Shown here: positions 1 through 64,000 of the stretch, piece after piece
Position numbering within the stretch: position 1 is the stretch's first letter
Layout of the letters: every line of letters starts with the position of its first letter
Source: Nitrosopumilus sp.
Lineage (GTDB): Archaea > Thermoproteota > Nitrososphaeria > Nitrososphaerales > Nitrosopumilaceae
DNA: 64,000 nt
Assembly: GCA_965249555.1 (NCBI GenBank)
Contig: OZ252243.1
Span: forward strand, 1,312,001 to 1,376,000
Reading direction: 5' to 3'
The notes under the pieces: generated by a model
What the model saw: only the letters and a program-made list of their open reading frames with translations
Told to the model about the DNA's origin: nothing
The model's database searches: none
Made by a program: the position numbers and the translations under genes

Positions 1-1
1 T

Positions 2-652
2 GGTCATATCAATGAAGCGTTAGTTCTACAGGAAACTGATGTAGATATGATTGATGAATCTGAAGTACTAACTCCTGCTGATGAGTCTCATCACATTTGG
101 AAATGGGATTTTACAACACCAGTTGTAAATGGTGCACGATCTTTGGCTGAAGCTTTAAGAAGAATTGAAGAAGGTGCAGCAATGATTAGAACAAAAGGTG
201 AACCTGGAACTGGAAATGTAGCAGAAGCTATTACTCATATTAAAAAAGTTAATGATGAATTAAGAACAATTAAGGCAATTTATGATTCTGGTGATAATCA
301 AGATTTAGTTAGAATGGCAAGAGAATTCAAAGTATCATATGACATTGTTGAACAAACTGCAAAACTTGGAAGATTACCTGTTGTAAATTTTGCCGCTGGT
401 GGAATTGCAACTCCTGCTGATGCAGCATATCTAATGTCTCTTGGTTGTGATGGAATCTTTGTTGGTTCTGGAATTTTTAATGCAGATGATGCACAAGAAA
501 GGGCAAGAGCTATAGTTTTGGCTACTACTTTTTGGAATGAATCTGATAAAGTCAAAGAAGCTCAAAAAATGATTGATGAAAGACAATCTATGTTAGGATT
601 AGATGTGAATACACTAGAATTACGTATGCAGGAACGTGGTGGCTCTTCATGA
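2..652 (+). CDS. pdxS: pyridoxal 5'-phosphate synthase lyase subunit (5' end outside window)
   Basis: Frame open from base 2 (GHINEA); motifs [40 protein letters not shown]. Confidence 0.96.
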
Positions 653-1266
653 GTCTTAATGTTGGAATCTTATCCATACAAGGTGATGTTCAAGAAAACC
701 TCTTATCAACAAGAGCTGCTCTCAATGAATTAGGAATTGATGGAAAAGTAACTGATGTCAAAACCCCTGAAGAAATTTCTCAATTAGATGGCTTGATAAT
801 TCCAGGTGGTGAAAGTACTACTATTGGACAACTTTCTTTGGTAAATGGTTCGTTGAAGGTCTTAAAAGAAAAAATTGAAAATGGAATGCCTGTACTTGGA
901 ATATGTGCTGGTATGATTATGCTTTCAAAAACAGCTGATGATCGTGTTGTTGGAAAAACTGATCAACCTCTTTTAGATATTCTTGATATCAAACTAGAAA
1001 GAAACTCCTTTGGACGACAAAAAGAATCCTTTGAAGCTGATGTATCCATGGATTCAATTAATATTCCAAAATTTAATGGAGTCTTTATCAGAGCACCATC
1101 TGTTTCAGATGTTGGTTCTGATATAGAAGTTCTATCAAAATTTAATGAGCGAATAGTTGCAGTCAAAAAAGGTAATGTGATTGGTACTGCGTTTCATCCT
1201 GAACTTACTAAAGATATTTCATTACACAAGTTTTTTGTCAATCTTGTTAACACCTCAAAAACTTAG
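649..1266 (+). CDS. pdxT: PLP synthase glutaminase subunit
   Basis: QGD, PGGEST, GICAG, RNSFGRQ, FHPE motifs; ATGA overlap with pdxS. Confidence 0.96.
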
Positions 1267-1324
1267 TTTGCAGTAATGAATACTGAGCAATTCCTTTTAA
1301 CTATAGTCTAGTCGACCTTGTAAA

Positions 1325-1672
1325 ATGGACAAAAAATTTGTATTATTTGGTGTTCTAGCCTCCATTTTGCTAGGTGGTTCTTTTGGAATATTCCCTATTG
1401 AAAATTCATTTGCTCAAGATCTTTCTGAAAGTGAAGAATATTCTGAAGCATATGAAAAAGAATTAGAAAAGGCTGAAGAACGAAAACTAAAAGCTGAAGA
1501 AAAACTTTAAAAATTGGAAGAAAGAAAAGTAAAACTTGAATTAGATAGAAATAGACTTGAAGAAAAATTATTAGAAAAAGCAAACAAGTATGAAGAAAAA
1601 TTAAGAGAAATTAAAGAAAGCAGACTAGTTGCACTAGTAGACAAAGCAATACTCAAACACTTTGATAATTAA
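1325..1672 (+). pseudogene. signal-peptide + coiled-coil protein with internal stop
   Basis: TAA at 1508-1510 followed in frame by 53 more E/K/L-rich codons (KLEERKVKLELDRNRLEEK...) ending TAA 1670-1672. Confidence 0.6.
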
Positions 1673-1780
1673 TCTCTAAGCGTACGTGTTTCTAATTTCC
1701 AACTCTTTTTCTATTTTTTCTTATATAGTAATTTTCAGTGTTTATTTTGAATATTTTACAGTTTAATAATTGTAAAGTGC

Positions 1781-3412
1781 TTGATATGCATGACGAAAAT
1801 CATTTTAGCATTATGTTTAGTTGGGGTATTTACAATCTCACAGTTTGACGATGTTTATGCTGGACCTGGACATGGAGAACCAATTATAATTAATTTAGAT
1901 GGACGACAAGTTGGGATTGATACAAAGTTATTTCCTTTAGATGTGACATTAGGGGATTTTCGTGATGTTACTTTATCAATACAAGTCTATGATGTACTTA
2001 CAAATCAATCATTTGAGGATGTGACATATTTAGTTGATATTTTGCGTGAAGGTGAATTATTGGCCAGAGGATTATACTTTGATTATGATGGAACATTAGA
2101 AGTAAAAATTCAACCTGTTGCAGATTGTAAAGAAGCTAAAAAATTCAAATGTACAAAATACTTTGGTGCACAAGAACCAATAAGTGGAGGATATTATGAT
2201 CTTGCAGGAACTCCTGTGATTAAAGGTCCAATTTTGATTGATGGTGGAATATACACACTCAAAATTGAAATTGTTGGAGCCACAGGAGTTACAACACAAC
2301 TAGTAAACCCAATAAAAATTCAAGAGCAATTTTCAGCATCCCAAGAACAGATTTTTGATATCACTACAACAAATGAAGAGTTCTCAATCATTGCAAAAAC
2401 GTACTATGAATTAATTGATAACTTTGTATTTGAAGAAGAAGAAAATTCTATTTCATTTAATATGCCATTTGACTGGAATCCATCTATCATAAATCATACA
2501 AAGTTTGTTCATCATGAAATTAGAATACCAAAATTTGTTGCTGCATATGCTGAAAATATGTCATTTCAAGGAAATGTAGATGGGGTTGATCTTTCAGAAA
2601 GAGCTGTAATATTAGATCCTTATTCGTATGAGGATTATAATGTACTTCATTTTATTGTAGGCAACTCTGATCTAAAGTTGATAAATAATAAGCTAGGATT
2701 AGAGCATTACAACAAAGAAAATATTGAATTTACATTAACACCAAAACAAACAGCAGATGTACCATCAATTTTTGTTAATATGGATACAGGTGCAAAAATT
2801 AATGTCTCAGTAATTGAAAATTCAATCAATACAGATCATTCTCTGAAATTTACTTTCTTTGATCAAAATGATAAATTGCTAAAAAATGTCAGATATGGAT
2901 ATGAAATATTGACAAATGATAATAGTATTTTTACTAATACTGGTAACAATTTAAACAAAATTGGGATTCTAGCTGTTGATGGAATTGATATACAAAATAT
3001 TAATTTTCAAGATAACCATAATTATCAAATAAAATTAGTGCTTTTTGAGCATACAATTGATTCTCAAGATCTGCCTAATTATGGTGGCAGTTCTGGTCAA
3101 GGTACAATTGTAATTGGTGACTCTGTTTTAAATTCACAAGTTTCAAATGAAATTCCATCTTGGATTAAAAATAATGCTGGATGGTGGGCAGAAGATGCAA
3201 TTGATGATGAAACATTTGTACAGGCAATTCAATATTTGATTAACGAAGAAATAATGAGTATTCCTCAAACTGAATCAGGAGAATCTGCTGGAAACGATAT
3301 CCCATCTTGGATTAAAAATAATGCTGGATGGTGGGCAGAAGATGCAATTGATGATGAAACATTTGTACAGGCAATTCAATATTTGATTACAAATGGTATT
3401 ATGCAGGTGTAA
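1781..3412 (+). CDS. secreted/surface protein with two thaumarchaeal IPxWIKNNAGWW C-terminal repeats
   Basis: N-terminal hydrophobic signal; C-terminal IPSWIKNNAGWWAEDAIDDETFVQAIQYLI twice. Confidence 0.85.
   Translation: MICMTKIILALCLVGVFTISQFDDVYAGPGHGEPIIINLDGRQVGIDTKLFPLDVTLGDFRDVTLSIQVYDVLTNQSFEDVTYLVDILREGELLARGLYFDYDGTLEVKIQPVADCKEAKKFKCTKYFGAQEPISGGYYDLAGTPVIKGPILIDGGIYTLKIEIVGATGVTTQLVNPIKIQEQFSASQEQIFDITTTNEEFSIIAKTYYELIDNFVFEEEENSISFNMPFDWNPSIINHTKFVHHEIRIPKFVAAYAENMSFQGNVDGVDLSERAVILDPYSYEDYNVLHFIVGNSDLKLINNKLGLEHYNKENIEFTLTPKQTADVPSIFVNMDTGAKINVSVIENSINTDHSLKFTFFDQNDKLLKNVRYGYEILTNDNSIFTNTGNNLNKIGILAVDGIDIQNINFQDNHNYQIKLVLFEHTIDSQDLPNYGGSSGQGTIVIGDSVLNSQVSNEIPSWIKNNAGWWAEDAIDDETFVQAIQYLINEEIMSIPQTESGESAGNDIPSWIKNNAGWWAEDAIDDETFVQAIQYLITNGIMQV
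3155..3389 (+). repeat. perfect 88-bp direct repeat (3155-3242, 3302-3389)
   Basis: Identical DNA encoding the two WIKNNAGWW domains. Confidence 0.9.
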
Positions 3413-3418
3413 TTAGGC

Positions 3419-5737
3419 TCAATCTACTAAATTATGCATAGATTTCAAATCTTTTTTAAATTGTTCTAGGTTTGCCGGAATTTCAATTTTGATTGAATCT
3501 TTCAATGAAAGATTTTGAGCTTTTTTGTCATTCCATACTTTGGAATTAAATTCTGTAATTTCTTTTGTAATGTCACTTTGAATTTCTAAATTTTCTGATT
3601 CAACTTGCCTCTGTTTGTGAATACTTTCTTCAGAGTACAAAGAATTCCAAAGATACTCAGTGATAAATGGAGTAATTGGTGCTAATAATTTTAAAATTGT
3701 TGATAATACTTTGTGTAGTGTAAATATTGCACCATCTCTTTCTTCATCAGAAAAATTAATTCCATATGCTCTTGCTTTAACCATTTCAATATAATGTGCT
3801 GCAAATAAATTCCATGTAAATTCTCTAATTGCTATTGCAGGAATAAAGAAATTATACTCATCATAACCTTTCTTACATTCTTTTACAAGATTATCTAATT
3901 CTGATAAAATCCATTTGTCAGTTGTATTTGGATTTCCAGATTCAACCACTGAAAAACTAGACAAAAATCTAGATACATTCCACAATTTACTTAGGAATTT
4001 TTTAGTGGATTCTATTTTTTGCTCATTGCATCTAAAGTCATATCCATGATTAACCTCACTTGCACTCCAGAACCTAAAAGTATCAGCACCTAATTTTTCA
4101 ATCACTGGTAAAGGATCAATTGCATTTCCTTTACTCTTACTCATCTTCATTCCTTTTTCATCTAGTCCGTATCCCATTATCCAAGCTTCTGTCCATGGTT
4201 TCTTTCCAGTAAGTTGTTCACATCTTAGAAGTGTATAGTATAACCAAGTTCTAACAATGTCTTTTGCTTGAGGTCGTATTGAAGCAGGATATACCTTGTT
4301 GAAAAATTCTTCATCTTTTCCAAATTTGCTTACAAAAAGAGGTGATATACTAGAATCCATCCATGTGTCAAAAGTTCGTTCTTCTCCTACAAATTCAGTG
4401 GATTGACATTTTGGACATTGACTAATTGGGCAATCTTCTTCCCATGGTCTATAGTACTTTCCAGGCTCAGGAACATAGGGTTCTGAGCATTTTTTACAGT
4501 ACCAAATTGGAATTTCAGTACCATAATATCTCCGCCTTGAGATTGGCCAATCGATATTGATGGATTCAAGCCAATTCATCAAAATTTGTTTGTGCATTGC
4601 TGGATGAAATGTAATCTCTTGTCCCAAGTTTTTCATTTTTTCAACTGATTCTTTTTGTTTTAGATAGTATTCTTCCATTGGAATTATTTCAATGGGAATT
4701 TTACTTCTCTCAGATACAGGTGTTCTGTGGTTAATGTCTTCAATTTTTTCTACAAATCCTTTTGATTCCAAATCTTCTATGATTTTTGTTCTTGCTTGTT
4801 TTGGTTTTAGCCCTGCGTATTCTCCTGCAACTTCTGTCATTCTTCCATCTAGTCCAATTGCGACAATCTCTTCTAATTGCAATTCTCTAAATAATGCCAC
4901 ATCATTTTGATCACCATAACTACATACCATTACTGCCCCTGATCCAAATTCTTGTTTAGCTGAATGATGTGTTCTTAATTCAACTTCTGCATTAGTAATA
5001 GGAACAATTACTTTTTTTCCGATATATTGTGCATATCTCTCATCTTCAGGATTTACAATAATTGTTTTGCATGCACAAACTAATTCTGGTCTTGTACTTG
5101 CAATAATTATTTCCTTATCTGTATCTTTTATTTTGAATTTCATGTAAACCAATTTGGTTTGCAAATCTTCGTATATGATTTCTGCATCTGCAATAGTTGT
5201 TCCTGATACCCAATCGTAGTTGTTAGGTCTGTTTGCTAGGTATACTTGACCTTTTTTCCATAATTCAATGAATGTTGATTGTGTAAGTGATCTGTATTCT
5301 TCTGAATCGGTTCTATAGTAGTTTGTAAAGTCTCCACTTATTCCAATATTTTTCATAATGAGAATCATTTCAGCTTCTAAATCATCTAGTGCTTCTCTGC
5401 AAAGATTAAGAAATTCTCCTCTGTCTGTTTCTCTCATTCTAATTTTGTATTTTTTTTCAGTGTACAGTTCTACTGGAAGTCCATTTCTATCAATTCCTAT
5501 AGGGAAATAGACATTTTTTCCAGCCATTCTTGCTGTTCTGGCAATCATATCAATTTGAGAATAATGTGCTGCTGCTCCAATATGCCATGGTCTGCCTGAT
5601 GGATATGGTGGAGGTGTATCTATGGTAAAGTTATTTTCTTGTGGTGTAAAATCATAAATTTTATCATCTTCCCATTTTTTTAGTATATTTTTTTCTAATT
5701 CTGGGTTCCATGCTTTTTCTGATATTTTAGGTTCCAT
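3419..5737 (-). CDS. valS: valyl-tRNA synthetase
   Basis: IDTPPPYPSG.WHIG (HIGH-like), DWPISRRRYYG, DTWMDSS, KMSKSKGN. Confidence 0.95.
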   Translation of the reverse strand: MEPKISEKAWNPELEKNILKKWEDDKIYDFTPQENNFTIDTPPPYPSGRPWHIGAAAHYSQIDMIARTARMAGKNVYFPIGIDRNGLPVELYTEKKYKIRMRETDRGEFLNLCREALDDLEAEMILIMKNIGISGDFTNYYRTDSEEYRSLTQSTFIELWKKGQVYLANRPNNYDWVSGTTIADAEIIYEDLQTKLVYMKFKIKDTDKEIIIASTRPELVCACKTIIVNPEDERYAQYIGKKVIVPITNAEVELRTHHSAKQEFGSGAVMVCSYGDQNDVALFRELQLEEIVAIGLDGRMTEVAGEYAGLKPKQARTKIIEDLESKGFVEKIEDINHRTPVSERSKIPIEIIPMEEYYLKQKESVEKMKNLGQEITFHPAMHKQILMNWLESINIDWPISRRRYYGTEIPIWYCKKCSEPYVPEPGKYYRPWEEDCPISQCPKCQSTEFVGEERTFDTWMDSSISPLFVSKFGKDEEFFNKVYPASIRPQAKDIVRTWLYYTLLRCEQLTGKKPWTEAWIMGYGLDEKGMKMSKSKGNAIDPLPVIEKLGADTFRFWSASEVNHGYDFRCNEQKIESTKKFLSKLWNVSRFLSSFSVVESGNPNTTDKWILSELDNLVKECKKGYDEYNFFIPAIAIREFTWNLFAAHYIEMVKARAYGINFSDEERDGAIFTLHKVLSTILKLLAPITPFITEYLWNSLYSEESIHKQRQVESENLEIQSDITKEITEFNSKVWNDKKAQNLSLKDSIKIEIPANLEQFKKDLKSMHNLVD

Positions 5738-5744
5738 CTCTTAA

Positions 5745-6560
5745 CTATCTTGAAATGTTTGAAATAATATGAGATCCTTTATTGTAACCTTCATAGATGT
5801 AAACTCCTAATGCTTCTACATTTGATGGCATTTTAGGTGTTAATAATTTGATTATTTCACTTGAAAGATTTTCTACAGTTGCCTCACCTTCTAAAAGATA
5901 AGTAGTGTTTTTTGGAACTTGTAATTCAAACATTCCTTTAGGACCATCGAATTGAATTAGATAATGTGAATCATCTTCACTTTTTAGATATTTTCTGTTA
6001 ATGAAAAATTTATGATCAAATATGTTAACTACTTCTTTGATAATTTTTTTTGCTACGCCAAAATCTACAAGTAAATTATCTTTCATTTGTCCTACAAGCT
6101 CTACCATTACTGAAGATGTATGTCCATGTAAGATCGAGCATTTTTCAACTAATGGAAGTATATGTGCATAATCAAATGAAAATGATCCATCTTCTAAAAA
6201 TATAGAACCTGTCTGTGGTGACTTGTCATAAAATACCAAATCTTGTAATTCTTTAATTTGTGCAACATATTTTGCATGCCCTATTGCCATCACTTTGTCT
6301 TGAGGAAAATCTTCTTTGATCTGTTTGTATTTTTCAATGTCTTCATCACTATCAATTACTTCAATCAATCCTTTCTCTGTTTTAAAATCAATTGTAACCT
6401 CATTTCCGTTCTTTAATGTGAGTTTGTGATTGTATTGGTATTCTTCATCAAGAAAAGTGAGCATTTGTGCTACTGTTAGTTCGGTTCTAGTTCTAAGTAA
6501 ATTTCCCTTTTTATCGATATATCTAAAGTCTGAGTCTAGAATTGTAGGACTTGAAGCCAT
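5745..6560 (-). CDS. QueD/6-pyruvoyl-tetrahydropterin synthase family protein with N-terminal extension
   Basis: C-half FDYAHIL..KCSILHGH, VDFG, FDHK, ATVENL; ~115-aa extra N-terminal domain. Confidence 0.85.
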   Translation of the reverse strand: MASSPTILDSDFRYIDKKGNLLRTRTELTVAQMLTFLDEEYQYNHKLTLKNGNEVTIDFKTEKGLIEVIDSDEDIEKYKQIKEDFPQDKVMAIGHAKYVAQIKELQDLVFYDKSPQTGSIFLEDGSFSFDYAHILPLVEKCSILHGHTSSVMVELVGQMKDNLLVDFGVAKKIIKEVVNIFDHKFFINRKYLKSEDDSHYLIQFDGPKGMFELQVPKNTTYLLEGEATVENLSSEIIKLLTPKMPSNVEALGVYIYEGYNKGSHIISNISR

Positions 6561-6630
6561 GTGAAGTCATCTAACTTTGGATATAATATAAATTCTGTAA
6601 TGACCATGCCTGAAAATTCGTCTTTTGGAA

Positions 6631-6909
6631 TTATACTAAAGAATTCAGAATTTTAGCCAGATTGACATCATTTTTTGTGATGCCTCCAGCATCATGAGTA
6701 GTTAATTCTATGGTGATTTTGTTGTATACGTTAAACCATTCTGGATGATGGTTCATTTTTTCAATTTCCATAGCTGCTCTGGTCATAAAACCAAACGCCT
6801 GATTAAAACTATCAAACTGAAATTCTTTGTGTAGTTTCTCATTTACAACACTCCAGCCAGGCAGACTCTTTAGTTCTTCATCAATGTCTGCTTGTGATAA
6901 TCTCATCAT
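6631..6909 (-). CDS. pterin-4a-carbinolamine dehydratase
   Basis: [23 protein letters not shown] motifs. Confidence 0.93.
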
Positions 6910-6966
6910 GCTGTATTACATAAAATATCAATTGTTAGTTAAAGGGTTTGATTCATTACCGTTCTT

Positions 6967-7746
6967 ATGGAATCTGTTATGAGGGAGAATATGGAACAGA
7001 TAGAACAAGAATTACTTGAGAATATTAAAAATTCAATTTCTGAAACTGTGAAAGACAAAAAAATTGGAATTGCTTTTTCTGGAGGTGTTGATAGTACATT
7101 AATTTCAAAAATTTGCTCAGATATGGATTATGATATTACCCTGTTGACAATTGGTTTTCCTGAATCCCATGATATTTTATTTGCAAAACAAGTTAATGAA
7201 TATCTAAAATATCCTCATCATGTTCTAGAAATTGATTCAGAAACTTTTCCTACTGTTTCATTAAAAATTCAACAAACAATAAAAACTGAAAATCTATCAT
7301 GGAATGAAAATTGTATTGCATTTCATTATGTTTCTCAACTAGCAAAAAGCTTAGACCTTGATACTGTGATTACTGCAAATGGAATAGATGAACTGTTTTG
7401 TGGTTACAATGCATACAGAGAAGCATTTTCTGAAGGTGAATCTAAAATTCATGAAGTTATGATCTCTAAATTAGATAACGAATTAAAAATGATGAAAGCA
7501 GTAAATCTTGTTGCATCAGAGTTTGGTGTAACAATTATTCAGCCATTACTGTCTTCAAAATTCATAGATTATGCCAAAACAGTTCCTTTATCTGAGAAAA
7601 TTAATGATTCAGAAGATTTGTATCGTAAACATATCATAAGAAAATTAGCTAGCCAAATCAATGTTCCAGAAATTTCTTGTACGAAAAGAAAAAAAGCATT
7701 ACAATATGGCTCTAAAATTCACAAAGCATTACTAAAAACTAGATGA
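6967..7746 (+). CDS. asparagine-synthase C-terminal-like PP-loop ATPase (no glutaminase domain)
   Basis: AFSGGVDS PP-loop, G.DELF.GY, K..LQYGS. Confidence 0.8.
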   Translation: MESVMRENMEQIEQELLENIKNSISETVKDKKIGIAFSGGVDSTLISKICSDMDYDITLLTIGFPESHDILFAKQVNEYLKYPHHVLEIDSETFPTVSLKIQQTIKTENLSWNENCIAFHYVSQLAKSLDLDTVITANGIDELFCGYNAYREAFSEGESKIHEVMISKLDNELKMMKAVNLVASEFGVTIIQPLLSSKFIDYAKTVPLSEKINDSEDLYRKHIIRKLASQINVPEISCTKRKKALQYGSKIHKALLKTR

Positions 7747-9103
7747 ATTTTTTAACTGTGTTTTGAACCGATTTTTTTACATTACTAATAATCATCGGTG
7801 ATGCACCAAGATGTTTCTCTGGTGAAAATATGGATTCAATTTCTTTATTAGTTAACTTTGAAGAAAATGCCTTGTCGTTTTTGATAGCATCTATGTATTG
7901 CATTCCTTTGTCATTTGCCAAAAATGCAACTCTTTGAACATCTTTGTAGGCTACAAATCTTGGAACACCTTTTTTGATTAGTGCCTCTAAAACAAATTCT
8001 GCAAAGATTTGCCCCTTTGTGATGTAAAGATTCTCCACAATTCTCTTCTCATTTACCATCAAGTTTGAAATAATTCTAGTCATGGTTTCTAGCATTTCAT
8101 CAACTAGAATGGCTACTATTGGAATTACAAATCTCTCATTTGCTGAATTTGAAAGATCTCGTTCATGCCATAATGGAATATTTTCAAAAGCTATTCCTAC
8201 CTGACTTCGTACCATTTTAGATAATGATGATATTCTCTCACTTTTGATTGGATTTCTTTTAACTGGAACTGCACTACTACCCATTTGTCCCTTTTTGAAC
8301 TGCTCTGCAACTTCTCCAATTTCAGTTCTTTGCAAATTTCTAATCTCTACTGCAATTTTTTCCAAAGTTGCACCAATTAATGCTAATTCAAACACATATT
8401 CTGCATATCTCTCCCTTGGAACAACCTGAGTGGTTACTTCTGCTGAGTAAAGTTTCAAGCGTTTTGCAACTCTTTTTTGAACCTCGAGTGATTTTGCACC
8501 CATTAAAGAACCAGTTCCTACAACACCCAGTGTCTTACAAATTAGAATTCTTTTCTTAATCTCTTCAATTCTTTCTACATGTTTTGCCATCTCTGCTGCC
8601 CAATTTGCAAATTTCAATCCAAATGATATGATACTTGCATGTTGTCCATGAGTTCTACCAACAGCTGGAATGTTTTCATATTTTACAGCTTTTTGCGATA
8701 GAATTGTTGCCATCTTTGCAACTTTTGGTTCAATTATTTTTAATGAATCTCGCATTTGCATAGAATTACTGGTATCTACCAAATCATTACTTGTTAATCC
8801 ATAATGAATCCATGGTCTAACATCCTTGGTGCATTTTTCATTTAATGCTTCAACTAGTGCTGCAGTATCATGATCACTTTTTGCTTCAAGTTGTTTGATT
8901 CTTTTTGCAGTAATTTTTCCTGATAATGCTGCTTTGAGAATTTTTTTTCCGACTGTTTTTGGAATAACTCCAATCTCACTTTGCGAAATAGCAGCTGCAC
9001 CTTCAATCTCTAGTTGATAATTGATTTTCTTTTGTTCACCAAAAATTTCCATCATTTCTTTGGTACCATAACGACCATTGTCTATAGGTAAAATTGCCAA
9101 CAT
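7739..9103 (-). CDS. purB: adenylosuccinate lyase
   Basis: HYGLTSND, GRTHGQHA, GSSAVPVKRNP, LWHERDLSNS. Confidence 0.96.
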   Translation of the reverse strand: MLAILPIDNGRYGTKEMMEIFGEQKKINYQLEIEGAAAISQSEIGVIPKTVGKKILKAALSGKITAKRIKQLEAKSDHDTAALVEALNEKCTKDVRPWIHYGLTSNDLVDTSNSMQMRDSLKIIEPKVAKMATILSQKAVKYENIPAVGRTHGQHASIISFGLKFANWAAEMAKHVERIEEIKKRILICKTLGVVGTGSLMGAKSLEVQKRVAKRLKLYSAEVTTQVVPRERYAEYVFELALIGATLEKIAVEIRNLQRTEIGEVAEQFKKGQMGSSAVPVKRNPIKSERISSLSKMVRSQVGIAFENIPLWHERDLSNSANERFVIPIVAILVDEMLETMTRIISNLMVNEKRIVENLYITKGQIFAEFVLEALIKKGVPRFVAYKDVQRVAFLANDKGMQYIDAIKNDKAFSSKLTNKEIESIFSPEKHLGASPMIISNVKKSVQNTVKKFI

Positions 9104-9219
9104 TTTGATTTCAATTTATGAGAAAATAAATCTACTTCTTTATCCTGATTTTGTGCGTATGGTGTTATTTTGATATAATCTAGCCTCAAAAAATTGTTCC
9201 TTTTTAGATTATAGTCTGC

Positions 9220-9417
9220 TTAATAACGGGATTTTCTTACTGTAGCTATTTTCTTTTGTGATCTGGGAGTTTTTGTTTTGGCTCTGGCTTTGCTTACTTT
9301 GCCTTCTTTTTTGATACTTTTTCCACTTCTTCGTGCAGCTCTTGAAGCACTTGCTCTGATTTTTTGCTGTTTTTTCTGTTCTTCTATCTCTTTTTTAGTT
9401 AATTTTTTCCTAACCAC
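9220..9417 (-). CDS. small highly basic (Lys/Arg-rich) protein
   Basis: 65-aa K/R-rich ORF filling an intergenic gap. Confidence 0.6.
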   Translation of the reverse strand: MVRKKLTKKEIEEQKKQQKIRASASRAARRSGKSIKKEGKVSKARAKTKTPRSQKKIATVRKSRY

Positions 9418-9485
9418 AATACAAAATCTATTTTATCATAGATAAATTAGCTCATCAATTTCAAGTCAGAGTATTATTCTAAAAA

Positions 9486-9641
9486 TTAACTTTGTTTAAT
9501 TCCTGTTTCTGATAATACCCACTCTAAAGCCTTGAAATACCCTTGTTTGAAATTTCTTTCATCAATTACCCAATCAGGATTTGCCCTTAGTTCCGCAAGC
9601 AATTGGTTTGCTTTTTGTGCGATTGTTGCTTTATCTAACAT
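9486..9641 (-). CDS. small hypothetical protein (51 aa)
   Basis: Manually read ORF MLDKATIAQKANQLLAELRANPDWVIDERNFKQGYFKALEWVLSETGIKQS; below ORF-track cutoff. Confidence 0.6.
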   Translation of the reverse strand: MLDKATIAQKANQLLAELRANPDWVIDERNFKQGYFKALEWVLSETGIKQS

Positions 9642-9729
9642 ACTTTGGAATAAATTATAATTAATTTAAAATTCTTTACAATTCTTCTGATGATTTAAAT
9701 TGGATTGAAAGAAAATTTCATCGATATAC

Positions 9730-11178
9730 ATGTCTGCTAGTACTCCAAAAAAAATTGGAGAAAATCAATATCAAATTGATGCTGATTCCAATCTTGGAAT
9801 GAAAGTTCCTGTGAGGATTTATGCTGATGAACCATTACTTCAGAAAATGTTGTCTGATAGAACAATTATGCAGGCACGAAATGTTTCATCTATTCCTGGA
9901 ATAGTTGGTCAAAGTATTGTTTTACCTGATGGTCATGAAGGATATGGTTTTCCTGTTGGTGGTGTTGCAGCTATGGATGCAGAAGAAGGGATGATTAGTC
10001 CTGGTGGTGTTGGATATGATATTAATTGTGGAGTCCGGTTGCTTCGAACTAATTTAACTGAACAAGTAGTTCGCTCAAAACTAAAAGAACTTGTTACTGA
10101 TCTTTTTAGCTCTATTCCTTCAGGTGTTGGCTCTAAAGGTGCAGTAAGACTAAGTCATTCAGAACTTGATGAAGTATTGGTAAGAGGAGTTGACTGGGCA
10201 ATTGATCATGGGTATGGTTCAACAAATGATTCTGATGTATGTGAAGAGAATGGTAAAATTCCAAATGCTGATCCAAACAAAGTTTCAGATAAGGCAAGAA
10301 AAAGAGGAGCTCCTCAACTAGGAAGCTTAGGATCTGGAAATCATTTTCTTGAAGTACAGAAAGTTGCAGAAATTCATGATGAAGAAGCAGCAAAAAGAAT
10401 GGGAATTACAGAAGGAACTATTACAGTTTTAATTCATTGCGGTTCTAGAGGATTTGGTCATCAGGTATGTAGTGACTATCTTCGAGTTGCAGAACAGGCA
10501 ATGGAAAAATATGATATCAATTTACCAGATAGAGAACTTGCATGTGTTCCAAATACTTCTGAGGAAGGTGAGTCTTACAGAAAAGCAATGTTTGCTGCAT
10601 TAAATTTTGCATGGAGTAACAGACAAATGATAACTCATTGGACTAGAAAATCTTTTGAACGTGTATTTAATCAAACAGAATCTGATCTTGATATGAAATT
10701 AGTTTATGATGTTGCCCATAACATTGCAAAAATAGAAAAACACAAAGTTGATGGAAAAGAACGAAAAGTTGTTGTTCATAGAAAAGGTGCAACAAGAGCT
10801 TTTCCTGCAAATCGTGATGAAATACCATCAAAATATCGTGATTTGGGACAACCTGTTTTAGTTCCAGGCTCTATGGGAACTGCAAGTTGGATTTTGCTTG
10901 GTCAACCCAATTCTATGGATTTGAGTTTTGGTTCAACTGCACATGGTGCTGGAAGGACAATGTCCAGAACAAAGGCTAGAAGAAATTATAATGAAAATGA
11001 TGTCAAAAAATCTCTTAATGATAAGGGCATATTTATCAAGGCATTAACACGAGATGGAATTGTGGAAGAAACTCCTCAAGCATACAAAGATGTTGATGCT
11101 GTAGTTAATGTGTCTCATAATCTGGGAATTGCCACAAAAGTTGCAAAATTAGTGCCTATTGGTGTGATTAAGGGTTGA
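9730..11178 (+). CDS. rtcB: RNA-splicing ligase RtcB
   Basis: PDGHEGYGFPVGGV, GYDINCG, GSGNHFLE, HRKGATRA, HGAGR. Confidence 0.97.
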   Translation: MSASTPKKIGENQYQIDADSNLGMKVPVRIYADEPLLQKMLSDRTIMQARNVSSIPGIVGQSIVLPDGHEGYGFPVGGVAAMDAEEGMISPGGVGYDINCGVRLLRTNLTEQVVRSKLKELVTDLFSSIPSGVGSKGAVRLSHSELDEVLVRGVDWAIDHGYGSTNDSDVCEENGKIPNADPNKVSDKARKRGAPQLGSLGSGNHFLEVQKVAEIHDEEAAKRMGITEGTITVLIHCGSRGFGHQVCSDYLRVAEQAMEKYDINLPDRELACVPNTSEEGESYRKAMFAALNFAWSNRQMITHWTRKSFERVFNQTESDLDMKLVYDVAHNIAKIEKHKVDGKERKVVVHRKGATRAFPANRDEIPSKYRDLGQPVLVPGSMGTASWILLGQPNSMDLSFGSTAHGAGRTMSRTKARRNYNENDVKKSLNDKGIFIKALTRDGIVEETPQAYKDVDAVVNVSHNLGIATKVAKLVPIGVIKG

Positions 11179-11591
11179 GCGAAGAAGATTCTGAACTTGA
11201 AAGATTAAAGGCAAAAAGACTTGCTGAAATGCAAAAAAATATCTCTTCAAAACAAGAAATTGAAAAAACTCCAGAACTTGCTAAAGAGACACCACCTGAA
11301 AATCCACGAGATTTACTAGTTAATCAATTGGGATTTAGAGGATTAGAAGTTTTAGAAAATGCAGAATCCCAATTCCCTAATGAAACTAAAATTATTGTAG
11401 TAAAATTATCTGAGTTAATTAAAACAGGTGAAATTAATGAAGTTATTGACGGAGGAAAATTATTGACATTATTTAGATCAATTGGACTAAGTGTTAGAAT
11501 GGCAACAAAAATCAATATTGAACAAGATGGAAAATTTGTGTCTTTAAGTGACAAACTTAGTAACAAGTCATCAGATGACGGTGATGAGTAA
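11175..11591 (+). CDS. PDCD5-like dsDNA-binding protein
   Basis: DSELERLKAKRLAEMQ N-terminus typical of PDCD5 family. Confidence 0.65.
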   Translation: MSEEDSELERLKAKRLAEMQKNISSKQEIEKTPELAKETPPENPRDLLVNQLGFRGLEVLENAESQFPNETKIIVVKLSELIKTGEINEVIDGGKLLTLFRSIGLSVRMATKINIEQDGKFVSLSDKLSNKSSDDGDE

Positions 11592-11896
11592 TGGATATTG
11601 TTTTAGAAGTTGGAACAAAAAATTATGTCGATGATTTATTATCAATTAAAAAAGCACTTTCACATATGGAAACTCTTGTAGAAGGACATAATGGATATGT
11701 TCTTAGTGAACCAACATCAAAGTTTGGCTGGACATTTTTCAAATTAGCATTCAAGCCTAATTTACAAACTGGTATAGAGGAAAAATTTTCTGACATGTTG
11801 GCAAAGTATCCGTCTGGTGATCAACAACAAAAATTTGCAAACTTTATGACAGATTATTTTCTTTCTAGAGGTTGTAATGTAACAATAAAGATATAA
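11591..11896 (+). CDS. hypothetical protein
   Basis: 101-aa ORF coupled to upstream gene. Confidence 0.7.
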   Translation: MDIVLEVGTKNYVDDLLSIKKALSHMETLVEGHNGYVLSEPTSKFGWTFFKLAFKPNLQTGIEEKFSDMLAKYPSGDQQQKFANFMTDYFLSRGCNVTIKI

Positions 11897-11901
11897 GCTA
11901 A

Positions 11902-12408
11902 CTAAACTCTTCTTCCTCTTTTCCCACCTTTCTTTCTAGTGGTGTCATGAGGAATGGGTGTTACATCATCAATTCGTCCAATCTTAAATCCACCTCTTGC
12001 TAATGCTCTAATAGCAGCTTGTGCACCTGGACCAGGAACTCTAGAACCAACTCCACCTACTGCACGAACTCTGATATGGAATCCATTGAATCCTTTGTTT
12101 CTTGCAGATTCAACTACTGAATTTGCCGCTTTCATTGCAGCAAATGGTGATGACTCGTATCTGTCGGCATTGACATGTATTCCGCCAGAACTGATGGCAA
12201 CAGTTTCTCCACCAGTAAGATCAGTTAGATGAATAATTGTATTATTGTAACTACTGTAAATATGAACAATTCCCCATTTTTCAGGGCCTTCTTTTTTAAC
12301 CTCGGGTTGAGATTTTGTTTCTACTTTAGCCTCAGATTTTACTTCCTCAACTGGTGCTTCAGTTTCCTCAACTGAAACTTCTTCAACTTTTGCTTCGATT
12401 TCTGACAA
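11902..12408 (-). CDS. rps11: 30S ribosomal protein S11 with acidic N-terminal extension
   Basis: [39 protein letters not shown]. Confidence 0.97.
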
Positions 12409-12465
12409 TGTCTACTCACGTCTTAAAGGGTTTAAAAAACATTGATTTTCTAATTTTGCCTTAAT

Positions 12466-12846
12466 TTGGTCATCTGGCATAAAATTAATGATTATTCATA
12501 TACTGTGATCAACTGGATTCTTTTAGTGGTATCCATTCTTTTGTTGGCTATTGGAATTGGAATTGCAATTGCTTTACTAGGATCTATAGGTTTTCAGTTT
12601 CTAACACCGATCAATGATATAGTTTTGTATCCCTTGGAACAAAAATGTCAACTAATCGCCAATGAAGGATACAAAATTCATTCACTTTATCCAAAATCAA
12701 ATCTTGATGAACTTCCTGAAGATGATATGAAACGAATGATGTACCTTGATGAAAAATGGATGAAAGAATGTGTTTCTGTTCTTCCAGCTGATTCTATAAT
12801 TAATATTGCAAATAATGTAGATCGAAAATTTTCCTATGGTGAATAA
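12466..12846 (+). CDS. membrane-anchored hypothetical protein
   Basis: One N-terminal TM; true start possibly GTG near 12505. Confidence 0.65.
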   Translation: MVIWHKINDYSYTVINWILLVVSILLLAIGIGIAIALLGSIGFQFLTPINDIVLYPLEQKCQLIANEGYKIHSLYPKSNLDELPEDDMKRMMYLDEKWMKECVSVLPADSIINIANNVDRKFSYGE

Positions 12847-13797
12847 TTATCTAAAATGTTTCCATCCTAAATCTTTCAAACGAATGTAATTGTTGTTCTC
12901 TTGAAGAAAAACTCCTTTACCTGATGTTACATACCCGATTTCAATAATTGGTGTTTTAAGCAATTTTGCATTTTTTTTAATTATTTGTCTATGTTTGGGT
13001 GATGTTGTAAATACAATCTCATATTCTTCCCCTCCATGAAAAATTAATGTGTTTAAATCAAATTTTTGAGATTTTGCATAATATCGTAAATCTTCCATCG
13101 AAGGGATATTGCTAATGATGAATTTCTTTTTACTCTGTTTTGACATTTCATTTAAAGTAGTTGATAATCCATCACTTGAATCCATTGATGATGAAAAATA
13201 CTTTTTATTTTTTATTCCAAAGTTGAGTTTTGGTTTTGGTTTTACTACTGATTTTATAGATTTTCTAACAAAATTCTCTTTCCCCTTTTTCTTCCCAAGA
13301 AGCATATTCAATCCTGCAGAAGTATAGCCAAACGGTCCTGTCACAAATATCAGATCCTTCTTTTTTGATCCTTTTCTGTAAACTATGTTATCGGTTTTTC
13401 CAAAAATACAAACATTAAACACAATTTCTTTACCTGCATTTGTATCTCCTCCAAGAATTGAAATACCATATTCATCACATGCTTTTTTGAAACCTTTTCC
13501 AATTTCTTCAATTTTTGAGTGTGAAATGGTCTTTGGTAAATTCACAGAAATAATTCCATATTGAGGCTTGATGCCTTTTGCAGCAAAATCACTTACACAT
13601 GCAACAATACTTTTTCTTGCAGCATCTGCTAATTTCATTTTGGATGGTATGTCTGTACTTTCTACGAGAGTGTCTGTTTTAGCTACAATTTTGGTTTTAC
13701 CTAAATTAAAAATTTCAACATCTTCAGAAATAAATTTTTTATTTCCTAATTTTCTCTGAAAAATTTTGATTATTGTGGATTCATCTAACTTGGTCAT
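12847..13797 (-). CDS. thiL: thiamine-monophosphate kinase
   Basis: TDTLVE, SDFAAKG, LGGDT, DSSDGL, GGEEYE. Confidence 0.92.
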   Translation of the reverse strand: MTKLDESTIIKIFQRKLGNKKFISEDVEIFNLGKTKIVAKTDTLVESTDIPSKMKLADAARKSIVACVSDFAAKGIKPQYGIISVNLPKTISHSKIEEIGKGFKKACDEYGISILGGDTNAGKEIVFNVCIFGKTDNIVYRKGSKKKDLIFVTGPFGYTSAGLNMLLGKKKGKENFVRKSIKSVVKPKPKLNFGIKNKKYFSSSMDSSDGLSTTLNEMSKQSKKKFIISNIPSMEDLRYYAKSQKFDLNTLIFHGGEEYEIVFTTSPKHRQIIKKNAKLLKTPIIEIGYVTSGKGVFLQENNNYIRLKDLGWKHFR

Positions 13798-15079
13798 AGC
13801 TTTGTTTTACTAGTTCTAATGTATCTTTAATAATTTTTTTACATTTTTCTCCATCGTTTGATTCTGCTGAAACTCTTATGATATCTTCAGTGTTTGATTT
13901 TCTAATCAAAACCCAACTATTCTCATCAATAGTTCCTTTAATTCCATCTAATGTACCTATTTCTGAATATTCTTTTGATAATTTAGAATTTACTTCTTTC
14001 ATTACTTTGTCATGAAAATTTGAATCAACTTCAATTTTCTCTCTTCTTTGACAATAATTTCCCATGTAGTTTAAAATTTCATCAAATTTTGAACTTCCTA
14101 ACATAGATGAAATTAAACCACTGGTAAGAATTCCTTCTCTACAATAATTGAATTCTGGTAAAATGAAACCTCCACTGCTTCCTTCTCCTCCAGCTTGAGC
14201 ATTCGTTTTTAACATGAGATCTATGACATTTGCTTCTCCTACTTTAGATCTTTGAACAGTACCTCCTTTCTCAATGATGAATTTTTCAATTGATATACTT
14301 GTGTCAATACTTAAAACAAATTTTTTGTATCCTAATTCCAGAGATTTTGCAACACCCAATCCTAATGTTACATCTGGAATTTGCTTCTTTCCTTTTATAA
14401 CTACAACTAAACGATCTGCATCTAAATCAAATGCAAATCCAATTTCTTTTTTATCGGATGCTGAAATTAATTCAGATAATTCATCAGATGTAGGATCGGG
14501 GCCTCTGGAGCATCCTGAAAGTTCTTCATTTAGAACTTTTACCTTGCATCCTATTTTTTTTAATAAATCCGGTGCAAAGCCTTTTGCAGCACCTCCTCCA
14601 ATATCCACTACTACTTCTGGTTGATTTTCAATGTTTCCTATGATTTTTGCAGCATCATCAATGTATGATGATGAAATATCTTGCTCAGTCCCAATTTTTG
14701 ATTTTGAAATTTCTTGGTGTTCGATAATTTGAGGTAATTCTTCTTCGTTAATGCCTCTTCCTTCAATAATGAACTTCATTCCATTCCATCTTATTGGATT
14801 GTGTGATGAAGAAATTACCAATCCGGCGCCATACTTTCTTGCTTCTCTAAAAACTACAGGAGTTGGCACTGTTTCTAAATTGAATACATCAATTCCATTC
14901 TTCATTAATGCCGCACTGGCAGTGTCTTTCATCATAGAACCTGATGGTCTTGTGTCTTTCCCAATGACACATTTTTGCGATTTAATTAAAGATGAAAAAT
15001 TATTACAAAATTCTAATACATCTTTTAGGTTAAGATCTTCTCCAAATATGCCTCTAATTCCAGAAATTGTTTTCTTCAA
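13781..15079 (-). CDS. phosphomannomutase/phosphoglucosamine mutase family
   Basis: SGIRG, SSHNP phosphoserine loop, DLDADR metal loop, R.SNTE. Confidence 0.93.
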   Translation of the reverse strand: MKKTISGIRGIFGEDLNLKDVLEFCNNFSSLIKSQKCVIGKDTRPSGSMMKDTASAALMKNGIDVFNLETVPTPVVFREARKYGAGLVISSSHNPIRWNGMKFIIEGRGINEEELPQIIEHQEISKSKIGTEQDISSSYIDDAAKIIGNIENQPEVVVDIGGGAAKGFAPDLLKKIGCKVKVLNEELSGCSRGPDPTSDELSELISASDKKEIGFAFDLDADRLVVVIKGKKQIPDVTLGLGVAKSLELGYKKFVLSIDTSISIEKFIIEKGGTVQRSKVGEANVIDLMLKTNAQAGGEGSSGGFILPEFNYCREGILTSGLISSMLGSSKFDEILNYMGNYCQRREKIEVDSNFHDKVMKEVNSKLSKEYSEIGTLDGIKGTIDENSWVLIRKSNTEDIIRVSAESNDGEKCKKIIKDTLELVKQSYDQVR

Positions 15080-15132
15080 TTAATCCAACTCGGAAAGACT
15101 TTTTATTAACTCTGATGGATTTATCCAAACGT

Positions 15133-15206
15133 GCCTTGGTAGCTCAGCCTGGTAGAGCGAACGCCTCGTAAGCGTTAGGTCGCGGGTTCGTATCCCGTCC
15201 GAGGCT
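15133..15206 (+). tRNA. tRNA-Thr(CGT)
   Basis: Cloverleaf: GCCTTGG/CCGAGGC acceptor, AACGC-CTCGTAA-GCGTT anticodon arm, TTCGTAT T-loop; TATA-like TTTATTAA upstream. Confidence 0.96.
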
Positions 15207-15416
15207 TTTCTTGTAAATTTTTAAAATTATCTAGGAAATTATTAAGGGATTATTCAACGAATGTTTCAATATCTGTTTCTAATTCTTTTCCTAACCCTTT
15301 CCACCACTGTTTAGTTTGTTCTGTCATATGCCCCTCATACTTTACGTAAAATTATCCTTTATAGATCTGTCGATTGATCCATGTTTGACTGTTTCATAGC
15401 ACATTCTAAAATATCT

Positions 15417-15602
15417 CTAACTTTCTTTCTCTTCTCGCTTTCTCTTCATTTTTCTATAAATTATTATCAAAAGAGCACCACCTGCACAGCCCCAAAATAA
15501 CTCTGATGTCCCATTTCTTATGGTTGGCTCAAACACACCAACAAAACCTAATGTCATTACTGCTACAAGAACTAATCCCAACATTTCAAGCATTTTTACC
15601 AT
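15417..15602 (-). CDS. small 2-TM membrane protein
   Basis: Two hydrophobic helices and basic tail. Confidence 0.6.
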   Translation of the reverse strand: MVKMLEMLGLVLVAVMTLGFVGVFEPTIRNGTSELFWGCAGGALLIIIYRKMKRKREEKES

Positions 15603-15664
15603 AATTTTTCTGTTATCCCCTTGTAAAATCAAAAAGATATATGGTTTTGTAAACCACACAATTT

Positions 15665-15871
15665 ATGGACAAGTATCTTATGGTGCTCCTAATGTTTATG
15701 ATTGTAACTATAGGTATAGCATTTGTAGATCCTGCTACTGGAGAATTTCGATTAATTCTCCCATTATTTTATGGCGGAATTGCAGGTTTCGCAATTATTG
15801 TTATTTACAGCTCCTATACAGAAAGAAAAGAACGTCAAAAAGCAAATGCAAAAAGAAGATCTAGAAAATAG
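15665..15871 (+). CDS. small 2-TM membrane protein
   Basis: Two hydrophobic helices, basic C-terminus; divergent from similar-sized gene. Confidence 0.7.
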   Translation: MDKYLMVLLMFMIVTIGIAFVDPATGEFRLILPLFYGGIAGFAIIVIYSSYTERKERQKANAKRRSRK

Positions 15872-15874
15872 ATT

Positions 15875-16156
15875 TTAAAGTTCTAATCCAAATGATTCTG
15901 CAATACCTGCAAATTTTACATAAGAGTCCAAGTATTGTCTACCTTTTCCAGTAATTACAAAAGTATTCCTACCATCAAACTCAATTCTATTAATTAGGCC
16001 AGCACCTGTCAAGTTCTCTAAGAATTTAGATAATCTTGAATGTGATAAGTTAGCCTTTGTTAGAAGAGATGTTGTTTTGATGCCTTCTTGTCCTGATTGC
16101 TCAGTAACAGTCAATAAATCTGCAACAATCTGCATACTGGTTCTATAGGAAGCCAT
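15875..16156 (-). CDS. winged-HTH transcriptional regulator
   Basis: YRTSMQIVADLL..KANLSHSRL..GLI..ITGKG; paralog of 38290-38577. Confidence 0.85.
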   Translation of the reverse strand: MASYRTSMQIVADLLTVTEQSGQEGIKTTSLLTKANLSHSRLSKFLENLTGAGLINRIEFDGRNTFVITGKGRQYLDSYVKFAGIAESFGLEL

Positions 16157-16239
16157 ACGTGCTTTTGTATAAAACTAAGATATAAGGGTATTACCATTCA
16201 TTCAGATCAGATAAATATGCTCTGACATGATTTTTTTTT

Positions 16240-16830
16240 ATGTCTTCTCAATCATCTATTCCATGGTTTGATGACTTTGAGGGCGTTGCTTACAGATACT
16301 ATGACCTTAGAATGAATGTAATTCCTTTAGTTACTGACAGAAAACAATCAGCTTCTCTTTGGCATGATACTATTCATTGGTGGGTAAACCCCTCAATCAA
16401 AATCCGATTTGTAGAAACTGGTGATAAATACTGGTTTATTCTTGGTTCTGATTCTCAAAAACCAGACACTAATCTGTCTTTTTTTAAGGTATTGCAAAAA
16501 TCTGAAAATTATGAGAGATTTAAGAAAGGTCATGGGGGAGAGGCATATCTTCGATTGGGTGTATATGCAAAAAAATCACTTGGTGATGTAAAAAAGAATG
16601 CTTTGTGCAATTGTAGCCATGAAGCAAGAGATCATGATGAAGGTGATAACGATGTATGTCTGTACAACAATTGTGATTGCAAAAAATTTTCTAGTTTTCA
16701 AGTAAACTTGCTGAAAAGAAAAAAAACAATTACTGATATTGCATTTTTAGAAGAAAAAGATGTAAAAGATGATCCTCTTGCATGGAATTGTCTTAATGTA
16801 AATAAATATTCAAAATCAGAACAAAATTAA
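16240..16830 (+). CDS. hypothetical protein with Cys/His cluster
   Basis: 196-aa ORF; CNCSH..H..C...CDC. Confidence 0.75.
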   Translation: MSSQSSIPWFDDFEGVAYRYYDLRMNVIPLVTDRKQSASLWHDTIHWWVNPSIKIRFVETGDKYWFILGSDSQKPDTNLSFFKVLQKSENYERFKKGHGGEAYLRLGVYAKKSLGDVKKNALCNCSHEARDHDEGDNDVCLYNNCDCKKFSSFQVNLLKRKKTITDIAFLEEKDVKDDPLAWNCLNVNKYSKSEQN

Positions 16831-16994
16831 TCTAAATGCTTGTTTACTCTGACATGTTCTCCAGGATAGTGCTCACCAAGTTTTTTTGAATAGCATTTTC
16901 CACATATTGGACCCTCTATTCCCCATTCATCCATAGACTTGTAATGAAGTTCAGTTTTTTCACTACAAATTGCACATTTGTCTTTTGTTCCCAA
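16827..16994 (-). CDS. small zinc-finger protein (55 aa)
   Basis: TTG start; MGTKDKCAIC...PICGKCYSKK...; two CxxC motifs. Confidence 0.7.
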   Translation of the reverse strand: MGTKDKCAICSEKTELHYKSMDEWGIEGPICGKCYSKKLGEHYPGEHVRVNKHLD

Positions 16995-17088
16995 AGCATT
17001 TTTCCTCTTTTTAATCTATATAAAAAACATTCTGGAATAAATTGTACTTGAAAAATTATGTTAAATATCACTTATTTGGATTAAATTT

Positions 17089-17150
17089 AGGTAGGTTGTC
17101 TGACCAATGTAAACCTCCTGCAAGACTTTTACTTGGTTGGACTACTACCT
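17089..17150 (+). ncRNA. candidate structured RNA hairpin
   Basis: AGGTAG/CTACCT, GTCTGACCAA/TTGGTTGGAC (two G-U pairs on + strand), GTAAA/TTTAC stems; TTAAATA ~25 nt upstream. Confidence 0.4.
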
Positions 17151-17157
17151 TTAAAAT

Positions 17158-18909
17158 TTAAAATAAACTGTTTGCTAGTTTTTTTAATGCTAGAATATCG
17201 TCTTCTTCATGTCTAATTTTTTTATCAATTACACGAAGCATTGTGTTATTCCAAACATGTTGTGAGAAGAAATTATGTTTTGTATTGGCTAACTCAATTT
17301 CATCATCTACTACAGTATCTTCCAGAAATTTAGTCACAATTACATCTGTTAACTTTAGAATTTTGGAATTAAGTTTGAAACTACGAAAAATAGGCTCTAG
17401 TTTTCTTACATCTACCTTGAAGTCATCTTTTGATTCAAGAATTTTTTTATGTAATATTCTAAAGTAGACTGCTACAAAAAATAATGTTGCATATCTTTTT
17501 GTTTTGTGACCTCCTTGTTTTCCATAATTTAATGATTTTTTTGCATATTCTTTGACAAGATAGGGATATAGCAAAATTCTGTAATCATCTTTCAAATTAT
17601 CATTGAATATGTCATCATATTTTCTTCCTCTTGGAAGAAACTGTGCTGGTGAACTGTACGCTTCAGTTGGTCTTTGTTCAATTCCTGCAACTAGCGATTG
17701 AATCGCATCTTTGGCAACAATGACTTTCTTGTGGTTATCTGGAAGATAGTTGTTGTATATTTCATCTCCTTCATATTCACACTGTTTTGATTTTGATTTT
17801 GTATCAAAGGAACCTGCTTGAATTTCATAAAAGTATCCACAATTTTTTAATTGTGATTTAATTGATTTGTGAAAATCCATCAGTGAAACTAGATCTTTTC
17901 CTCTAACTGAATTTTGAGAATTTCTGTACTTTGTAATATTATTTTGTTCTTGTTCATCATCTGCCTTGATTATTGTAACTGTCATGGAACCTTCCATATT
18001 TTTTGTTCGCTTTGAATGATCAAGAATAGAATTCGATGTTTGTGCACCATTGACAATTTGTGGAGCATGTAATTCAATCAAATTATCTCCCAACTCTACA
18101 AAGTCATTAACTACAATAGTAATTCCGTTATTATAATAGAAAAATTTGCCCGGATTATTTTGTAATGTTTCACGTAAACCTTTGTTGACTGTAGTCTTGA
18201 ATTGCATCCATTGTCTAATATTTGATTCAAAAACATAATCTTTGTTCTTACTTACAAATTCTGTAATTTCTCGTAACTTTAAAATTCCTAGAATGGTGTT
18301 TTCATGTTTTAGCATTCTTTCCAGTTTAATTGAGGATTTTTTACCTGCTGCAGGTTTTTTAATTCTATCCCATAATTTTTGAATTATTTTCTCACCATCT
18401 ATAATTTCGACAAATTCGTCATCATATTCTACTTTCTGATCTGTAACATAACAACATTTTACCTTGAGATTTTTTTCTTTAATTTTTGTAACAAGCTGAG
18501 CTAGTTCAGGTCTCATTTTTGTAACATCTTTTACAAGTAGTCGTTTAACATCTTCTTTGAATTTGGCAATTGCTTCTAGTGAATGTGATGTACCATATTT
18601 TGACTGGAACAATCTAATTGTATTATCTGAAAAATCTACTGGAAGATATGCATCAATTCCAAGATCGTTTGCTCCATCAACAATTGCATCTGCTGCATCA
18701 TCTTCTGTGGCCTCAAAAACTCGAGTTAACACCCATTGAAGAAAATTATATCCTTTCTCGACATCACTTTTAGCATTTTCAGCATATTCTTGTATACTTC
18801 CCTGAACATTTTCTGCAAATCCTTCTAAAGGAAGACTGGAGTTTTTTTGTACTAGTAGTGTATGTGAACCTGGTATGTATTCTAATAAACCATTTCCATT
18901 TTGAGACAT
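17158..18909 (-). CDS. AIPR family protein with N-terminal Mrr-like nuclease domain
   Basis: DGANDLGIDA..LFQSKY; FESNIR, FFYYNNGITIV, PQIVNGAQTS, NSQN.V..DL. Confidence 0.88.
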   Translation of the reverse strand: MSQNGNGLLEYIPGSHTLLVQKNSSLPLEGFAENVQGSIQEYAENAKSDVEKGYNFLQWVLTRVFEATEDDAADAIVDGANDLGIDAYLPVDFSDNTIRLFQSKYGTSHSLEAIAKFKEDVKRLLVKDVTKMRPELAQLVTKIKEKNLKVKCCYVTDQKVEYDDEFVEIIDGEKIIQKLWDRIKKPAAGKKSSIKLERMLKHENTILGILKLREITEFVSKNKDYVFESNIRQWMQFKTTVNKGLRETLQNNPGKFFYYNNGITIVVNDFVELGDNLIELHAPQIVNGAQTSNSILDHSKRTKNMEGSMTVTIIKADDEQEQNNITKYRNSQNSVRGKDLVSLMDFHKSIKSQLKNCGYFYEIQAGSFDTKSKSKQCEYEGDEIYNNYLPDNHKKVIVAKDAIQSLVAGIEQRPTEAYSSPAQFLPRGRKYDDIFNDNLKDDYRILLYPYLVKEYAKKSLNYGKQGGHKTKRYATLFFVAVYFRILHKKILESKDDFKVDVRKLEPIFRSFKLNSKILKLTDVIVTKFLEDTVVDDEIELANTKHNFFSQHVWNNTMLRVIDKKIRHEEDDILALKKLANSLF

Positions 18910-19076
18910 TTTATTTTTCTAATATGTTATATATTTAGAGAACTTGGTAATTATGTAATTACTATCGTTTATAACAAACTTTACAATAACTACCTAGTTT
19001 ACTATATTCAATGAGTAAATTCAAGATAGTATTCAAAGATGGAGATTCCCATAGTCAAGACCTACCCTAAATTACC

Positions 19077-19423
19077 ATGAAAAAATAATTAAAATAATAA
19101 TCATTCCTGTTTTAGTATTCTTACCTTTTATTATTCCAATTATTATTCACTATGGCCCACTTTGTCATTGGGGTGGAATATATTATAGTAATTTAGATAC
19201 ACTTGGAATATATTTTGGTAATGCATATACACATGGTAGTGTGTATCCTAGTCAAGCGATATTTTATTGTAGCTGGAATATAGAACATTTTATAGCAGAT
19301 TATGAACGTCTTGGGCAGTTTCAGATTTATGGATCTATACTTTTTGCAATTATTATTTTAATTGTTATTGGTTTTCAAAAAATAAAGAAAACAAGGAAAT
19401 ATTCAATGGATAAATGTAACTGA
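19077..19423 (+). pseudogene. 2-TM membrane protein frameshifted in A-tract after ATG
   Basis: ATG-A6-TAA; one extra A gives MKKIIKIIIIPVLVFLPF... continuous with ORF 19241-19423. Confidence 0.55.
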
Positions 19424-20009
19424 TCCAAGATTACCATATGATAAAAATTGTAGTATTTTTATTTGCTTTTACCATATTAGGATTTACAGGTATAGAAGCA
19501 TCAGCTTATTTGTTTGATGATTATATTTTAATGGAGAAAAATAACAACCAGTTGATCTATGTAAATGAAAAATCAGTTGATAAATTAACTGATAGAGGAT
19601 TTGCAAAAAAAACAGCTGACTTTGCTAAAGAATGCAATACAAGATTTATTGAAGACACAAGAGAAGATTCGACACTGAAAATTGGTTCAGATTATCATAT
19701 AACTTCAGATTGTACCATTTCAAAAAATAATAATACATTATGTGTTTTTATAATAAATTCAACTGATACTTGCATACATGAATTCGCAAAGCCAACAAAT
19801 TTGAAAGATTGTAGAATGATTTACAAGATGAATTCTGTTTATTATATGCAAGGTAATTTCCCTCATCCTGATTATCCTGATAATATAAACAATCTATTTC
19901 CATATTTTCATATTTTTTCTAACTATTTTTGTGATATGATACCCGATTATGTAAATTCTGGAAATTATTTTGATGAATGGGATATTATCTTTTCAGACAC
20001 TAAAATTTT

Positions 20010-21451
20010 GTATGTATCAACCTTCACGCACAAATCAATATCATTACACAAAAAGATCTAAGATCAACTAAATCATCATACAAAACATGTCAGGTTGTGG
20101 TCATGAGAAAATCATCATACAGCTACAAGCAGAGATAAAACAACTGCAAGAAAAGTTAAAACAACTACCGCTAATCATAGAAAATCTCATAGAATCAAAC
20201 AAGGAACTGCAAAAAAAGCTGTCATATTATGAGAATGCACACTCTCCGCCATCAAAGAATTCCCTTGAATGGAGAAAGCAAAAAAGACAACACAGACAGC
20301 CAGGCAAATCAAGACGTGGTGGAATAGCAGGACACGTTGGCAAGACACAGAAATTCAGACCAACTAGCACCAAACACCACAGATCAGATGCATGTCCCAA
20401 ATGCGGTAGTGAAAATATTCATCAAACCAAAACCTGCAAAAGGATAATGGTTGAGATTCCTCCACCAACACCCTACGGTATAACTGAGCATGTTTTGAAT
20501 CAATACATCTGCATGGACTGTTCTGATAATTTTCAAACCACGGGAAACCTTCCACTACATGGATGTTTTGATGGTTCAGTGATACGTGAGGTCGTCTCAC
20601 TGTTCTCAAAGAGATTGACATACGATGCTATCAGAACCACACTCTATGAAAGATATGGATTAGAAATCAGCAATACAACCGTACAATCCATTCTTCGCAA
20701 CGGTAGTGTGATGTTAGAGTCATTTTACAATACAATCCACAGCGAAATCGTGACTGAAAATATTCTCGGAATCGATGAGACAGGATTTTCAATTGATGGA
20801 AATACTGGATGGATGTGGGTTGCAAGAAGCAAGACTAGTGCACAGTATGCCTTGGAGTACAGCAGAGGTGCCAATGTTCTAAAAAAGTACTGGAAGAAAT
20901 TCAAAGGAACCCTAGTGTCTGACGGATATGCTCCGTACAGGACAGTATTTTGTGATAACACAAAGCAGAGATGCACTGCACACCTGCAGCGCGATGCCAA
21001 ATATCTGGCAATAAAATCACAGGACAAAAAGGCAAGGATTCTATACGAGAAACTCTCAGATATGCTAGGTCATGCCAGGGTTTGGAGTGTAGGTAATCGT
21101 CATACAAAACGGCGGGAAACGTACAGGGATGATTTACTAAAACAGCTAGACCGTATCATTGCACGATATTTGAAAGGTGATATGGAGATGGTTCAGTTTG
21201 GCAAGAAGCTAAAGACTGCAAGGAACAGCATGTTTACGTTTGTCATGGATGGCGATGTCCCGTCAACTAACAATGATGCAGAGAATTCCATTCGAAAGTG
21301 CGTGATGCAGAGGAATGTTCGCGGGCAGATGAAGAGTGATCAGGGCATGAGGATGATCTCAGTCTTTCTCACATGCTTTGAGACATGGAGAATAAGGGAA
21401 TTGAACATGTTTTCTGAGATGGCAAAATACATCTAAGTGCTTGATTCATAC
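20010..21451 (+). mobile_element. IS66-family insertion sequence (single-ORF, ISBst12-like), 1442 bp
   Basis: Ends GTATGTATCAACC / GCTTGATTCATAC (imperfect TIR); 8-bp TSD AAAATTTT at 20002-20009 and 21452-21459. Confidence 0.93.
20087..21436 (+). CDS. IS66-family DDE transposase
   Basis: Coiled coil, SPPS, CPKCG..C..C zinc finger, IDETG, WMWV, SDGY..Y, QRC.AHL.R, TNNDAE. Confidence 0.93.
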   Translation: MSGCGHEKIIIQLQAEIKQLQEKLKQLPLIIENLIESNKELQKKLSYYENAHSPPSKNSLEWRKQKRQHRQPGKSRRGGIAGHVGKTQKFRPTSTKHHRSDACPKCGSENIHQTKTCKRIMVEIPPPTPYGITEHVLNQYICMDCSDNFQTTGNLPLHGCFDGSVIREVVSLFSKRLTYDAIRTTLYERYGLEISNTTVQSILRNGSVMLESFYNTIHSEIVTENILGIDETGFSIDGNTGWMWVARSKTSAQYALEYSRGANVLKKYWKKFKGTLVSDGYAPYRTVFCDNTKQRCTAHLQRDAKYLAIKSQDKKARILYEKLSDMLGHARVWSVGNRHTKRRETYRDDLLKQLDRIIARYLKGDMEMVQFGKKLKTARNSMFTFVMDGDVPSTNNDAENSIRKCVMQRNVRGQMKSDQGMRMISVFLTCFETWRIRELNMFSEMAKYI

Positions 21452-21924
21452 AAAATTTTTAACTTTTATGATGGAAATCCAAACACTATATTTATACGTG
21501 GTATAGGGATTAATGAGACAAATCCTCCACAACTTTATGGGGTTGTGTATTTTGCTTCAGATGATTATGATTATAAATTTAGTTATTATACTCAGCACAA
21601 ATATTTTTCCACTTCATTCATTTCTGAACAAAAAAAACAATATGATGAATTTAATATTCGTCAACTTGTTTATGATTTCATTAACAACTGCCAACCAATC
21701 ATAAAAAACAATTTTAACTATTGTCAAGAATATTTGGTTAGTGGTGGTTGTCGTGTTATTTCAGAATTACCTAAATATTGTATGGATGAGTACATATTCT
21801 ATAAAAGTGTAAATGATGAGGAATGCCTTGCTCTGTTTTCCTCTTTAGAAACTTTAGATTCTGATCACACTTGGAGTCTAGAAGAGTTTAGAAAATCAAA
21901 ATGTAGATTGTAATAAATGTTAAA

Positions 21925-22164
21925 TTGAAAATATTTTTTTTTATGAAAAAGAAAGATATATTATCTAATCATATGTTACTAACTAATGTAATGTTAAAAA
22001 AATTATATGGTCTTTTTTTAGGACTTTCAGTATTAGGACTAGTACTTGTTGTAACTGGAATGATTATCGATGATCTTACCTTTTGGCTAATAGCTGATAT
22101 AATGTTTATTAGTATATTTGCATCAAGTTCTATAGTATTTGCATATTCTATGCGTAAACAGTAG
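21925..22164 (+). CDS. small 2-TM membrane protein
   Basis: Two hydrophobic helices; true start probably downstream. Confidence 0.55.
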   Translation: MKIFFFMKKKDILSNHMLLTNVMLKKLYGLFLGLSVLGLVLVVTGMIIDDLTFWLIADIMFISIFASSSIVFAYSMRKQ

Positions 22165-22174
22165 AGTTTAAAAA

Positions 22175-22639
22175 TTGAAAAACGTATACCTTGCCAGTCA
22201 TTTAGGATTCATAGAACTTGGTGGAGATAACCTGGTTAAATTTCACAAAGTTTTAGAGAAATTTCATATCTTAGATCCATGGGCTAATCAATATGAAGAA
22301 GAGTTTGATAAATTAGAATCAATCACAGATCTAAAACAGTATAAAATTGAAGCAAAGAAAGTCAATCAAATGATTGGACAAAAAAATGAAGACATGATAA
22401 ATAAATCAGACCTTATGGTTGCAATTCTTGATGGTGTAGATGTGGATAGTGGAGTGGCAGTAGAAATTGGCTATGCATTTTCTAAAATGCCAATCATTGG
22501 GTATAGAAGTGATATTAGAGAGAGTGGCAGCAATATTGCACAAATTGTAAATCTCCAAGTAGAGCATTTTATAGAAAAATCAGGTGGAACCATTGTAAAA
22601 AGTTTATCAGAACTAGAAGAGATTATTAAAAAATATTAA
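22175..22639 (+). CDS. nucleoside 2-deoxyribosyltransferase family protein
   Basis: VYLAS, D.MVAILDG.DVDSG...EIGYA, GYRSD.R. Confidence 0.88.
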   Translation: MKNVYLASHLGFIELGGDNLVKFHKVLEKFHILDPWANQYEEEFDKLESITDLKQYKIEAKKVNQMIGQKNEDMINKSDLMVAILDGVDVDSGVAVEIGYAFSKMPIIGYRSDIRESGSNIAQIVNLQVEHFIEKSGGTIVKSLSELEEIIKKY

Positions 22640-22903
22640 TAAACCAATTATAGAATAATGTCTAATATAATAGCGTCAATATCGCCTCCCATTAGGACAA
22701 GAGATCAAGTTCATATCTAACACATCAAACAAAACAGACACCAAAACTGATCTGTTTTCATCCTATAATGGTTCAATTCAAACTATTTCAACCCCTCATA
22801 GACAATCGAACAGATTTTTCTATATGATAAACACTGATGATTCATCCGTAAAAATAATGATTTTATGAGTAATAAATACAAAAAAACATTTTGTATCTAG
22901 TTT

Positions 22904-23425
22904 TCATTTTCTAATTCTCAATTTTGCTTTTTTTAATGCAATAATTCCTGGTATTATGAAAATTGTTCCAGTACCAATCTGTATCAAACCTCCAATTGAT
23001 CTAATCCAATCAGTTTCTTGCTCAAGATGTTCAAGAGTTAATAGTGATTGAAGACCACTTTCTACCCAAGAAAAACCAAAAAATAACAAAACTCCTGCTG
23101 CAATAATGAACATGTATTTTCTAGGGGGAATTTTTTTTACCCTCAAAATTATATTTGGTACAAGAAATACTAGTGAGATAATCCCTAACATGATTGGTCC
23201 TGAAACAAATATTGAATTATATTTCGAGTATCCATAAAAATCATGTGCGTAACTAGGAGATAAATCTGGATCAAGGTCAATTCCTCCTCCATGTCTCTGG
23301 AATTCTGGTGATTCTGATACTAAATTTATTGAATATATGAAAACAACAAAAGAAATTAGAGTCAAAAAAATAGAAACTGTAATTAAGATTAAAAGATTAA
23401 TTTTCATTTTCTTCAAATAAAACAC
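22904..23425 (-). CDS. 4-TM membrane protein
   Basis: Four hydrophobic segments. Confidence 0.7.
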   Translation of the reverse strand: MFYLKKMKINLLILITVSIFLTLISFVVFIYSINLVSESPEFQRHGGGIDLDPDLSPSYAHDFYGYSKYNSIFVSGPIMLGIISLVFLVPNIILRVKKIPPRKYMFIIAAGVLLFFGFSWVESGLQSLLTLEHLEQETDWIRSIGGLIQIGTGTIFIIPGIIALKKAKLRIRK

Positions 23426-23462
23426 TCATAAAGATTTTGATTCTCCTAAATTGTGGAATAGG

Positions 23463-23548
23463 ATCCATTTTAGAGAATATTCCCGTCATCTACCAAAAGG
23501 CTAGTAATCATAATACTTGGTAAATCGGACAGATATTATGTATTACCT
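23463..23548 (+). repeat. direct repeat copy 1 (putative att arm + core)
   Basis: 23485-23542 matches 34157-34214 at 51/58 positions; weaker similarity extends to 23463/34135. Confidence 0.85.
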
Positions 23549-23636
23549 TCTAATCATATATCGAAAATACCACCAAGATGTTTTGTTTGTAATACATGCG
23601 AACTTGTATTCTTGATAGATAACATCAAGGTAGTTC

Positions 23637-23888
23637 TTGCCCTCTCCTTTTTTATGTTTTAGATTAATTTTAGGATTTATTGGCATTATAATATTTGTTG
23701 TAGGTACAATATTTCTTACAAAAGAACTATTTTTGGATGTGTTTTTGTTCGGTTTAGGTTCTTTTGCTCCTGATATGCCAGGACATCCATCTAATACATT
23801 TATTTTCTTAATGTTTTTTATTTTAAATTTTATTGTTTTATCTTTAATTTCATACAAAATATATTCCAAAAAAATCAAAAAACCTTGA
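23637..23888 (+). CDS. small 2-TM membrane protein (possibly truncated)
   Basis: Two TMs around GSFAPDMPGHP. Confidence 0.5.
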   Translation: MPSPFLCFRLILGFIGIIIFVVGTIFLTKELFLDVFLFGLGSFAPDMPGHPSNTFIFLMFFILNFIVLSLISYKIYSKKIKKP

Positions 23889-24180
23889 TGGGATACAATT
23901 GTCTACCTATAATTTTTTTCCTTAAAAATATAATACAAAAATATCCAAAACATAAGGATAGAGGAACTGGGTAGAGTGAGTGGAATGTTGCAGATGAGGA
24001 TGATAACTATGTAGAGTCTGAAGAACAAAATACAGAACGGGATAAATAGAAAAAGATTAGTAAAGGGGATTTTTAATTACACTAGTATATGAGTTTTACA
24101 AGTATGATTATATCAAGACTAGTTAGTATGGGATTAATTAGCTCATTTGTGTTGGAACGCTAGTTCCAATGTTGGGTTGA

Positions 24181-24327
24181 CTATTTTTTCAAATTTTTTC
24201 TTAGGATATCATTTACAACCTTTGAGAAACTATACGATAAATTTTCATTTTTAATAATTCCAGCTTGAATAATACGTAGTCTTCGTTCATTATCATCATC
24301 AATCATAATTGTAACTCTTCTAACCAT
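24181..24327 (-). CDS. ribbon-helix-helix (CopG-like) small protein, 48 aa
   Basis: MVRRVTIMIDDDNERRLR...SFSKVVNDILRK; alternating beta strand followed by two helices. Confidence 0.7.
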   Translation of the reverse strand: MVRRVTIMIDDDNERRLRIIQAGIIKNENLSYSFSKVVNDILRKNLKK

Positions 24328-24693
24328 ACTAAGAAATTAGTATTGTATTATATAAATAATTTAACCCTACTAGGTGTGAAATCTTAAACTAAACCATGTG
24401 GTATGATACCCTATGAAAGATACCATCAAAATAGTCATGCCTGATGTATAGTTATAGGGCAAAACAAAACATGACCAGGCAGCTCAAAGCCCGATTATCA
24501 TTTTTAAAAAACACTTTACAAGAAACGAGAAAGGACTAAAGATTGGATCATACGCCAGATACGGGCTTTCCCGGATTCCCAAACACTGGCCCCGAGAACT
24601 CAGGAACTGAAAGTCAAAAAAGACATCCCAAATCTGCACCGTACCAATTACAAAAAGATATAAAAACGGACAAATCTGCAAAGTGGTTTAAAC

Positions 24694-24870
24694 ATGGGAA
24701 TCATACATGATAAATACCGAAAAAAAGTTGATACCGCATATGAGATTTTAGGCATTGCAGCTGATGTGGCTCAGCTTGGGCGTGCATTATTACGCAATGA
24801 GATAAAAGGCAAAAAGCAAAACATTACCACTATTATCAAAAAACTAGAAAAGATCAAAAATAGCCTCTAG
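24694..24870 (+). CDS. small hypothetical protein (58 aa)
   Basis: Manually read ORF MGIIHDKYRKKVDTAYEILGIAAD... Confidence 0.4.
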   Translation: MGIIHDKYRKKVDTAYEILGIAADVAQLGRALLRNEIKGKKQNITTIIKKLEKIKNSL

Positions 24871-25005
24871 TTATTATTTCACGCTCAAAATGATTTCTGA
24901 TCGGTCTGTGTTTTTAGGCACAAAACAGCAAATATGTATACACTTTATAAGTAAAACTCTGAAATCTTAGTAACCTTTATAATCTCACTTTTTTTTTACA
25001 AAAAT

Positions 25006-27132
25006 ATGAATAAAGTACTATTCACTGCATTGATTGCAGTAATTGCAATCTCAATGTCATTTGCAAGTGCAGAGGCTCAAGATGCTCCACCTGCCGCACC
25101 CACACTTGAATCAGGAGCAATCACTGAAACAAGCATTGAGATTGAATGGAGTGAAGTGACTGGTGCCTTGGTCTATTCGTTATATAGAAATGGTGAAATC
25201 ATAGCAAGTACCGGTGATACATCATACACTGACAATGGCTTGGATCCTTACACATCTTACACTTATCATGCCTTCTCATCTACCGCTTTACAGCAAAGTG
25301 GCAAATCTGTCAGCCTGACTGTAACTACATCTCCAATCCAAACAGGCTCTTTTAGTGTAACAGTAGATGGTGATGAGGCAACCGTATCATTTACACCACT
25401 AACAGATGGTGATTTCACAATTGGATACGGTGATCTAACAGATACTGTCACCATTGCATCTGGTGATGTAGGTTTAGAATCATCTACTACGGTACAAGTC
25501 GGCTATAATTATGATGGTACAGTCACCCTCTCACTTGATGGTGATGAATTTGGCAGCATACCCATACGCACCGAACCTGCACCTCCTGAACTTAGAGCAG
25601 GAACAATCACTAACACAACTATTGAGATTTTATGGGATGCAGTGGATGGTGCCACAGAATACACTGTGTATAGAGATAATGTCTACCAAGGAAGTCGTGC
25701 TATGCCATTATACCTTGATAATACCATCGCTCCTGGAACTTACACTTATCGTATCGAATCACACAATGATGTTTCCCAGACAAGTGACTCATCTACTTTG
25801 ACTCTATCTACAGCAACCTTTGATGCTCCCCCTGAAACTGATAACACCGATAGTGTAACTCCACCTACTGATAACACCGATAGTGTAACTCCACCTACTG
25901 ATAACACCGATAGTGTAACTCCACCTACTGATGACAACGATAGTGTAACTCCACCTACTGATGACAACGATAGTGTAACTCCACCTACTGATGACAACGA
26001 TAGTGTAACTCCACCTACTGATGACAACGATAGTGTAACTCCACCTACTGATGACAACGATAGTGTAACTCCACCTACTGATGACAACGATAGTGTAACT
26101 CCACCTACTGATGACAACGATAGTGGAGCTGGTGGCATCGCTAGTGTAACTCCTGGAACTGAAACACCAAAGAAAAGTGGTGGCGATTCTAATGAATGGA
26201 AAACAAAGCCAACCTTTGGTAAACATTGGAATAATCAAGCAGTACAACTAGTTGACAACGGCTTTGTCTTTAATGGCATACCATTAACCATTACAGATAA
26301 CTGGCACACTGACTTTGATCTGACTAGCAGCATTATAGGTGAGGACAATACAGTCCACATCAAAGGCTATGCAACAAATGGCCTAAAGTCAGTATCTCTA
26401 TCCCTTGGAGTTCCAGAAATTGGTCTAAAAACAGATGCAGAGTCCCACATTATAGTAAATGTAAATAGAAACTATGCAAGTCCTGCAGGCTATGACATTG
26501 CAGATATAGTCCATGAGCAAAAAGAGGGACTGGTAAATGAGGAGATGACTAGAGTATCCATTGACAAAGTCAAATGTAACATATCAGATACTACAGAGAG
26601 GTGCTTTGATGTTACCATATCATTTGTAATAATGGCACCATTATCCCATGAAGTATTGGCAATTAATGCAGTTGACAAACAACGTTATTCTACTACCACA
26701 TATATCAACGAAGGTGTAGAGTTTGTGGGAGAGTCATTGCTTGCAGCAGCAACTCATGAATTAAAACAAAAGCATGGTAACCAGAATCCATTTGAGACTG
26801 TATCACTAACACAGCAAGACAGACGTTACCAGGTCTGGGAGGACCAATATGGATACATATGGTCACAAAATGACTATGGCACCTGGTTGCAGATTACAAG
26901 ACCTGATATACAACAAAGAGATGATTTGCCAACAAGTGTAATGACTAGAATTCATTCAAACTTTGCAAGCCTGGTAATTGATGAGCAGGATAGGGCAACC
27001 CTGATCTTTGATAGTAAGGCAATTCAGGGAATTCTGGATGAATCATTCTCATATGATATGCCATTAAGGCTGGACAGAGTATCAGATCTCACATTACTGG
27101 AATCACTATCCATACAAGAGATGCTAGCCTAG
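25006..27132 (+). CDS. secreted fibronectin type III protein with Pro/Thr/Asp repeat linker
   Basis: Signal peptide; two Fn3-like units (IEW..V.GA..Y..YRN, YTD.GL.P...YTY); repeat linker; C-terminal domain. Confidence 0.85.
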   Translation: MNKVLFTALIAVIAISMSFASAEAQDAPPAAPTLESGAITETSIEIEWSEVTGALVYSLYRNGEIIASTGDTSYTDNGLDPYTSYTYHAFSSTALQQSGKSVSLTVTTSPIQTGSFSVTVDGDEATVSFTPLTDGDFTIGYGDLTDTVTIASGDVGLESSTTVQVGYNYDGTVTLSLDGDEFGSIPIRTEPAPPELRAGTITNTTIEILWDAVDGATEYTVYRDNVYQGSRAMPLYLDNTIAPGTYTYRIESHNDVSQTSDSSTLTLSTATFDAPPETDNTDSVTPPTDNTDSVTPPTDNTDSVTPPTDDNDSVTPPTDDNDSVTPPTDDNDSVTPPTDDNDSVTPPTDDNDSVTPPTDDNDSVTPPTDDNDSGAGGIASVTPGTETPKKSGGDSNEWKTKPTFGKHWNNQAVQLVDNGFVFNGIPLTITDNWHTDFDLTSSIIGEDNTVHIKGYATNGLKSVSLSLGVPEIGLKTDAESHIIVNVNRNYASPAGYDIADIVHEQKEGLVNEEMTRVSIDKVKCNISDTTERCFDVTISFVIMAPLSHEVLAINAVDKQRYSTTTYINEGVEFVGESLLAAATHELKQKHGNQNPFETVSLTQQDRRYQVWEDQYGYIWSQNDYGTWLQITRPDIQQRDDLPTSVMTRIHSNFASLVIDEQDRATLIFDSKAIQGILDESFSYDMPLRLDRVSDLTLLESLSIQEMLA
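25837..26125 (+). repeat. 30-bp coding tandem repeat (~9.6 units)
   Basis: 3x TDNTDSVTPP then 6 full + 1 partial TDDNDSVTPP. Confidence 0.95.
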
Positions 27133-27288
27133 GAAATGCTGGATTAATTAAAGTAGAAAAATAATACATTAAATTATTAAACTCGTTGTAAAGTCTGTAT
27201 TCTGGTATGGCTACAAGATAGTTCCCATATTCAAAGTTCTAACATTCTTCTTGTAAGATTAATATGGTATTATATATTCTACAAAACA

Positions 27289-27507
27289 ATGGCAAACTAT
27301 GATTCTATAAAGTCCAGTGTTGAAAAAAACGGTGAATTAATGATCCGTTTGGATAATGGTGATAAAATCGAACTCCATAAACACAATGTCACCTTTGATG
27401 ACTCTACAAAAGAGATAATTGTAGATGCAGGAACAGAAAAAATTTGGATTCCTGCTGACAAGGTAGCATATTACTGGCTACACAAAGAAGGATTCAAAAA
27501 AGAATAA
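27289..27507 (+). CDS. small beta-rich hypothetical protein
   Basis: 72-aa ORF with T-rich terminator-like tail. Confidence 0.7.
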   Translation: MANYDSIKSSVEKNGELMIRLDNGDKIELHKHNVTFDDSTKEIIVDAGTEKIWIPADKVAYYWLHKEGFKKE

Positions 27508-28003
27508 CTCTTTTATTTTTATCAACTGACATTCAAAACAACCTATAGCTGATTCTGATGATCCAATAGATGATATTTTATCCTCTGATGGTATAGGACC
27601 AGTTGGTGTTACTGATGAGTTAAATCAAGCTCATTCAGATATTATAATATCAACTATACAATCAGATACATATGTAGATGAAGCAAAATAATTTTGTAAT
27701 GTTTATTAAAAAATGAATACTAATAATGTTAGGTTTCAGTTAAGATAAGCACTACTGTGCTAATCTCTCTTTTAATTTCTCTAAAGCAAGAAATAGTGAA
27801 AGATCTGATTACGTTTGAGTTAATATTGGCTCTGAATAATAATTAGATATTACACCTTTTTTTATTTTTTTGAAGGGTACTGTTGGGTTATGGAGACCTC
27901 ATTATATATTTCACGGTTCAATGATGGATAAAGAACAAAAAATGTCACAACTGAAATTACAAATGCTAAAGGTATATCCAACATTGATTTAGGATTTGAA
28001 TAA

Positions 28004-28426
28004 ATGGAATCTTTGCATAAAGTAACTCTAAAGTGTACTCTAAGATGTTTGCTTGGTTGTAACATTGGTGAAGTAATAGGCATGATAATTGGTTCGTTAC
28101 TAAGTTTAGATTTTATTTCAACTATAATTCTAGCAGTGGGACTGGCATTTATCACAGGTTATATTTTTACAATTGTGCCTCTGCTAAAAAAAATGTCTAT
28201 ATGACAAGCAGTAAAGGTTTCAATATTGGGAGATACTGCAAGCATTACAGCAATGGAAACTGCTGAAAATTCCATAGTATTTGTAATTCCTGGATTTATG
28301 GTGGCATCTTTGTTTGATTCTATCTTCTGGATTGGACTAGCAATAATGTTGCCATTTGGATTCCTAGCATCATATCCAGTTATGTATTGGGTAATGAAAT
28401 GAGATATGGGATGTAAACGAAAGTAA
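28004..28426 (+). pseudogene. DUF4396-like membrane protein with two in-frame TGA
   Basis: TLRCLLGC.IGE, DTASI.AME..EN, FW..L, YP; TGA at 28202-28204 and 28400-28402. Confidence 0.75.
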
Positions 28427-28618
28427 TTATTAATTATAATTAAATAACCATATTTTCATACCTATTCATGGATATAGAAAAAAATTTAGATTCAATTCTA
28501 GACAAATTACCTAAATAATAATAACTAGTTTCTATAAACCTAAAAATATCTCACATGATATTTACATAAAAATAGCAAAAGAATTATAAATTTGGCAATA
28601 TTGGATAATAATTAAATT

Positions 28619-28804
28619 ATGTCAAAAAACAGGAAAACAGAAACTAAAAATCAACATGAAGAAAAATTAGATGAAATATTATTAATGTTTATAGATGATG
28701 AAATGGATTATGATATTTCTCACAATGAAATTATTCAGATTATAATAAATCACACACAAAATGCAATTAATAAAGTACAAGAAATTAGAAAGGAAATGGA
28801 TTAG
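28619..28804 (+). CDS. small acidic hypothetical protein
   Basis: 61-aa ORF. Confidence 0.45.
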   Translation: MSKNRKTETKNQHEEKLDEILLMFIDDEMDYDISHNEIIQIIINHTQNAINKVQEIRKEMD

Positions 28805-28857
28805 CTTCCCAATTATTGATGTGTGAATTAGGAATCTGATTAAGGAAAAATTACATG

Positions 28858-30839
28858 TCACGGTTTAAGTTTGAAAATAATTGTTGACTCTATCCCAATA
28901 AGACCAATTATGGGTATTATAACATATTGAATTTCGAAATTAGGAATCGAATTTAATCCTAGATAAAACACAATATCCACAACAATAGAACCAATTATTG
29001 CAAGAATCACATATTTGAAACTAGATTTTATCTTAATGGATTCTCCTTCAGTTTTTGTTTTATCATCAGAAAGTTTTTGTATCATCTGATTTAATTCATC
29101 AATAGTAGTTTGCATTTTACCCATTTCTTTTTTATGTTCACTAGACGTATCATCTATTTTTTTATCAAAGTCTTCTTGAATTAATTCAAGCCCTTTTTTC
29201 ATCATTGGTTCGAATTTTGCTAAGGATATTTCTTCACCTTTATCAAGGGATTCTCGCATTTCTAATAGGTGTTCTTTTATGAAATCATTTCCAATAATTA
29301 TTTCTAAATGCTTTTGATCAATACCCTCTGTATTCCAAAAAATGGATAGTAGATTAGATAAATCTTCTAATGGTATTTTATGTGATTTAAAATTACTACT
29401 TAATAATTTTGTAAATGCAATGCTTCTGTTATTGATAGTAGTTTCTGGAGCTACAAATGGTGAGATCATCTGAAGCCAAATTTCGGGAGTAACACTTGCA
29501 TAAATAAAATCTTGACCATATCTGCCACGTTCAGCTCTTGGAAGACCATAATCAGTAGTCAATAACCATGTTTTATGTCCAGTAACATCAGGTTTATTAT
29601 CACGTAATTTATGAACTCGTAAAATATTGTAAGCATCATGATTGACTAGTTCAGAATTTTTATATATACCGAAATTTAAAATCTGTGTTTTTAGTCGTAA
29701 TGCATCTTCATCTTCTAAATCAATATCTTTGTCAAGTTCTTCTAAAATTATGTTATACTTACTATCCATCAGACTTTTAAATTCCTGATAACGTTTGTAA
29801 AATGTCTCCATAGTTAATTTAGGATTTTTTAATAGTTCATGAGAATATGTGCTTAAAAACTGACTCGTCTTTTGTGCATTTTTATAAGTAGATGTAAATT
29901 TAGGATTGACCCGAAAATTGTTATATTTTCTTTTTGAGTTCTCTATAGAACTTTCAAATTCTATAGCAGTTTTTTCAGTTATTAGAATTTGAGCTCCTAA
30001 ATTCTGTGTTTCTGCAATGATAGTTTCAATTGTATTGTGTGATGTACTATCTTCAAAAATCAAATCCATGAATGTGTTAGTATCTAAATAGATGTATTTT
30101 TTTGCCCATGCATCTTTTTGAAAACTTTGTAAATCAGGATCAAGATTTAAAATTTTAAAATAAACATAACTCTGGGCTCTTGAAAATAAATATATTGAAA
30201 CCTTTTCATCAGGGTTTCCAAAGTATTCATTAAAAAATTTATCAAGATCATCTCTAAGATCTTCAGATATTATACTCAGAAGTGTATTTTGATAAATTTC
30301 TTGAAAACCCTTTTGTTTTTTTAATTCAGTAAGTTTATGCATTCCTTCTGTTAAAATTCGAGCTGACGTAGTACCATATCTTGCAAAAGTAGTTCCTAAA
30401 AGAATAGATAATTTTTCTAAAATCAATTCACATTGCTGTGTTGAAATCGAAGGAATTTTTTCATGTAGCGACTTTAAAATATCATCTTTTATCTGGTTTT
30501 CAAGATCACGTGTTTCTTTTAGACTTTTTTTAATTTCATTACGCTTAACTTGTGAAATATCAAGTTTCTGATTTATTATAGAAAGTACACCAGCCTCAGT
30601 CAGATTATCAATTGCATTTTTTAAATGTAAATCTGGAATTTTAGTAATGTTATAATCTGTTTCTAAATGATTTTTCAAGTCATCATAACTGTGTTTTCAT
30701 TATCACCATGTTCAAAAATTGTCGTGGACACCATATGTTCATAAAGTTCTGTTCGAATATCCGTAGTTTTTCTACTTAGAACAAACTGTTGTAATTCCAG
30801 TAATCGTTGTTTGTTAATTACTTCATTGTTCAAATCCAA
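28858..30839 (-). pseudogene. PIN-domain protein with coiled coil and two C-terminal TMs; frameshift near 30695
   Basis: YLDTN, T..EF, HDA, WLLTTD acidic tetrad; upstream frame from TTG 30839 joins main ORF with +1 nt in GAAAAC run; 606-aa ORF 28858-30678 remains open. Confidence 0.65.
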
Positions 30840-30930
30840 TGCTATTGTTCTAGAACAACATTATAAAAGAATATGAAGATATAAGATTAAAGAAAAAAAG
30901 TGAGGTCAAGATTGCAATTCATGTAATACC

Positions 30931-31782
30931 CTAGATGGCAATCTCACATATTTCAATCCATCCAGATTTCTTTGTTTTAAAAATTGTATTTTTCCCAGTC
31001 CTTTGTTTTTCCATGTCTTGAAGTGAAAAAGTGTTTAAAATAGTGCCATTTATTTTATCCATATAAAATTGGATTGTATCAGTATCGTATCTCATTACAG
31101 GTACATCACATTGCTCTTTTATGATATCAAAAATTCTATCTGCTATGTATACTCGATTTTTAGCGATGTGTTTTTGTTTTACTAGATATTCAAGTATTAT
31201 GAAATTATGTCTAGTTTGTGTCTTAAATAAACTAACCAAATCAAATAGATTTTTTTCATCAAGATAATATGATATTCCCTCAAAAATTAAAATTGTTGGC
31301 TCTAATTTTTTCCAACCTTGTTTTAAAAGTGAGTTAAATACACTAGCTGGGTTTTGTAGATTAATATCTAAACAATGTATGTGGTTGGATAATTTGCTAT
31401 CTGTTTTTCTTATGAGCTTGTTTTTTAGTAGCATGTTTGATTTGTCTATTTCATAAATTTGCAGATTTTTTATCTTTGATGATAATTCAATGGATAATAC
31501 ATCCATTCCAGAGCCAAAAATAACAATTTGCGAAACTTTGCTTTTTCTAATAATTTCAAGTGTCATATTAATAATACATTTTTTTCTATTCTTTATGACC
31601 GTATCATAAGTTGGCCATATTTTTTTGCAACTAGTAAATAGTTTATTGCCTGGTGTTAAGTCCAATAACTTTAGATATTTTTGAGAGTTCTTTGTTGTAT
31701 GAATTGTATTTTTTGCAAATAATAATACTAGAGCTGATGTCTCAGATAGATTATTCAAAGTTGATTTTAATATCATCACCAA
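30931..31782 (-). CDS. LCM-type SAM-dependent methyltransferase
   Basis: SETS, QIVIFGSGMD, YEID, LIFEGISYYL. Confidence 0.85.
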   Translation of the reverse strand: MVMILKSTLNNLSETSALVLLFAKNTIHTTKNSQKYLKLLDLTPGNKLFTSCKKIWPTYDTVIKNRKKCIINMTLEIIRKSKVSQIVIFGSGMDVLSIELSSKIKNLQIYEIDKSNMLLKNKLIRKTDSKLSNHIHCLDINLQNPASVFNSLLKQGWKKLEPTILIFEGISYYLDEKNLFDLVSLFKTQTRHNFIILEYLVKQKHIAKNRVYIADRIFDIIKEQCDVPVMRYDTDTIQFYMDKINGTILNTFSLQDMEKQRTGKNTIFKTKKSGWIEICEIAI

Positions 31783-31874
31783 AAATAATTACCCATATCA
31801 TAAATTTCTATGCTAAAAAATATGTTCATTTTTTACTAAATACATATATAGAATAATTTTATCATATATTCATA

Positions 31875-33134
31875 TTGATATCACGAAAATCAACAATTTT
31901 AATTGTTTTGGGTATAATATCTGCAACCGTACTAGTACAAATTATTACATCTGATTCTTCACAAATAGAATCCCAGCTAGTTGATGAAATTAAAATTGGC
32001 TCTATAATACCATTAACTGGGGATCTATCAAGTTATGGAGAAGAGACATCCATTGCAGCAAAACTAGCTGTTACTGATTTTAACTCATTCCTAAAAGAAA
32101 TGGATGCGCCATGGCACCTTACAATGGTAACTGAGGATTCAGCTACTAATCCTGTAATTGCACTAGAAAAACTAACATCACTTTATGCTAAAGGGATAGG
32201 GACAGTTGTTGGTCCTGAGACTAGCTCTAATATTTCACACGTAAAGGGGTATGCAGAGTCAAATAATATGCTACTAATATCATGCTGCTCTACTGCTCCA
32301 TCCCTTGCAATCCCTAATGATAGTGTATATCGTTTGGTTCCAAATGATTCTAATCACGCAAACGTCTTGGCAAAACTTGCACAAAAAGAATCAATCAAAG
32401 TTATAATTCCAGTGTATAGGGGAGATTCCTGGGGTGATGGACTAGTCAAAGCCATTAATGAGTCCTTTACAGGTCTTGGTGGTACAGTTGATGAGGGAGT
32501 CAGGTATAATCCAGAAACCCCGGAATTTTCTGCATCAACTTCATTACTTGCTGAGAAAGTCAATACCCTGCTATTACATTATGATAAAAAGAATATAGCA
32601 ATTATACTAATCAGCTTTGGTGAAGGATTACACTTTATGCAATCAGCATCACAGCATGACACACTAAGTACAATTCAATGGTTTGGAACTGATGGTAATG
32701 CACTAGAGCCTGCAATTGTAGAGGACCCGATAGGTATGGAATTTTCAAATGCTGTGAATTTTACTGCAGTGCTGTTTGCAGTATCAGATAATGATAAAAA
32801 TATGCATGTAAAAAACCACTTGATTGATACACTTGGGCGAGTCCCTGTTGTTTATGCATATTCTGCATATGATGCAGTGTGGTTGATTGGATTATCAATG
32901 ATTGAATCTCAAAGCAGTGATGTTACTGAAATTAAAGCAGTACTACCAGAGGTTGCCAGTAGATATGATGGCGCACTAGGTGAAATAACCCTTAATGATG
33001 CAGGAGATCTAGCATCATCTGATTATGAAATCTATAAAGTAATTGGTGATGAGTGGGTGTTAATATCATTGTATGGTAATGAAGCAGATGAGTTTGTATC
33101 AGTGTATGGTGTGGATTATTCTCACACAGAGTAA
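31875..33134 (+). CDS. LivJ/LivK-type ABC substrate-binding protein
   Basis: N-terminal anchor; IKIG.IIPLTGDLS..G, GPETS, STAPSL, YSAYDAVW, G.I.LN..GD. Confidence 0.88.
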   Translation: MISRKSTILIVLGIISATVLVQIITSDSSQIESQLVDEIKIGSIIPLTGDLSSYGEETSIAAKLAVTDFNSFLKEMDAPWHLTMVTEDSATNPVIALEKLTSLYAKGIGTVVGPETSSNISHVKGYAESNNMLLISCCSTAPSLAIPNDSVYRLVPNDSNHANVLAKLAQKESIKVIIPVYRGDSWGDGLVKAINESFTGLGGTVDEGVRYNPETPEFSASTSLLAEKVNTLLLHYDKKNIAIILISFGEGLHFMQSASQHDTLSTIQWFGTDGNALEPAIVEDPIGMEFSNAVNFTAVLFAVSDNDKNMHVKNHLIDTLGRVPVVYAYSAYDAVWLIGLSMIESQSSDVTEIKAVLPEVASRYDGALGEITLNDAGDLASSDYEIYKVIGDEWVLISLYGNEADEFVSVYGVDYSHTE

Positions 33135-33324
33135 ATAGGAAACGATGCAATTAAAACACTAAATGCGCGCTCTTTTATGGTTACATATATCGTTCATGAT
33201 ATGATTAATGAGATAGAATTTACTCCAAATGAGCAAACTCAATATATCAATACTTTTTCTGAAATGTTTGACTTGTATGGTTCAATAACAGGTGGTGGGA
33301 TTTGGCCTGAACCATATACATTTG

Positions 33325-33720
33325 ATGAGAAAAAGTCAAAGTCTAGTTTCTTTTGGGCTCAGGACCAGTTCTTGTGCAAGTCAATGCCAACATACATGCA
33401 CTTGTCTTTTTTTGCCCTAATCTGTTTCTTTGGACTTTTCTTGGAATACGATGGATTACGAGTCCTGGATCTGGGTTCATTTCCTATGCTATCTGAATTC
33501 CTTCTTTTGGTATTCACATATAGTTATCAAGCATTTTGGATGCATTTCATCATCTCAGAAAACATGCCCAATCCCTTGGTTCTCCGTGCCTCAAGGCATG
33601 CAAGAAAGACGGAGATCATCCTCATGCCCTGATTTGTGCGTGAAGGTTGATACATACAGTATGGCACAACAGAAATCTTTAAACAATTATAAATCCACAT
33701 CTAAGCGATTGAATATGAGA
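33325..33720 (-). mobile_element. internally deleted IS110-family remnant
   Basis: Minus-strand MYVGIDLHK (33371-33397) then immediate stop; ATGAGA at both junctions (33325-33330, 33715-33720); TTGAC near right end. Confidence 0.65.
33520..33657 (-). mobile_element. 138-bp MITE-like derivative of the IS66 element
   Basis: First 28 nt identical to IS left end (20010-20037), joined at ATCA to a diverged copy of the last ~113 nt of the IS. Confidence 0.88.
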
Positions 33721-33854
33721 CAAAGCATTCAGTTAGTAGAAGATGGCGGGTTTGGGAAATACCAAAAAGGCGAGAACGACATAGCATGTACATACAATAA
33801 TGCCGATCTAGCAGAGAAAGCAATGTTAAAATTCATTAAAAAAATAGCCAATAA

Positions 33855-34121
33855 GTGAACTACAAAGTTTCCCTTTCTAATATTTTTAAAGAACAATTAA
33901 AACAAATTGCAGAGTTTGACACTTTTACCAATTCCAAAAAAGTTAGTAAGAATCCAAAACAAACTCTCAAAGATTTAGAAAAAATGGAAAAATTAGGAAT
34001 AACCATACACACCACTAAGATTAAATCAGATGTATATGGAACAAAGTACACTGTGGTGTATAAAGTGACAAAGAATCAACAGAAAAAATTAACAGCAAAA
34101 AAAATAATCAGGCATAAATAA
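33855..34121 (+). CDS. RelE/ParE-like small basic protein
   Basis: YKVSLS..FK.QLK.I N-terminus and Y.VVYKV...L..K.I.H C-terminus pattern. Confidence 0.45.
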   Translation: MNYKVSLSNIFKEQLKQIAEFDTFTNSKKVSKNPKQTLKDLEKMEKLGITIHTTKIKSDVYGTKYTVVYKVTKNQQKKLTAKKIIRHK

Positions 34122-34134
34122 TAATAAAATAATA

Positions 34135-34220
34135 ATCCCTTTTACTCAATATTTTTGTCATCTACCAAAAGGTTAGTAATCAAAATACTTGGTAAAACCG
34201 CCAATTATTATGTAATAACT
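34135..34220 (+). repeat. direct repeat copy 2 (putative att arm + core)
   Basis: Same orientation, 10672 bp from copy 1. Confidence 0.85.
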
Positions 34221-34241
34221 CTGTTCTGGATGTGATGTGAT

Positions 34242-34640
34242 TTGTTAAAAAAAATAATTGGAATAGGCATAACTGGAATAGTAGTTCTTGTAACTATTGC
34301 ATTACTGTTTTCAAACAATTCAATTGAAGATCCAGAACCCTTTGTTAAAGGTGATGTGATAATGCCAACAAAAGTTTCTCGCCCAGGATGTGAAGAAACT
34401 GATAGATGTTACATTCCCTCTCTAATTGTAATTGAAAAAGGAAAACAAGTAACATGGGTAAATGAAGATTCAGCGTTTCATAGTATTACTTCAGGTTTTT
34501 ACGATACACCAACTGATCTTTTTGACAGTGGGCATTTAGATCCATTTGAATCCTATACCCTTACTTTTGATGAAACAGGCACATTTGATTATTTTTGTAC
34601 TCTTCATCCTTGGATGAAAGGACAAGTAGTTGTTGAATAA
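34242..34640 (+). CDS. blue (type 1) copper/plastocyanin-like protein
   Basis: W.N.D...H, YFCTLHPWM copper ligands; N-terminal anchor. Confidence 0.92.
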   Translation: MLKKIIGIGITGIVVLVTIALLFSNNSIEDPEPFVKGDVIMPTKVSRPGCEETDRCYIPSLIVIEKGKQVTWVNEDSAFHSITSGFYDTPTDLFDSGHLDPFESYTLTFDETGTFDYFCTLHPWMKGQVVVE

Positions 34641-34711
34641 GGTACCCGAGGGAGTCGAACCCCCTTGTATAGGCTTTGCAGGCCCACGCATAACCGTTCT
34701 GCCAGAGTACC
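34640..34711 (-). tRNA. tRNA-Cys(GCA)
   Basis: GGTACTC/GGGTACC acceptor, TGGGC-CTGCAAA-GCCTA anticodon arm, TTCGACT T-loop. Confidence 0.95.
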
Positions 34712-34750
34712 GTTTTAAAAAACACAAAATGAATAATTAAACTCTTCAGA

Positions 34751-34972
34751 TTAGAATTTGTTAAATGGTTTTGAGGCCAACTTTACGTCTTCACCTTTTA
34801 TCGTTTTTCTACCTGCATGAGAAGCCATATCCACTGCACTTTTTGCAATGCCATCGGCCAGTTCTTCAACCACCCTTCTTAATTCATTTGCTGATTCGTC
34901 ACTAACTCTCTCAGCTCCTGCTTTCTTCAAAATTCTATACATGGCAGATAATCCTAATTCTGACGATTTCAT
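34751..34972 (-). CDS. archaeal histone
   Basis: RILKKAGAERVS, HAGRKTIK.ED. Confidence 0.93.
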   Translation of the reverse strand: MKSSELGLSAMYRILKKAGAERVSDESANELRRVVEELADGIAKSAVDMASHAGRKTIKGEDVKLASKPFNKF

Positions 34973-35068
34973 GAATTCTATTTTAGTTTTTTCCGAAAAA
35001 AGATAATGAATGAAAAAATATCACTAAGGAATCGATTTATACAGACTATTTTAAGAATTGATAAAGAA

Positions 35069-35824
35069 ATGACATGGTATTTTGATTCTCATATACATTT
35101 GTCTGATTCTGCATATTCTTCTGATATGCAATTTATCTTAACGGGAATGGAATATCTAAAAATTAAAGCATGTTGTGTTTCAATGGATAATGAAAATTCT
35201 TTACAAACTTTAGAACTAGCAAAAACAAATAATCTAGTTTTACCTTTCATTGGAATTCATCCTGAATGTGCAAATGATGAACTTGAACAAATGACAAATC
35301 TGATCGAAGAGAATCATCAAAATCTTTCTGGAATAGGAGAAATAGGATTGGATCCAACTTTTGTTAACAGTGATGAAGATTCTAAAAGACAAATGCATGT
35401 ATTTGAAACATTATTATCAATTGCAGAAAAATTTAACAAACCAGTTTCTATTCATTCACGAAAAAGCATTGATAATGTTTTGCAAATAATGACATCCTAT
35501 AACACAAAACATGCTTTACTTCACTGGTTTGATGGAAATAAAAAACAGCTTCAAAAAGCTATGGATATGGGATTTTTTGTGTCATATGGACCTGTAATGG
35601 TTTATGCAAATGATAAGCAAACTTTATTGTCTAAAACAGATGAATCAAAAATTCTTGTTGAAACTGATGGACCTGTAAGATTTTCTAGATGTTTTGAAAT
35701 GAAATCCGCACAAATTAGCTTTATTCCTAGCATTATTTTTTGTGCATCAAAAATTCTAGGAAAAACGTTTGATGAGATGGCATCTCTACTAGAAAATAAT
35801 TCAAAATCATTTCTTGGAATATAG
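35069..35824 (+). CDS. tatD: TatD family DNase
   Basis: FDSHIHL, GIHP, IGEIGLD, HSR, HWF, ETDGP. Confidence 0.9.
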   Translation: MTWYFDSHIHLSDSAYSSDMQFILTGMEYLKIKACCVSMDNENSLQTLELAKTNNLVLPFIGIHPECANDELEQMTNLIEENHQNLSGIGEIGLDPTFVNSDEDSKRQMHVFETLLSIAEKFNKPVSIHSRKSIDNVLQIMTSYNTKHALLHWFDGNKKQLQKAMDMGFFVSYGPVMVYANDKQTLLSKTDESKILVETDGPVRFSRCFEMKSAQISFIPSIIFCASKILGKTFDEMASLLENNSKSFLGI

Positions 35825-35855
35825 GTATAAAATACCCCAATTCATTAATCGAGGA

Positions 35856-36212
35856 GTGGATAGAATAAAGCGTATCTCATATGAGGTTCTAGACGAACAC
35901 AAATCAAAGTTTGGTGAAGATTTTGCAGATAACAAAAAAGTCTTAGATCAAATATCTATCATACGTTCTAAAAGCCTAAAAAACAAAATATCAGGTTATA
36001 TCACTAGATTTATCAAAAAAGAGATCCGTGAAGAAAAAGCCAAACAAGCACAAATCGCAGCTTCACAATCAGAGGAACCCATTGAGAAAGAAGTTCAACC
36101 AGAAACTTCTGAACCAACCACAGTTTCTAAAGAAACTTTTACTGAAACTGTAGAAGAAAAAGCTGAAACTGTAGAAGAAAAAGCTGAAACTACCGAAGAG
36201 AAAACTGAATAA
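35856..36212 (+). CDS. rps17e: 30S ribosomal protein S17e with acidic tail
   Basis: F..DF..NK, SK.L.NKI.GYITR; GTG start after GAGGA. Confidence 0.9.
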   Translation: MDRIKRISYEVLDEHKSKFGEDFADNKKVLDQISIIRSKSLKNKISGYITRFIKKEIREEKAKQAQIAASQSEEPIEKEVQPETSEPTTVSKETFTETVEEKAETVEEKAETTEEKTE

Positions 36213-36253
36213 TTAATAAAACATTAATTTTCTAAATTTTGAATTAGATTAAC

Positions 36254-37027
36254 ATGATTACTGTAAAATTTGTTGGTGGGGCAAAAAAATCTTTTTCAAC
36301 AGAACAATTACATATTGATAAATCTGATATATCCATTCAGGAATTACTGGATTTATTGTTAGAATTAAAACCTGATAATACTCCTGATCTTGATACTGAA
36401 AATATTTTGATTGCAATAAATGGAGCTGATTCTTCTGCAATGGAAGGAAAATCTACCAAGATAAAGAACAATGATCTTGTGAGCATTATACCTGTAATTC
36501 ATGGAGGCTCTTCCAAAAAACTAACTTTCCAAGTCTTAAAAAAACAAATTCAAATAATTGAAATCAGAGGCCAAAAAACAATTAATGTAAAGTTCCTTGA
36601 TAATTTAAGAAAAAAATATCCAAAAATTCAACTTCAGGCAGTATCCAGCAAATTTGTTATGAATAATTATCATTTAAAAAAAATCATATCTTTATCTTTG
36701 GAATCTGAAAAAAATAATATTTTACTTTCAAAAAAACTTGAAACTGATATTCTGATGCGTTTTGCATTGACTAATCAAATTTCTAATGCAATCACCCATG
36801 TAGGACTAAAACCAAAAACTAATTTCATTTTAATTGCAATAGGAAATAAAAAAATACTAAATTCATTATATCTGGAATTATTACCATTATCTGTAAATCT
36901 GTTTTCAAAAAATAATGATTTATTTCTCAAAAAATATTTTAAAATTACAAAAAAACTGCTTGATACAGTTTATTCAAATAATCCTTTGGAGGATATTTTG
37001 ATAGAAAAGGCAGCAATTTTACTCTGA
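36254..37027 (+). CDS. ubiquitin-like (MoaD/Urm1) - KEOPS Cgi121 fusion
   Basis: Ubl ending IIPVIHGG, then Cgi121-like ETDILMRFA.T.QIS.AI..VG. Confidence 0.8.
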   Translation: MITVKFVGGAKKSFSTEQLHIDKSDISIQELLDLLLELKPDNTPDLDTENILIAINGADSSAMEGKSTKIKNNDLVSIIPVIHGGSSKKLTFQVLKKQIQIIEIRGQKTINVKFLDNLRKKYPKIQLQAVSSKFVMNNYHLKKIISLSLESEKNNILLSKKLETDILMRFALTNQISNAITHVGLKPKTNFILIAIGNKKILNSLYLELLPLSVNLFSKNNDLFLKKYFKITKKLLDTVYSNNPLEDILIEKAAILL

Positions 37028-37540
37028 AATACTACGTTTAGTTTTTTCAACACTTAGTACATCTGTTTTTTTTAATATAGAAATTCCTGTTTTATTGCCT
37101 AAAATTTCAATTAAGATCACTTTGTCCGGAAATTCAAGTGATACTTTACTTTTTATTTTACTTGCAATTTTTGTAATAATTTCTTGACTAGATAAATCCG
37201 AACTTCTTTTTTCTATGGATATTCTGTATGTTTCATCATTAGAAATTTGTTCAGATATTTCTGTAACAGCTTTTTCAATTTCTTCAATTTTTGTTTCAAT
37301 TACTTTCTGAATTGGAATTATTCTTAGACAATATCTGATACTCCAAGGTTCATCAAGAAGCATTTCTTTAATTTTTCTTACAACCTGTATTGGTTCTAGC
37401 TTTGTCTCAGCAGTTAAAATCCCTGACATTTTTGTGATTGAAATTTTTGCATCAGAGTCTCCAAATTCTTCTAAAATATCTCTTAATTCTTCTTCAGTTT
37501 CAGGTTCAAAATGTCTTGCACAAGTAATTATCAAATTCAT
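37019..37540 (-). CDS. THUMP-domain RNA-binding protein
   Basis: RIIPI, TYRISIEKR, KVSLE.PD.VI.IEIL. Confidence 0.85.
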   Translation of the reverse strand: MNLIITCARHFEPETEEELRDILEEFGDSDAKISITKMSGILTAETKLEPIQVVRKIKEMLLDEPWSIRYCLRIIPIQKVIETKIEEIEKAVTEISEQISNDETYRISIEKRSSDLSSQEIITKIASKIKSKVSLEFPDKVILIEILGNKTGISILKKTDVLSVEKTKRSISE

Positions 37541-38166
37541 AATCTTGAAATCTCCTCATAACTCAAAGAGCCCTCTCGAATAATTTTGATCTCCTCATTC
37601 TCTATTTCAATTATGGTTGATTCTGTTTTACTGGCAATTATCCCACCATCAACAAAAATATCATATTTTTGAATATTGTTGAAACATTCATCAGGATTTG
37701 TAAATGATGAATGTCCAGAAATATTTGCACTAGTACCTACTAGAAAATTACATTTCTTCAATAATTCTAGCGTGCATTTATGATCAGGAACTCTTATGGC
37801 AATTTTATCAGTTACATTTAATGATTTTCTTAACTCTGCATCAGTTAACTTTAGAATTATTGTTAGTGCTCCTGGCCAAAATTTCTCTACAATTTTTTTA
37901 GTAAACTCATCAAAAAAAGCAATTCTTTCTGCAATCTCCTTTGAATAAGCTAAAACTGGAAATGGTTTTGAAATGTCTCTAGATTTTATCTCATAAATTT
38001 TTCTCACTGAATCTCTGTTGTATGGATTACATCCTATTCCATATACTGTATCTGTTGGAAACACGGCAATTCCACCTTGATTGATAATTTGAGATGCTTT
38101 TTCAATTCCTTCTTTGTCACAATTTACTTTCAATATCCATTCCATTCTTTTTTGTTTAATTATCAT
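37537..38166 (-). CDS. L-threonylcarbamoyladenylate synthase (TsaC/Sua5, YrdC domain only)
   Basis: FPTDTVYG, IY.IK.R...KP, FWPG, AIRVP, TSANISG, STI. Confidence 0.92.
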   Translation of the reverse strand: MIIKQKRMEWILKVNCDKEGIEKASQIINQGGIAVFPTDTVYGIGCNPYNRDSVRKIYEIKSRDISKPFPVLAYSKEIAERIAFFDEFTKKIVEKFWPGALTIILKLTDAELRKSLNVTDKIAIRVPDHKCTLELLKKCNFLVGTSANISGHSSFTNPDECFNNIQKYDIFVDGGIIASKTESTIIEIENEEIKIIREGSLSYEEISRL

Positions 38167-38212
38167 TTACTTTTGAATAAGTTTTTATCAGTAACAGTTT
38201 TCCCTTGTAAAG

Positions 38213-38293
38213 ATGTCTAAACCATCTTCTGATCTTGAGGACACTGATTTTGAAGATGATTTTGATGATGAATTAGATGAAAAAGAAGATTAG
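38213..38293 (+). CDS. putative acidic micropeptide (26 aa)
   Basis: MSKPSSDLEDTDFEDDFDDELDEKED; TTTTTAT ~30 nt upstream. Confidence 0.45.
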   Translation: MSKPSSDLEDTDFEDDFDDELDEKED

Positions 38294-38577
38294 ATACTTA
38301 ATCCAAAATCATCTGCAAAGTTTGTAAATGTATAATATGCTTGAAGAAATTCTCTACCTGATTGGCTTATTCTATATTTGTTTGAACCTTTAGTATCTAC
38401 TTGTTCTAAGAGTCCTTGTGATACTAGAGTTTTCAAGATTCTTGAAATTCTAGAATGAGATATGTTTGCTTTTCTAATTAGATATGTAACTGATGCTCCA
38501 TTCTCATCTTGTAGATCATTTCGAGTTGTTTCTAGAATATCACCAATAATTTTCATATGAGTTCTATATTCGGCCAT
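38290..38577 (-). CDS. winged-HTH transcriptional regulator
   Basis: YRTHMKIIGDIL..KANISHSRI..GLL..S.GR. Confidence 0.85.
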   Translation of the reverse strand: MAEYRTHMKIIGDILETTRNDLQDENGASVTYLIRKANISHSRISRILKTLVSQGLLEQVDTKGSNKYRISQSGREFLQAYYTFTNFADDFGLSI

Positions 38578-38698
38578 TTTCTCTATTCTATTATTGTTGT
38601 AATTTCTATGAGAGGGCAGTGATATTTTCCAATATACTAAAAAGATAAAAGAAATTGACAAATTTTTAATTGCTACAAATTTTGAGCCTATGTTGAAA

Positions 38699-39340
38699 TT
38701 ATTCTAATCCCTCATCAAATTTCATCTTAGTTAAGGGTACTTTGCTCACTGGAATGAATAATGCTATCAATCCTCCAATTTTGATTATCATTGATGCAGA
38801 ATAAAGGATTGATTCTGGGAACACAAATGAATACCATCCTAAAAATTCCCCTAATGCTAAGAGTGCTAATCCAACAGCAACTGAAATCGCACCTTTGTTT
38901 TTATTTTCAAAGTATGATAACATTGTTTCAATGGCACCATAAGCCAACAAAATGAATGAAACTGATCTAAAGATATGTTCTAACTGAACCGAAGAAACTA
39001 GGAATAATGGAAAAATTCCTATTGATCTAAAATATCTGGATTTTGGAAAAAATGATTTTATGCTATGAGAAAACGCAATGAAAAAGTATCCTACTGTTTG
39101 AATTGCGATTCCTAAAGTCTGAATCCATCTCTCTATGTTTCCTGATTTAATCACAAAGTCTTCTACTATGTATCCCATCCATATTACAAAAAATCCTAAA
39201 CTTATTGAAAAAAATGCAATTGTTAGTCTAAATAATGTTGGACTACCTGTATTTCTAAATCCAATTAATGCCATTATTCCTATAGCAAGTCCTACCAAAA
39301 ACCCTATCAGATTGAGTATATTTTCTAATAAAAATTCCAA
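38699..39340 (-). CDS. multi-pass (~7 TM) membrane protein
   Basis: About seven hydrophobic segments. Confidence 0.8.
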   Translation of the reverse strand: MEFLLENILNLIGFLVGLAIGIMALIGFRNTGSPTLFRLTIAFFSISLGFFVIWMGYIVEDFVIKSGNIERWIQTLGIAIQTVGYFFIAFSHSIKSFFPKSRYFRSIGIFPLFLVSSVQLEHIFRSVSFILLAYGAIETMLSYFENKNKGAISVAVGLALLALGEFLGWYSFVFPESILYSASMIIKIGGLIALFIPVSKVPLTKMKFDEGLE

Positions 39341-39400
39341 TGATGTTTAGAAACTTGTTAAACTAATTATTTTAATCTGATGAATGATTTTACTATATTG

Positions 39401-39610
39401 TTAATCCCATTCATCCAATGAACCTGAAGATTGACCTTCTGTACTACCTGTATAGTCTCCGAGAATATCTGAATATTTAGATTCATTGTGTGCTATAAAT
39501 TTCACATATTCCCCATAACCCATTTCTAAATCACACGAACCACATTTTACTAAAGAGAAATCCATTGATAATTCAGCATCTTTCCTGCATTTTGGGCATT
39601 TTATCTTCAT
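39401..39610 (-). CDS. small zinc-ribbon protein
   Basis: CPKC...CGSC. Confidence 0.7.
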   Translation of the reverse strand: MKIKCPKCRKDAELSMDFSLVKCGSCDLEMGYGEYVKFIAHNESKYSDILGDYTGSTEGQSSGSLDEWD

Positions 39611-39687
39611 GACTAATTTTGTCTTTGATAATTATTATTGCTTTATTTTTAATAAAAGATAAAAGGAGTTCATTATTGCTAATTTTC

Positions 39688-39969
39688 ATGAGTCGTACTT
39701 GCACAAAATGTAAAAATTCTATTCCTGATAATGAACAACTTGGCATTGTTGCTGAGAAATACCCTACTTGTAACAAATGTTGGGCTGAATGGAAAGAATA
39801 CCAAGTAATGGTAATGAATGAAATGAAACTCGATATGTCTATGCTTGATCATAGAAAATTATTAAAAAAACATGAAAAGATCTTCGTAGGCGTATTATCT
39901 TCTGAGGGAGAAATAATCGATTACTCAAATGAAGATAATAGAAAGCCTGATGAACCTCCAGGTGCCTAA
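39688..39969 (+). CDS. YggX-like Fe(II)-trafficking/oxidative damage protein
   Basis: C..CW.EW..YQ.MVMNE.KLD pattern. Confidence 0.75.
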   Translation: MSRTCTKCKNSIPDNEQLGIVAEKYPTCNKCWAEWKEYQVMVMNEMKLDMSMLDHRKLLKKHEKIFVGVLSSEGEIIDYSNEDNRKPDEPPGA

Positions 39970-40472
39970 AACTTCAAGTGTTTTTTAGCATTATCTGGTA
40001 TTATCATCAGAATCTTTCTTTTTTCAACTTCATCTAGATTATTGATGATTTTTTTAATCGTTTCAGCAAGAATTTCTTTTTCATTTTTCTCTAATGTTAA
40101 AAATATTTCTAGAATTCCATCCAAATGAAAATTGATTAATTTTTGTGGAGATCGTGATACTTCAATTATATATGCTGAAAATAGTCCATCTCTTTGCTCC
40201 TCTGAAAGAGTTGTTAAAATTTTCAGCCATGATCTGAAAAGCTTAGAAAAATTGGGAAACGGAATAGTTGGCCCTGCTTCTAATGCATTGTTTATTATCT
40301 CTGTTCTTTCAGATTCAGATAACGAAAAAAATTCCACCATTCTTTTTTTCAAAATTGGATTTCTTAAAAAGTCTGGAAGACTAGCCAAGTTAATTATAAT
40401 ATTTCCAGCAAAATTTTCTTCTACCATCGATCTAAAAGAATTTCTATCTGATATTAAATCATGTGCAAACAC
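39966..40472 (-). CDS. hypothetical protein
   Basis: 168-aa helical ORF. Confidence 0.7.
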   Translation of the reverse strand: MFAHDLISDRNSFRSMVEENFAGNIIINLASLPDFLRNPILKKRMVEFFSLSESERTEIINNALEAGPTIPFPNFSKLFRSWLKILTTLSEEQRDGLFSAYIIEVSRSPQKLINFHLDGILEIFLTLEKNEKEILAETIKKIINNLDEVEKRKILMIIPDNAKKHLKF

Positions 40473-40507
40473 TTTAGCTTAAATAAACGAAATAGAATCT
40501 CAACAGC

Positions 40508-41509
40508 ATGACATCAACTGTTGTTGTTGGCGGATTTTTTGGAGATGAAGGTAAAGGAAAGATCATCTCATATTTGGCTATCAAAGATAATCCAAAAATC
40601 ATAGTACGTGGCGGTGCTGGTCCAAATGCTGGCCATACAATTAGAGATGGTGATAAAGTATACAAAGTTAGAATGCTTCCAAGCGGATTTCTTAATAAAG
40701 ATGCTAAAGTAATGATTGGTCCTGGAGTCGTTATCAATCCAGATATTTTGAAAAAAGAAATTCAAGATTTTAATGCGTCAGGACGTTTGTTTATTGATAA
40801 ACACTGTGGTATTATCGAAGAAACTCATCTAACGCGAGATTCTAAAGGTGAACTAAAAGAAAAAATTGGAAGTACTGGCTCTGGTACTGGTCCTGCTAAT
40901 GCAGATAGGGCTATGAGAGTTTTAAAACTAGCAAAAGACATTGACTCTTTATCTTCACTCATCGTAGATGTCCCCCAGGAAATAAATTCTGCACTTTCTG
41001 CAAATGAGAATGTACTGGTGGAAGGTACACAAGGAACTTTTCTTTCTTTATGGCATGGAACATATCCGTTTGTGACCTCAAAAGATGTTACTGCATCTGG
41101 AATATGTGCTGATGTTGGTCTTGGTCCTACCAAAGTTGATGAGGTAATTGTTGTTTTCAAATCATATGTCACGCGTGTTGGAACTGGTCCTCTTGAGAAC
41201 GAGCTCTCACTAGATGAGGCTGAAAAAAAAGGATGGTCAGAATTTGGTACTGTAACTGGTCGTCAGAGGCGTGCAGCTGATTTTGATTTTGATTTAGCTA
41301 GGCGTGCAATCATGCTTAATGGTGCAACACAAATCTCTATAACAAAATTAGATGTTCTTTTTCCTGATTGTGCTGGTGAAACTTTATTTGATAATATATC
41401 TAAAGATGCAAAAGCATTCATAAAAAATATTGAAGATGAATTAAACACGCCTGTAACAATCATTGGAACTGGTCCAGATACTAATGATGTCATCGATAGA
41501 AGAAGTTAG
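40508..41509 (+). CDS. purA: adenylosuccinate synthetase (short archaeal type)
   Basis: GDEGKGK, GPNAGHT, EGTQG, GTYPFVTS, GTVTGR.RR, TKLD. Confidence 0.97.
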   Translation: MTSTVVVGGFFGDEGKGKIISYLAIKDNPKIIVRGGAGPNAGHTIRDGDKVYKVRMLPSGFLNKDAKVMIGPGVVINPDILKKEIQDFNASGRLFIDKHCGIIEETHLTRDSKGELKEKIGSTGSGTGPANADRAMRVLKLAKDIDSLSSLIVDVPQEINSALSANENVLVEGTQGTFLSLWHGTYPFVTSKDVTASGICADVGLGPTKVDEVIVVFKSYVTRVGTGPLENELSLDEAEKKGWSEFGTVTGRQRRAADFDFDLARRAIMLNGATQISITKLDVLFPDCAGETLFDNISKDAKAFIKNIEDELNTPVTIIGTGPDTNDVIDRRS

Positions 41510-41558
41510 GCTCCAAAGTTTTGGATAAGTTTAATTTGATTATCTACAGAAAACCTCT

Positions 41559-42245
41559 ATGAACAAATTACAAACTTCTTCTGATGATAAATTACCACGT
41601 TACATTCAAGTAAATTCACCTTTGGAATTCTCTAGACTTGTTTGTGCACTTGAGCGTGCACCACGTGTATCTTTCTTACATGATTATAATGGGCAAAAAA
41701 TTTTATCCGTACAAATGGACATTCTTAAAGAAAAACCAATTGTATATTATACTCATCTAGAAAATATCGGTCATTATCTTTGCTATGGATTAAAAGGAGG
41801 AAAAGAAGAATCTGAAATTGTAAATACCACTTCTGATGCAAGCAAACTTTATTCTCCTATAGTTAAAATTAAATCTCTTCCAAAAACTTTGAGACCCGGT
41901 AATGGAACTCTTGATAGATATCAACCAATTGAATTAGAGGACATGTCCAGTCTTGCAAAACTCACTTGGGGTTTTGATGAAATCCCTTTCCCATTATTTC
42001 TATTTCCACACAATGACAAATGGCTTATTGGGGTTTTCATGAATTTTAATGAAGAAGGAACATCCTACTTTTGCCATGTAGTTTTAGATAGCGATCCACA
42101 AAAGCCTTTCATAAAATTTTCACCAGCTAATGGTTCTGAACCTAGTTTTGTAGAAAATCCATCTGAACATGGTTATTCCTATATCAAAATAATAAAATTA
42201 AAAGACACACATCCGTTAGTTGATTATGGTCACCTTCAAAACTAG
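41559..42245 (+). CDS. hypothetical protein
   Basis: 228-aa ORF between purA and pyrF. Confidence 0.75.
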   Translation: MNKLQTSSDDKLPRYIQVNSPLEFSRLVCALERAPRVSFLHDYNGQKILSVQMDILKEKPIVYYTHLENIGHYLCYGLKGGKEESEIVNTTSDASKLYSPIVKIKSLPKTLRPGNGTLDRYQPIELEDMSSLAKLTWGFDEIPFPLFLFPHNDKWLIGVFMNFNEEGTSYFCHVVLDSDPQKPFIKFSPANGSEPSFVENPSEHGYSYIKIIKLKDTHPLVDYGHLQN

Positions 42246-42966
42246 ACTTTCAAAATCCTCAAAAACACATGGAAACGTGATTCTTGCAAATGATTATGAT
42301 CTCTCAGTCAAAAACTTAGAAACAAAAACTATTGAAAATATCAAACAATTACATCCTTTTCTGTGTGGAATTAAACTAAATTTTCATTTACTTCTTCCTC
42401 TGAGTGGTAAAGAAATTCTCAAAATCAACAAAACAGCTCATAGATATGGTTTACAAACAATTGCAGACATTAAACTCAATGATATTGGAAATACTAATCA
42501 AATAACAACTGAGAATCTTTGGAATTTAGGATTTGATGCAGTTATTGCAAATCCAATAATGGGTCTTGATAGTCTGAAAAATCTTGTGAAATCTGCTCAT
42601 AAACATGACAAAGGCGTTATTACTTTATGTCATATGAGTGCACCAGAAGCTAAATTGTCTTATGATATGGAAGTAAAAATGGGAAAAAAACAGCAACTAT
42701 ATCAATTATTTTTGAATTGGGCTCTAACTGCCAAAGTTGATGGTATTGTGGTAGGTGCAACTTTTCCAAAAATTATTCAATATTGCGCTAAAAAAGCAGG
42801 AAAAAACTTGAGTATATTTTCTCCAGGTGTTGGTACTCAGGGTGGAAGTGCAAATGAGGTAGTATCTGCTGGAACTAATTACCTGATTGTTGGCAGAACT
42901 ATCCTTAATGCTAAAAATCCTGCAAGTGTGGCAGAGACATTACAGCTACAGAGTCTTGGTAAGTAG
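42220..42966 (+). CDS. pyrF: orotidine 5'-phosphate decarboxylase
   Basis: DIKLNDIGNT, VVGAT, SPGVG.QGG, IVGR. Confidence 0.93.
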   Translation: MIMVTFKTRLSKSSKTHGNVILANDYDLSVKNLETKTIENIKQLHPFLCGIKLNFHLLLPLSGKEILKINKTAHRYGLQTIADIKLNDIGNTNQITTENLWNLGFDAVIANPIMGLDSLKNLVKSAHKHDKGVITLCHMSAPEAKLSYDMEVKMGKKQQLYQLFLNWALTAKVDGIVVGATFPKIIQYCAKKAGKNLSIFSPGVGTQGGSANEVVSAGTNYLIVGRTILNAKNPASVAETLQLQSLGK

Positions 42967-43365
42967 CATTTGTGCTCTTGTTAACACCGTTTTTGCATTA
43001 TCAAATGTAGTTTTTTCCATTGATGTATTATAATCCATCCAAGTATAATCTAGATGTTCATGTGAAATTATAACTTCTTTAGTTTTTGTTTCAGCCAAGA
43101 AAAACACTACCTTCTTGCGAACTAATTCTCCCTGATATTGAAATTCATACTTGACCCATTCTTCAAAATTTTCTAAAAATGTAATATCTGTAATTCCAGT
43201 TTCTTCTTTAGCTTCTCTAATTGCGGTTTCACGAGTTGATTCTCCTTTCTCCATTTTTCCTTTTATAAAATCCCAATGTCCAGAAGGATAGTGCAATAAT
43301 AAAAACAAAATTTTTGATCCTTCTTTTCTAAATAATACAATTCCAGCAGACGTTTCTTCTATCAT
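42946..43365 (-). CDS. Nudix hydrolase (Ap4A hydrolase-like)
   Basis: GHWDF.KG..E.GE...TA.RE.KEETG, SHEH. Confidence 0.9.
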   Translation of the reverse strand: MIEETSAGIVLFRKEGSKILFLLLHYPSGHWDFIKGKMEKGESTRETAIREAKEETGITDITFLENFEEWVKYEFQYQGELVRKKVVFFLAETKTKEVIISHEHLDYTWMDYNTSMEKTTFDNAKTVLTRAQMLLTKTL

Positions 43366-44153
43366 TTTCCTAACCTTCTTTTCCTTTCTTGAAAAGTTCT
43401 AATTGCTCTCATTAAATCAATTTTTCTAAACTCTGGCCAAAAAATATCCATAAAGACTAGTTCACTGTAGGCACTTTGCCACATCAGAAATCCGCTTAGT
43501 CTCTTCTCTCCTGATGTTCGTAAAACCATATCTGGAGATGGTTGTGGTAAGTGTGATGTGTAAAGATTTGATTCAATTTCTTTTTTGTTAATATCATCTA
43601 CCTTTAAAGAACCATCTTTGATTTTTTCTCCTATTTTCTTAACTGCATCTACTAATTCATACTGCCCTCCATATGCCAATGCAATATTTAGAAAATGATT
43701 ATCATAATTTTTCGTAGCATCATCTAATCGTTTTAAAACATCTTTGATCGAATCTGGTAATAATTCAATTCTTCCAATACCTTTGACTCTCATTTTGCAT
43801 CTGTGAATTCTAGGATCATTGTATAATTTCTCCAATCTCATACGAATTAATTCATAGATGTGCTCCAATTCTTCATCGTTTCTGTCCAAATTCTCTGCTG
43901 AAAGTGCGTATAATGTAACAATTTTGATATCAAATTCTTCACACCAATCAAGAAGGTTTTCTACTGCATCAGCTCCTTTCCAGTGACCTGTTTTTGGTAG
44001 GGCTAGGTGCATTTTAGCCCATCTTCTATTTCCATCTAAAATTAGAGCAACATGATTTGGAATATCTCCATTTTTAACTTCATTTTCTAATCTCTTTCCA
44101 TAGATCTTGTAGATTCCTGTTAACTGAAAAATCACCTCTAATATTTTGCTCAT
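43362..44153 (-). CDS. uppS: cis-prenyltransferase (UppS family)
   Basis: ILDGNRRWA, YALSAEN..R, YGG, RTSGEKRLSGF..WQ.AYSE. Confidence 0.93.
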   Translation of the reverse strand: MSKILEVIFQLTGIYKIYGKRLENEVKNGDIPNHVALILDGNRRWAKMHLALPKTGHWKGADAVENLLDWCEEFDIKIVTLYALSAENLDRNDEELEHIYELIRMRLEKLYNDPRIHRCKMRVKGIGRIELLPDSIKDVLKRLDDATKNYDNHFLNIALAYGGQYELVDAVKKIGEKIKDGSLKVDDINKKEIESNLYTSHLPQPSPDMVLRTSGEKRLSGFLMWQSAYSELVFMDIFWPEFRKIDLMRAIRTFQERKRRLGK

Positions 44154-44239
44154 GTCATATCACCTTTTGATGATTAATACATAATTGAAGATATCAGTGT
44201 TTTTCTAAAATTCATTTTTATGATGATTTGGGACTAAAT

Positions 44240-45385
44240 TTAGTCTGAAACCATCTCTTGATCTTTATGTTTTCTGTATTTCTTAAAGAGAATCGTGGCT
44301 GAAATCAAAGTTGCGGCTAGTCCTCCTAACAGAGGTGGAATTAATGTAAATGAACTTTCATCATAAATTATTATGTTGGTAAATTGTGATATAATAGGAT
44401 AAAGTGCTGCTAAAACAATAATTCTTAGAATATCACTTATTTGTCTTGGAACTCCGCCAATCCAATTACTGAGCAATATTCCAGCTACTATTGCACCCAT
44501 TCCAATCCATAAGATTGGTAATGCACCTGCAACAAATTGACCAATTATTACTTTATCTGTAATTATTGTAATTAATTCTGGATTATCTTCAATTAACTCA
44601 GAATCAACTGTACTTATTCCAGCTGGTACTGAAGAAAGAATTAATAATATTCCTGCAACCATTGTAAAAATTCTGATAAAACCCATCGGAGTTGGTTTTG
44701 ACCAATTTGACCATGCTCTATCAATATCAAATGCTCTAATCAAGAATGCTCCACCCAAAATACTTACAAGAACAGCAAATATTTCTGTAGTAAAATCAAA
44801 CACACTTGCAATTCCACCAATTAACAAAAGAATTCCTGGAACTCCTAAAAAGAACTTTGAATATCTCGAGTCATAAGCAATCATTTTTAGATATTTTCCA
44901 AAAACTGCATACGAGTACTCTACACTTCTACTTACCTTCATTACAACACGTTGTACAGAGACAACTGGTAGAACATTTTGAATTACTGGAATAACACTTT
45001 CATCGTCTTCACCATCAGAAACAATAACTGCGCCATTGGCAGAAAATTTTTCTAAAACCTTTTTTGTCTCAGCAAGAATTTTTTCATCAGCCTGAACTCC
45101 TCTGTTCTTAACTCCTGCAACAGTTATTACTTCAACTTTGTACCCTTTACTGATTAAATCTTCATATGTTTTGATTGCAGCAAAAATTGAATTTGAATCC
45201 GCATCCTCAGGGTCTTCCAAAGCTAGTCTTTGTGCTGCCTCAATACATGCATCTCTACCTACTACTGGTGTGACAATTCCTGCTTTTTCTCCTACATCAT
45301 TATCTCTATCAATACAAATTACAAGTAATTTGTTAGCAGTGGAAGCATTGACATCATTTTCCACCTTATCTGACTGTTGGGACAT
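44240..45385 (-). CDS. DUF373 family membrane protein
   Basis: ICIDRDNDVG.K, DPEDADSN, VSDGEDDE, C-terminal TMs. Confidence 0.85.
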   Translation of the reverse strand: MSQQSDKVENDVNASTANKLLVICIDRDNDVGEKAGIVTPVVGRDACIEAAQRLALEDPEDADSNSIFAAIKTYEDLISKGYKVEVITVAGVKNRGVQADEKILAETKKVLEKFSANGAVIVSDGEDDESVIPVIQNVLPVVSVQRVVMKVSRSVEYSYAVFGKYLKMIAYDSRYSKFFLGVPGILLLIGGIASVFDFTTEIFAVLVSILGGAFLIRAFDIDRAWSNWSKPTPMGFIRIFTMVAGILLILSSVPAGISTVDSELIEDNPELITIITDKVIIGQFVAGALPILWIGMGAIVAGILLSNWIGGVPRQISDILRIIVLAALYPIISQFTNIIIYDESSFTLIPPLLGGLAATLISATILFKKYRKHKDQEMVSD

Positions 45386-45456
45386 TCTAATGTTTATTAC
45401 AAAATTGCTTTTTAACGATTTCCAACAAGTATTATTAGTAAAATTCGGTTTTGAGG

Positions 45457-45957
45457 CTAGTCCGGTCTTGACTCATCAGACATTTTGACATATTCCAAAT
45501 ATTCTACTTTTAATGATTCTATTTTTTGTAAGGTTTCATCCATCTCTGCTTCTGTACTTCCTTTTTCGATCATATTGGCTAAAACTTTGGTTTCTACAAT
45601 GTGAGAATTGAATTTTTTCATTGCATTCATATAACTAATGTAACTATCTACCCATTCTTCAGGCGGTTTTGATGTCACAAATTCACTTATTTGAGTAGTT
45701 GTTTGAGATGATGTTACTTCTGTTATTTCGATATAGTTTTCTGGAGAAATTTCCCCATTTAGTAGATTTTGATATTCAATATTGATTGATTCTTGTAAAA
45801 CTTCGTGGATCTTTATTACCCCATCAAGATAGTTACCATAATCTGATATCACAAATGTTGCTTCATTGTCTTGTGGAACTATCCATGACAGAAAGCTTAC
45901 ACCTGTGATTATAGCTAATATTGTGACTGTGATTATAATTCCCTTTTTTGATGCCAT
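45457..45957 (-). CDS. membrane-anchored hypothetical protein
   Basis: N-terminal TM, helical body. Confidence 0.75.
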   Translation of the reverse strand: MASKKGIIITVTILAIITGVSFLSWIVPQDNEATFVISDYGNYLDGVIKIHEVLQESINIEYQNLLNGEISPENYIEITEVTSSQTTTQISEFVTSKPPEEWVDSYISYMNAMKKFNSHIVETKVLANMIEKGSTEAEMDETLQKIESLKVEYLEYVKMSDESRPD

Positions 45958-46208
45958 TTTGTGACTTTACAATTAGGGAGTTTATAACTGATAATCTTTT
46001 AAAAAATCATCACTTGTTAAATAAATATTAGAAAAAAAACTCTTATTGTATAACTCTGACCATAATTTTTCAAAAAACACTTACATTCATTAAAATTTTT
46101 GACAATTATTGTTTTTTTACACCTAAAAAAATTTACGCGTATCTAGTCTATAGTTAAATAATTTTCACAGCCTCTTCCTAAATACCACCAAGTTTGACAA
46201 ATTTTAGA

Positions 46209-46355
46209 ATGGTTACAGCATATTGCGTAAAATGCAGAGAAAAAAGGGACATTAAAGATCCCGAGGAAACTAAACTAAAGAATGGACGTCCTGCCGTAAA
46301 AGGTACATGTCCTACATGTGGAACTAAAGTTTTCCGTATAGGAAAAATGGAATAA
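46209..46355 (+). CDS. small zinc-ribbon protein (DUF5679-like, 48 aa)
   Basis: MVTAYCVKCREKR...KNGRPAVKGTCPTCGTKVFRIG. Confidence 0.85.
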   Translation: MVTAYCVKCREKRDIKDPEETKLKNGRPAVKGTCPTCGTKVFRIGKME

Positions 46356-46422
46356 TCTATAAAAAATCCACACGATTTCTCTTTTTCAAAACCCATATAG
46401 GGTCTAACATGAATTATTTTTC

Positions 46423-46845
46423 GTGACTAAAGCAAAATATGAAAGTCTACTCAAACGCATTCAGACTAAACTAGGTGATTCCAAAAAAGAATCTTCAACC
46501 AGATTCGAGCTTCCAGTTGTGGATGTAATGTGGGAAGGCCAAAAGACTTTTTTACGTAATTTTTCAGAATTCCCAAAAATTCTACGAAGAGATCCAGATA
46601 AAGTTCTTCAATATCTCTCAAAAGAGTTTGCAGTTCCTGCTGAAAGATTAGGAGATAAGGCAATGTTTGTAGGAAGACGAGCCCCTGATGATTTCACTAG
46701 ATTATTCCAAATCTATGTGAAAGATTATCTTGAATGTCGTACATGCAAAAGTCCTGATACAAAAATCACAAAAGAAAACCGTATCTCATTTTTACTTTGT
46801 GAAGCTTGTGGTGCAAAATCTGCTCTAAAAGGTAAATATGCATAA
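46423..46845 (+). CDS. eif2b: translation initiation factor aIF-2 beta
   Basis: KT.LRNF, LRRDP, C..CKSPDT, CEACGA. Confidence 0.93.
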   Translation: MTKAKYESLLKRIQTKLGDSKKESSTRFELPVVDVMWEGQKTFLRNFSEFPKILRRDPDKVLQYLSKEFAVPAERLGDKAMFVGRRAPDDFTRLFQIYVKDYLECRTCKSPDTKITKENRISFLLCEACGAKSALKGKYA

Positions 46846-47141
46846 TGCAATTCTCAGTAAAAGTTTCTAATTATCAAAAAAATACAATGCTCAATATCTG
46901 TGATGTTGAACTATTGGGGAAACAAATTTCTCAAGATGAATTAAACATGAAAATCAGTGAAAGCTATTATGGAGAAAAATTAGTTGATACAGAAGAAGCA
47001 TCATTATTATTAAAAAATTCTTCAATTATTAACATGGTCGGAAAAAAAGTAATTTCTCTATCAATAGAACTTGGGATTGGTTCTGAAAATGGCATTAAAA
47101 CAATATCCGATGTTCCTTTTCTAATTGTTTTTAAAATATAG
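46845..47141 (+). CDS. DUF424 family protein
   Basis: ICD.ELLG, YYG, INMVG; usual neighbour of aIF2-beta. Confidence 0.82.
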   Translation: MQFSVKVSNYQKNTMLNICDVELLGKQISQDELNMKISESYYGEKLVDTEEASLLLKNSSIINMVGKKVISLSIELGIGSENGIKTISDVPFLIVFKI

Positions 47142-47209
47142 AGTGCATTATGATTTCATTTTTGATCATAAAAGAAATCCATTTTATCTAGTAGGAGTAA
47201 AATTCTGTA

Positions 47210-48001
47210 ATGTCTGATGATATTGATGATGATGTTAGTAGAAAATTAGAATCTAAAATAGATAATAAATTAGCATCAAAATCTAAACGAAAACATTTGG
47301 AAGATGGTTTCAAAAAAGGAAAAGTTGTCAATGAAGTTTTAGACAAACCTACTGTCATGACTCTCTACAAAATGATCAAAGATCACATTATTGCATATGT
47401 TAATGGCTCTATAAGTGCTGGAAAGGAATCAGTTGTTTTTTGGGGTGTTGATGAACATGACGTTAGCGTTGCTTTGAAAATTTATTTAGTGAGCACTTCA
47501 AATTTTAAAAAACGTGAACCCTATATTCTTGGCGATCCTAGATTCTCACGTCTAAAAAAAGGTACAAAGAATCTAGTTTATTTATGGGCAAGAAAGGAAT
47601 TTCGTAATTTATCTCAGTGTTATGATGCCGGAATTCCTGTTCCTCAGCCACTATATGTTACAAATAATGTGCTTGCAATGGATTTTGTGGGACAAAATGG
47701 TGCTCCTGAAAAGTCTTTGTTATATTCAGAGGTAGATGAAGATGATTATAAACAAGCAATCTCAATTATCAAAGATCTCTATCATAAAGCAAAACTGGTT
47801 CATAGTGATTATTCGGAATACAATATTTTCAAAACAGAAAATGGTTTGGTAGTTTTTGATTTAGGTTCTGCAGTCGATCTTAGACATCCTAATGCTCTGG
47901 AATTTCTTAAAAGAGATATTTATAACATAAATAGATTCTTCAATAAAAGAGGAATTTCTGTTGAAGATCAAAATATCGTATTTGAGGACATTGTAAAATG
48001 A
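47210..48001 (+). CDS. rio1: RIO1 family kinase
   Basis: SAGKES.V, KIY, WA.KEF.NL, LVH.D.SEYNI, D.GSAV. Confidence 0.92.
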   Translation: MSDDIDDDVSRKLESKIDNKLASKSKRKHLEDGFKKGKVVNEVLDKPTVMTLYKMIKDHIIAYVNGSISAGKESVVFWGVDEHDVSVALKIYLVSTSNFKKREPYILGDPRFSRLKKGTKNLVYLWARKEFRNLSQCYDAGIPVPQPLYVTNNVLAMDFVGQNGAPEKSLLYSEVDEDDYKQAISIIKDLYHKAKLVHSDYSEYNIFKTENGLVVFDLGSAVDLRHPNALEFLKRDIYNINRFFNKRGISVEDQNIVFEDIVK

Positions 48002-48555
48002 GCTTTGAAAAATTAATTCGTATTCCAAATGATAGAATAGCTGTTTTGATTGGGAAATCAGGTAATGTAAAATCAAAAATTGAAAAATTATGTCATGTCT
48101 TATTGGATATTGATGGTGATACAGGAGAAGTTTTGATAAAATCTCAAGGAGATATTGAAAATATTCAACCATTCAAAGCACAAGAAATTGTTACAGCAAT
48201 TGGTCGAGGTTTTTCACCTGAAAATGCTTTGACTTTGTTAAATGGCGAAAATGCATTGCATGTAATAGATCTTCGAGAGTTTGCAGGAAAGTCTAGTGCA
48301 AATGTTGAAAGGATAAAAGGGAGAATTATTGGAGAAGGTGGTAGAGCAAGGCGAAATATGGAAAATCTTAGTGGTACGCATATCTCAGTTTATGGAAGAA
48401 CTGTTTCAATTATTGGAGATTCAAGTAAATTACGAATAGCTGTTGATGCAATATCTGCTATTTCAAGTGGAAGTAACCATGGTCCAGTATATACTAAATT
48501 GGAAGCTGCAAATAGACAAGCAAAACAAGAAAAAATGAAATTGTGGGAAGATTAA
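47998..48555 (+). CDS. KH-domain pre-rRNA processing protein (Dim2/Pno1)
   Basis: LIGKSG, AIGRGF, GRIIG.GG KH loops. Confidence 0.9.
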   Translation: MSFEKLIRIPNDRIAVLIGKSGNVKSKIEKLCHVLLDIDGDTGEVLIKSQGDIENIQPFKAQEIVTAIGRGFSPENALTLLNGENALHVIDLREFAGKSSANVERIKGRIIGEGGRARRNMENLSGTHISVYGRTVSIIGDSSKLRIAVDAISAISSGSNHGPVYTKLEAANRQAKQEKMKLWED

Positions 48556-48556
48556 G

Positions 48557-50431
48557 ATGTCTTCCATAAAAGAAAAATTTAATCAAATATCTCCTAGTGA
48601 GTTCTTTTACAGCAATCGTGATTTAGCTGGTTTTAGTAATCCTACACGCTCCCTTTACACTGCAGTCAGAGAATTTGTTGAAAATTCATTAGATGCATGT
48701 GATCAAAAAGGGATTCTTCCAGATGTTCATTTAACAATAAAAGCTGTTGATCCTGAAAAATCTGATCCTAAACCCTATATTTTGACTGTTAAGGATAATG
48801 GTCCTGGTGTAGATTCAAAACATATTCCTCTTGCATTTGGAACTATCCTTTATGGTTCCAAATTTGGACTCAAACAAGCTAGAGGTATGTTTGGACTTGG
48901 TGCAACCATGGCAATTTTGTATGGTCAAATTACAACTAACAAACCAGTTACAGTGAAAAGTTCTACAGATGGAAAAATACAAGATGAATTTGAACTATTA
49001 TTGGACATTCAAAAAAATAAACCTATTATTGTAAAACATAAAACAAAAGAAATTTCCAAACATGGACTTTCTGTGAGCATTTGTTTGGAAGGTGATTACT
49101 CTAAAGCGGGTACAAAAATTCGAGATTATGTCTATGAAACTTCTTTGATTACCCCTTATGCAACAATAACTTTTGATGATCCTAAAGGACAAAAATTCCA
49201 TCATCCAAGATTTGTAAAAAATATACCTCCACCTCCAACAATAATTCGACCTCATCCACATGGTATTGATGTTGAAAGAATTCGAAGAATGATAGTTGAA
49301 TCACTATTTGAAATACCAAACATTGATGATGCTATGATTGAAAAAATGAGAAAAGATTTAGGATTGTCAAAGAAAAATCTTAGTTTTGCTACAATTATGG
49401 AAAAAGCAAGGAAAAAAGGGAAAGCTCTTCCACGTCAAACTCGAGTAGTAATTGCTTTGATGTCGTTTCTAAAAATGGATTTTGAAAAATTAAACAAAAT
49501 TAGAATTGAAGATATTGATGTACCTAACAAAAAATTATTTTACTGGGATTTTGGTGATTCACAATCAAAATCAGTTGATATGGATTCTGAAAGTCCTTAT
49601 TACAATTTATTATCTCATACAGTTCAAGGTGAACCCCTCACTACATTTTTGACTAAAAGATTCCAACGTGTAGGTCCTACTACTGCAGTCAAATTTGCAA
49701 AATTTGCAAAATTCAAGCCTGAAAAACGAATGGGTACAATGACAAACCAAGAGTTGGTTAATCTCAGTAATTCACTCCAAACATTTGAAGATTTTATGGC
49801 TCCAGATTCAAATTGTCTTGCACCCCTAGGGGCAGAACCCCTAGAAAAAGGAATCAAGAAATTCTTTAGTCCTGATTTCACTGCTGTAGTTCAACGTCCA
49901 GCATCTGCATATTCTGGATTTCCTTTCATAATTGAGATGGGTATTGCTTATGGTGGTGAAATTAAATCTGGTGGACCACATGTTTACAGATTTGCCAACA
50001 GAATTCCATTGCTTTATGATGAAGGAAGTGATGTAGTTCTCAAAGTTGTAAATGATGCTGATTGGGGTAGATACAAAGTAAAAGGTGAACCTCCGTTTGT
50101 CATTGTGTCTCATATTTGTTCTACTAGAATTCCGTATAAAACGGCAGGAAAAGAAAATGTTGCTGACAGACCAGAAATTGAACGAGAGTTAAGATTGGCA
50201 TTGCAATTATTATCAAGAAAATTGGCAGCATATATGTCAAAAAGAGGCCAAGCTGAAATGGCAAAAAAGAGATCTAATCTTTATGCAAAATATATTCCAA
50301 TGATTGCAGAGTTTTGTACAGAACTTGCTGGCAAGAAAAAAGAACCTAATTACAAGAAAATATTAGAAGAAGCAAATTCAATTGAACCTAAAAAAATAGT
50401 AGAGGAGGAAAAACCAATTGAAAACAAGTAA
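48557..50431 (+). CDS. top6B: DNA topoisomerase VI subunit B
   Basis: EFVENSLDA, DNGPG, GSKF..KQ.RG.FG.G, RFANRIPL. Confidence 0.96.
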   Translation: MSSIKEKFNQISPSEFFYSNRDLAGFSNPTRSLYTAVREFVENSLDACDQKGILPDVHLTIKAVDPEKSDPKPYILTVKDNGPGVDSKHIPLAFGTILYGSKFGLKQARGMFGLGATMAILYGQITTNKPVTVKSSTDGKIQDEFELLLDIQKNKPIIVKHKTKEISKHGLSVSICLEGDYSKAGTKIRDYVYETSLITPYATITFDDPKGQKFHHPRFVKNIPPPPTIIRPHPHGIDVERIRRMIVESLFEIPNIDDAMIEKMRKDLGLSKKNLSFATIMEKARKKGKALPRQTRVVIALMSFLKMDFEKLNKIRIEDIDVPNKKLFYWDFGDSQSKSVDMDSESPYYNLLSHTVQGEPLTTFLTKRFQRVGPTTAVKFAKFAKFKPEKRMGTMTNQELVNLSNSLQTFEDFMAPDSNCLAPLGAEPLEKGIKKFFSPDFTAVVQRPASAYSGFPFIIEMGIAYGGEIKSGGPHVYRFANRIPLLYDEGSDVVLKVVNDADWGRYKVKGEPPFVIVSHICSTRIPYKTAGKENVADRPEIERELRLALQLLSRKLAAYMSKRGQAEMAKKRSNLYAKYIPMIAEFCTELAGKKKEPNYKKILEEANSIEPKKIVEEEKPIENK

Positions 50432-51524
50432 ATCAAAAGAATTAAGCAAGAAATCCAAAGAAAAACAAAAGAATATTCTTGAGATGCTTAAAAGTCACGG
50501 TGCAAAAATATATGATGATTTAGATAATGGACAATTTCCAAAATTCTCCATACCTAGTAGATCTGTTAGTAACATAGTTTATGATAAAAAACTTAGACAA
50601 TACATTCTAGGAAATAATTCTGCTTTGAGGAGTGCAAAAAATTCTGCTCAGTTGAGATCTTTTACACAATTGATGTGGCTTGCATTCTTTGCAAATAGAT
50701 TAACTCAGGAAAAAAAATCATCCACTCTGAGAGATGTTTATTATTCCTCTCAAGCATTTGCTGTTGAATTTGAAGATCAATCAGAATCAGATAATATCAT
50801 TGTGGATTTAGAAGCTGTTACATCTAAACCTCGAGAAGATTTTCACATATTTCCTGAAGAGCGAAGCTCAATCTTTGGTGATTTGAATATAGAGTATACA
50901 ATTCCTGGATATGAAGGAAAAACAATGAATCTATCCAATCATCCTGATGGATATTCAATAGGTCCAAGTCTTACCACTTGTGACTTGGTTGATACTAGTG
51001 CTGAAATTGTAATTGCAGTTGAAAAGGGTGGTCTTTTTACAAGATTTGTTGAAGAACAAATTGATAAAAAATTCAAATCTATAATTATCAATACAGGTGG
51101 ACAAGCTCCTCGTTCAACTAGAACACTATTGAAAAGACTTCATGATGAAATGGGATTACCTGTCATTATTCTTACTGATGGAGATGTGTATGGAGAACAT
51201 ATTGCAATGGTTATCAAATCTGGTTCTGCAAATGCTGCTCATCTAAGAGAACTTACAGTTCCTGATGCAAAATGGGTTGGAGTTTGGGCTACAGATATTG
51301 AAAAATACAAACTACCAACTATTCCTATGACTGAATCTGACATTAAGAGATGTTATGATCTTCAAAAAGATCCAAGATATCAAGAAGGAATTTGGAAAAA
51401 AGAACTAGATGTGTTTTTGAAACTTAAAAGAAAAGCAGAATTGGAGGCTTTCTCAAAATATGGTCTTACTAATATTACTGACAAATATCTTCCACAAAAA
51501 TTAGAATTAGCAAAAAGTCTTTAG
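50418..51524 (+). CDS. top6A: DNA topoisomerase VI subunit A
   Basis: TLRDVYY catalytic Tyr, VEK, TDGD.YG, KAELEA. Confidence 0.96.
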   Translation: MKTSKSKELSKKSKEKQKNILEMLKSHGAKIYDDLDNGQFPKFSIPSRSVSNIVYDKKLRQYILGNNSALRSAKNSAQLRSFTQLMWLAFFANRLTQEKKSSTLRDVYYSSQAFAVEFEDQSESDNIIVDLEAVTSKPREDFHIFPEERSSIFGDLNIEYTIPGYEGKTMNLSNHPDGYSIGPSLTTCDLVDTSAEIVIAVEKGGLFTRFVEEQIDKKFKSIIINTGGQAPRSTRTLLKRLHDEMGLPVIILTDGDVYGEHIAMVIKSGSANAAHLRELTVPDAKWVGVWATDIEKYKLPTIPMTESDIKRCYDLQKDPRYQEGIWKKELDVFLKLKRKAELEAFSKYGLTNITDKYLPQKLELAKSL

Positions 51525-51983
51525 TTATTTTATTCTAAGTGTCAAGACACCATTTCTATATTTGAAATCAAATATCTGCATGTTAGCTGCCCCTTCTATT
51601 GGAACTTCTTTTGAAAATCCTCCAGTTCCACGTATATACAAAATCCCATCTACTAGTCTGACTGCAATTTTATCTTCAGGTCCTGATACTTCAGCCACAA
51701 ACACAAATTCTCCATCACTTTTAATCAGATCATAAACCCAGTTCTTTGTTTCTTGTTCTCTTACTTTGGAGTATAGTGGCTTTTGGTCCTTTGTCATTTT
51801 CTTTAAAACTCTAACCCAGAAAAATATTGTTAGTGCAGCTGCCCCAATTAAAATAAAACTCACAAAGCCTGAATCTTCCCTTTGTGTCATGATATAGATT
51901 ATTCCAAAAAATAGAATTATAATAATTGGTATTACAAAATTTAATGATTGTTCATTTGAATATGTTTTCTTATAACTTGCCAA
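51525..51983 (-). CDS. 2-TM protein with Hsp20/alpha-crystallin-like C-terminus
   Basis: Two TMs then VAEV.G...YRNGVL. Confidence 0.7.
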   Translation of the reverse strand: MASYKKTYSNEQSLNFVIPIIIILFFGIIYIMTQREDSGFVSFILIGAAALTIFFWVRVLKKMTKDQKPLYSKVREQETKNWVYDLIKSDGEFVFVAEVSGPEDKIAVRLVDGILYIRGTGGFSKEVPIEGAANMQIFDFKYRNGVLTLRIK

Positions 51984-52054
51984 ACAGTAAAAATCTGAGT
52001 TTACCAAATATAAAGTATCTTTGGTTTTTATTACCATTTTTCAAAATTTAGCTA

Positions 52055-52276
52055 TTGTCTGATGATGAAAAATCTACCAAACTCACAATGCGAGAAATTG
52101 TATTAAGAGGAACCATTATTGCCATAATTATTACAATTCCATCAATTATTGCATTTGTTCTTACCTGGATTTTACTTGATGATTTGATCTATGCATTCAT
52201 TTCAGGCGCAATGGTTTATTTTGTTGCCATGATAATATCCTTGAAAATTTCTAAAAAATTTTTGGTCAAACAATAG
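52055..52276 (+). CDS. small 2-TM membrane protein
   Basis: Hydrophobic hairpin. Confidence 0.65.
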   Translation: MSDDEKSTKLTMREIVLRGTIIAIIITIPSIIAFVLTWILLDDLIYAFISGAMVYFVAMIISLKISKKFLVKQ

Positions 52277-52317
52277 TTGTATAGATCATTTTTATTTCAT
52301 TGTAATTCACTTCAAAA

Positions 52318-52671
52318 ATGATGGATTCTAGAATTGAAAATGATCTGGTTTCTGAAATTAGATTAGCGCCTATTCAGGCTAAAGTGTATTTGTTAGTTAC
52401 CTGTTATGGAAAAATGTCTTCAACAAAAATTGGAGAAAAATTAAAAATTTCTTCTGATGTTGCTCAAAAGGCAGCTAAAGAACTAATGGCTCTTGGTGCT
52501 TTCATAGATTTTTCTGAAACTGAGTTTGAGGCAATGCATCCTAGATTTACAGCAGTTAACATGTATAGAAAAATGTGTGAGCGAGAAAATATTGAATTTA
52601 AACGAAATAAAATTGTTGATAATCTAGGAGCAATTTTAGAAAAACCATATGATGATGCAAGAACTAAATAA
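52318..52671 (+). CDS. TrmB-like HTH protein
   Basis: L...QAKVY.L...G...I...L pattern. Confidence 0.6.
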   Translation: MMDSRIENDLVSEIRLAPIQAKVYLLVTCYGKMSSTKIGEKLKISSDVAQKAAKELMALGAFIDFSETEFEAMHPRFTAVNMYRKMCERENIEFKRNKIVDNLGAILEKPYDDARTK

Positions 52672-52693
52672 TACTGATTATGGGTGAACATCA

Positions 52694-53092
52694 TTGAGTA
52701 TTGACACTGAAACTTGTAAACATCAACCTGTTTACTATGGAGTAATAAACATCAACATAGATGAGAAAACAATCGGTTCAGTTGATGTTTGGAGATGTGG
52801 TGCTTGCAAGAAACGATTCTGTGAAGAAAAACAACTTGGAATTGAAGAGATAGCTGATCTAGTGGGAATGCCCAAAATTGATTCTGATGCAAAGTGGGCA
52901 GTTACAGTATGTAAATTGCAACAAGGAAAATACAAATGGCAATTAGTTAAACTAAAAGAAAATAGTGAAATTAAACATGAATGTTTAGATGAGCAAATAA
53001 TTCCACTCAAGGTTAAGGATTTTAAAGTTGAAGACGATAAACATTGGAGCTTTTTAATTGATGACAATATTAACAAGGCTGTTGAAATTTAG
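52694..53092 (+). CDS. hypothetical Cys-containing protein
   Basis: C.H..CGAC...C; 132 aa. Confidence 0.7.
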   Translation: MSIDTETCKHQPVYYGVININIDEKTIGSVDVWRCGACKKRFCEEKQLGIEEIADLVGMPKIDSDAKWAVTVCKLQQGKYKWQLVKLKENSEIKHECLDEQIIPLKVKDFKVEDDKHWSFLIDDNINKAVEI

Positions 53093-53100
53093 TTTTTAAA

Positions 53101-53385
53101 ATGAATCTTACAGTTCACATTAATAATATTCATGGAAGTCAGATGGCTGCAAAGATCACTGGTAAATTCACTTTAGATGATAATGAATTTCGTTTTACTG
53201 CAATTGCATTTGGTAGAATAGGTGGACAAAATGTAGGTGCAAAGCTTTCTAAAACTACTGAGAAAGAATTGGAAAAATTAGGATATGATGTTGAGGAAGT
53301 TATCATCTTACTTCAAAAGAACTTACTTCAAGGAGATTTGACCCTCCCAGAAGGACTCACAAAAGAATCATTTGTAGATGACTAA
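53101..53385 (+). CDS. hypothetical protein
   Basis: 94-aa ORF. Confidence 0.7.
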
Positions 53386-54173
53386 AATTCTGCTTCTGCT
53401 AATGCCTTAGCACAGGAACAACTTCTGGTCTTAGGAATATTATCAATCAATTCTGTTAATACTTTTTTTGTTTTCTCTATATTTTTTGAAAGTGTCTCTA
53501 AGACTTGTTTAGCAGTTACAGGTTTTTCAGTCCAAACATCATAATCTGTAACTGTTGATATTGATACATAACACATCTGTGCTTCTCTTGCTAGTTGACA
53601 TTCTGGAACAAGTGTCATTCCAATGATATCTGCTCCAGTTGATCTGTAGAATTTTGATTCTGCTTTAGTTGAAAATCGTGGACCTTCAATGCAGACATAG
53701 GTGCAATCTTTATGCATCTTCAAATCTTGTTTGTCTGTTACTTGAAGAATTGATGATTGTAATTCCGGACAAAAAGGATCAGCTACTGAAATATGGATAA
53801 CTTTTCCTTCTTCTGAAAATGACCCCTCTCTTGATTTTGTAAAATCTAGAAATTGTGATGGTAATGCAAAGTGTCCAGGTTCTAATTCTTCTTTTAGACT
53901 TCCAACTGCTGAAGGTGCTATGATTCTTGTAACTCCTAATTCTTTGAATGCCCAAATGTTTGCTTTGAAATTAATCATATGTGGCGGAATAGTATGTTTT
54001 TTTCCATGTCTTGGAAGAAAAGCAATCTTTCTTCCATTAAAAATTCCAACTGTTATGGTATCTGATGGTTTACCAAAAGGTGTCTTGACATCTACTTCTT
54101 GTGCATTTTCGAGTAAACCTGAATCATAAATTCCTGTTCCTCCAAAAATTCCAATTTCAACATCTTTTTCCAT
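53382..54173 (-). CDS. mtnP: S-methyl-5'-thioadenosine phosphorylase
   Basis: [34 protein letters not shown]. Confidence 0.94.
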
Positions 54174-54685
54174 TAATACTTCACCAATGATTTACAATCA
54201 TACTTGCTGATTCCTTTAATTCCATTTAGTTCCGTTAATTCTATGATAAACGCAAACCCTGAAATTTTACCTCCTATTTTTTCAATTAATTTTGCAGATG
54301 CTTTTGCTGTACCTCCAGTTGCAAGTAAATCATCACAAATGAGTATTCTTTGCCCTTCTTTGATAATGTCTTTCTGAATCTCTATTGTGTCTTTACCATA
54401 TTCAATTGTGTATGATATTTTTACAGTTTTTCCAGGCAATTTTCCTGCTTTTCTAATCATTATCATGCCTTTGTTGTATCTTGAGGCTAAAAGACACGCT
54501 AAAATGAATCCTCTTGACTCAATTCCAGCAAACAAATCTATATCTTTTGGATGAAAATATTTTGAAAACTCATCAGCAATTAAAGACAAAGCTGATGGAT
54601 CTTTCAAAATTGGACTAAAGTCTCTAAACAAAATTCCTTTTTTCGGAAAATTAGGATATTCGGCAATTTTTTCTCTAAGATTCAT
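54173..54685 (-). CDS. apt: adenine phosphoribosyltransferase
   Basis: [32 protein letters not shown]. Confidence 0.95.
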
Positions 54686-54727
54686 AGAAATTGTAGTGAT
54701 TTAGTAAAATAAAATTGTTTGAAATTG

Positions 54728-56932
54728 TTATTCCACTATAAAAGTGGTTTCTGCAGAATCAAAATTATCTGTTGCATTAACTGTATAAATTCCAGGTTCT
54801 GTTTCTTTAGGGATTATCCATGGCTGATTAATCTCTCCTTGGGCTGATGCTACAAATGACAAAGTCTGTATGATTTCACCGTCTTCTGCTATTATATTAA
54901 TTTCCACAGATTGTTTGGCTTCAATCACTTTGATTGAAATTGTTTTTCCAAGATGTGATGTACGTAGATCATCTACTTCAACTATTATCTGCATTCCTTC
55001 CTGTAATGTTGCTAAAACTTCAATTTCTTTTTCGGCAAAGTTTGCTCCACTTGTTGCCTTGATTATCCAAATTCCAGATTTTGCATCTGATGGTATCCTA
55101 AATGATTCTTCTGAAATTTTACCTGTTGTGACTCCACTTTTTATGTCTGTAACTGTGTGTATTATGATTGTCTCTTTTGTTTTTACTATATCTCCATCTA
55201 CATCTGTTAATGTAAATTCTGCCACGCATTTTCTCTCTGTTTCACCTAGAATTAAAATGGGTTCCCCAGGTACATAACTCTCCTTGGTAGTGTCAATATT
55301 CATTGTACCACAAATACTCTGCACACCAACTGTAAAAACATCCTTAGTTTGAGTACTTCCCTTACTAATTACGGCGGTGTATATTCCAGTTGCATATTCA
55401 TCTAGATTAAGAGAATATGTTCCTCTACCATCTGATTGTAGTGTTATGGATATTGTTTCTCCTTTTGGTTTTTCATCAGGATCAAGAATTAGTAAACTAA
55501 TGATATCTGATCCTTTCCCTGTGAGTGAAATTATTGCCATATCTCCTGCTTTGTAGTTTAATGCATCAAATTCTAAGTTAACTGGAATTGAAGGTAATTG
55601 TCCAAGTCCTGCAAAAATAAACTCTTTTTCTTTTTCTTGTGTTGCAATTAGTGTGTATGTTCCCTTTGCTGTACTTTGCTCTGTTAGAAATTCAAATTCT
55701 ACAAAACCTGAATCATCAACTTGAATAATATCTGAAAAAACCTCATTTCCAATAGGGTCTTCTAATATCATTTCAATTGATTTGTTTGGTAAGGCAGTTC
55801 CGTTAAATCTCATGACTTCACCTGGTTCAAACTTTAAACTAATTGGAGTTATGATTATTACTTTATCTGATTCTACAGTCCAATGTTTTAGTATATTTTG
55901 TCTTCCATCTGTGATAGTTGCACTGTATTTGCCAAATGGAGTGTCTAATGCTACAATAATTGGCTCATCTAATTTCCAGTTCCCTTTACTGTCTATTTCT
56001 GCTGTTCTTGAATTGATTATTTCTCCTTCTGAATTAGCAACTTCTGCTGTAATTGCACTATCTGGATCTCCAGTTCCAAAAATCTCTAAAAAGTCACCTC
56101 TATGTATAACATCTGGAATTCCTTGAATTGTGAGTTTGATGTTTTCCGTTTCTGGAATTCTGCTTTCAATTTCCCCTATTCTTAGACTAATCTTTTTCTC
56201 TCCTCCATCTTTATCTTTTATTTTGAAATCTGCTCTGTCAGCTTTTTGATCTTCAGGAATTTTCATTGTAGTCATAAAGTGACCATTTCCATCTGTTTCA
56301 AAACTACCTATTTTTTTTGAATCAATGTAAAAATCAAATTCTTGAGATACAGCAAATTTATCTCCTGTAACTCTGATTGATGACCCAACATTTGGTTTCT
56401 CTGGAACTATTCTAAAGATTGATTCTGATATGTCATAAACTACTACATCAGTATTTTCTGTACTTTGCTCTTGTTTAGGTTCTGTATTTTGAATTACATC
56501 TGGCAATCCCTCAGGTGACACTATGCCAGTACTAGTTTGTTTGTCTTCTTTGTCTAATATCTTCCAATTAATTCCAGGTTTTTCTTTATCTGTTTTAACA
56601 CCAAACTTTGCCGATTCACCTGGTTTGATTGTTTCAGATGATGTGAAAATTATTACTCCTTGTGGAGTTTTTTCACCCACCCATCCTTTTTCTGTTTTAA
56701 AAGATTCAAAACTAAAATCACTTCCAAGCCAAATTCTAAAAGTATTAACTTCTTCATTAGAATCATTTGTGATTTCAATTATTGTTGTCTCTTCAAATGC
56801 AAAACTTTTGACATTAACTTCTTCTGCATATGCATTTGATGGAATTGCAATAAGTATTATTGAAAATAATAATGTAATTGAAAGGAAAATTCCTCTCGTC
56901 GAGGATTTATTCATATAATTCGGATTAGCCAT
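54728..56932 (-). CDS. large secreted/surface protein with repeated Ig-like beta domains
   Basis: Signal peptide; recurring G.Y.V.A.. strands, acidic composition. Confidence 0.8.
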   Translation of the reverse strand: MANPNYMNKSSTRGIFLSITLLFSIILIAIPSNAYAEEVNVKSFAFEETTIIEITNDSNEEVNTFRIWLGSDFSFESFKTEKGWVGEKTPQGVIIFTSSETIKPGESAKFGVKTDKEKPGINWKILDKEDKQTSTGIVSPEGLPDVIQNTEPKQEQSTENTDVVVYDISESIFRIVPEKPNVGSSIRVTGDKFAVSQEFDFYIDSKKIGSFETDGNGHFMTTMKIPEDQKADRADFKIKDKDGGEKKISLRIGEIESRIPETENIKLTIQGIPDVIHRGDFLEIFGTGDPDSAITAEVANSEGEIINSRTAEIDSKGNWKLDEPIIVALDTPFGKYSATITDGRQNILKHWTVESDKVIIITPISLKFEPGEVMRFNGTALPNKSIEMILEDPIGNEVFSDIIQVDDSGFVEFEFLTEQSTAKGTYTLIATQEKEKEFIFAGLGQLPSIPVNLEFDALNYKAGDMAIISLTGKGSDIISLLILDPDEKPKGETISITLQSDGRGTYSLNLDEYATGIYTAVISKGSTQTKDVFTVGVQSICGTMNIDTTKESYVPGEPILILGETERKCVAEFTLTDVDGDIVKTKETIIIHTVTDIKSGVTTGKISEESFRIPSDAKSGIWIIKATSGANFAEKEIEVLATLQEGMQIIVEVDDLRTSHLGKTISIKVIEAKQSVEINIIAEDGEIIQTLSFVASAQGEINQPWIIPKETEPGIYTVNATDNFDSAETTFIVE

Positions 56933-57011
56933 CTCTCACTTAAACCTAAAGCCTTTTTCCTATTCTTCTATTATTTACTTCAGTATTTTTCATGAGAAAC
57001 CTTCTTAAATC

Positions 57012-59105
57012 TTAAGCCTTTGCCTTTTGAAATTTGTTCAGGTCTGGTTTTGTAACTACGTTTTGATACTGTCTGATTCTTTCAGCAATTAGTCTATACA
57101 ATGATCTGAATTGGTCTTTTGTTTTATCTGATAGGAAACTAGTCTCTTCAAGTGTAATTTTTTCACATATGTATCTGGTAATCTCTTCATTATCAAATTC
57201 TCCCCAATCGTCTTCTCTGTGTTCTTGCCATTTTTTTCTCAACTTGTCCAAGATTCCTTTACTTTCTTTAGAGGCAATATCTTGAGGTGTGAGAATTGAA
57301 AATCCCTCCTGTCTCAACTTTATTTCATAAGTTTGGTTTACCACGTGTAAATAATCTTCAAGAACAATATAATCCTCAATTGACTCTAGCTTTTTTCCTT
57401 CTCTCTCAAAAAAGATAGTCTGAACTGATGAGAATTCATTTGAGACTAATTGTGCAGAAATTTGCTTGGATTCCTCTGTATTGTCTAATAAAATAAATGT
57501 CTTGTAACCATGATTTCTGTAAAATATTGCCAAAGGTAAAACTGAATTTTTGTTATATGCTGCAACAACATTAAGAGGATTCATTGATATATTTGGATCC
57601 TGTAAGAATTTATCAAAAGCATTTAGATACATTGCATCAGACATTGTCTCTACAATAATTATTGGTCTAGAGTTTGTTCCTATCTCTCTATCTACAATAG
57701 ATTCAACTATACCTCTGGATAACCCATACAAAATCGGCGTTAATGTTTTGTCATCAGCATTCCAATAATCATAAAAGATCCTGCTAAGATGTTTTCTTTT
57801 GTCTAACTCTACAACAAGTAGATTGCCTGGAGTATAGTCAAAGATCATAAATGGTGAATGTGTTGCATACAAAACTTGGTTAGAACCAGCTAAATTTTTT
57901 AATAAATCTGAAATTCCCATTTGTTGTGTAGGGTGAAGATTTCTTGCAGGTTCATCTAAAAGTAATATTGCTTCTCTTAATTCTGATCTTTGTGTTTCCG
58001 CTGCAAAGTTTACAATAAAAGAGAATGTCCACTTGAAACCCTCTGCTCTTCTGTTTAACAACCCTGTGTTTGTAATTGTTCCATCTTTATGAACATCTGA
58101 AATTACAACACTCATGATGTTTCCTGGATTATATCTCAAGTCTACATGGATGGGGTCTCCTTTCCATGTTGGATTTAATTTACTAGTCAATCTGTTACCT
58201 GCTGAATTAAGAAGTTTGATACATTTTGATGGGCTCTCTTTTACTTCATCTAACTCTTTCATGTCTAATTCAGCTAAATAGAATAGATTTCTTACTGTCT
58301 CTGCTTTATCAAATTCTTCAACATATTCAATTGACTCTCTCCTTTCACCTCTTTCTTCTCTGAGAAATTCGTTGAGATTGATATTTCCATAGATTTTTTT
58401 GTAATCTGAAAAATAAACAAATCTTGGATGCAATTCAGATGCAATAAAATTCTGCAAGGCTGTTTTTTCACTTTCACCACTTAGAAGATTTGAAAATTGG
58501 TTTTCTGGATTTTCATAAATTTTTTCCCATTCTTCAATTACTCTAGGTTCTTGAATAGCTATGACATGAAAATGATTACTAAATTCTGCCATTCCACTAT
58601 CAAATGCTTCTTGGTTCCTTGGAACTGATTCTTCAAAGAATTTTGTGTCAACCTGTATTCTAATGTGGTTTGGAATTGTGTCTAAAAATTCGAGAATCTG
58701 TTTCGAGAAATTTTCCCATGAATTGAGTCCTTTATCATCATCTTCCCCAAGTTCAATTTCTTCAAATTCATATTGGACTTTTGGGTTTTGATTTGTTTTA
58801 AATAATTTAATTTTTTTTATGTCTGGTAAGCTAGGAAATTTTTCTTTTATTAGATTAATTTCATTTTGGTTTAGTTCAAATTCCCCCTCTGCTAGTTTAA
58901 TCTCATCTTTGAGCTCTTCATCCATTTCGTCACAAAGATCTAGTTCTGAAACTTGTTCATCCTTATTCAACAAGGTTAATGCTTGAAGAATGGTGGTTTT
59001 TCCGCTTTCATTTCTCCCAACAAAAGCTGCTAAATCACCAACTGTAATTTCTCCAGAATCATGAATACAGCGATATGCTCTAACTCTGAATTTCCTAAGT
59101 CGCAT
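57012..59105 (-). CDS. OLD-family ABC ATPase with TOPRIM-like domain
   Basis: VGRNESGKT, LLLDEP..LHP..Q, ATHSP, IIVE..SD. Confidence 0.85.
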   Translation of the reverse strand: MRLRKFRVRAYRCIHDSGEITVGDLAAFVGRNESGKTTILQALTLLNKDEQVSELDLCDEMDEELKDEIKLAEGEFELNQNEINLIKEKFPSLPDIKKIKLFKTNQNPKVQYEFEEIELGEDDDKGLNSWENFSKQILEFLDTIPNHIRIQVDTKFFEESVPRNQEAFDSGMAEFSNHFHVIAIQEPRVIEEWEKIYENPENQFSNLLSGESEKTALQNFIASELHPRFVYFSDYKKIYGNINLNEFLREERGERRESIEYVEEFDKAETVRNLFYLAELDMKELDEVKESPSKCIKLLNSAGNRLTSKLNPTWKGDPIHVDLRYNPGNIMSVVISDVHKDGTITNTGLLNRRAEGFKWTFSFIVNFAAETQRSELREAILLLDEPARNLHPTQQMGISDLLKNLAGSNQVLYATHSPFMIFDYTPGNLLVVELDKRKHLSRIFYDYWNADDKTLTPILYGLSRGIVESIVDREIGTNSRPIIIVETMSDAMYLNAFDKFLQDPNISMNPLNVVAAYNKNSVLPLAIFYRNHGYKTFILLDNTEESKQISAQLVSNEFSSVQTIFFEREGKKLESIEDYIVLEDYLHVVNQTYEIKLRQEGFSILTPQDIASKESKGILDKLRKKWQEHREDDWGEFDNEEITRYICEKITLEETSFLSDKTKDQFRSLYRLIAERIRQYQNVVTKPDLNKFQKAKA

Positions 59106-59209
59106 CTAGCGATATTTAGTTGGCTACGATTTAACTCATTCGTCAAATTGATCTTAAGTTTTCTCAATTTGCTAAATAGATATAAGGGAATTATATATTT
59201 TAAAACAAA

Positions 59210-59674
59210 TTGGCAACTAAGAAAGTTCTTGTTGTATTTGTATTACCTGTAATCTTTTCTCTAGTTTTTGGTTCTGCAGTGATGGCTGATATTCTCCAGA
59301 AACCCAATAGAGAATTAAACATGTGGCCAATGTCTTCCTCAGAAGGATTTTCCACCTATACTGCTCCTATTGAGATCATTGGCTTATCCAAACAATATTC
59401 AACATCTGAACCTATAGAAATCCAAGTAAAAATTGATGATTCTTCTTTTGACTGTGGAGATCTTTATGTTACAATTTATTCTGCTGGAAAAAATGATGTA
59501 ATTACTCAAAGTGGATTCCTTGAGCAATGCTTTGAGCAAGGAAGTACAATTCTTCCTGTAGGGGATGAGTTCTCTAAAGTAATTGACACTCCTGGCTCTT
59601 ATGAGATAGTCGCGCAAATGGTTTCAAAAAAACTCATGAATATTTCAATAAGTGAGGTATTTACTGTTAAATAG
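59210..59674 (+). CDS. secreted hypothetical protein
   Basis: Signal/TM then beta-rich domain. Confidence 0.7.
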   Translation: MATKKVLVVFVLPVIFSLVFGSAVMADILQKPNRELNMWPMSSSEGFSTYTAPIEIIGLSKQYSTSEPIEIQVKIDDSSFDCGDLYVTIYSAGKNDVITQSGFLEQCFEQGSTILPVGDEFSKVIDTPGSYEIVAQMVSKKLMNISISEVFTVK

Positions 59675-59726
59675 GAATGGATAATTGTATGATAAATAAG
59701 AAATTGAATTTAAAAAATGAGGTAAT

Positions 59727-60632
59727 ATGATGGCAAAGAAAAAAGATACTTTAATTGATGAAGCAAAAAAAATTCAAGCAGAACTTGATGAATTAAAAAA
59801 GAAAAAGGAAACTCTAGATTCCTCCCAAGCAAAGAAAGCTGAAGCAAAACCAGCAAAGAAAACAAAGAAAGCTGAAGCAAAACCAGCAAAGAAAACAAAG
59901 AAAGCTGAAGCAAAACCAGCAAAGAAAACAAAGAAAGCTGAAGCAAAACCAGCAAAGAAAACAAAGAAAGCTGAAGCAAAACCAGCAAAGAAAACAAAGA
60001 AAGCTGAAGCAAAACCAGCAAAGAAAACAAAGAAAGCTGAAGCAAAACCAGCAAAGAAAACAAAGAAAGCTGAAGCAAAACCAGCAAAGAAAACAAAGAA
60101 AGCTGAAGCAAAACCAGCAAAGAAAGCTGAAGCAAAACCAGCAAAAGTAAAAAAATTAACTAAAAAAGAATTAGAAGAAATTAAAAGAATAGAAGAATTA
60201 ACTCTTGAAGAAGAATTAGAAGAACAACTTTCAGATAAAGAAATTGAAAACTTTCAGATTGAGAAAGTTGACATGGAAAGACTTACCAACAAAGTTTGTG
60301 ATATTTTAGCGGAACGTGAATCAGATGGAATGTTTCAAAGTGAATTATGGAAAAAACTTAAACTTACAAATCAGGTTGGTTCTCGTCTAGCATTAAAACT
60401 TGAACGAATGGGAACAATTACACGATCAAAACTTCTTGAAAAGGAACGTTGGACTTACAAATTAATTTTAAAGAAGACTCCAATTAGCACTCAATCAATT
60501 GTAAATGCACCTTGTTTGGTTTGTCCTGTTGAACAGAAATGTTCTCTTGACGGTGAAATCAGTCCAAGAAATTGTCAATTTATTGAAGACTGGGTAATTG
60601 CCGAACTGAAAAAACCTACGAAGTCCAAATGA
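59727..60632 (+). CDS. TFE-beta (RPC34/39-like wHTH + Fe-S) with Lys/Ala-rich repeat N-terminus
   Basis: G.FQSELWK.L...GSRL..KLE..G wHTH; PCLVCPVEQKC......P.NC Cys cluster. Confidence 0.78.
   Translation: MMAKKKDTLIDEAKKIQAELDELKKKKETLDSSQAKKAEAKPAKKTKKAEAKPAKKTKKAEAKPAKKTKKAEAKPAKKTKKAEAKPAKKTKKAEAKPAKKTKKAEAKPAKKTKKAEAKPAKKTKKAEAKPAKKAEAKPAKVKKLTKKELEEIKRIEELTLEEELEEQLSDKEIENFQIEKVDMERLTNKVCDILAERESDGMFQSELWKKLKLTNQVGSRLALKLERMGTITRSKLLEKERWTYKLILKKTPISTQSIVNAPCLVCPVEQKCSLDGEISPRNCQFIEDWVIAELKKPTKSK
59832..60146 (+). repeat. 33-bp coding tandem repeat (8 perfect + 2 short units)
   Basis: AAGAAAGCTGAAGCAAAACCAGCAAAGAAAACA = KKAEAKPAKKT. Confidence 0.95.
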
Positions 60633-61222
60633 AACTGTTAGATGCTCGTAAAGATTACTATCGAAAATTAGCACATGAACAAGGTTTTCGAAGTAGATCT
60701 GCTTTCAAACTTAAAGATCTAAACAAATCATATCGCCTAATTGGTCCAGGATTTAATGTTCTTGATTTAGGATGTGCTCCTGGTGGTTGGACTCAGATGG
60801 CTGTCAAATTGACAGGAAATCAAGGTAAGGTTATGGGAATTGATTTGGATTATGTTGAAGAGATTCCTGGTGCATATCTAATTAGAGAAAATATTGAAGA
60901 TGAACATGTGATTGATGAGATAATGTCCTATTTTGGACGTAAAGTGAATGCTGTAATTTGTGATCTTTCTCCCAAAGTTAGTGGGAATTGGTCAGTTGAT
61001 CATGCTAAACAAATCTCTTTGAATTATGATTGTACCAAAATTATGGATAAAGTTTTAGCAAACAAAGGAAATGCTGTTTTCAAAATTTTTGATGGTGAAC
61101 ACTCGATGGAATTCAGAGATTACGTAAAGAAAAAATTTGTCAGAATAAATCTTACAAAACCTAAAGCTAGTAGAAAACAAAGTAGTGAATTATACTGTGT
61201 TTGTCTGGGTTTTATTGGATAG
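60629..61222 (+). CDS. rlmE: 23S rRNA 2'-O-methyltransferase RlmE/FtsJ
   Basis: RSRSAFKL, DLGCAPGGW.Q, KP.ASR..S.E.Y. Confidence 0.93.
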   Translation: MKLLDARKDYYRKLAHEQGFRSRSAFKLKDLNKSYRLIGPGFNVLDLGCAPGGWTQMAVKLTGNQGKVMGIDLDYVEEIPGAYLIRENIEDEHVIDEIMSYFGRKVNAVICDLSPKVSGNWSVDHAKQISLNYDCTKIMDKVLANKGNAVFKIFDGEHSMEFRDYVKKKFVRINLTKPKASRKQSSELYCVCLGFIG

Positions 61223-62360
61223 TCTGAAATATTTTCATTATTTCATTTATTTTTGCGTCTGTCCTAAATCCTGTAGGACTAAATGATGTAACACTTGCTA
61301 TGAAATTATTTTTTTGCAAATTTGATATTGCATTTTCTAATTTTGGAGGAGATGATTTCATTTTTGATGCAATCTCATCTAATGTAAAATATGTTCCTGG
61401 CATTTTTGATTCTTCAAGACATTTGTGGAGAGTTTTTTCACAAACCTTGTCTACTTCAAAATTTTGAATTTCTAATAACATGTCTTGAATAAATTCTTTG
61501 TCGAAAATATTTCCAATCCATAAAGGTCCCGCAATACTGATTTTTAATCTACATAATTCACATTCTTGTTCTTGCTCTAATGTGATTTTTCTATGTCCAC
61601 AATTTTTACAGTGTAGAATATACCCTATGTTTTCTTGTTGATCTGGTCTGTTTAGAACTTTAACATATGTTCTATAGTAATGCATGTTACTTTCTACAAA
61701 CAAAGGAATCACTTGAACTCCTAGTCTTGCTGCTACCATTCTAAGGCAACCAAGAATTAATCTAATTGCAATTTCTTTTCCATATTCAGTTCTAACTGGA
61801 ATTCCTCCATACTTTCTCTTACATGCTCCTTGAAAGAGTCCATTTAGCACTTGAAGATCTGTAGATGCTGTAGATAAAACCCCGCCATGCATGGTCGCTC
61901 TAATACCACAGTCAAAAAATGCTGCAGGAGATCCAAACGGGTCTATATCTACAATCGAGCCTCTTTCTCCTTTTTTTGAATGATCACTCAAAAACCTACA
62001 AACCTCTTTTTCAGAAAATTCAATATTTTTTATATTGTTCAATTTGGCTGAATATTCAGCAATTTTTAGAGCTGATGGATTTAGATCATTGATTACTATA
62101 TTTTCAACTTTTAGCTCATTTGCAACTCGTAATCCTCTTGCACCCATTCCTGATAATCCTTCCAAGAAAATCTTTGGACCTTGAAAATTTTTTAGAAATG
62201 CAGCATATGCAATTACTGAAAAATCTCTATTCAATTTCGCCTTTGGATTGAAAAACACTGGTTTTTTTGGTGGAACTTTTTCTGTAATTGATTTTTTTGG
62301 GACAAGCAGTTTTGTTTTACCCTCTACAATTTCTTGAAAAGATTCATTTGGAATTTCCAA
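61212..62360 (-). CDS. trm1: tRNA (G26-N2)-dimethyltransferase
   Basis: VFFNP...NRD, G.RGLR, DIDPFGSP, AGPLW. Confidence 0.93.
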   Translation of the reverse strand: MEIPNESFQEIVEGKTKLLVPKKSITEKVPPKKPVFFNPKAKLNRDFSVIAYAAFLKNFQGPKIFLEGLSGMGARGLRVANELKVENIVINDLNPSALKIAEYSAKLNNIKNIEFSEKEVCRFLSDHSKKGERGSIVDIDPFGSPAAFFDCGIRATMHGGVLSTASTDLQVLNGLFQGACKRKYGGIPVRTEYGKEIAIRLILGCLRMVAARLGVQVIPLFVESNMHYYRTYVKVLNRPDQQENIGYILHCKNCGHRKITLEQEQECELCRLKISIAGPLWIGNIFDKEFIQDMLLEIQNFEVDKVCEKTLHKCLEESKMPGTYFTLDEIASKMKSSPPKLENAISNLQKNNFIASVTSFSPTGFRTDAKINEIMKIFQTIQ

Positions 62361-62419
62361 TTATTTTCTGCTTTTCTAAGTCTCTAACGGTTTAATACTT
62401 GTGCTTTAAGATAAAATTC

Positions 62420-63040
62420 GTGCAAATTTGTGGTATTGATGATGCTGGACGTGGTTCTATGTTGGGGCCATTAGTTATAGCTGGTGTTTCTTTGGATAAA
62501 AGAAAATTAAGAAAACTGTCCTCACTAGGAGTAAGGGATTCAAAAAAACTTTCCCCCAAATTACGTGAACATCTCTACAAAAAAATTATTGAAATTGTTG
62601 ATGATTATTATATTGTAAAAATTCCCCCAAGATCCATTGATGCAAGTGTTAAGAAACATTATCTAAATAATTTGGAGGCAAAATATATGGCAAAAGTAGT
62701 TTCAAAACTAAATGCTGATACATCATATGTTGATTCATGTGATGTCAATCCAAGAAGATTTGGAAAAGAAATCTCTAAACTATCTAACAATCATAAAATT
62801 AAATCATATCATCATGCAGATAGTAGATTTGTGGTAGTTTCTGCTGCATCTATTCTTGCAAAAGTAGCAAGAGACAGAACAATTACAAAGTTAAGAAAAA
62901 ACCATGATTTGGGAAGTGGATATCCTTCAGATTCAGTAAGTGTGAAATTTGTGACTAAACATTACAAAAAAAATCATGATATGCCCAGTTTTGTGCGTAA
63001 AAGTTGGAAGCCTATTCTAAAAATCTTAGATAATAATTAG
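62420..63040 (+). CDS. rnhB: ribonuclease HII
   Basis: GIDDAGRG, RDSKKL, SAASILAKV.RD, GSGYPSD. Confidence 0.94.
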   Translation: MQICGIDDAGRGSMLGPLVIAGVSLDKRKLRKLSSLGVRDSKKLSPKLREHLYKKIIEIVDDYYIVKIPPRSIDASVKKHYLNNLEAKYMAKVVSKLNADTSYVDSCDVNPRRFGKEISKLSNNHKIKSYHHADSRFVVVSAASILAKVARDRTITKLRKNHDLGSGYPSDSVSVKFVTKHYKKNHDMPSFVRKSWKPILKILDNN

Positions 63041-63711
63041 TCTCTATATTTTGCAATTACCATTGCATGATCTTTGTCATATGGATGTAAATCCATTGAC
63101 TGTAAAATGTCAAAATCTGTTTTTAGTTTCTCTATTTCTTGTTCTATGATCTTTTTTGGAGATTTTGTAACGTCTATACTTCGTGTCTTAATTACTAAAA
63201 AGAAATATCCTCCTTTTTTTAGAAACAAATGACAATTATCTATTGCAATTTTTGTTTGATCAGGTTGAGCAATATCTGCATAGACGACATCAACTTTTCC
63301 AAATACAGAAAAGTATTCTTTAGGTTTTCTAGCATCTTGAAGAATTGGAATAATATTTGCTCTAAGTGATGCAACCCTGTCTAAAAAATCTCTTGCAACT
63401 CTGCTTGCATGCTCAACACTAAAAACTATTCCACTTGGACCAACAATATCTGAAATATGACTTACAGTTGTTCCAGTTGATGCTCCAAGATAAAGAACTT
63501 TGGTTTTATTTTCAAAAGGAAATTCCTCAAGTTCATTCATTATAGATGCTGCTAATTTACTTCTAAATGGGTCCCATAATCTATACTCGATTCCTTTTTT
63601 GATAATTAGTTTTTCTTTGTATACTTGATTTCCAGGAACCAAATTTTCAGTAGCTAGTTTTTTTTCGCCTTCTGATTTAATCCAAAAAAATGATTGATTA
63701 CCTTCTTCCAA
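63037..63711 (-). CDS. flpA: fibrillarin-like rRNA/tRNA 2'-O-methyltransferase
   Basis: WDPFRSKL, VLYLGASTGTTVSHISD, DIAQPDQ; probable TTG start 63711. Confidence 0.94.
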   Translation of the reverse strand: MEEGNQSFFWIKSEGEKKLATENLVPGNQVYKEKLIIKKGIEYRLWDPFRSKLAASIMNELEEFPFENKTKVLYLGASTGTTVSHISDIVGPSGIVFSVEHASRVARDFLDRVASLRANIIPILQDARKPKEYFSVFGKVDVVYADIAQPDQTKIAIDNCHLFLKKGGYFFLVIKTRSIDVTKSPKKIIEQEIEKLKTDFDILQSMDLHPYDKDHAMVIAKYRD

Positions 63712-64000
63712 ATTTCTTTCTCTTTTTTGAACCTCTGTCTTCTCTTCTTCCACCTCTATCGTCTCTAGAATATCTTGAACCTCTGTCTTCTCTTCTTCCA
63801 CCTCTATCATCACGTCTTCTGGAATCCCCTCTAGAATATCTTGAACCTCTGTCTTCTCTTCTTCCACCTCTATCATCACGTCTAAACAATTCAGGTTTTC
63901 TGGTATCTTTTTCAGTTGGATTTTCATATTTCTTGCCTATTTCATCAACTCTGATGTTGAGTTTTTCAAGCAAAGTCTCGTTTAATCCCTCTCCATAGAC
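63698..64000 (-). CDS. C-terminal part of Nop5 (Nop56/58) with RGG-like tail
   Basis: LLEKLNIRV.EI..KY.NP then RDDRGGRREDRGS repeats; overlaps fibrillarin start as in the nop5-fibrillarin operon. Confidence 0.7.
   Translation of the reverse strand, partial: VYGEGLNETLLEKLNIRVDEIGKKYENPTEKDTRKPELFRRDDRGGRREDRGSRYSRGDSRRRDDRGGRREDRGSRYSRDDRGGRREDRGSKKRKKFGRR

Follow-up and report, generated by a model that had tools for sequence, protein, structure and literature searches.

A probable tyrosine-recombinase attachment hotspot upstream of a Nitrosopumilus cupredoxin gene, occupied by two integrase-less modules

In this Nitrosopumilus, a marine ammonia-oxidising archaeon, a conserved AIPR/AbiU-like gene is separated from a cupredoxin gene by 15.3 kb of foreign DNA that encodes no integrase. 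The insert measures 15,257 bp (positions 18960-34216 of the window, by which we mean the whole stretch of 64,000 nucleotides that was analysed) and its insertion point is the near-invariant intergenic sequence GGTAATTATGTAATAAC. A preliminary description of the window had proposed that an attachment site between the two genes captured two modules in series, mobilised in trans by a tyrosine recombinase or a XerA-like enzyme, and that this would be a cassette-collecting system distinct from attC integrons and from casposons bounded by TIRs. That interpretation is partly supported here. We consider it probable that the site is a hotspot for attachment by tyrosine recombinases, that it overlaps the cupredoxin promoter, and that it holds a tandem pair of integrase-less, IS-ridden remnants. 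In appearance, the island is what is left after the decay of two mobile elements that had integrated site-specifically, a kind of structure that is already known.

The features of the locus are listed in Table 1. The preliminary description did not include the IS66-family insertion sequence in module 1 or the IS debris in module 2; the former is present in more than 25 genomic copies with 90-100% identity and is a secondary invader of module 1. Neither of the two tRNA genes is duplicated at the island ends, as had been stated before. In some relatives the tRNA-Cys gene marks another insertion point, distinct from that of the island, as seen from gaps between the matches to cupredoxin/tRNA-Cys and to TatD.

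Table 1. Features of the island and its flanks, with positions given in the window.
Feature	Position	Strand	Evidence or remark
tRNA-Thr	15133-15206		
AIPR/AbiU-like gene, left flank, 583 aa	17158-18909	-	Pfam AIPR 1.1e-58; PADLOC AbiU 1.2e-45
attL: chromosomal arm CTTGGTA, core ATTATGTAAT, then first element bases TAC	18943-18962	+	Left-flank homology of relatives stops at 18963
Module 1, 4,585 bp core to core: unknown ORFs, IS66-family IS, nucleoside 2-deoxyribosyltransferase-like gene, membrane protein	18960-23462	+	Pfam; missing from the site in relatives
IS66-family insertion sequence in module 1 (transposase 20087-21436)	20010-21451	+	Pfam DDE_Tnp_IS66 5e-41
Nucleoside 2-deoxyribosyltransferase-like gene (module 1)	22175-22639		
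Membrane protein gene (module 1)	22904-23425	-	
Arm copy A and core variant ATTATGTATT, then ACC	23463-23548	+	P-core-P' type, between-module junction
Module 2, 10,672 bp core to core: 708-aa secreted repeat protein (weak fn3 matches), 606-aa unknown protein, LCM-type methyltransferase, periplasmic binding protein, IS debris	23549-34113	+	Pfam/NCBIfam
157-nt dispersed repeat and internally deleted IS66-family remnant (both IS ends, body gone)	33369-33660		Many genome-wide BLAST matches
attR: arm copy B, core ATTATGTAAT, then chromosomal AACT	34114-34220	+	Right-flank homology of relatives begins at 34221 or earlier
Cupredoxin (plastocyanin-like) gene, right flank	34242-34640	+	Pfam Copper-bind 1.8e-08
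tRNA-Cys, adjoining the cupredoxin gene	34640-34711	-	ARAGORN and Rfam

The occupancy of the site was surveyed in 150 relatives, of which 118 Nitrosopumilus species genomes could be placed and were tallied from the coordinates of their flank matches. The left flank (17900-18963, 1064 bases comprising the 5' part of the AIPR gene and the spacer to the core) was matched in 129 of the 150 relatives at E<=1e-60, the AIPR/AbiU-like gene has the same position throughout the genus, and it and the cupredoxin gene flank the site in all genomes read. The flanks are adjacent, with an offset of up to about 100 nt, in 111 of the 118 placeable genomes, and all 27 of these uninterrupted genomes that were read directly contain a single site; the exact 17-mer of the site was recovered in 20 of the 23 members of one set of empty sites read. 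The closest relative, G097, whose flanks are 95% identical, is empty, and its joint corresponds letter for letter to the one that had been predicted (...GAACTTGGTA-ATTATGTAAT-AACTCTG...), while another 26 relatives differ from it by one to three changes. The direct repeat TTATGTAAT, found at 18951-18959 and 34208-34216, occurs once in each of the 27 empty sites read, so that the repeats at the island ends match one copy in the unoccupied site. Neither module was found elsewhere as a unit, among the 150 relatives for module 2 and in the five genomes searched with island DNA; one relative contains 2 kb of module 2 at 92% identity. Likewise, the island DNA was neither at the site nor syntenic in G007, G063 or the three empty-site genomes searched.

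The same core is interrupted by unrelated DNA in the other seven of the 118 placeable relatives, so that different elements have used the site independently. The inserts range from 1.1 kb to 22.6 kb (G086, 1.10 kb; G165, 1.39 kb; G042, 3.48 kb; G104, at least 4.4 kb; G007, 21.6 kb; G063, 22.6 kb), in addition to a 138-kb interval in G077 (= G157). In all seven the breakpoints fall in the core, and each insert is bounded by direct repeats of the core that are 8-17 bp long and imperfect, the mismatches lying at their edges. Where cargo genes were read in the other islands, they bear no relation to those described here. The interval in G077 includes core-genome DNA in the form of the tRNA-Gly locus, and is therefore not purely an insert but at least in part the product of a rearrangement. 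The region in G007 belongs to a large inverted duplication, which may have arisen in the assembly.

Within the island, the repeats, inverted pairs, cores and palindromes reported in the preliminary description were all recovered on re-reading. The segments 23485-23542 and 34157-34214 are identical at 51 of 58 positions, with a weaker extension from 23463 and 34135 (15 of 22), and a repeat search aligned 23463-23548 with 34135-34220 at 81% identity (70 of 86). Each of the two arm copies contains a TACCAA...TTGGTA pair and terminates in ATTATGTA(A/T)T. The window contains two matches to a 34-nt degenerate pattern derived from the repeat, and 100 shuffled sequences contained none. The left core lies at 18950-18959 with CTTGGTA on its left side, TACCTAG is located at 18991 and CACCAAG at 23571, and the palindromes are GTAATTA-TG-TAATTAC, a near-perfect dyad formed by the attL bases, and TTATTA-TG-TAATAA. 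The bare core 10-mer is not significant by itself, neither in the window (two copies against 0.64 expected, with at least two copies in 11 of 100 shuffles) nor genome-wide (22 copies against about 21 expected), and its meaning therefore rests only on the comparison with the relatives.

The 86-105-nt arm and core repeat is present in this genome in four full copies (A-D) and one cut copy. Copy D is located within a 60-kb strain-specific region and copy C at a rearrangement breakpoint. The same type of arm is found at the right junction in two relatives, G007 and G077. It was not found in 39 members of a 40-genome search, in which a single genome had it, nor in the five nearest relatives searched, namely G097, G105, G141 and G161, which have the empty site, and G104, which has another insert. 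The arms in G063, G042, G086 and G165 are of other types. The DNA upstream of the four copies is unrelated and the element-side sequences that follow the cores have little in common beyond TAC, and the two modules are therefore not demonstrably members of one element family.

These data also bear on whether arm and core might be a native promoter or operator of a regulon, unrelated to gene gain. The core is located 26-37 nt upstream of the TTG start of the cupredoxin gene in an alignment of ortholog upstream regions, where the TATA box of a leaderless transcript would be expected, the intergenic region is very conserved, and the inverted repeat in the arm is of the kind that is bound by transcription factors. 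However, the arm is missing upstream of cupredoxin in all 27 empty sites read, which already contradicts a native role, only copy B is followed by a downstream gene whereas copies A, C and D are not, and the arm was seen in only two other species. With four full copies and one cut copy, the repeat does not behave as a regulon promoter, and a regulatory origin is highly improbable. Of the two observations that would have counted against the preliminary interpretation, breakpoints away from the cores in relatives and a 58-mer acting as a conserved promoter of native genes, neither was made.

The junctions themselves suggest how the modules were acquired. The three cores are in direct orientation, and arms are present at the middle and right sites. 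The left junction reads AAT-TAC in this genome as well as in G042 and G086, the right junction reads AAT-AAC, and the middle copy reads TAT-TAC. Thus, the left and middle sites carry the element-type side and the right site the chromosome-type side, which gives structural support to the earlier proposal of two modules in series; the element-type right side (TTAC) of the middle copy is as expected for the junction of two tandem inserts. It could be argued that the whole 15.3 kb was integrated at once and that the middle arm arrived later, by nested insertion or by recombination with another arm-bearing locus. Arm A shares 88% identity with copies C and D but 81% with B, the G+C contents of the two modules are no different (0.321 and 0.325), and a site at genome position 1,792,761 joins a B-like arm and core to sequence resembling the far left end of the island, as if the outer ends had paired. 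A circle formed from the entire island would contain this joint, which may be a fossil circle junction and as such also speaks for the preferred reading; the resemblance is no more than suggestive. Yet the middle copy is oriented like the outer sites and comprises a full arm, the core and a right side of the element type, which is the exact product of tandem integration, and no duplicated flanking DNA accompanies it. A single integration is accordingly quite unlikely.

As had been noted before, the island itself provides no recombinase. Neither Pfam/NCBIfam nor PF00589 nor tblastn revealed an integrase or a remnant of one in 18960-34216; PF00589 had no match within the window and five in the genome (at 187, 417, 559, 649 and 1485 kb), and tblastn with three integrases from relatives and from this genome gave nothing in the island at E<=10. 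The island in G063, however, has a PF00589 match (E 7.7e-8) located 357 bp inside attL and interrupted by stop codons, which by its sequence is a decayed tyrosine integrase, and integrases of the same family are present in or beside the intervals in G077 and G007. Together with published examples, from Thaumarchaeota and other archaea, of lost integrases, short att sites, targets between genes and repeated tandem use of one site (PMC6563490, PMC8371274), this gene makes the proposal of a distinct cassette-collecting system unnecessary.

A platform of that kind would differ from the preferred reading in that small integrase-less modules, like cis-mobilisable elements, were captured and stacked as such by a recombinase encoded elsewhere, rather than being decayed larger elements. 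The candidates would be the integrase of a resident element or a host enzyme. Integrase-less inserts are present in at least five of the eight interrupted genomes (this genome, G042, G086, G165 and, as far as it was read, G104); three of these inserts are just 1.1-3.5 kb and still have clean core repeats, and the arm copies with their unrelated upstream DNA are portable units. Moreover, this genome contains an 18.1-kb element that is absent from five relatives, is bounded by a 13-bp repeat and encodes an intact integrase of the G063 family; candidate integrases are located at genome positions 1,485,121-1,486,059 and elsewhere. The right arm of the 18.1-kb element also has a TTGGTA/TACCAA inverted pair near its core, a weak hint given that 25 such pairs occur genome-wide against about 18 expected by a hand estimate. 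On the other hand, the core of the resident element (ATTAAACTGTTTT) differs from the island core, none of the 27 empty sites read has a recombinase next to it, and G042 has an insert but no PF00589 match above the family cut-off in a genome that is 99% complete. In addition, G063 represents at least one insert that brought its own integrase, and the arms in G063, G042, G086 and G165 are unlike those in this genome. Capture of ready-made modules in trans is thus an unlikely origin of the island.

The suggestion of a XerA-like enzyme is also disfavoured. If the site were the chromosome dimer-resolution site, integrase-less inserts could use the host Xer recombinase, and integrase-less stacking is typical of Xer-exploiting elements in bacteria. 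The site is single-copy and conserved and has partial dyad symmetry (six of seven positions for GTAATTA-TG-TAATAAC). However, the 11-6-11 architecture that defines dif (PMC8371274) is absent, the best 11-nt arms matching at 8 of 11 positions with other spacers. In the 2.23-Mb genome, the site is 322 kb away from the single Cdc6 gene and from the maximum of the cumulative GC skew (at 1.01 Mb), and it is also distant from the presumed terminus, the skew minimum near position 0. The tyrosine recombinases that were found look element-type, as judged by eye, and the use of a dif site is scarcely credible.

Casposon-like elements or DDE transposons that strongly prefer this target would also leave, through target-site duplication, direct repeats of the kind that flank each insert (8-17 bp). 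Casposon target duplications are 14-15 bp long. The insert in G165 contains a truncated DDE_Tnp_4 gene, and casposons occur in Nitrosopumilus (PMC6563490). Against this, terminal inverted repeats were found neither on the island as a whole nor on its two modules nor on the G042 insert, the direct repeats are variable in length and imperfect at their edges, and neither Cas1 nor polymerase B was identified among the Pfam-scanned ORFs. The sole transposase in the island belongs to the insertion sequence that has its own ends at 20010 and 21451. We give hardly any credence to transposition.

Under the preferred reading of an attachment hotspot, GGTAATTATGTAATAAC between the divergent AIPR and cupredoxin genes would be the chromosomal attB, probably overlapping the cupredoxin TATA box, and its users would be site-specific integrative elements of Nitrosopumilus, most likely of the tyrosine-recombinase type. 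Two inserts of 4.6 kb and 10.7 kb would have been integrated here in tandem, any integrase would have been lost, and IS invasion would have followed. The 86-105-nt arm may represent element-derived DNA, the P arm of attP, beside the shared core. Strand exchange inside TTATGTA(AT) would then produce chromosome-core-element at the left junction, element-core-element at the middle and element-core-chromosome at the right. The present island would be a remnant left stranded and not an active element, and mobilisation in trans would be no more than a possibility. On excision to a circle and restoration of the empty site, the analysis covered assembled contigs from four public runs, in which rare forms would not show. 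The 18.1-kb element with its intact integrase provides a working example in the same genome. This reading implies that decay to tiny att-flanked remnants (1.1-3.5 kb) happened several times, and there are further points against it: neither this island nor the small inserts encode an integrase, G042 has no PF00589 match above the family cut-off, the two modules are not demonstrably of one element family and were not seen elsewhere as units, and the link between recombinase and core is a predicted one. Loss of the integrase after integration has been noted in archaea (PMC8371274).

Several known systems resemble the island to different degrees. Integrons (attI/attC/IntI) also have stacked, promoter-proximal modules, each closed by a recombination site that contains an inverted repeat. 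Here, however, the platform is flanked by AIPR and cupredoxin genes and not by an integrase, the modules contain several genes in both orientations, and the arms form no conserved imperfect hairpins, since copies A and B fold differently (z-scores of -0.06 to -1.90) and there is no stable conserved fold. IMEX at dif, such as the CTX phage arrays, similarly are inserts without an integrase that can be stacked at a conserved, dyad-like site on the chromosome, but the site described here lies away from the terminus and lacks the architecture of dif. Casposons and DDE transposons differ in the absence here of terminal inverted repeats and in the imperfect 8-17-bp repeats. Additive islands linked to tRNA genes share the fixed hotspot, the direct repeats between successive cargo blocks and the frequent loss of the integrase, but there the 3' end of the tRNA is repeated, whereas here the repeated unit is a promoter-region core with an element-borne arm, and the tRNA-Cys gene 430 bp away is a separate hotspot. 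The streptococcal CIMEs and their accretion with ICEs share with the island DNA without recombination genes of its own, bounded by att sites and with an internal att between stacked modules, and in both cases the composite might in principle be excised whole. CIMEs are bacterial and tied to conjugative elements whose integrase is known to act in trans, whereas the integrases that might act on the island are candidates and its excision is hypothetical.

The cryptic integrated elements and tandem arrays of Thaumarchaeota (Krupovic et al. 2019, PMC6563490) are defined by their integrase as the conserved gene, which the island lacks, and a target in a cupredoxin promoter region was not encountered in the passages of that study that were consulted. 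In other respects the two are alike. Att repeats are 8-26 bp there (median 17) and 8-17 bp here, and 15 of 68 thaumarchaeal att sites are intergenic, as is the target described here. Both have been verified by empty sites, both involve the re-use of one site by several elements, including in tandem, and in both the cargo includes surface proteins, transporters and methyltransferases (PMC6563490).

The flanks of the island were searched for in 150 Nitrosopumilus species genomes, separately for the left and the right side; a subset of 60 genomes had been searched earlier. The left flank matched in 129 genomes, with G055 carrying a partly deleted copy that was detected only in the search of the subset. 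In 12 genomes the site could not be placed, because the two flanks lie on separate contigs or because the matches listed include none for the right side, and 118 genomes were placeable. The match coordinates of both flanks showed them to be adjacent (offset 0 to about 100 nt) in 111 genomes and interrupted in seven, or eight if the genome under study (G000) is counted. A preliminary description, made from the sequence alone, had proposed an att site between the AIPR and cupredoxin genes and had predicted the joint of the empty site. All 27 adjacent sites that were read directly, as well as the ambiguous site in G163, contain a single TATATATTTAGAGAA-NNN-GGTAATTATGTAATAACTCT, and the exact 17-mer GGTAATTATGTAATAAC is present in 20 of 23 empty sites in one read subset. 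The predicted joint was found exactly in the closest relative, G097, which has 95% identical flanks and reads GAACTTGGTAATTATGTAATAACTCTG. Since the site is present in a single copy in the empty relatives, the segment 18960-34216 (15,257 bp) has been inserted between the genes at a position that is fixed and strongly conserved. The genome is a single contig of 2.23 Mb with 34% G+C, of which the window covers bases 1,312,001-1,376,000.

The features of the island, the copies of the arm and the inserts at the same core in the relatives are listed in the table. The core repeats vary in length between the islands and have imperfect edges, and no terminal inverted repeats were found at the ends examined, which is the attL/attR pattern produced by recombination of partly homologous sites. 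Target duplication by a transposase does not fit this pattern. The interval in G077 contains core DNA and the region in G007 belongs to a large inverted duplication, and from these two genomes the junction sequences alone were used. In G007, the closest complete relative, the left flank, the island, an extra cupredoxin/tRNA-Cys copy and the integrase form a large near-perfect inverted duplication (G007:C1:1804848-1880668), which may be genuine and palindromic or else an artefact of the assembly. The ORFs listed for the G007 island include one of 2,697 aa.

Features of the island, arm copies in the genome under study and inserts at the same core in relatives (a slash marks the start of element-side sequence in attL and of chromosome-side sequence in attR)
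Feature	Position or size	Details
AIPR/AbiU-like gene, 583 aa	left of island	minus strand
Module 1, IS66-family IS	20010-21451	>25 genome copies
Module 1, other content		nucleoside deoxyribosyltransferase-like gene, membrane protein, unknown ORFs
Module 2, genes		708-aa repeat protein, 606-aa unknown protein, methyltransferase, periplasmic binding protein
Module 2, IS debris	33369-33660	
Cupredoxin gene, tRNA-Cys, TatD, ribosomal protein S17e	right of island	
Arm copies A and B	in window	
Arm copy C	2,043,417-2,043,513	minus strand
Arm copy D	492,286-492,392	minus strand
Fifth, diverged arm copy	1,792,761	interrupted by IS5-like element
Insert in G063	22.6 kb	attL GGTAATTATGTAATAAC/CTAGCC; attR AGGTATTATGTAATAAC/TTAG; surface proteins, lipoxygenase-like gene, peroxiredoxin, MFS transporter
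Insert in G007	21.6 kb	ATTATGTAATAACT at both ends; integrase, transposase-like ORFs and long repeat protein just past right junction
Insert in G042	3.48 kb	attL GGTAATTATGTAAT/TACC; attR TAATTATGTAAT/AACC; MgtC-like, CorA-like and truncated dehydrogenase-like genes (judged by eye from translations)
Insert in G086	1.10 kb	attL TTATGTAAT/TAC; attR CTATGTAAT/AAC; two small unknown ORFs
Insert in G165	1.39 kb	ATTATGTAATAA at both ends; truncated DDE_Tnp_4 gene
Insert in G104	at least 4.4 kb	split over two contigs; junctions read
Insert in G077 (= G157)	138 kb	

The two repeat copies on which the preliminary description was built are real. Direct comparison showed 51 of 58 bases to be identical between 23485-23542 and 34157-34214, the extension starting at 23463/34135 is alike at 15 of 22 bases, and a repeat search of the window gave 81% identity between 23463-23548 and 34135-34220. 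The window has two matches to a 34-nt pattern taken from the repeat, and none of 100 shuffles has any. The bare 10-mer ATTATGTAAT carries no weight on its own, with two copies in the window versus 0.64 expected and 22 copies in the genome versus about 21 expected. The motifs, palindromes and coordinates reported earlier were all found in the sequence.

At the left junction the sequence is ...TTGGTA-ATTATGTAAT-TAC. At the right junction it is arm-ATTATGTAAT-AAC, and this AAC belongs to the chromosome, which continues in the same way at all empty sites. The middle copy, arm-ATTATGTATT-ACC, is thus flanked by element DNA on both sides of the core, the pattern expected from two integrations in series; the proposed tandem of two modules agrees with this polarity of the three cores. 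The TAC/AAC asymmetry of the junctions recurs in G042 and G086, which places the strand exchange within TTATGTA(AT). The dyad of the empty site, GTAATTA-TG-TAATAAC, matches at six of seven positions, and is made perfect by the attL of both the genome under study and G042. Elsewhere in the genome, at G000:C1:66358 and 2029669, two inverted copies of an unrelated sequence of ~85 nt each abut the same palindromic core (GTAATTA-TG/CA-TAAT[T/A]AC), and may represent another family of arms or have been left behind by an inversion.

The arm is 86-105 nt long and has four full copies in the genome, of which copy B alone is followed by a gene. Copy C, with its core cut by the end of an IS5-like element, sits where an inversion with respect to G007 has its breakpoint, and copy D is located 1.7 kb inside a 60-kb region that is missing from G007. 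The two genomes differ by several large rearrangements (near G000:C1:553016, 1380868, 2018221 and 2042850), and one of the breakpoints coincides with copy C and an IS66 fragment. Beyond this genome, the arm was only found in G007 and G077, in both at the right junction of the same site. Among the species genomes, the pattern AATAYTTGGTAA-N9-13-ATTATGTAAT was matched in these two, and one further match showed no extended similarity. A search of five close relatives, four of them with an empty site, did not detect the arm, and none of the matches to the arm pattern in the viral (one) and metagenome (18) collections had extended similarity, so they look like chance. That the arm occurs in few genomes, at occupied sites and mostly without a downstream gene indicates that it was brought by the inserts. 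Its reading as the native cupredoxin promoter or as the operator of a regulon was rejected, since only copy B precedes a gene and the arm was not found in the five close relatives. A role of the arm as an RNA was likewise rejected, as neither strand showed a significant fold or a shared one and there was no Rfam hit at E<=1 near either copy in the window. In the diverged copy at 1,792,761, a B-like arm is joined to TACTAT-TTGTTTA-AC, which resembles the far left end of the island, TACTATCGTTTATAAC. This would be the junction expected of a circle of the whole island, and is suggestive only, given so short a match in A+T-rich DNA.

No contrast in G+C was seen between the modules and the flanks. 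The sole PADLOC hit was the flanking AIPR/AbiU gene, and a Csn2 match to the methyltransferase was dismissed as weak (E 6.6e-4). In the 150 relatives, module 2 (27140-33368) has paralogue-level matches only, plus a 2-kb piece at 92% identity in G055. Searches with the DNA of the island did not detect it at the site in G007 and G063 or in the three empty-site genomes covered. The IS66-family copies are ~1,442 bp long and near-identical, and three of them form a tandem (near 2.203-2.207 Mb). A derivative with an internal deletion is located at 33525-33658, and the IS debris also includes a separate dispersed repeat of 157 nt. The 708-aa ORF contains ten tandem repeats of 30 nt (25777-26190), its last ~1 kb (26106-27141) recurs at about ten other genome loci with 92-94% identity, and its middle part resembles long arrays near 3-46 kb and 510-525 kb of the genome, and together these make up a large family of repeat-bearing secreted proteins. 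Another tandem array, with 13 copies of a 33-nt unit of up to 99% identity, is present at 59761-60215 in the window.

The island contains no integrase, as had been claimed: no tyrosine recombinase was identified in the window, and tblastn searches with three integrases left the island without a match, even with the cut-off relaxed to E<=10. The insert of G063 has a Phage_integrase match (E 7.7e-8) with several stop codons, which is located 357 bp inside attL and reads inward. Integrases of the same family are found inside the G077 interval (535 aa) and in G007 (360 aa), where the gene lies just past the extra cupredoxin/tRNA-Cys copy. The nearest homologue in the genome under study is an intact 312-aa gene (1,485,121-1,486,059) whose product is 30% identical to that of G007 (E 3e-40); further resident tyrosine recombinases are encoded at 558,714-559,589 and 186,989-187,930. 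The intact gene belongs to an 18.1-kb element beside tRNA-Gly (G000:C1:1473129-1491215; about 1130-19215 of locus L059), which has ATTAAACTGTTTT at its boundaries and is not present in five relatives. The intact integrase and the absence from these relatives indicate that the lineage contains such elements and that they have moved recently, and their integrases are no more than candidates for acting on the core of the island. A 3.9-kb piece of the element that includes the integrase is 95% identical in G052, where the flanks are 85-89% identical. The arm of the 18.1-kb element likewise has a TTGGTA/TACCAA pair, whose reading as a shared integrase-binding box was rejected, since such pairs are not enriched in the genome (25 seen versus about 18 expected by hand estimate). 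An Xer/dif reading is unlikely, as the site does not have the 11-6-11 layout described for dif in part of PMC8371274, and its position, at a distance of 322 kb from both the GC-skew maximum and the single Cdc6 gene, is remote from the skew minimum.

Public runs over the island, three very deep ones from one study, probably of the source culture, and one from a second, were available as assembled contigs, which drop rare forms. In these contigs, with rare forms dropped, there was no joint 18960-34216, 23545-34216 or 18960-23545, and none led from 34207 back to either 18950 or 23535. A single joint does go back, from 36500 to 23918, and it falls at the position of a 33-nt repeat.

Additional insertions were seen nearby. 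At about 15633-15648, 430 nt past tRNA-Thr, ~29 kb are inserted in G052, and the two flank matches have 16 nt in common, suggestive of a further short att site. The spacer between tRNA-Cys and TatD (34640-34760) contains 1-9 kb of extra DNA in several relatives, such as G042, G048, G094 and G129, and is an insertion hotspot in its own right, 0.4 kb away from the one at the core.

In at least five of the eight interrupted genomes, the insert has no integrase, and three of these inserts are merely 1.1-3.5 kb long. Repeated decay to tiny att-flanked remnants is a possible explanation. The preliminary description instead proposed that the modules are mobilised in trans and that the system is of a new kind. 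Its att site and tandem structure are supported by the sequence comparisons, whereas these two parts are not, and we consider trans capture of integrase-less modules unlikely. In a more elaborate form, also improbable, the conserved promoter core would serve an archaeal cassette-accretion system as its docking site, at which small integrase-less modules would be inserted and stacked. In this scheme, the recombinase would come from another locus in the cell or from an element passing through, composites would perhaps be excised, and each module would have an arm with TACCAA/TTGGTA boxes next to the core. If true, cassette accretion would be an archaeal counterpart of cis-mobilisable elements, and every insertion would re-supply the upstream half of the cupredoxin promoter.

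The comparison of 111 empty and eight interrupted species genomes locates a recurrent integration hotspot in Nitrosopumilus to the base, not at a tRNA gene but at a near-invariant 17-bp sequence in a promoter region. With a known attB and several natural attL/attR pairs, plus a candidate attP-like fossil and candidate integrases within one genome, it provides a test system for archaeal site-specific recombination on short att sites. The site is also usable as a marker of flexible-gene traffic in marine ammonia oxidisers. Since most inserts have no integrase and some are ~1 kb, trans-mobilised archaeal mini-elements become a live question.

In the literature covered, which for PMC6563490 comprised parts other than its site table, no paper was found on this site or on archaeal cis-mobilisable elements. 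According to those parts, att sites in Thaumarchaeota are 8-26 bp long with a median of 17, 15 of 68 thaumarchaeal integrations are intergenic, integrations are validated through empty sites in relatives, and arrays of elements arise by re-use of one site (PMC6563490). Archaeal integrated elements without an integrase, which was presumably lost, and tandem integration are also described in part of PMC8371274. The island is thus a well-defined further case of a known type, and the integrase-less mini-inserts raise a testable question. In contrast to the thaumarchaeal cryptic integrated elements, which are defined by their integrase in the parts of PMC6563490 considered, the island described here is an integrated element without one.
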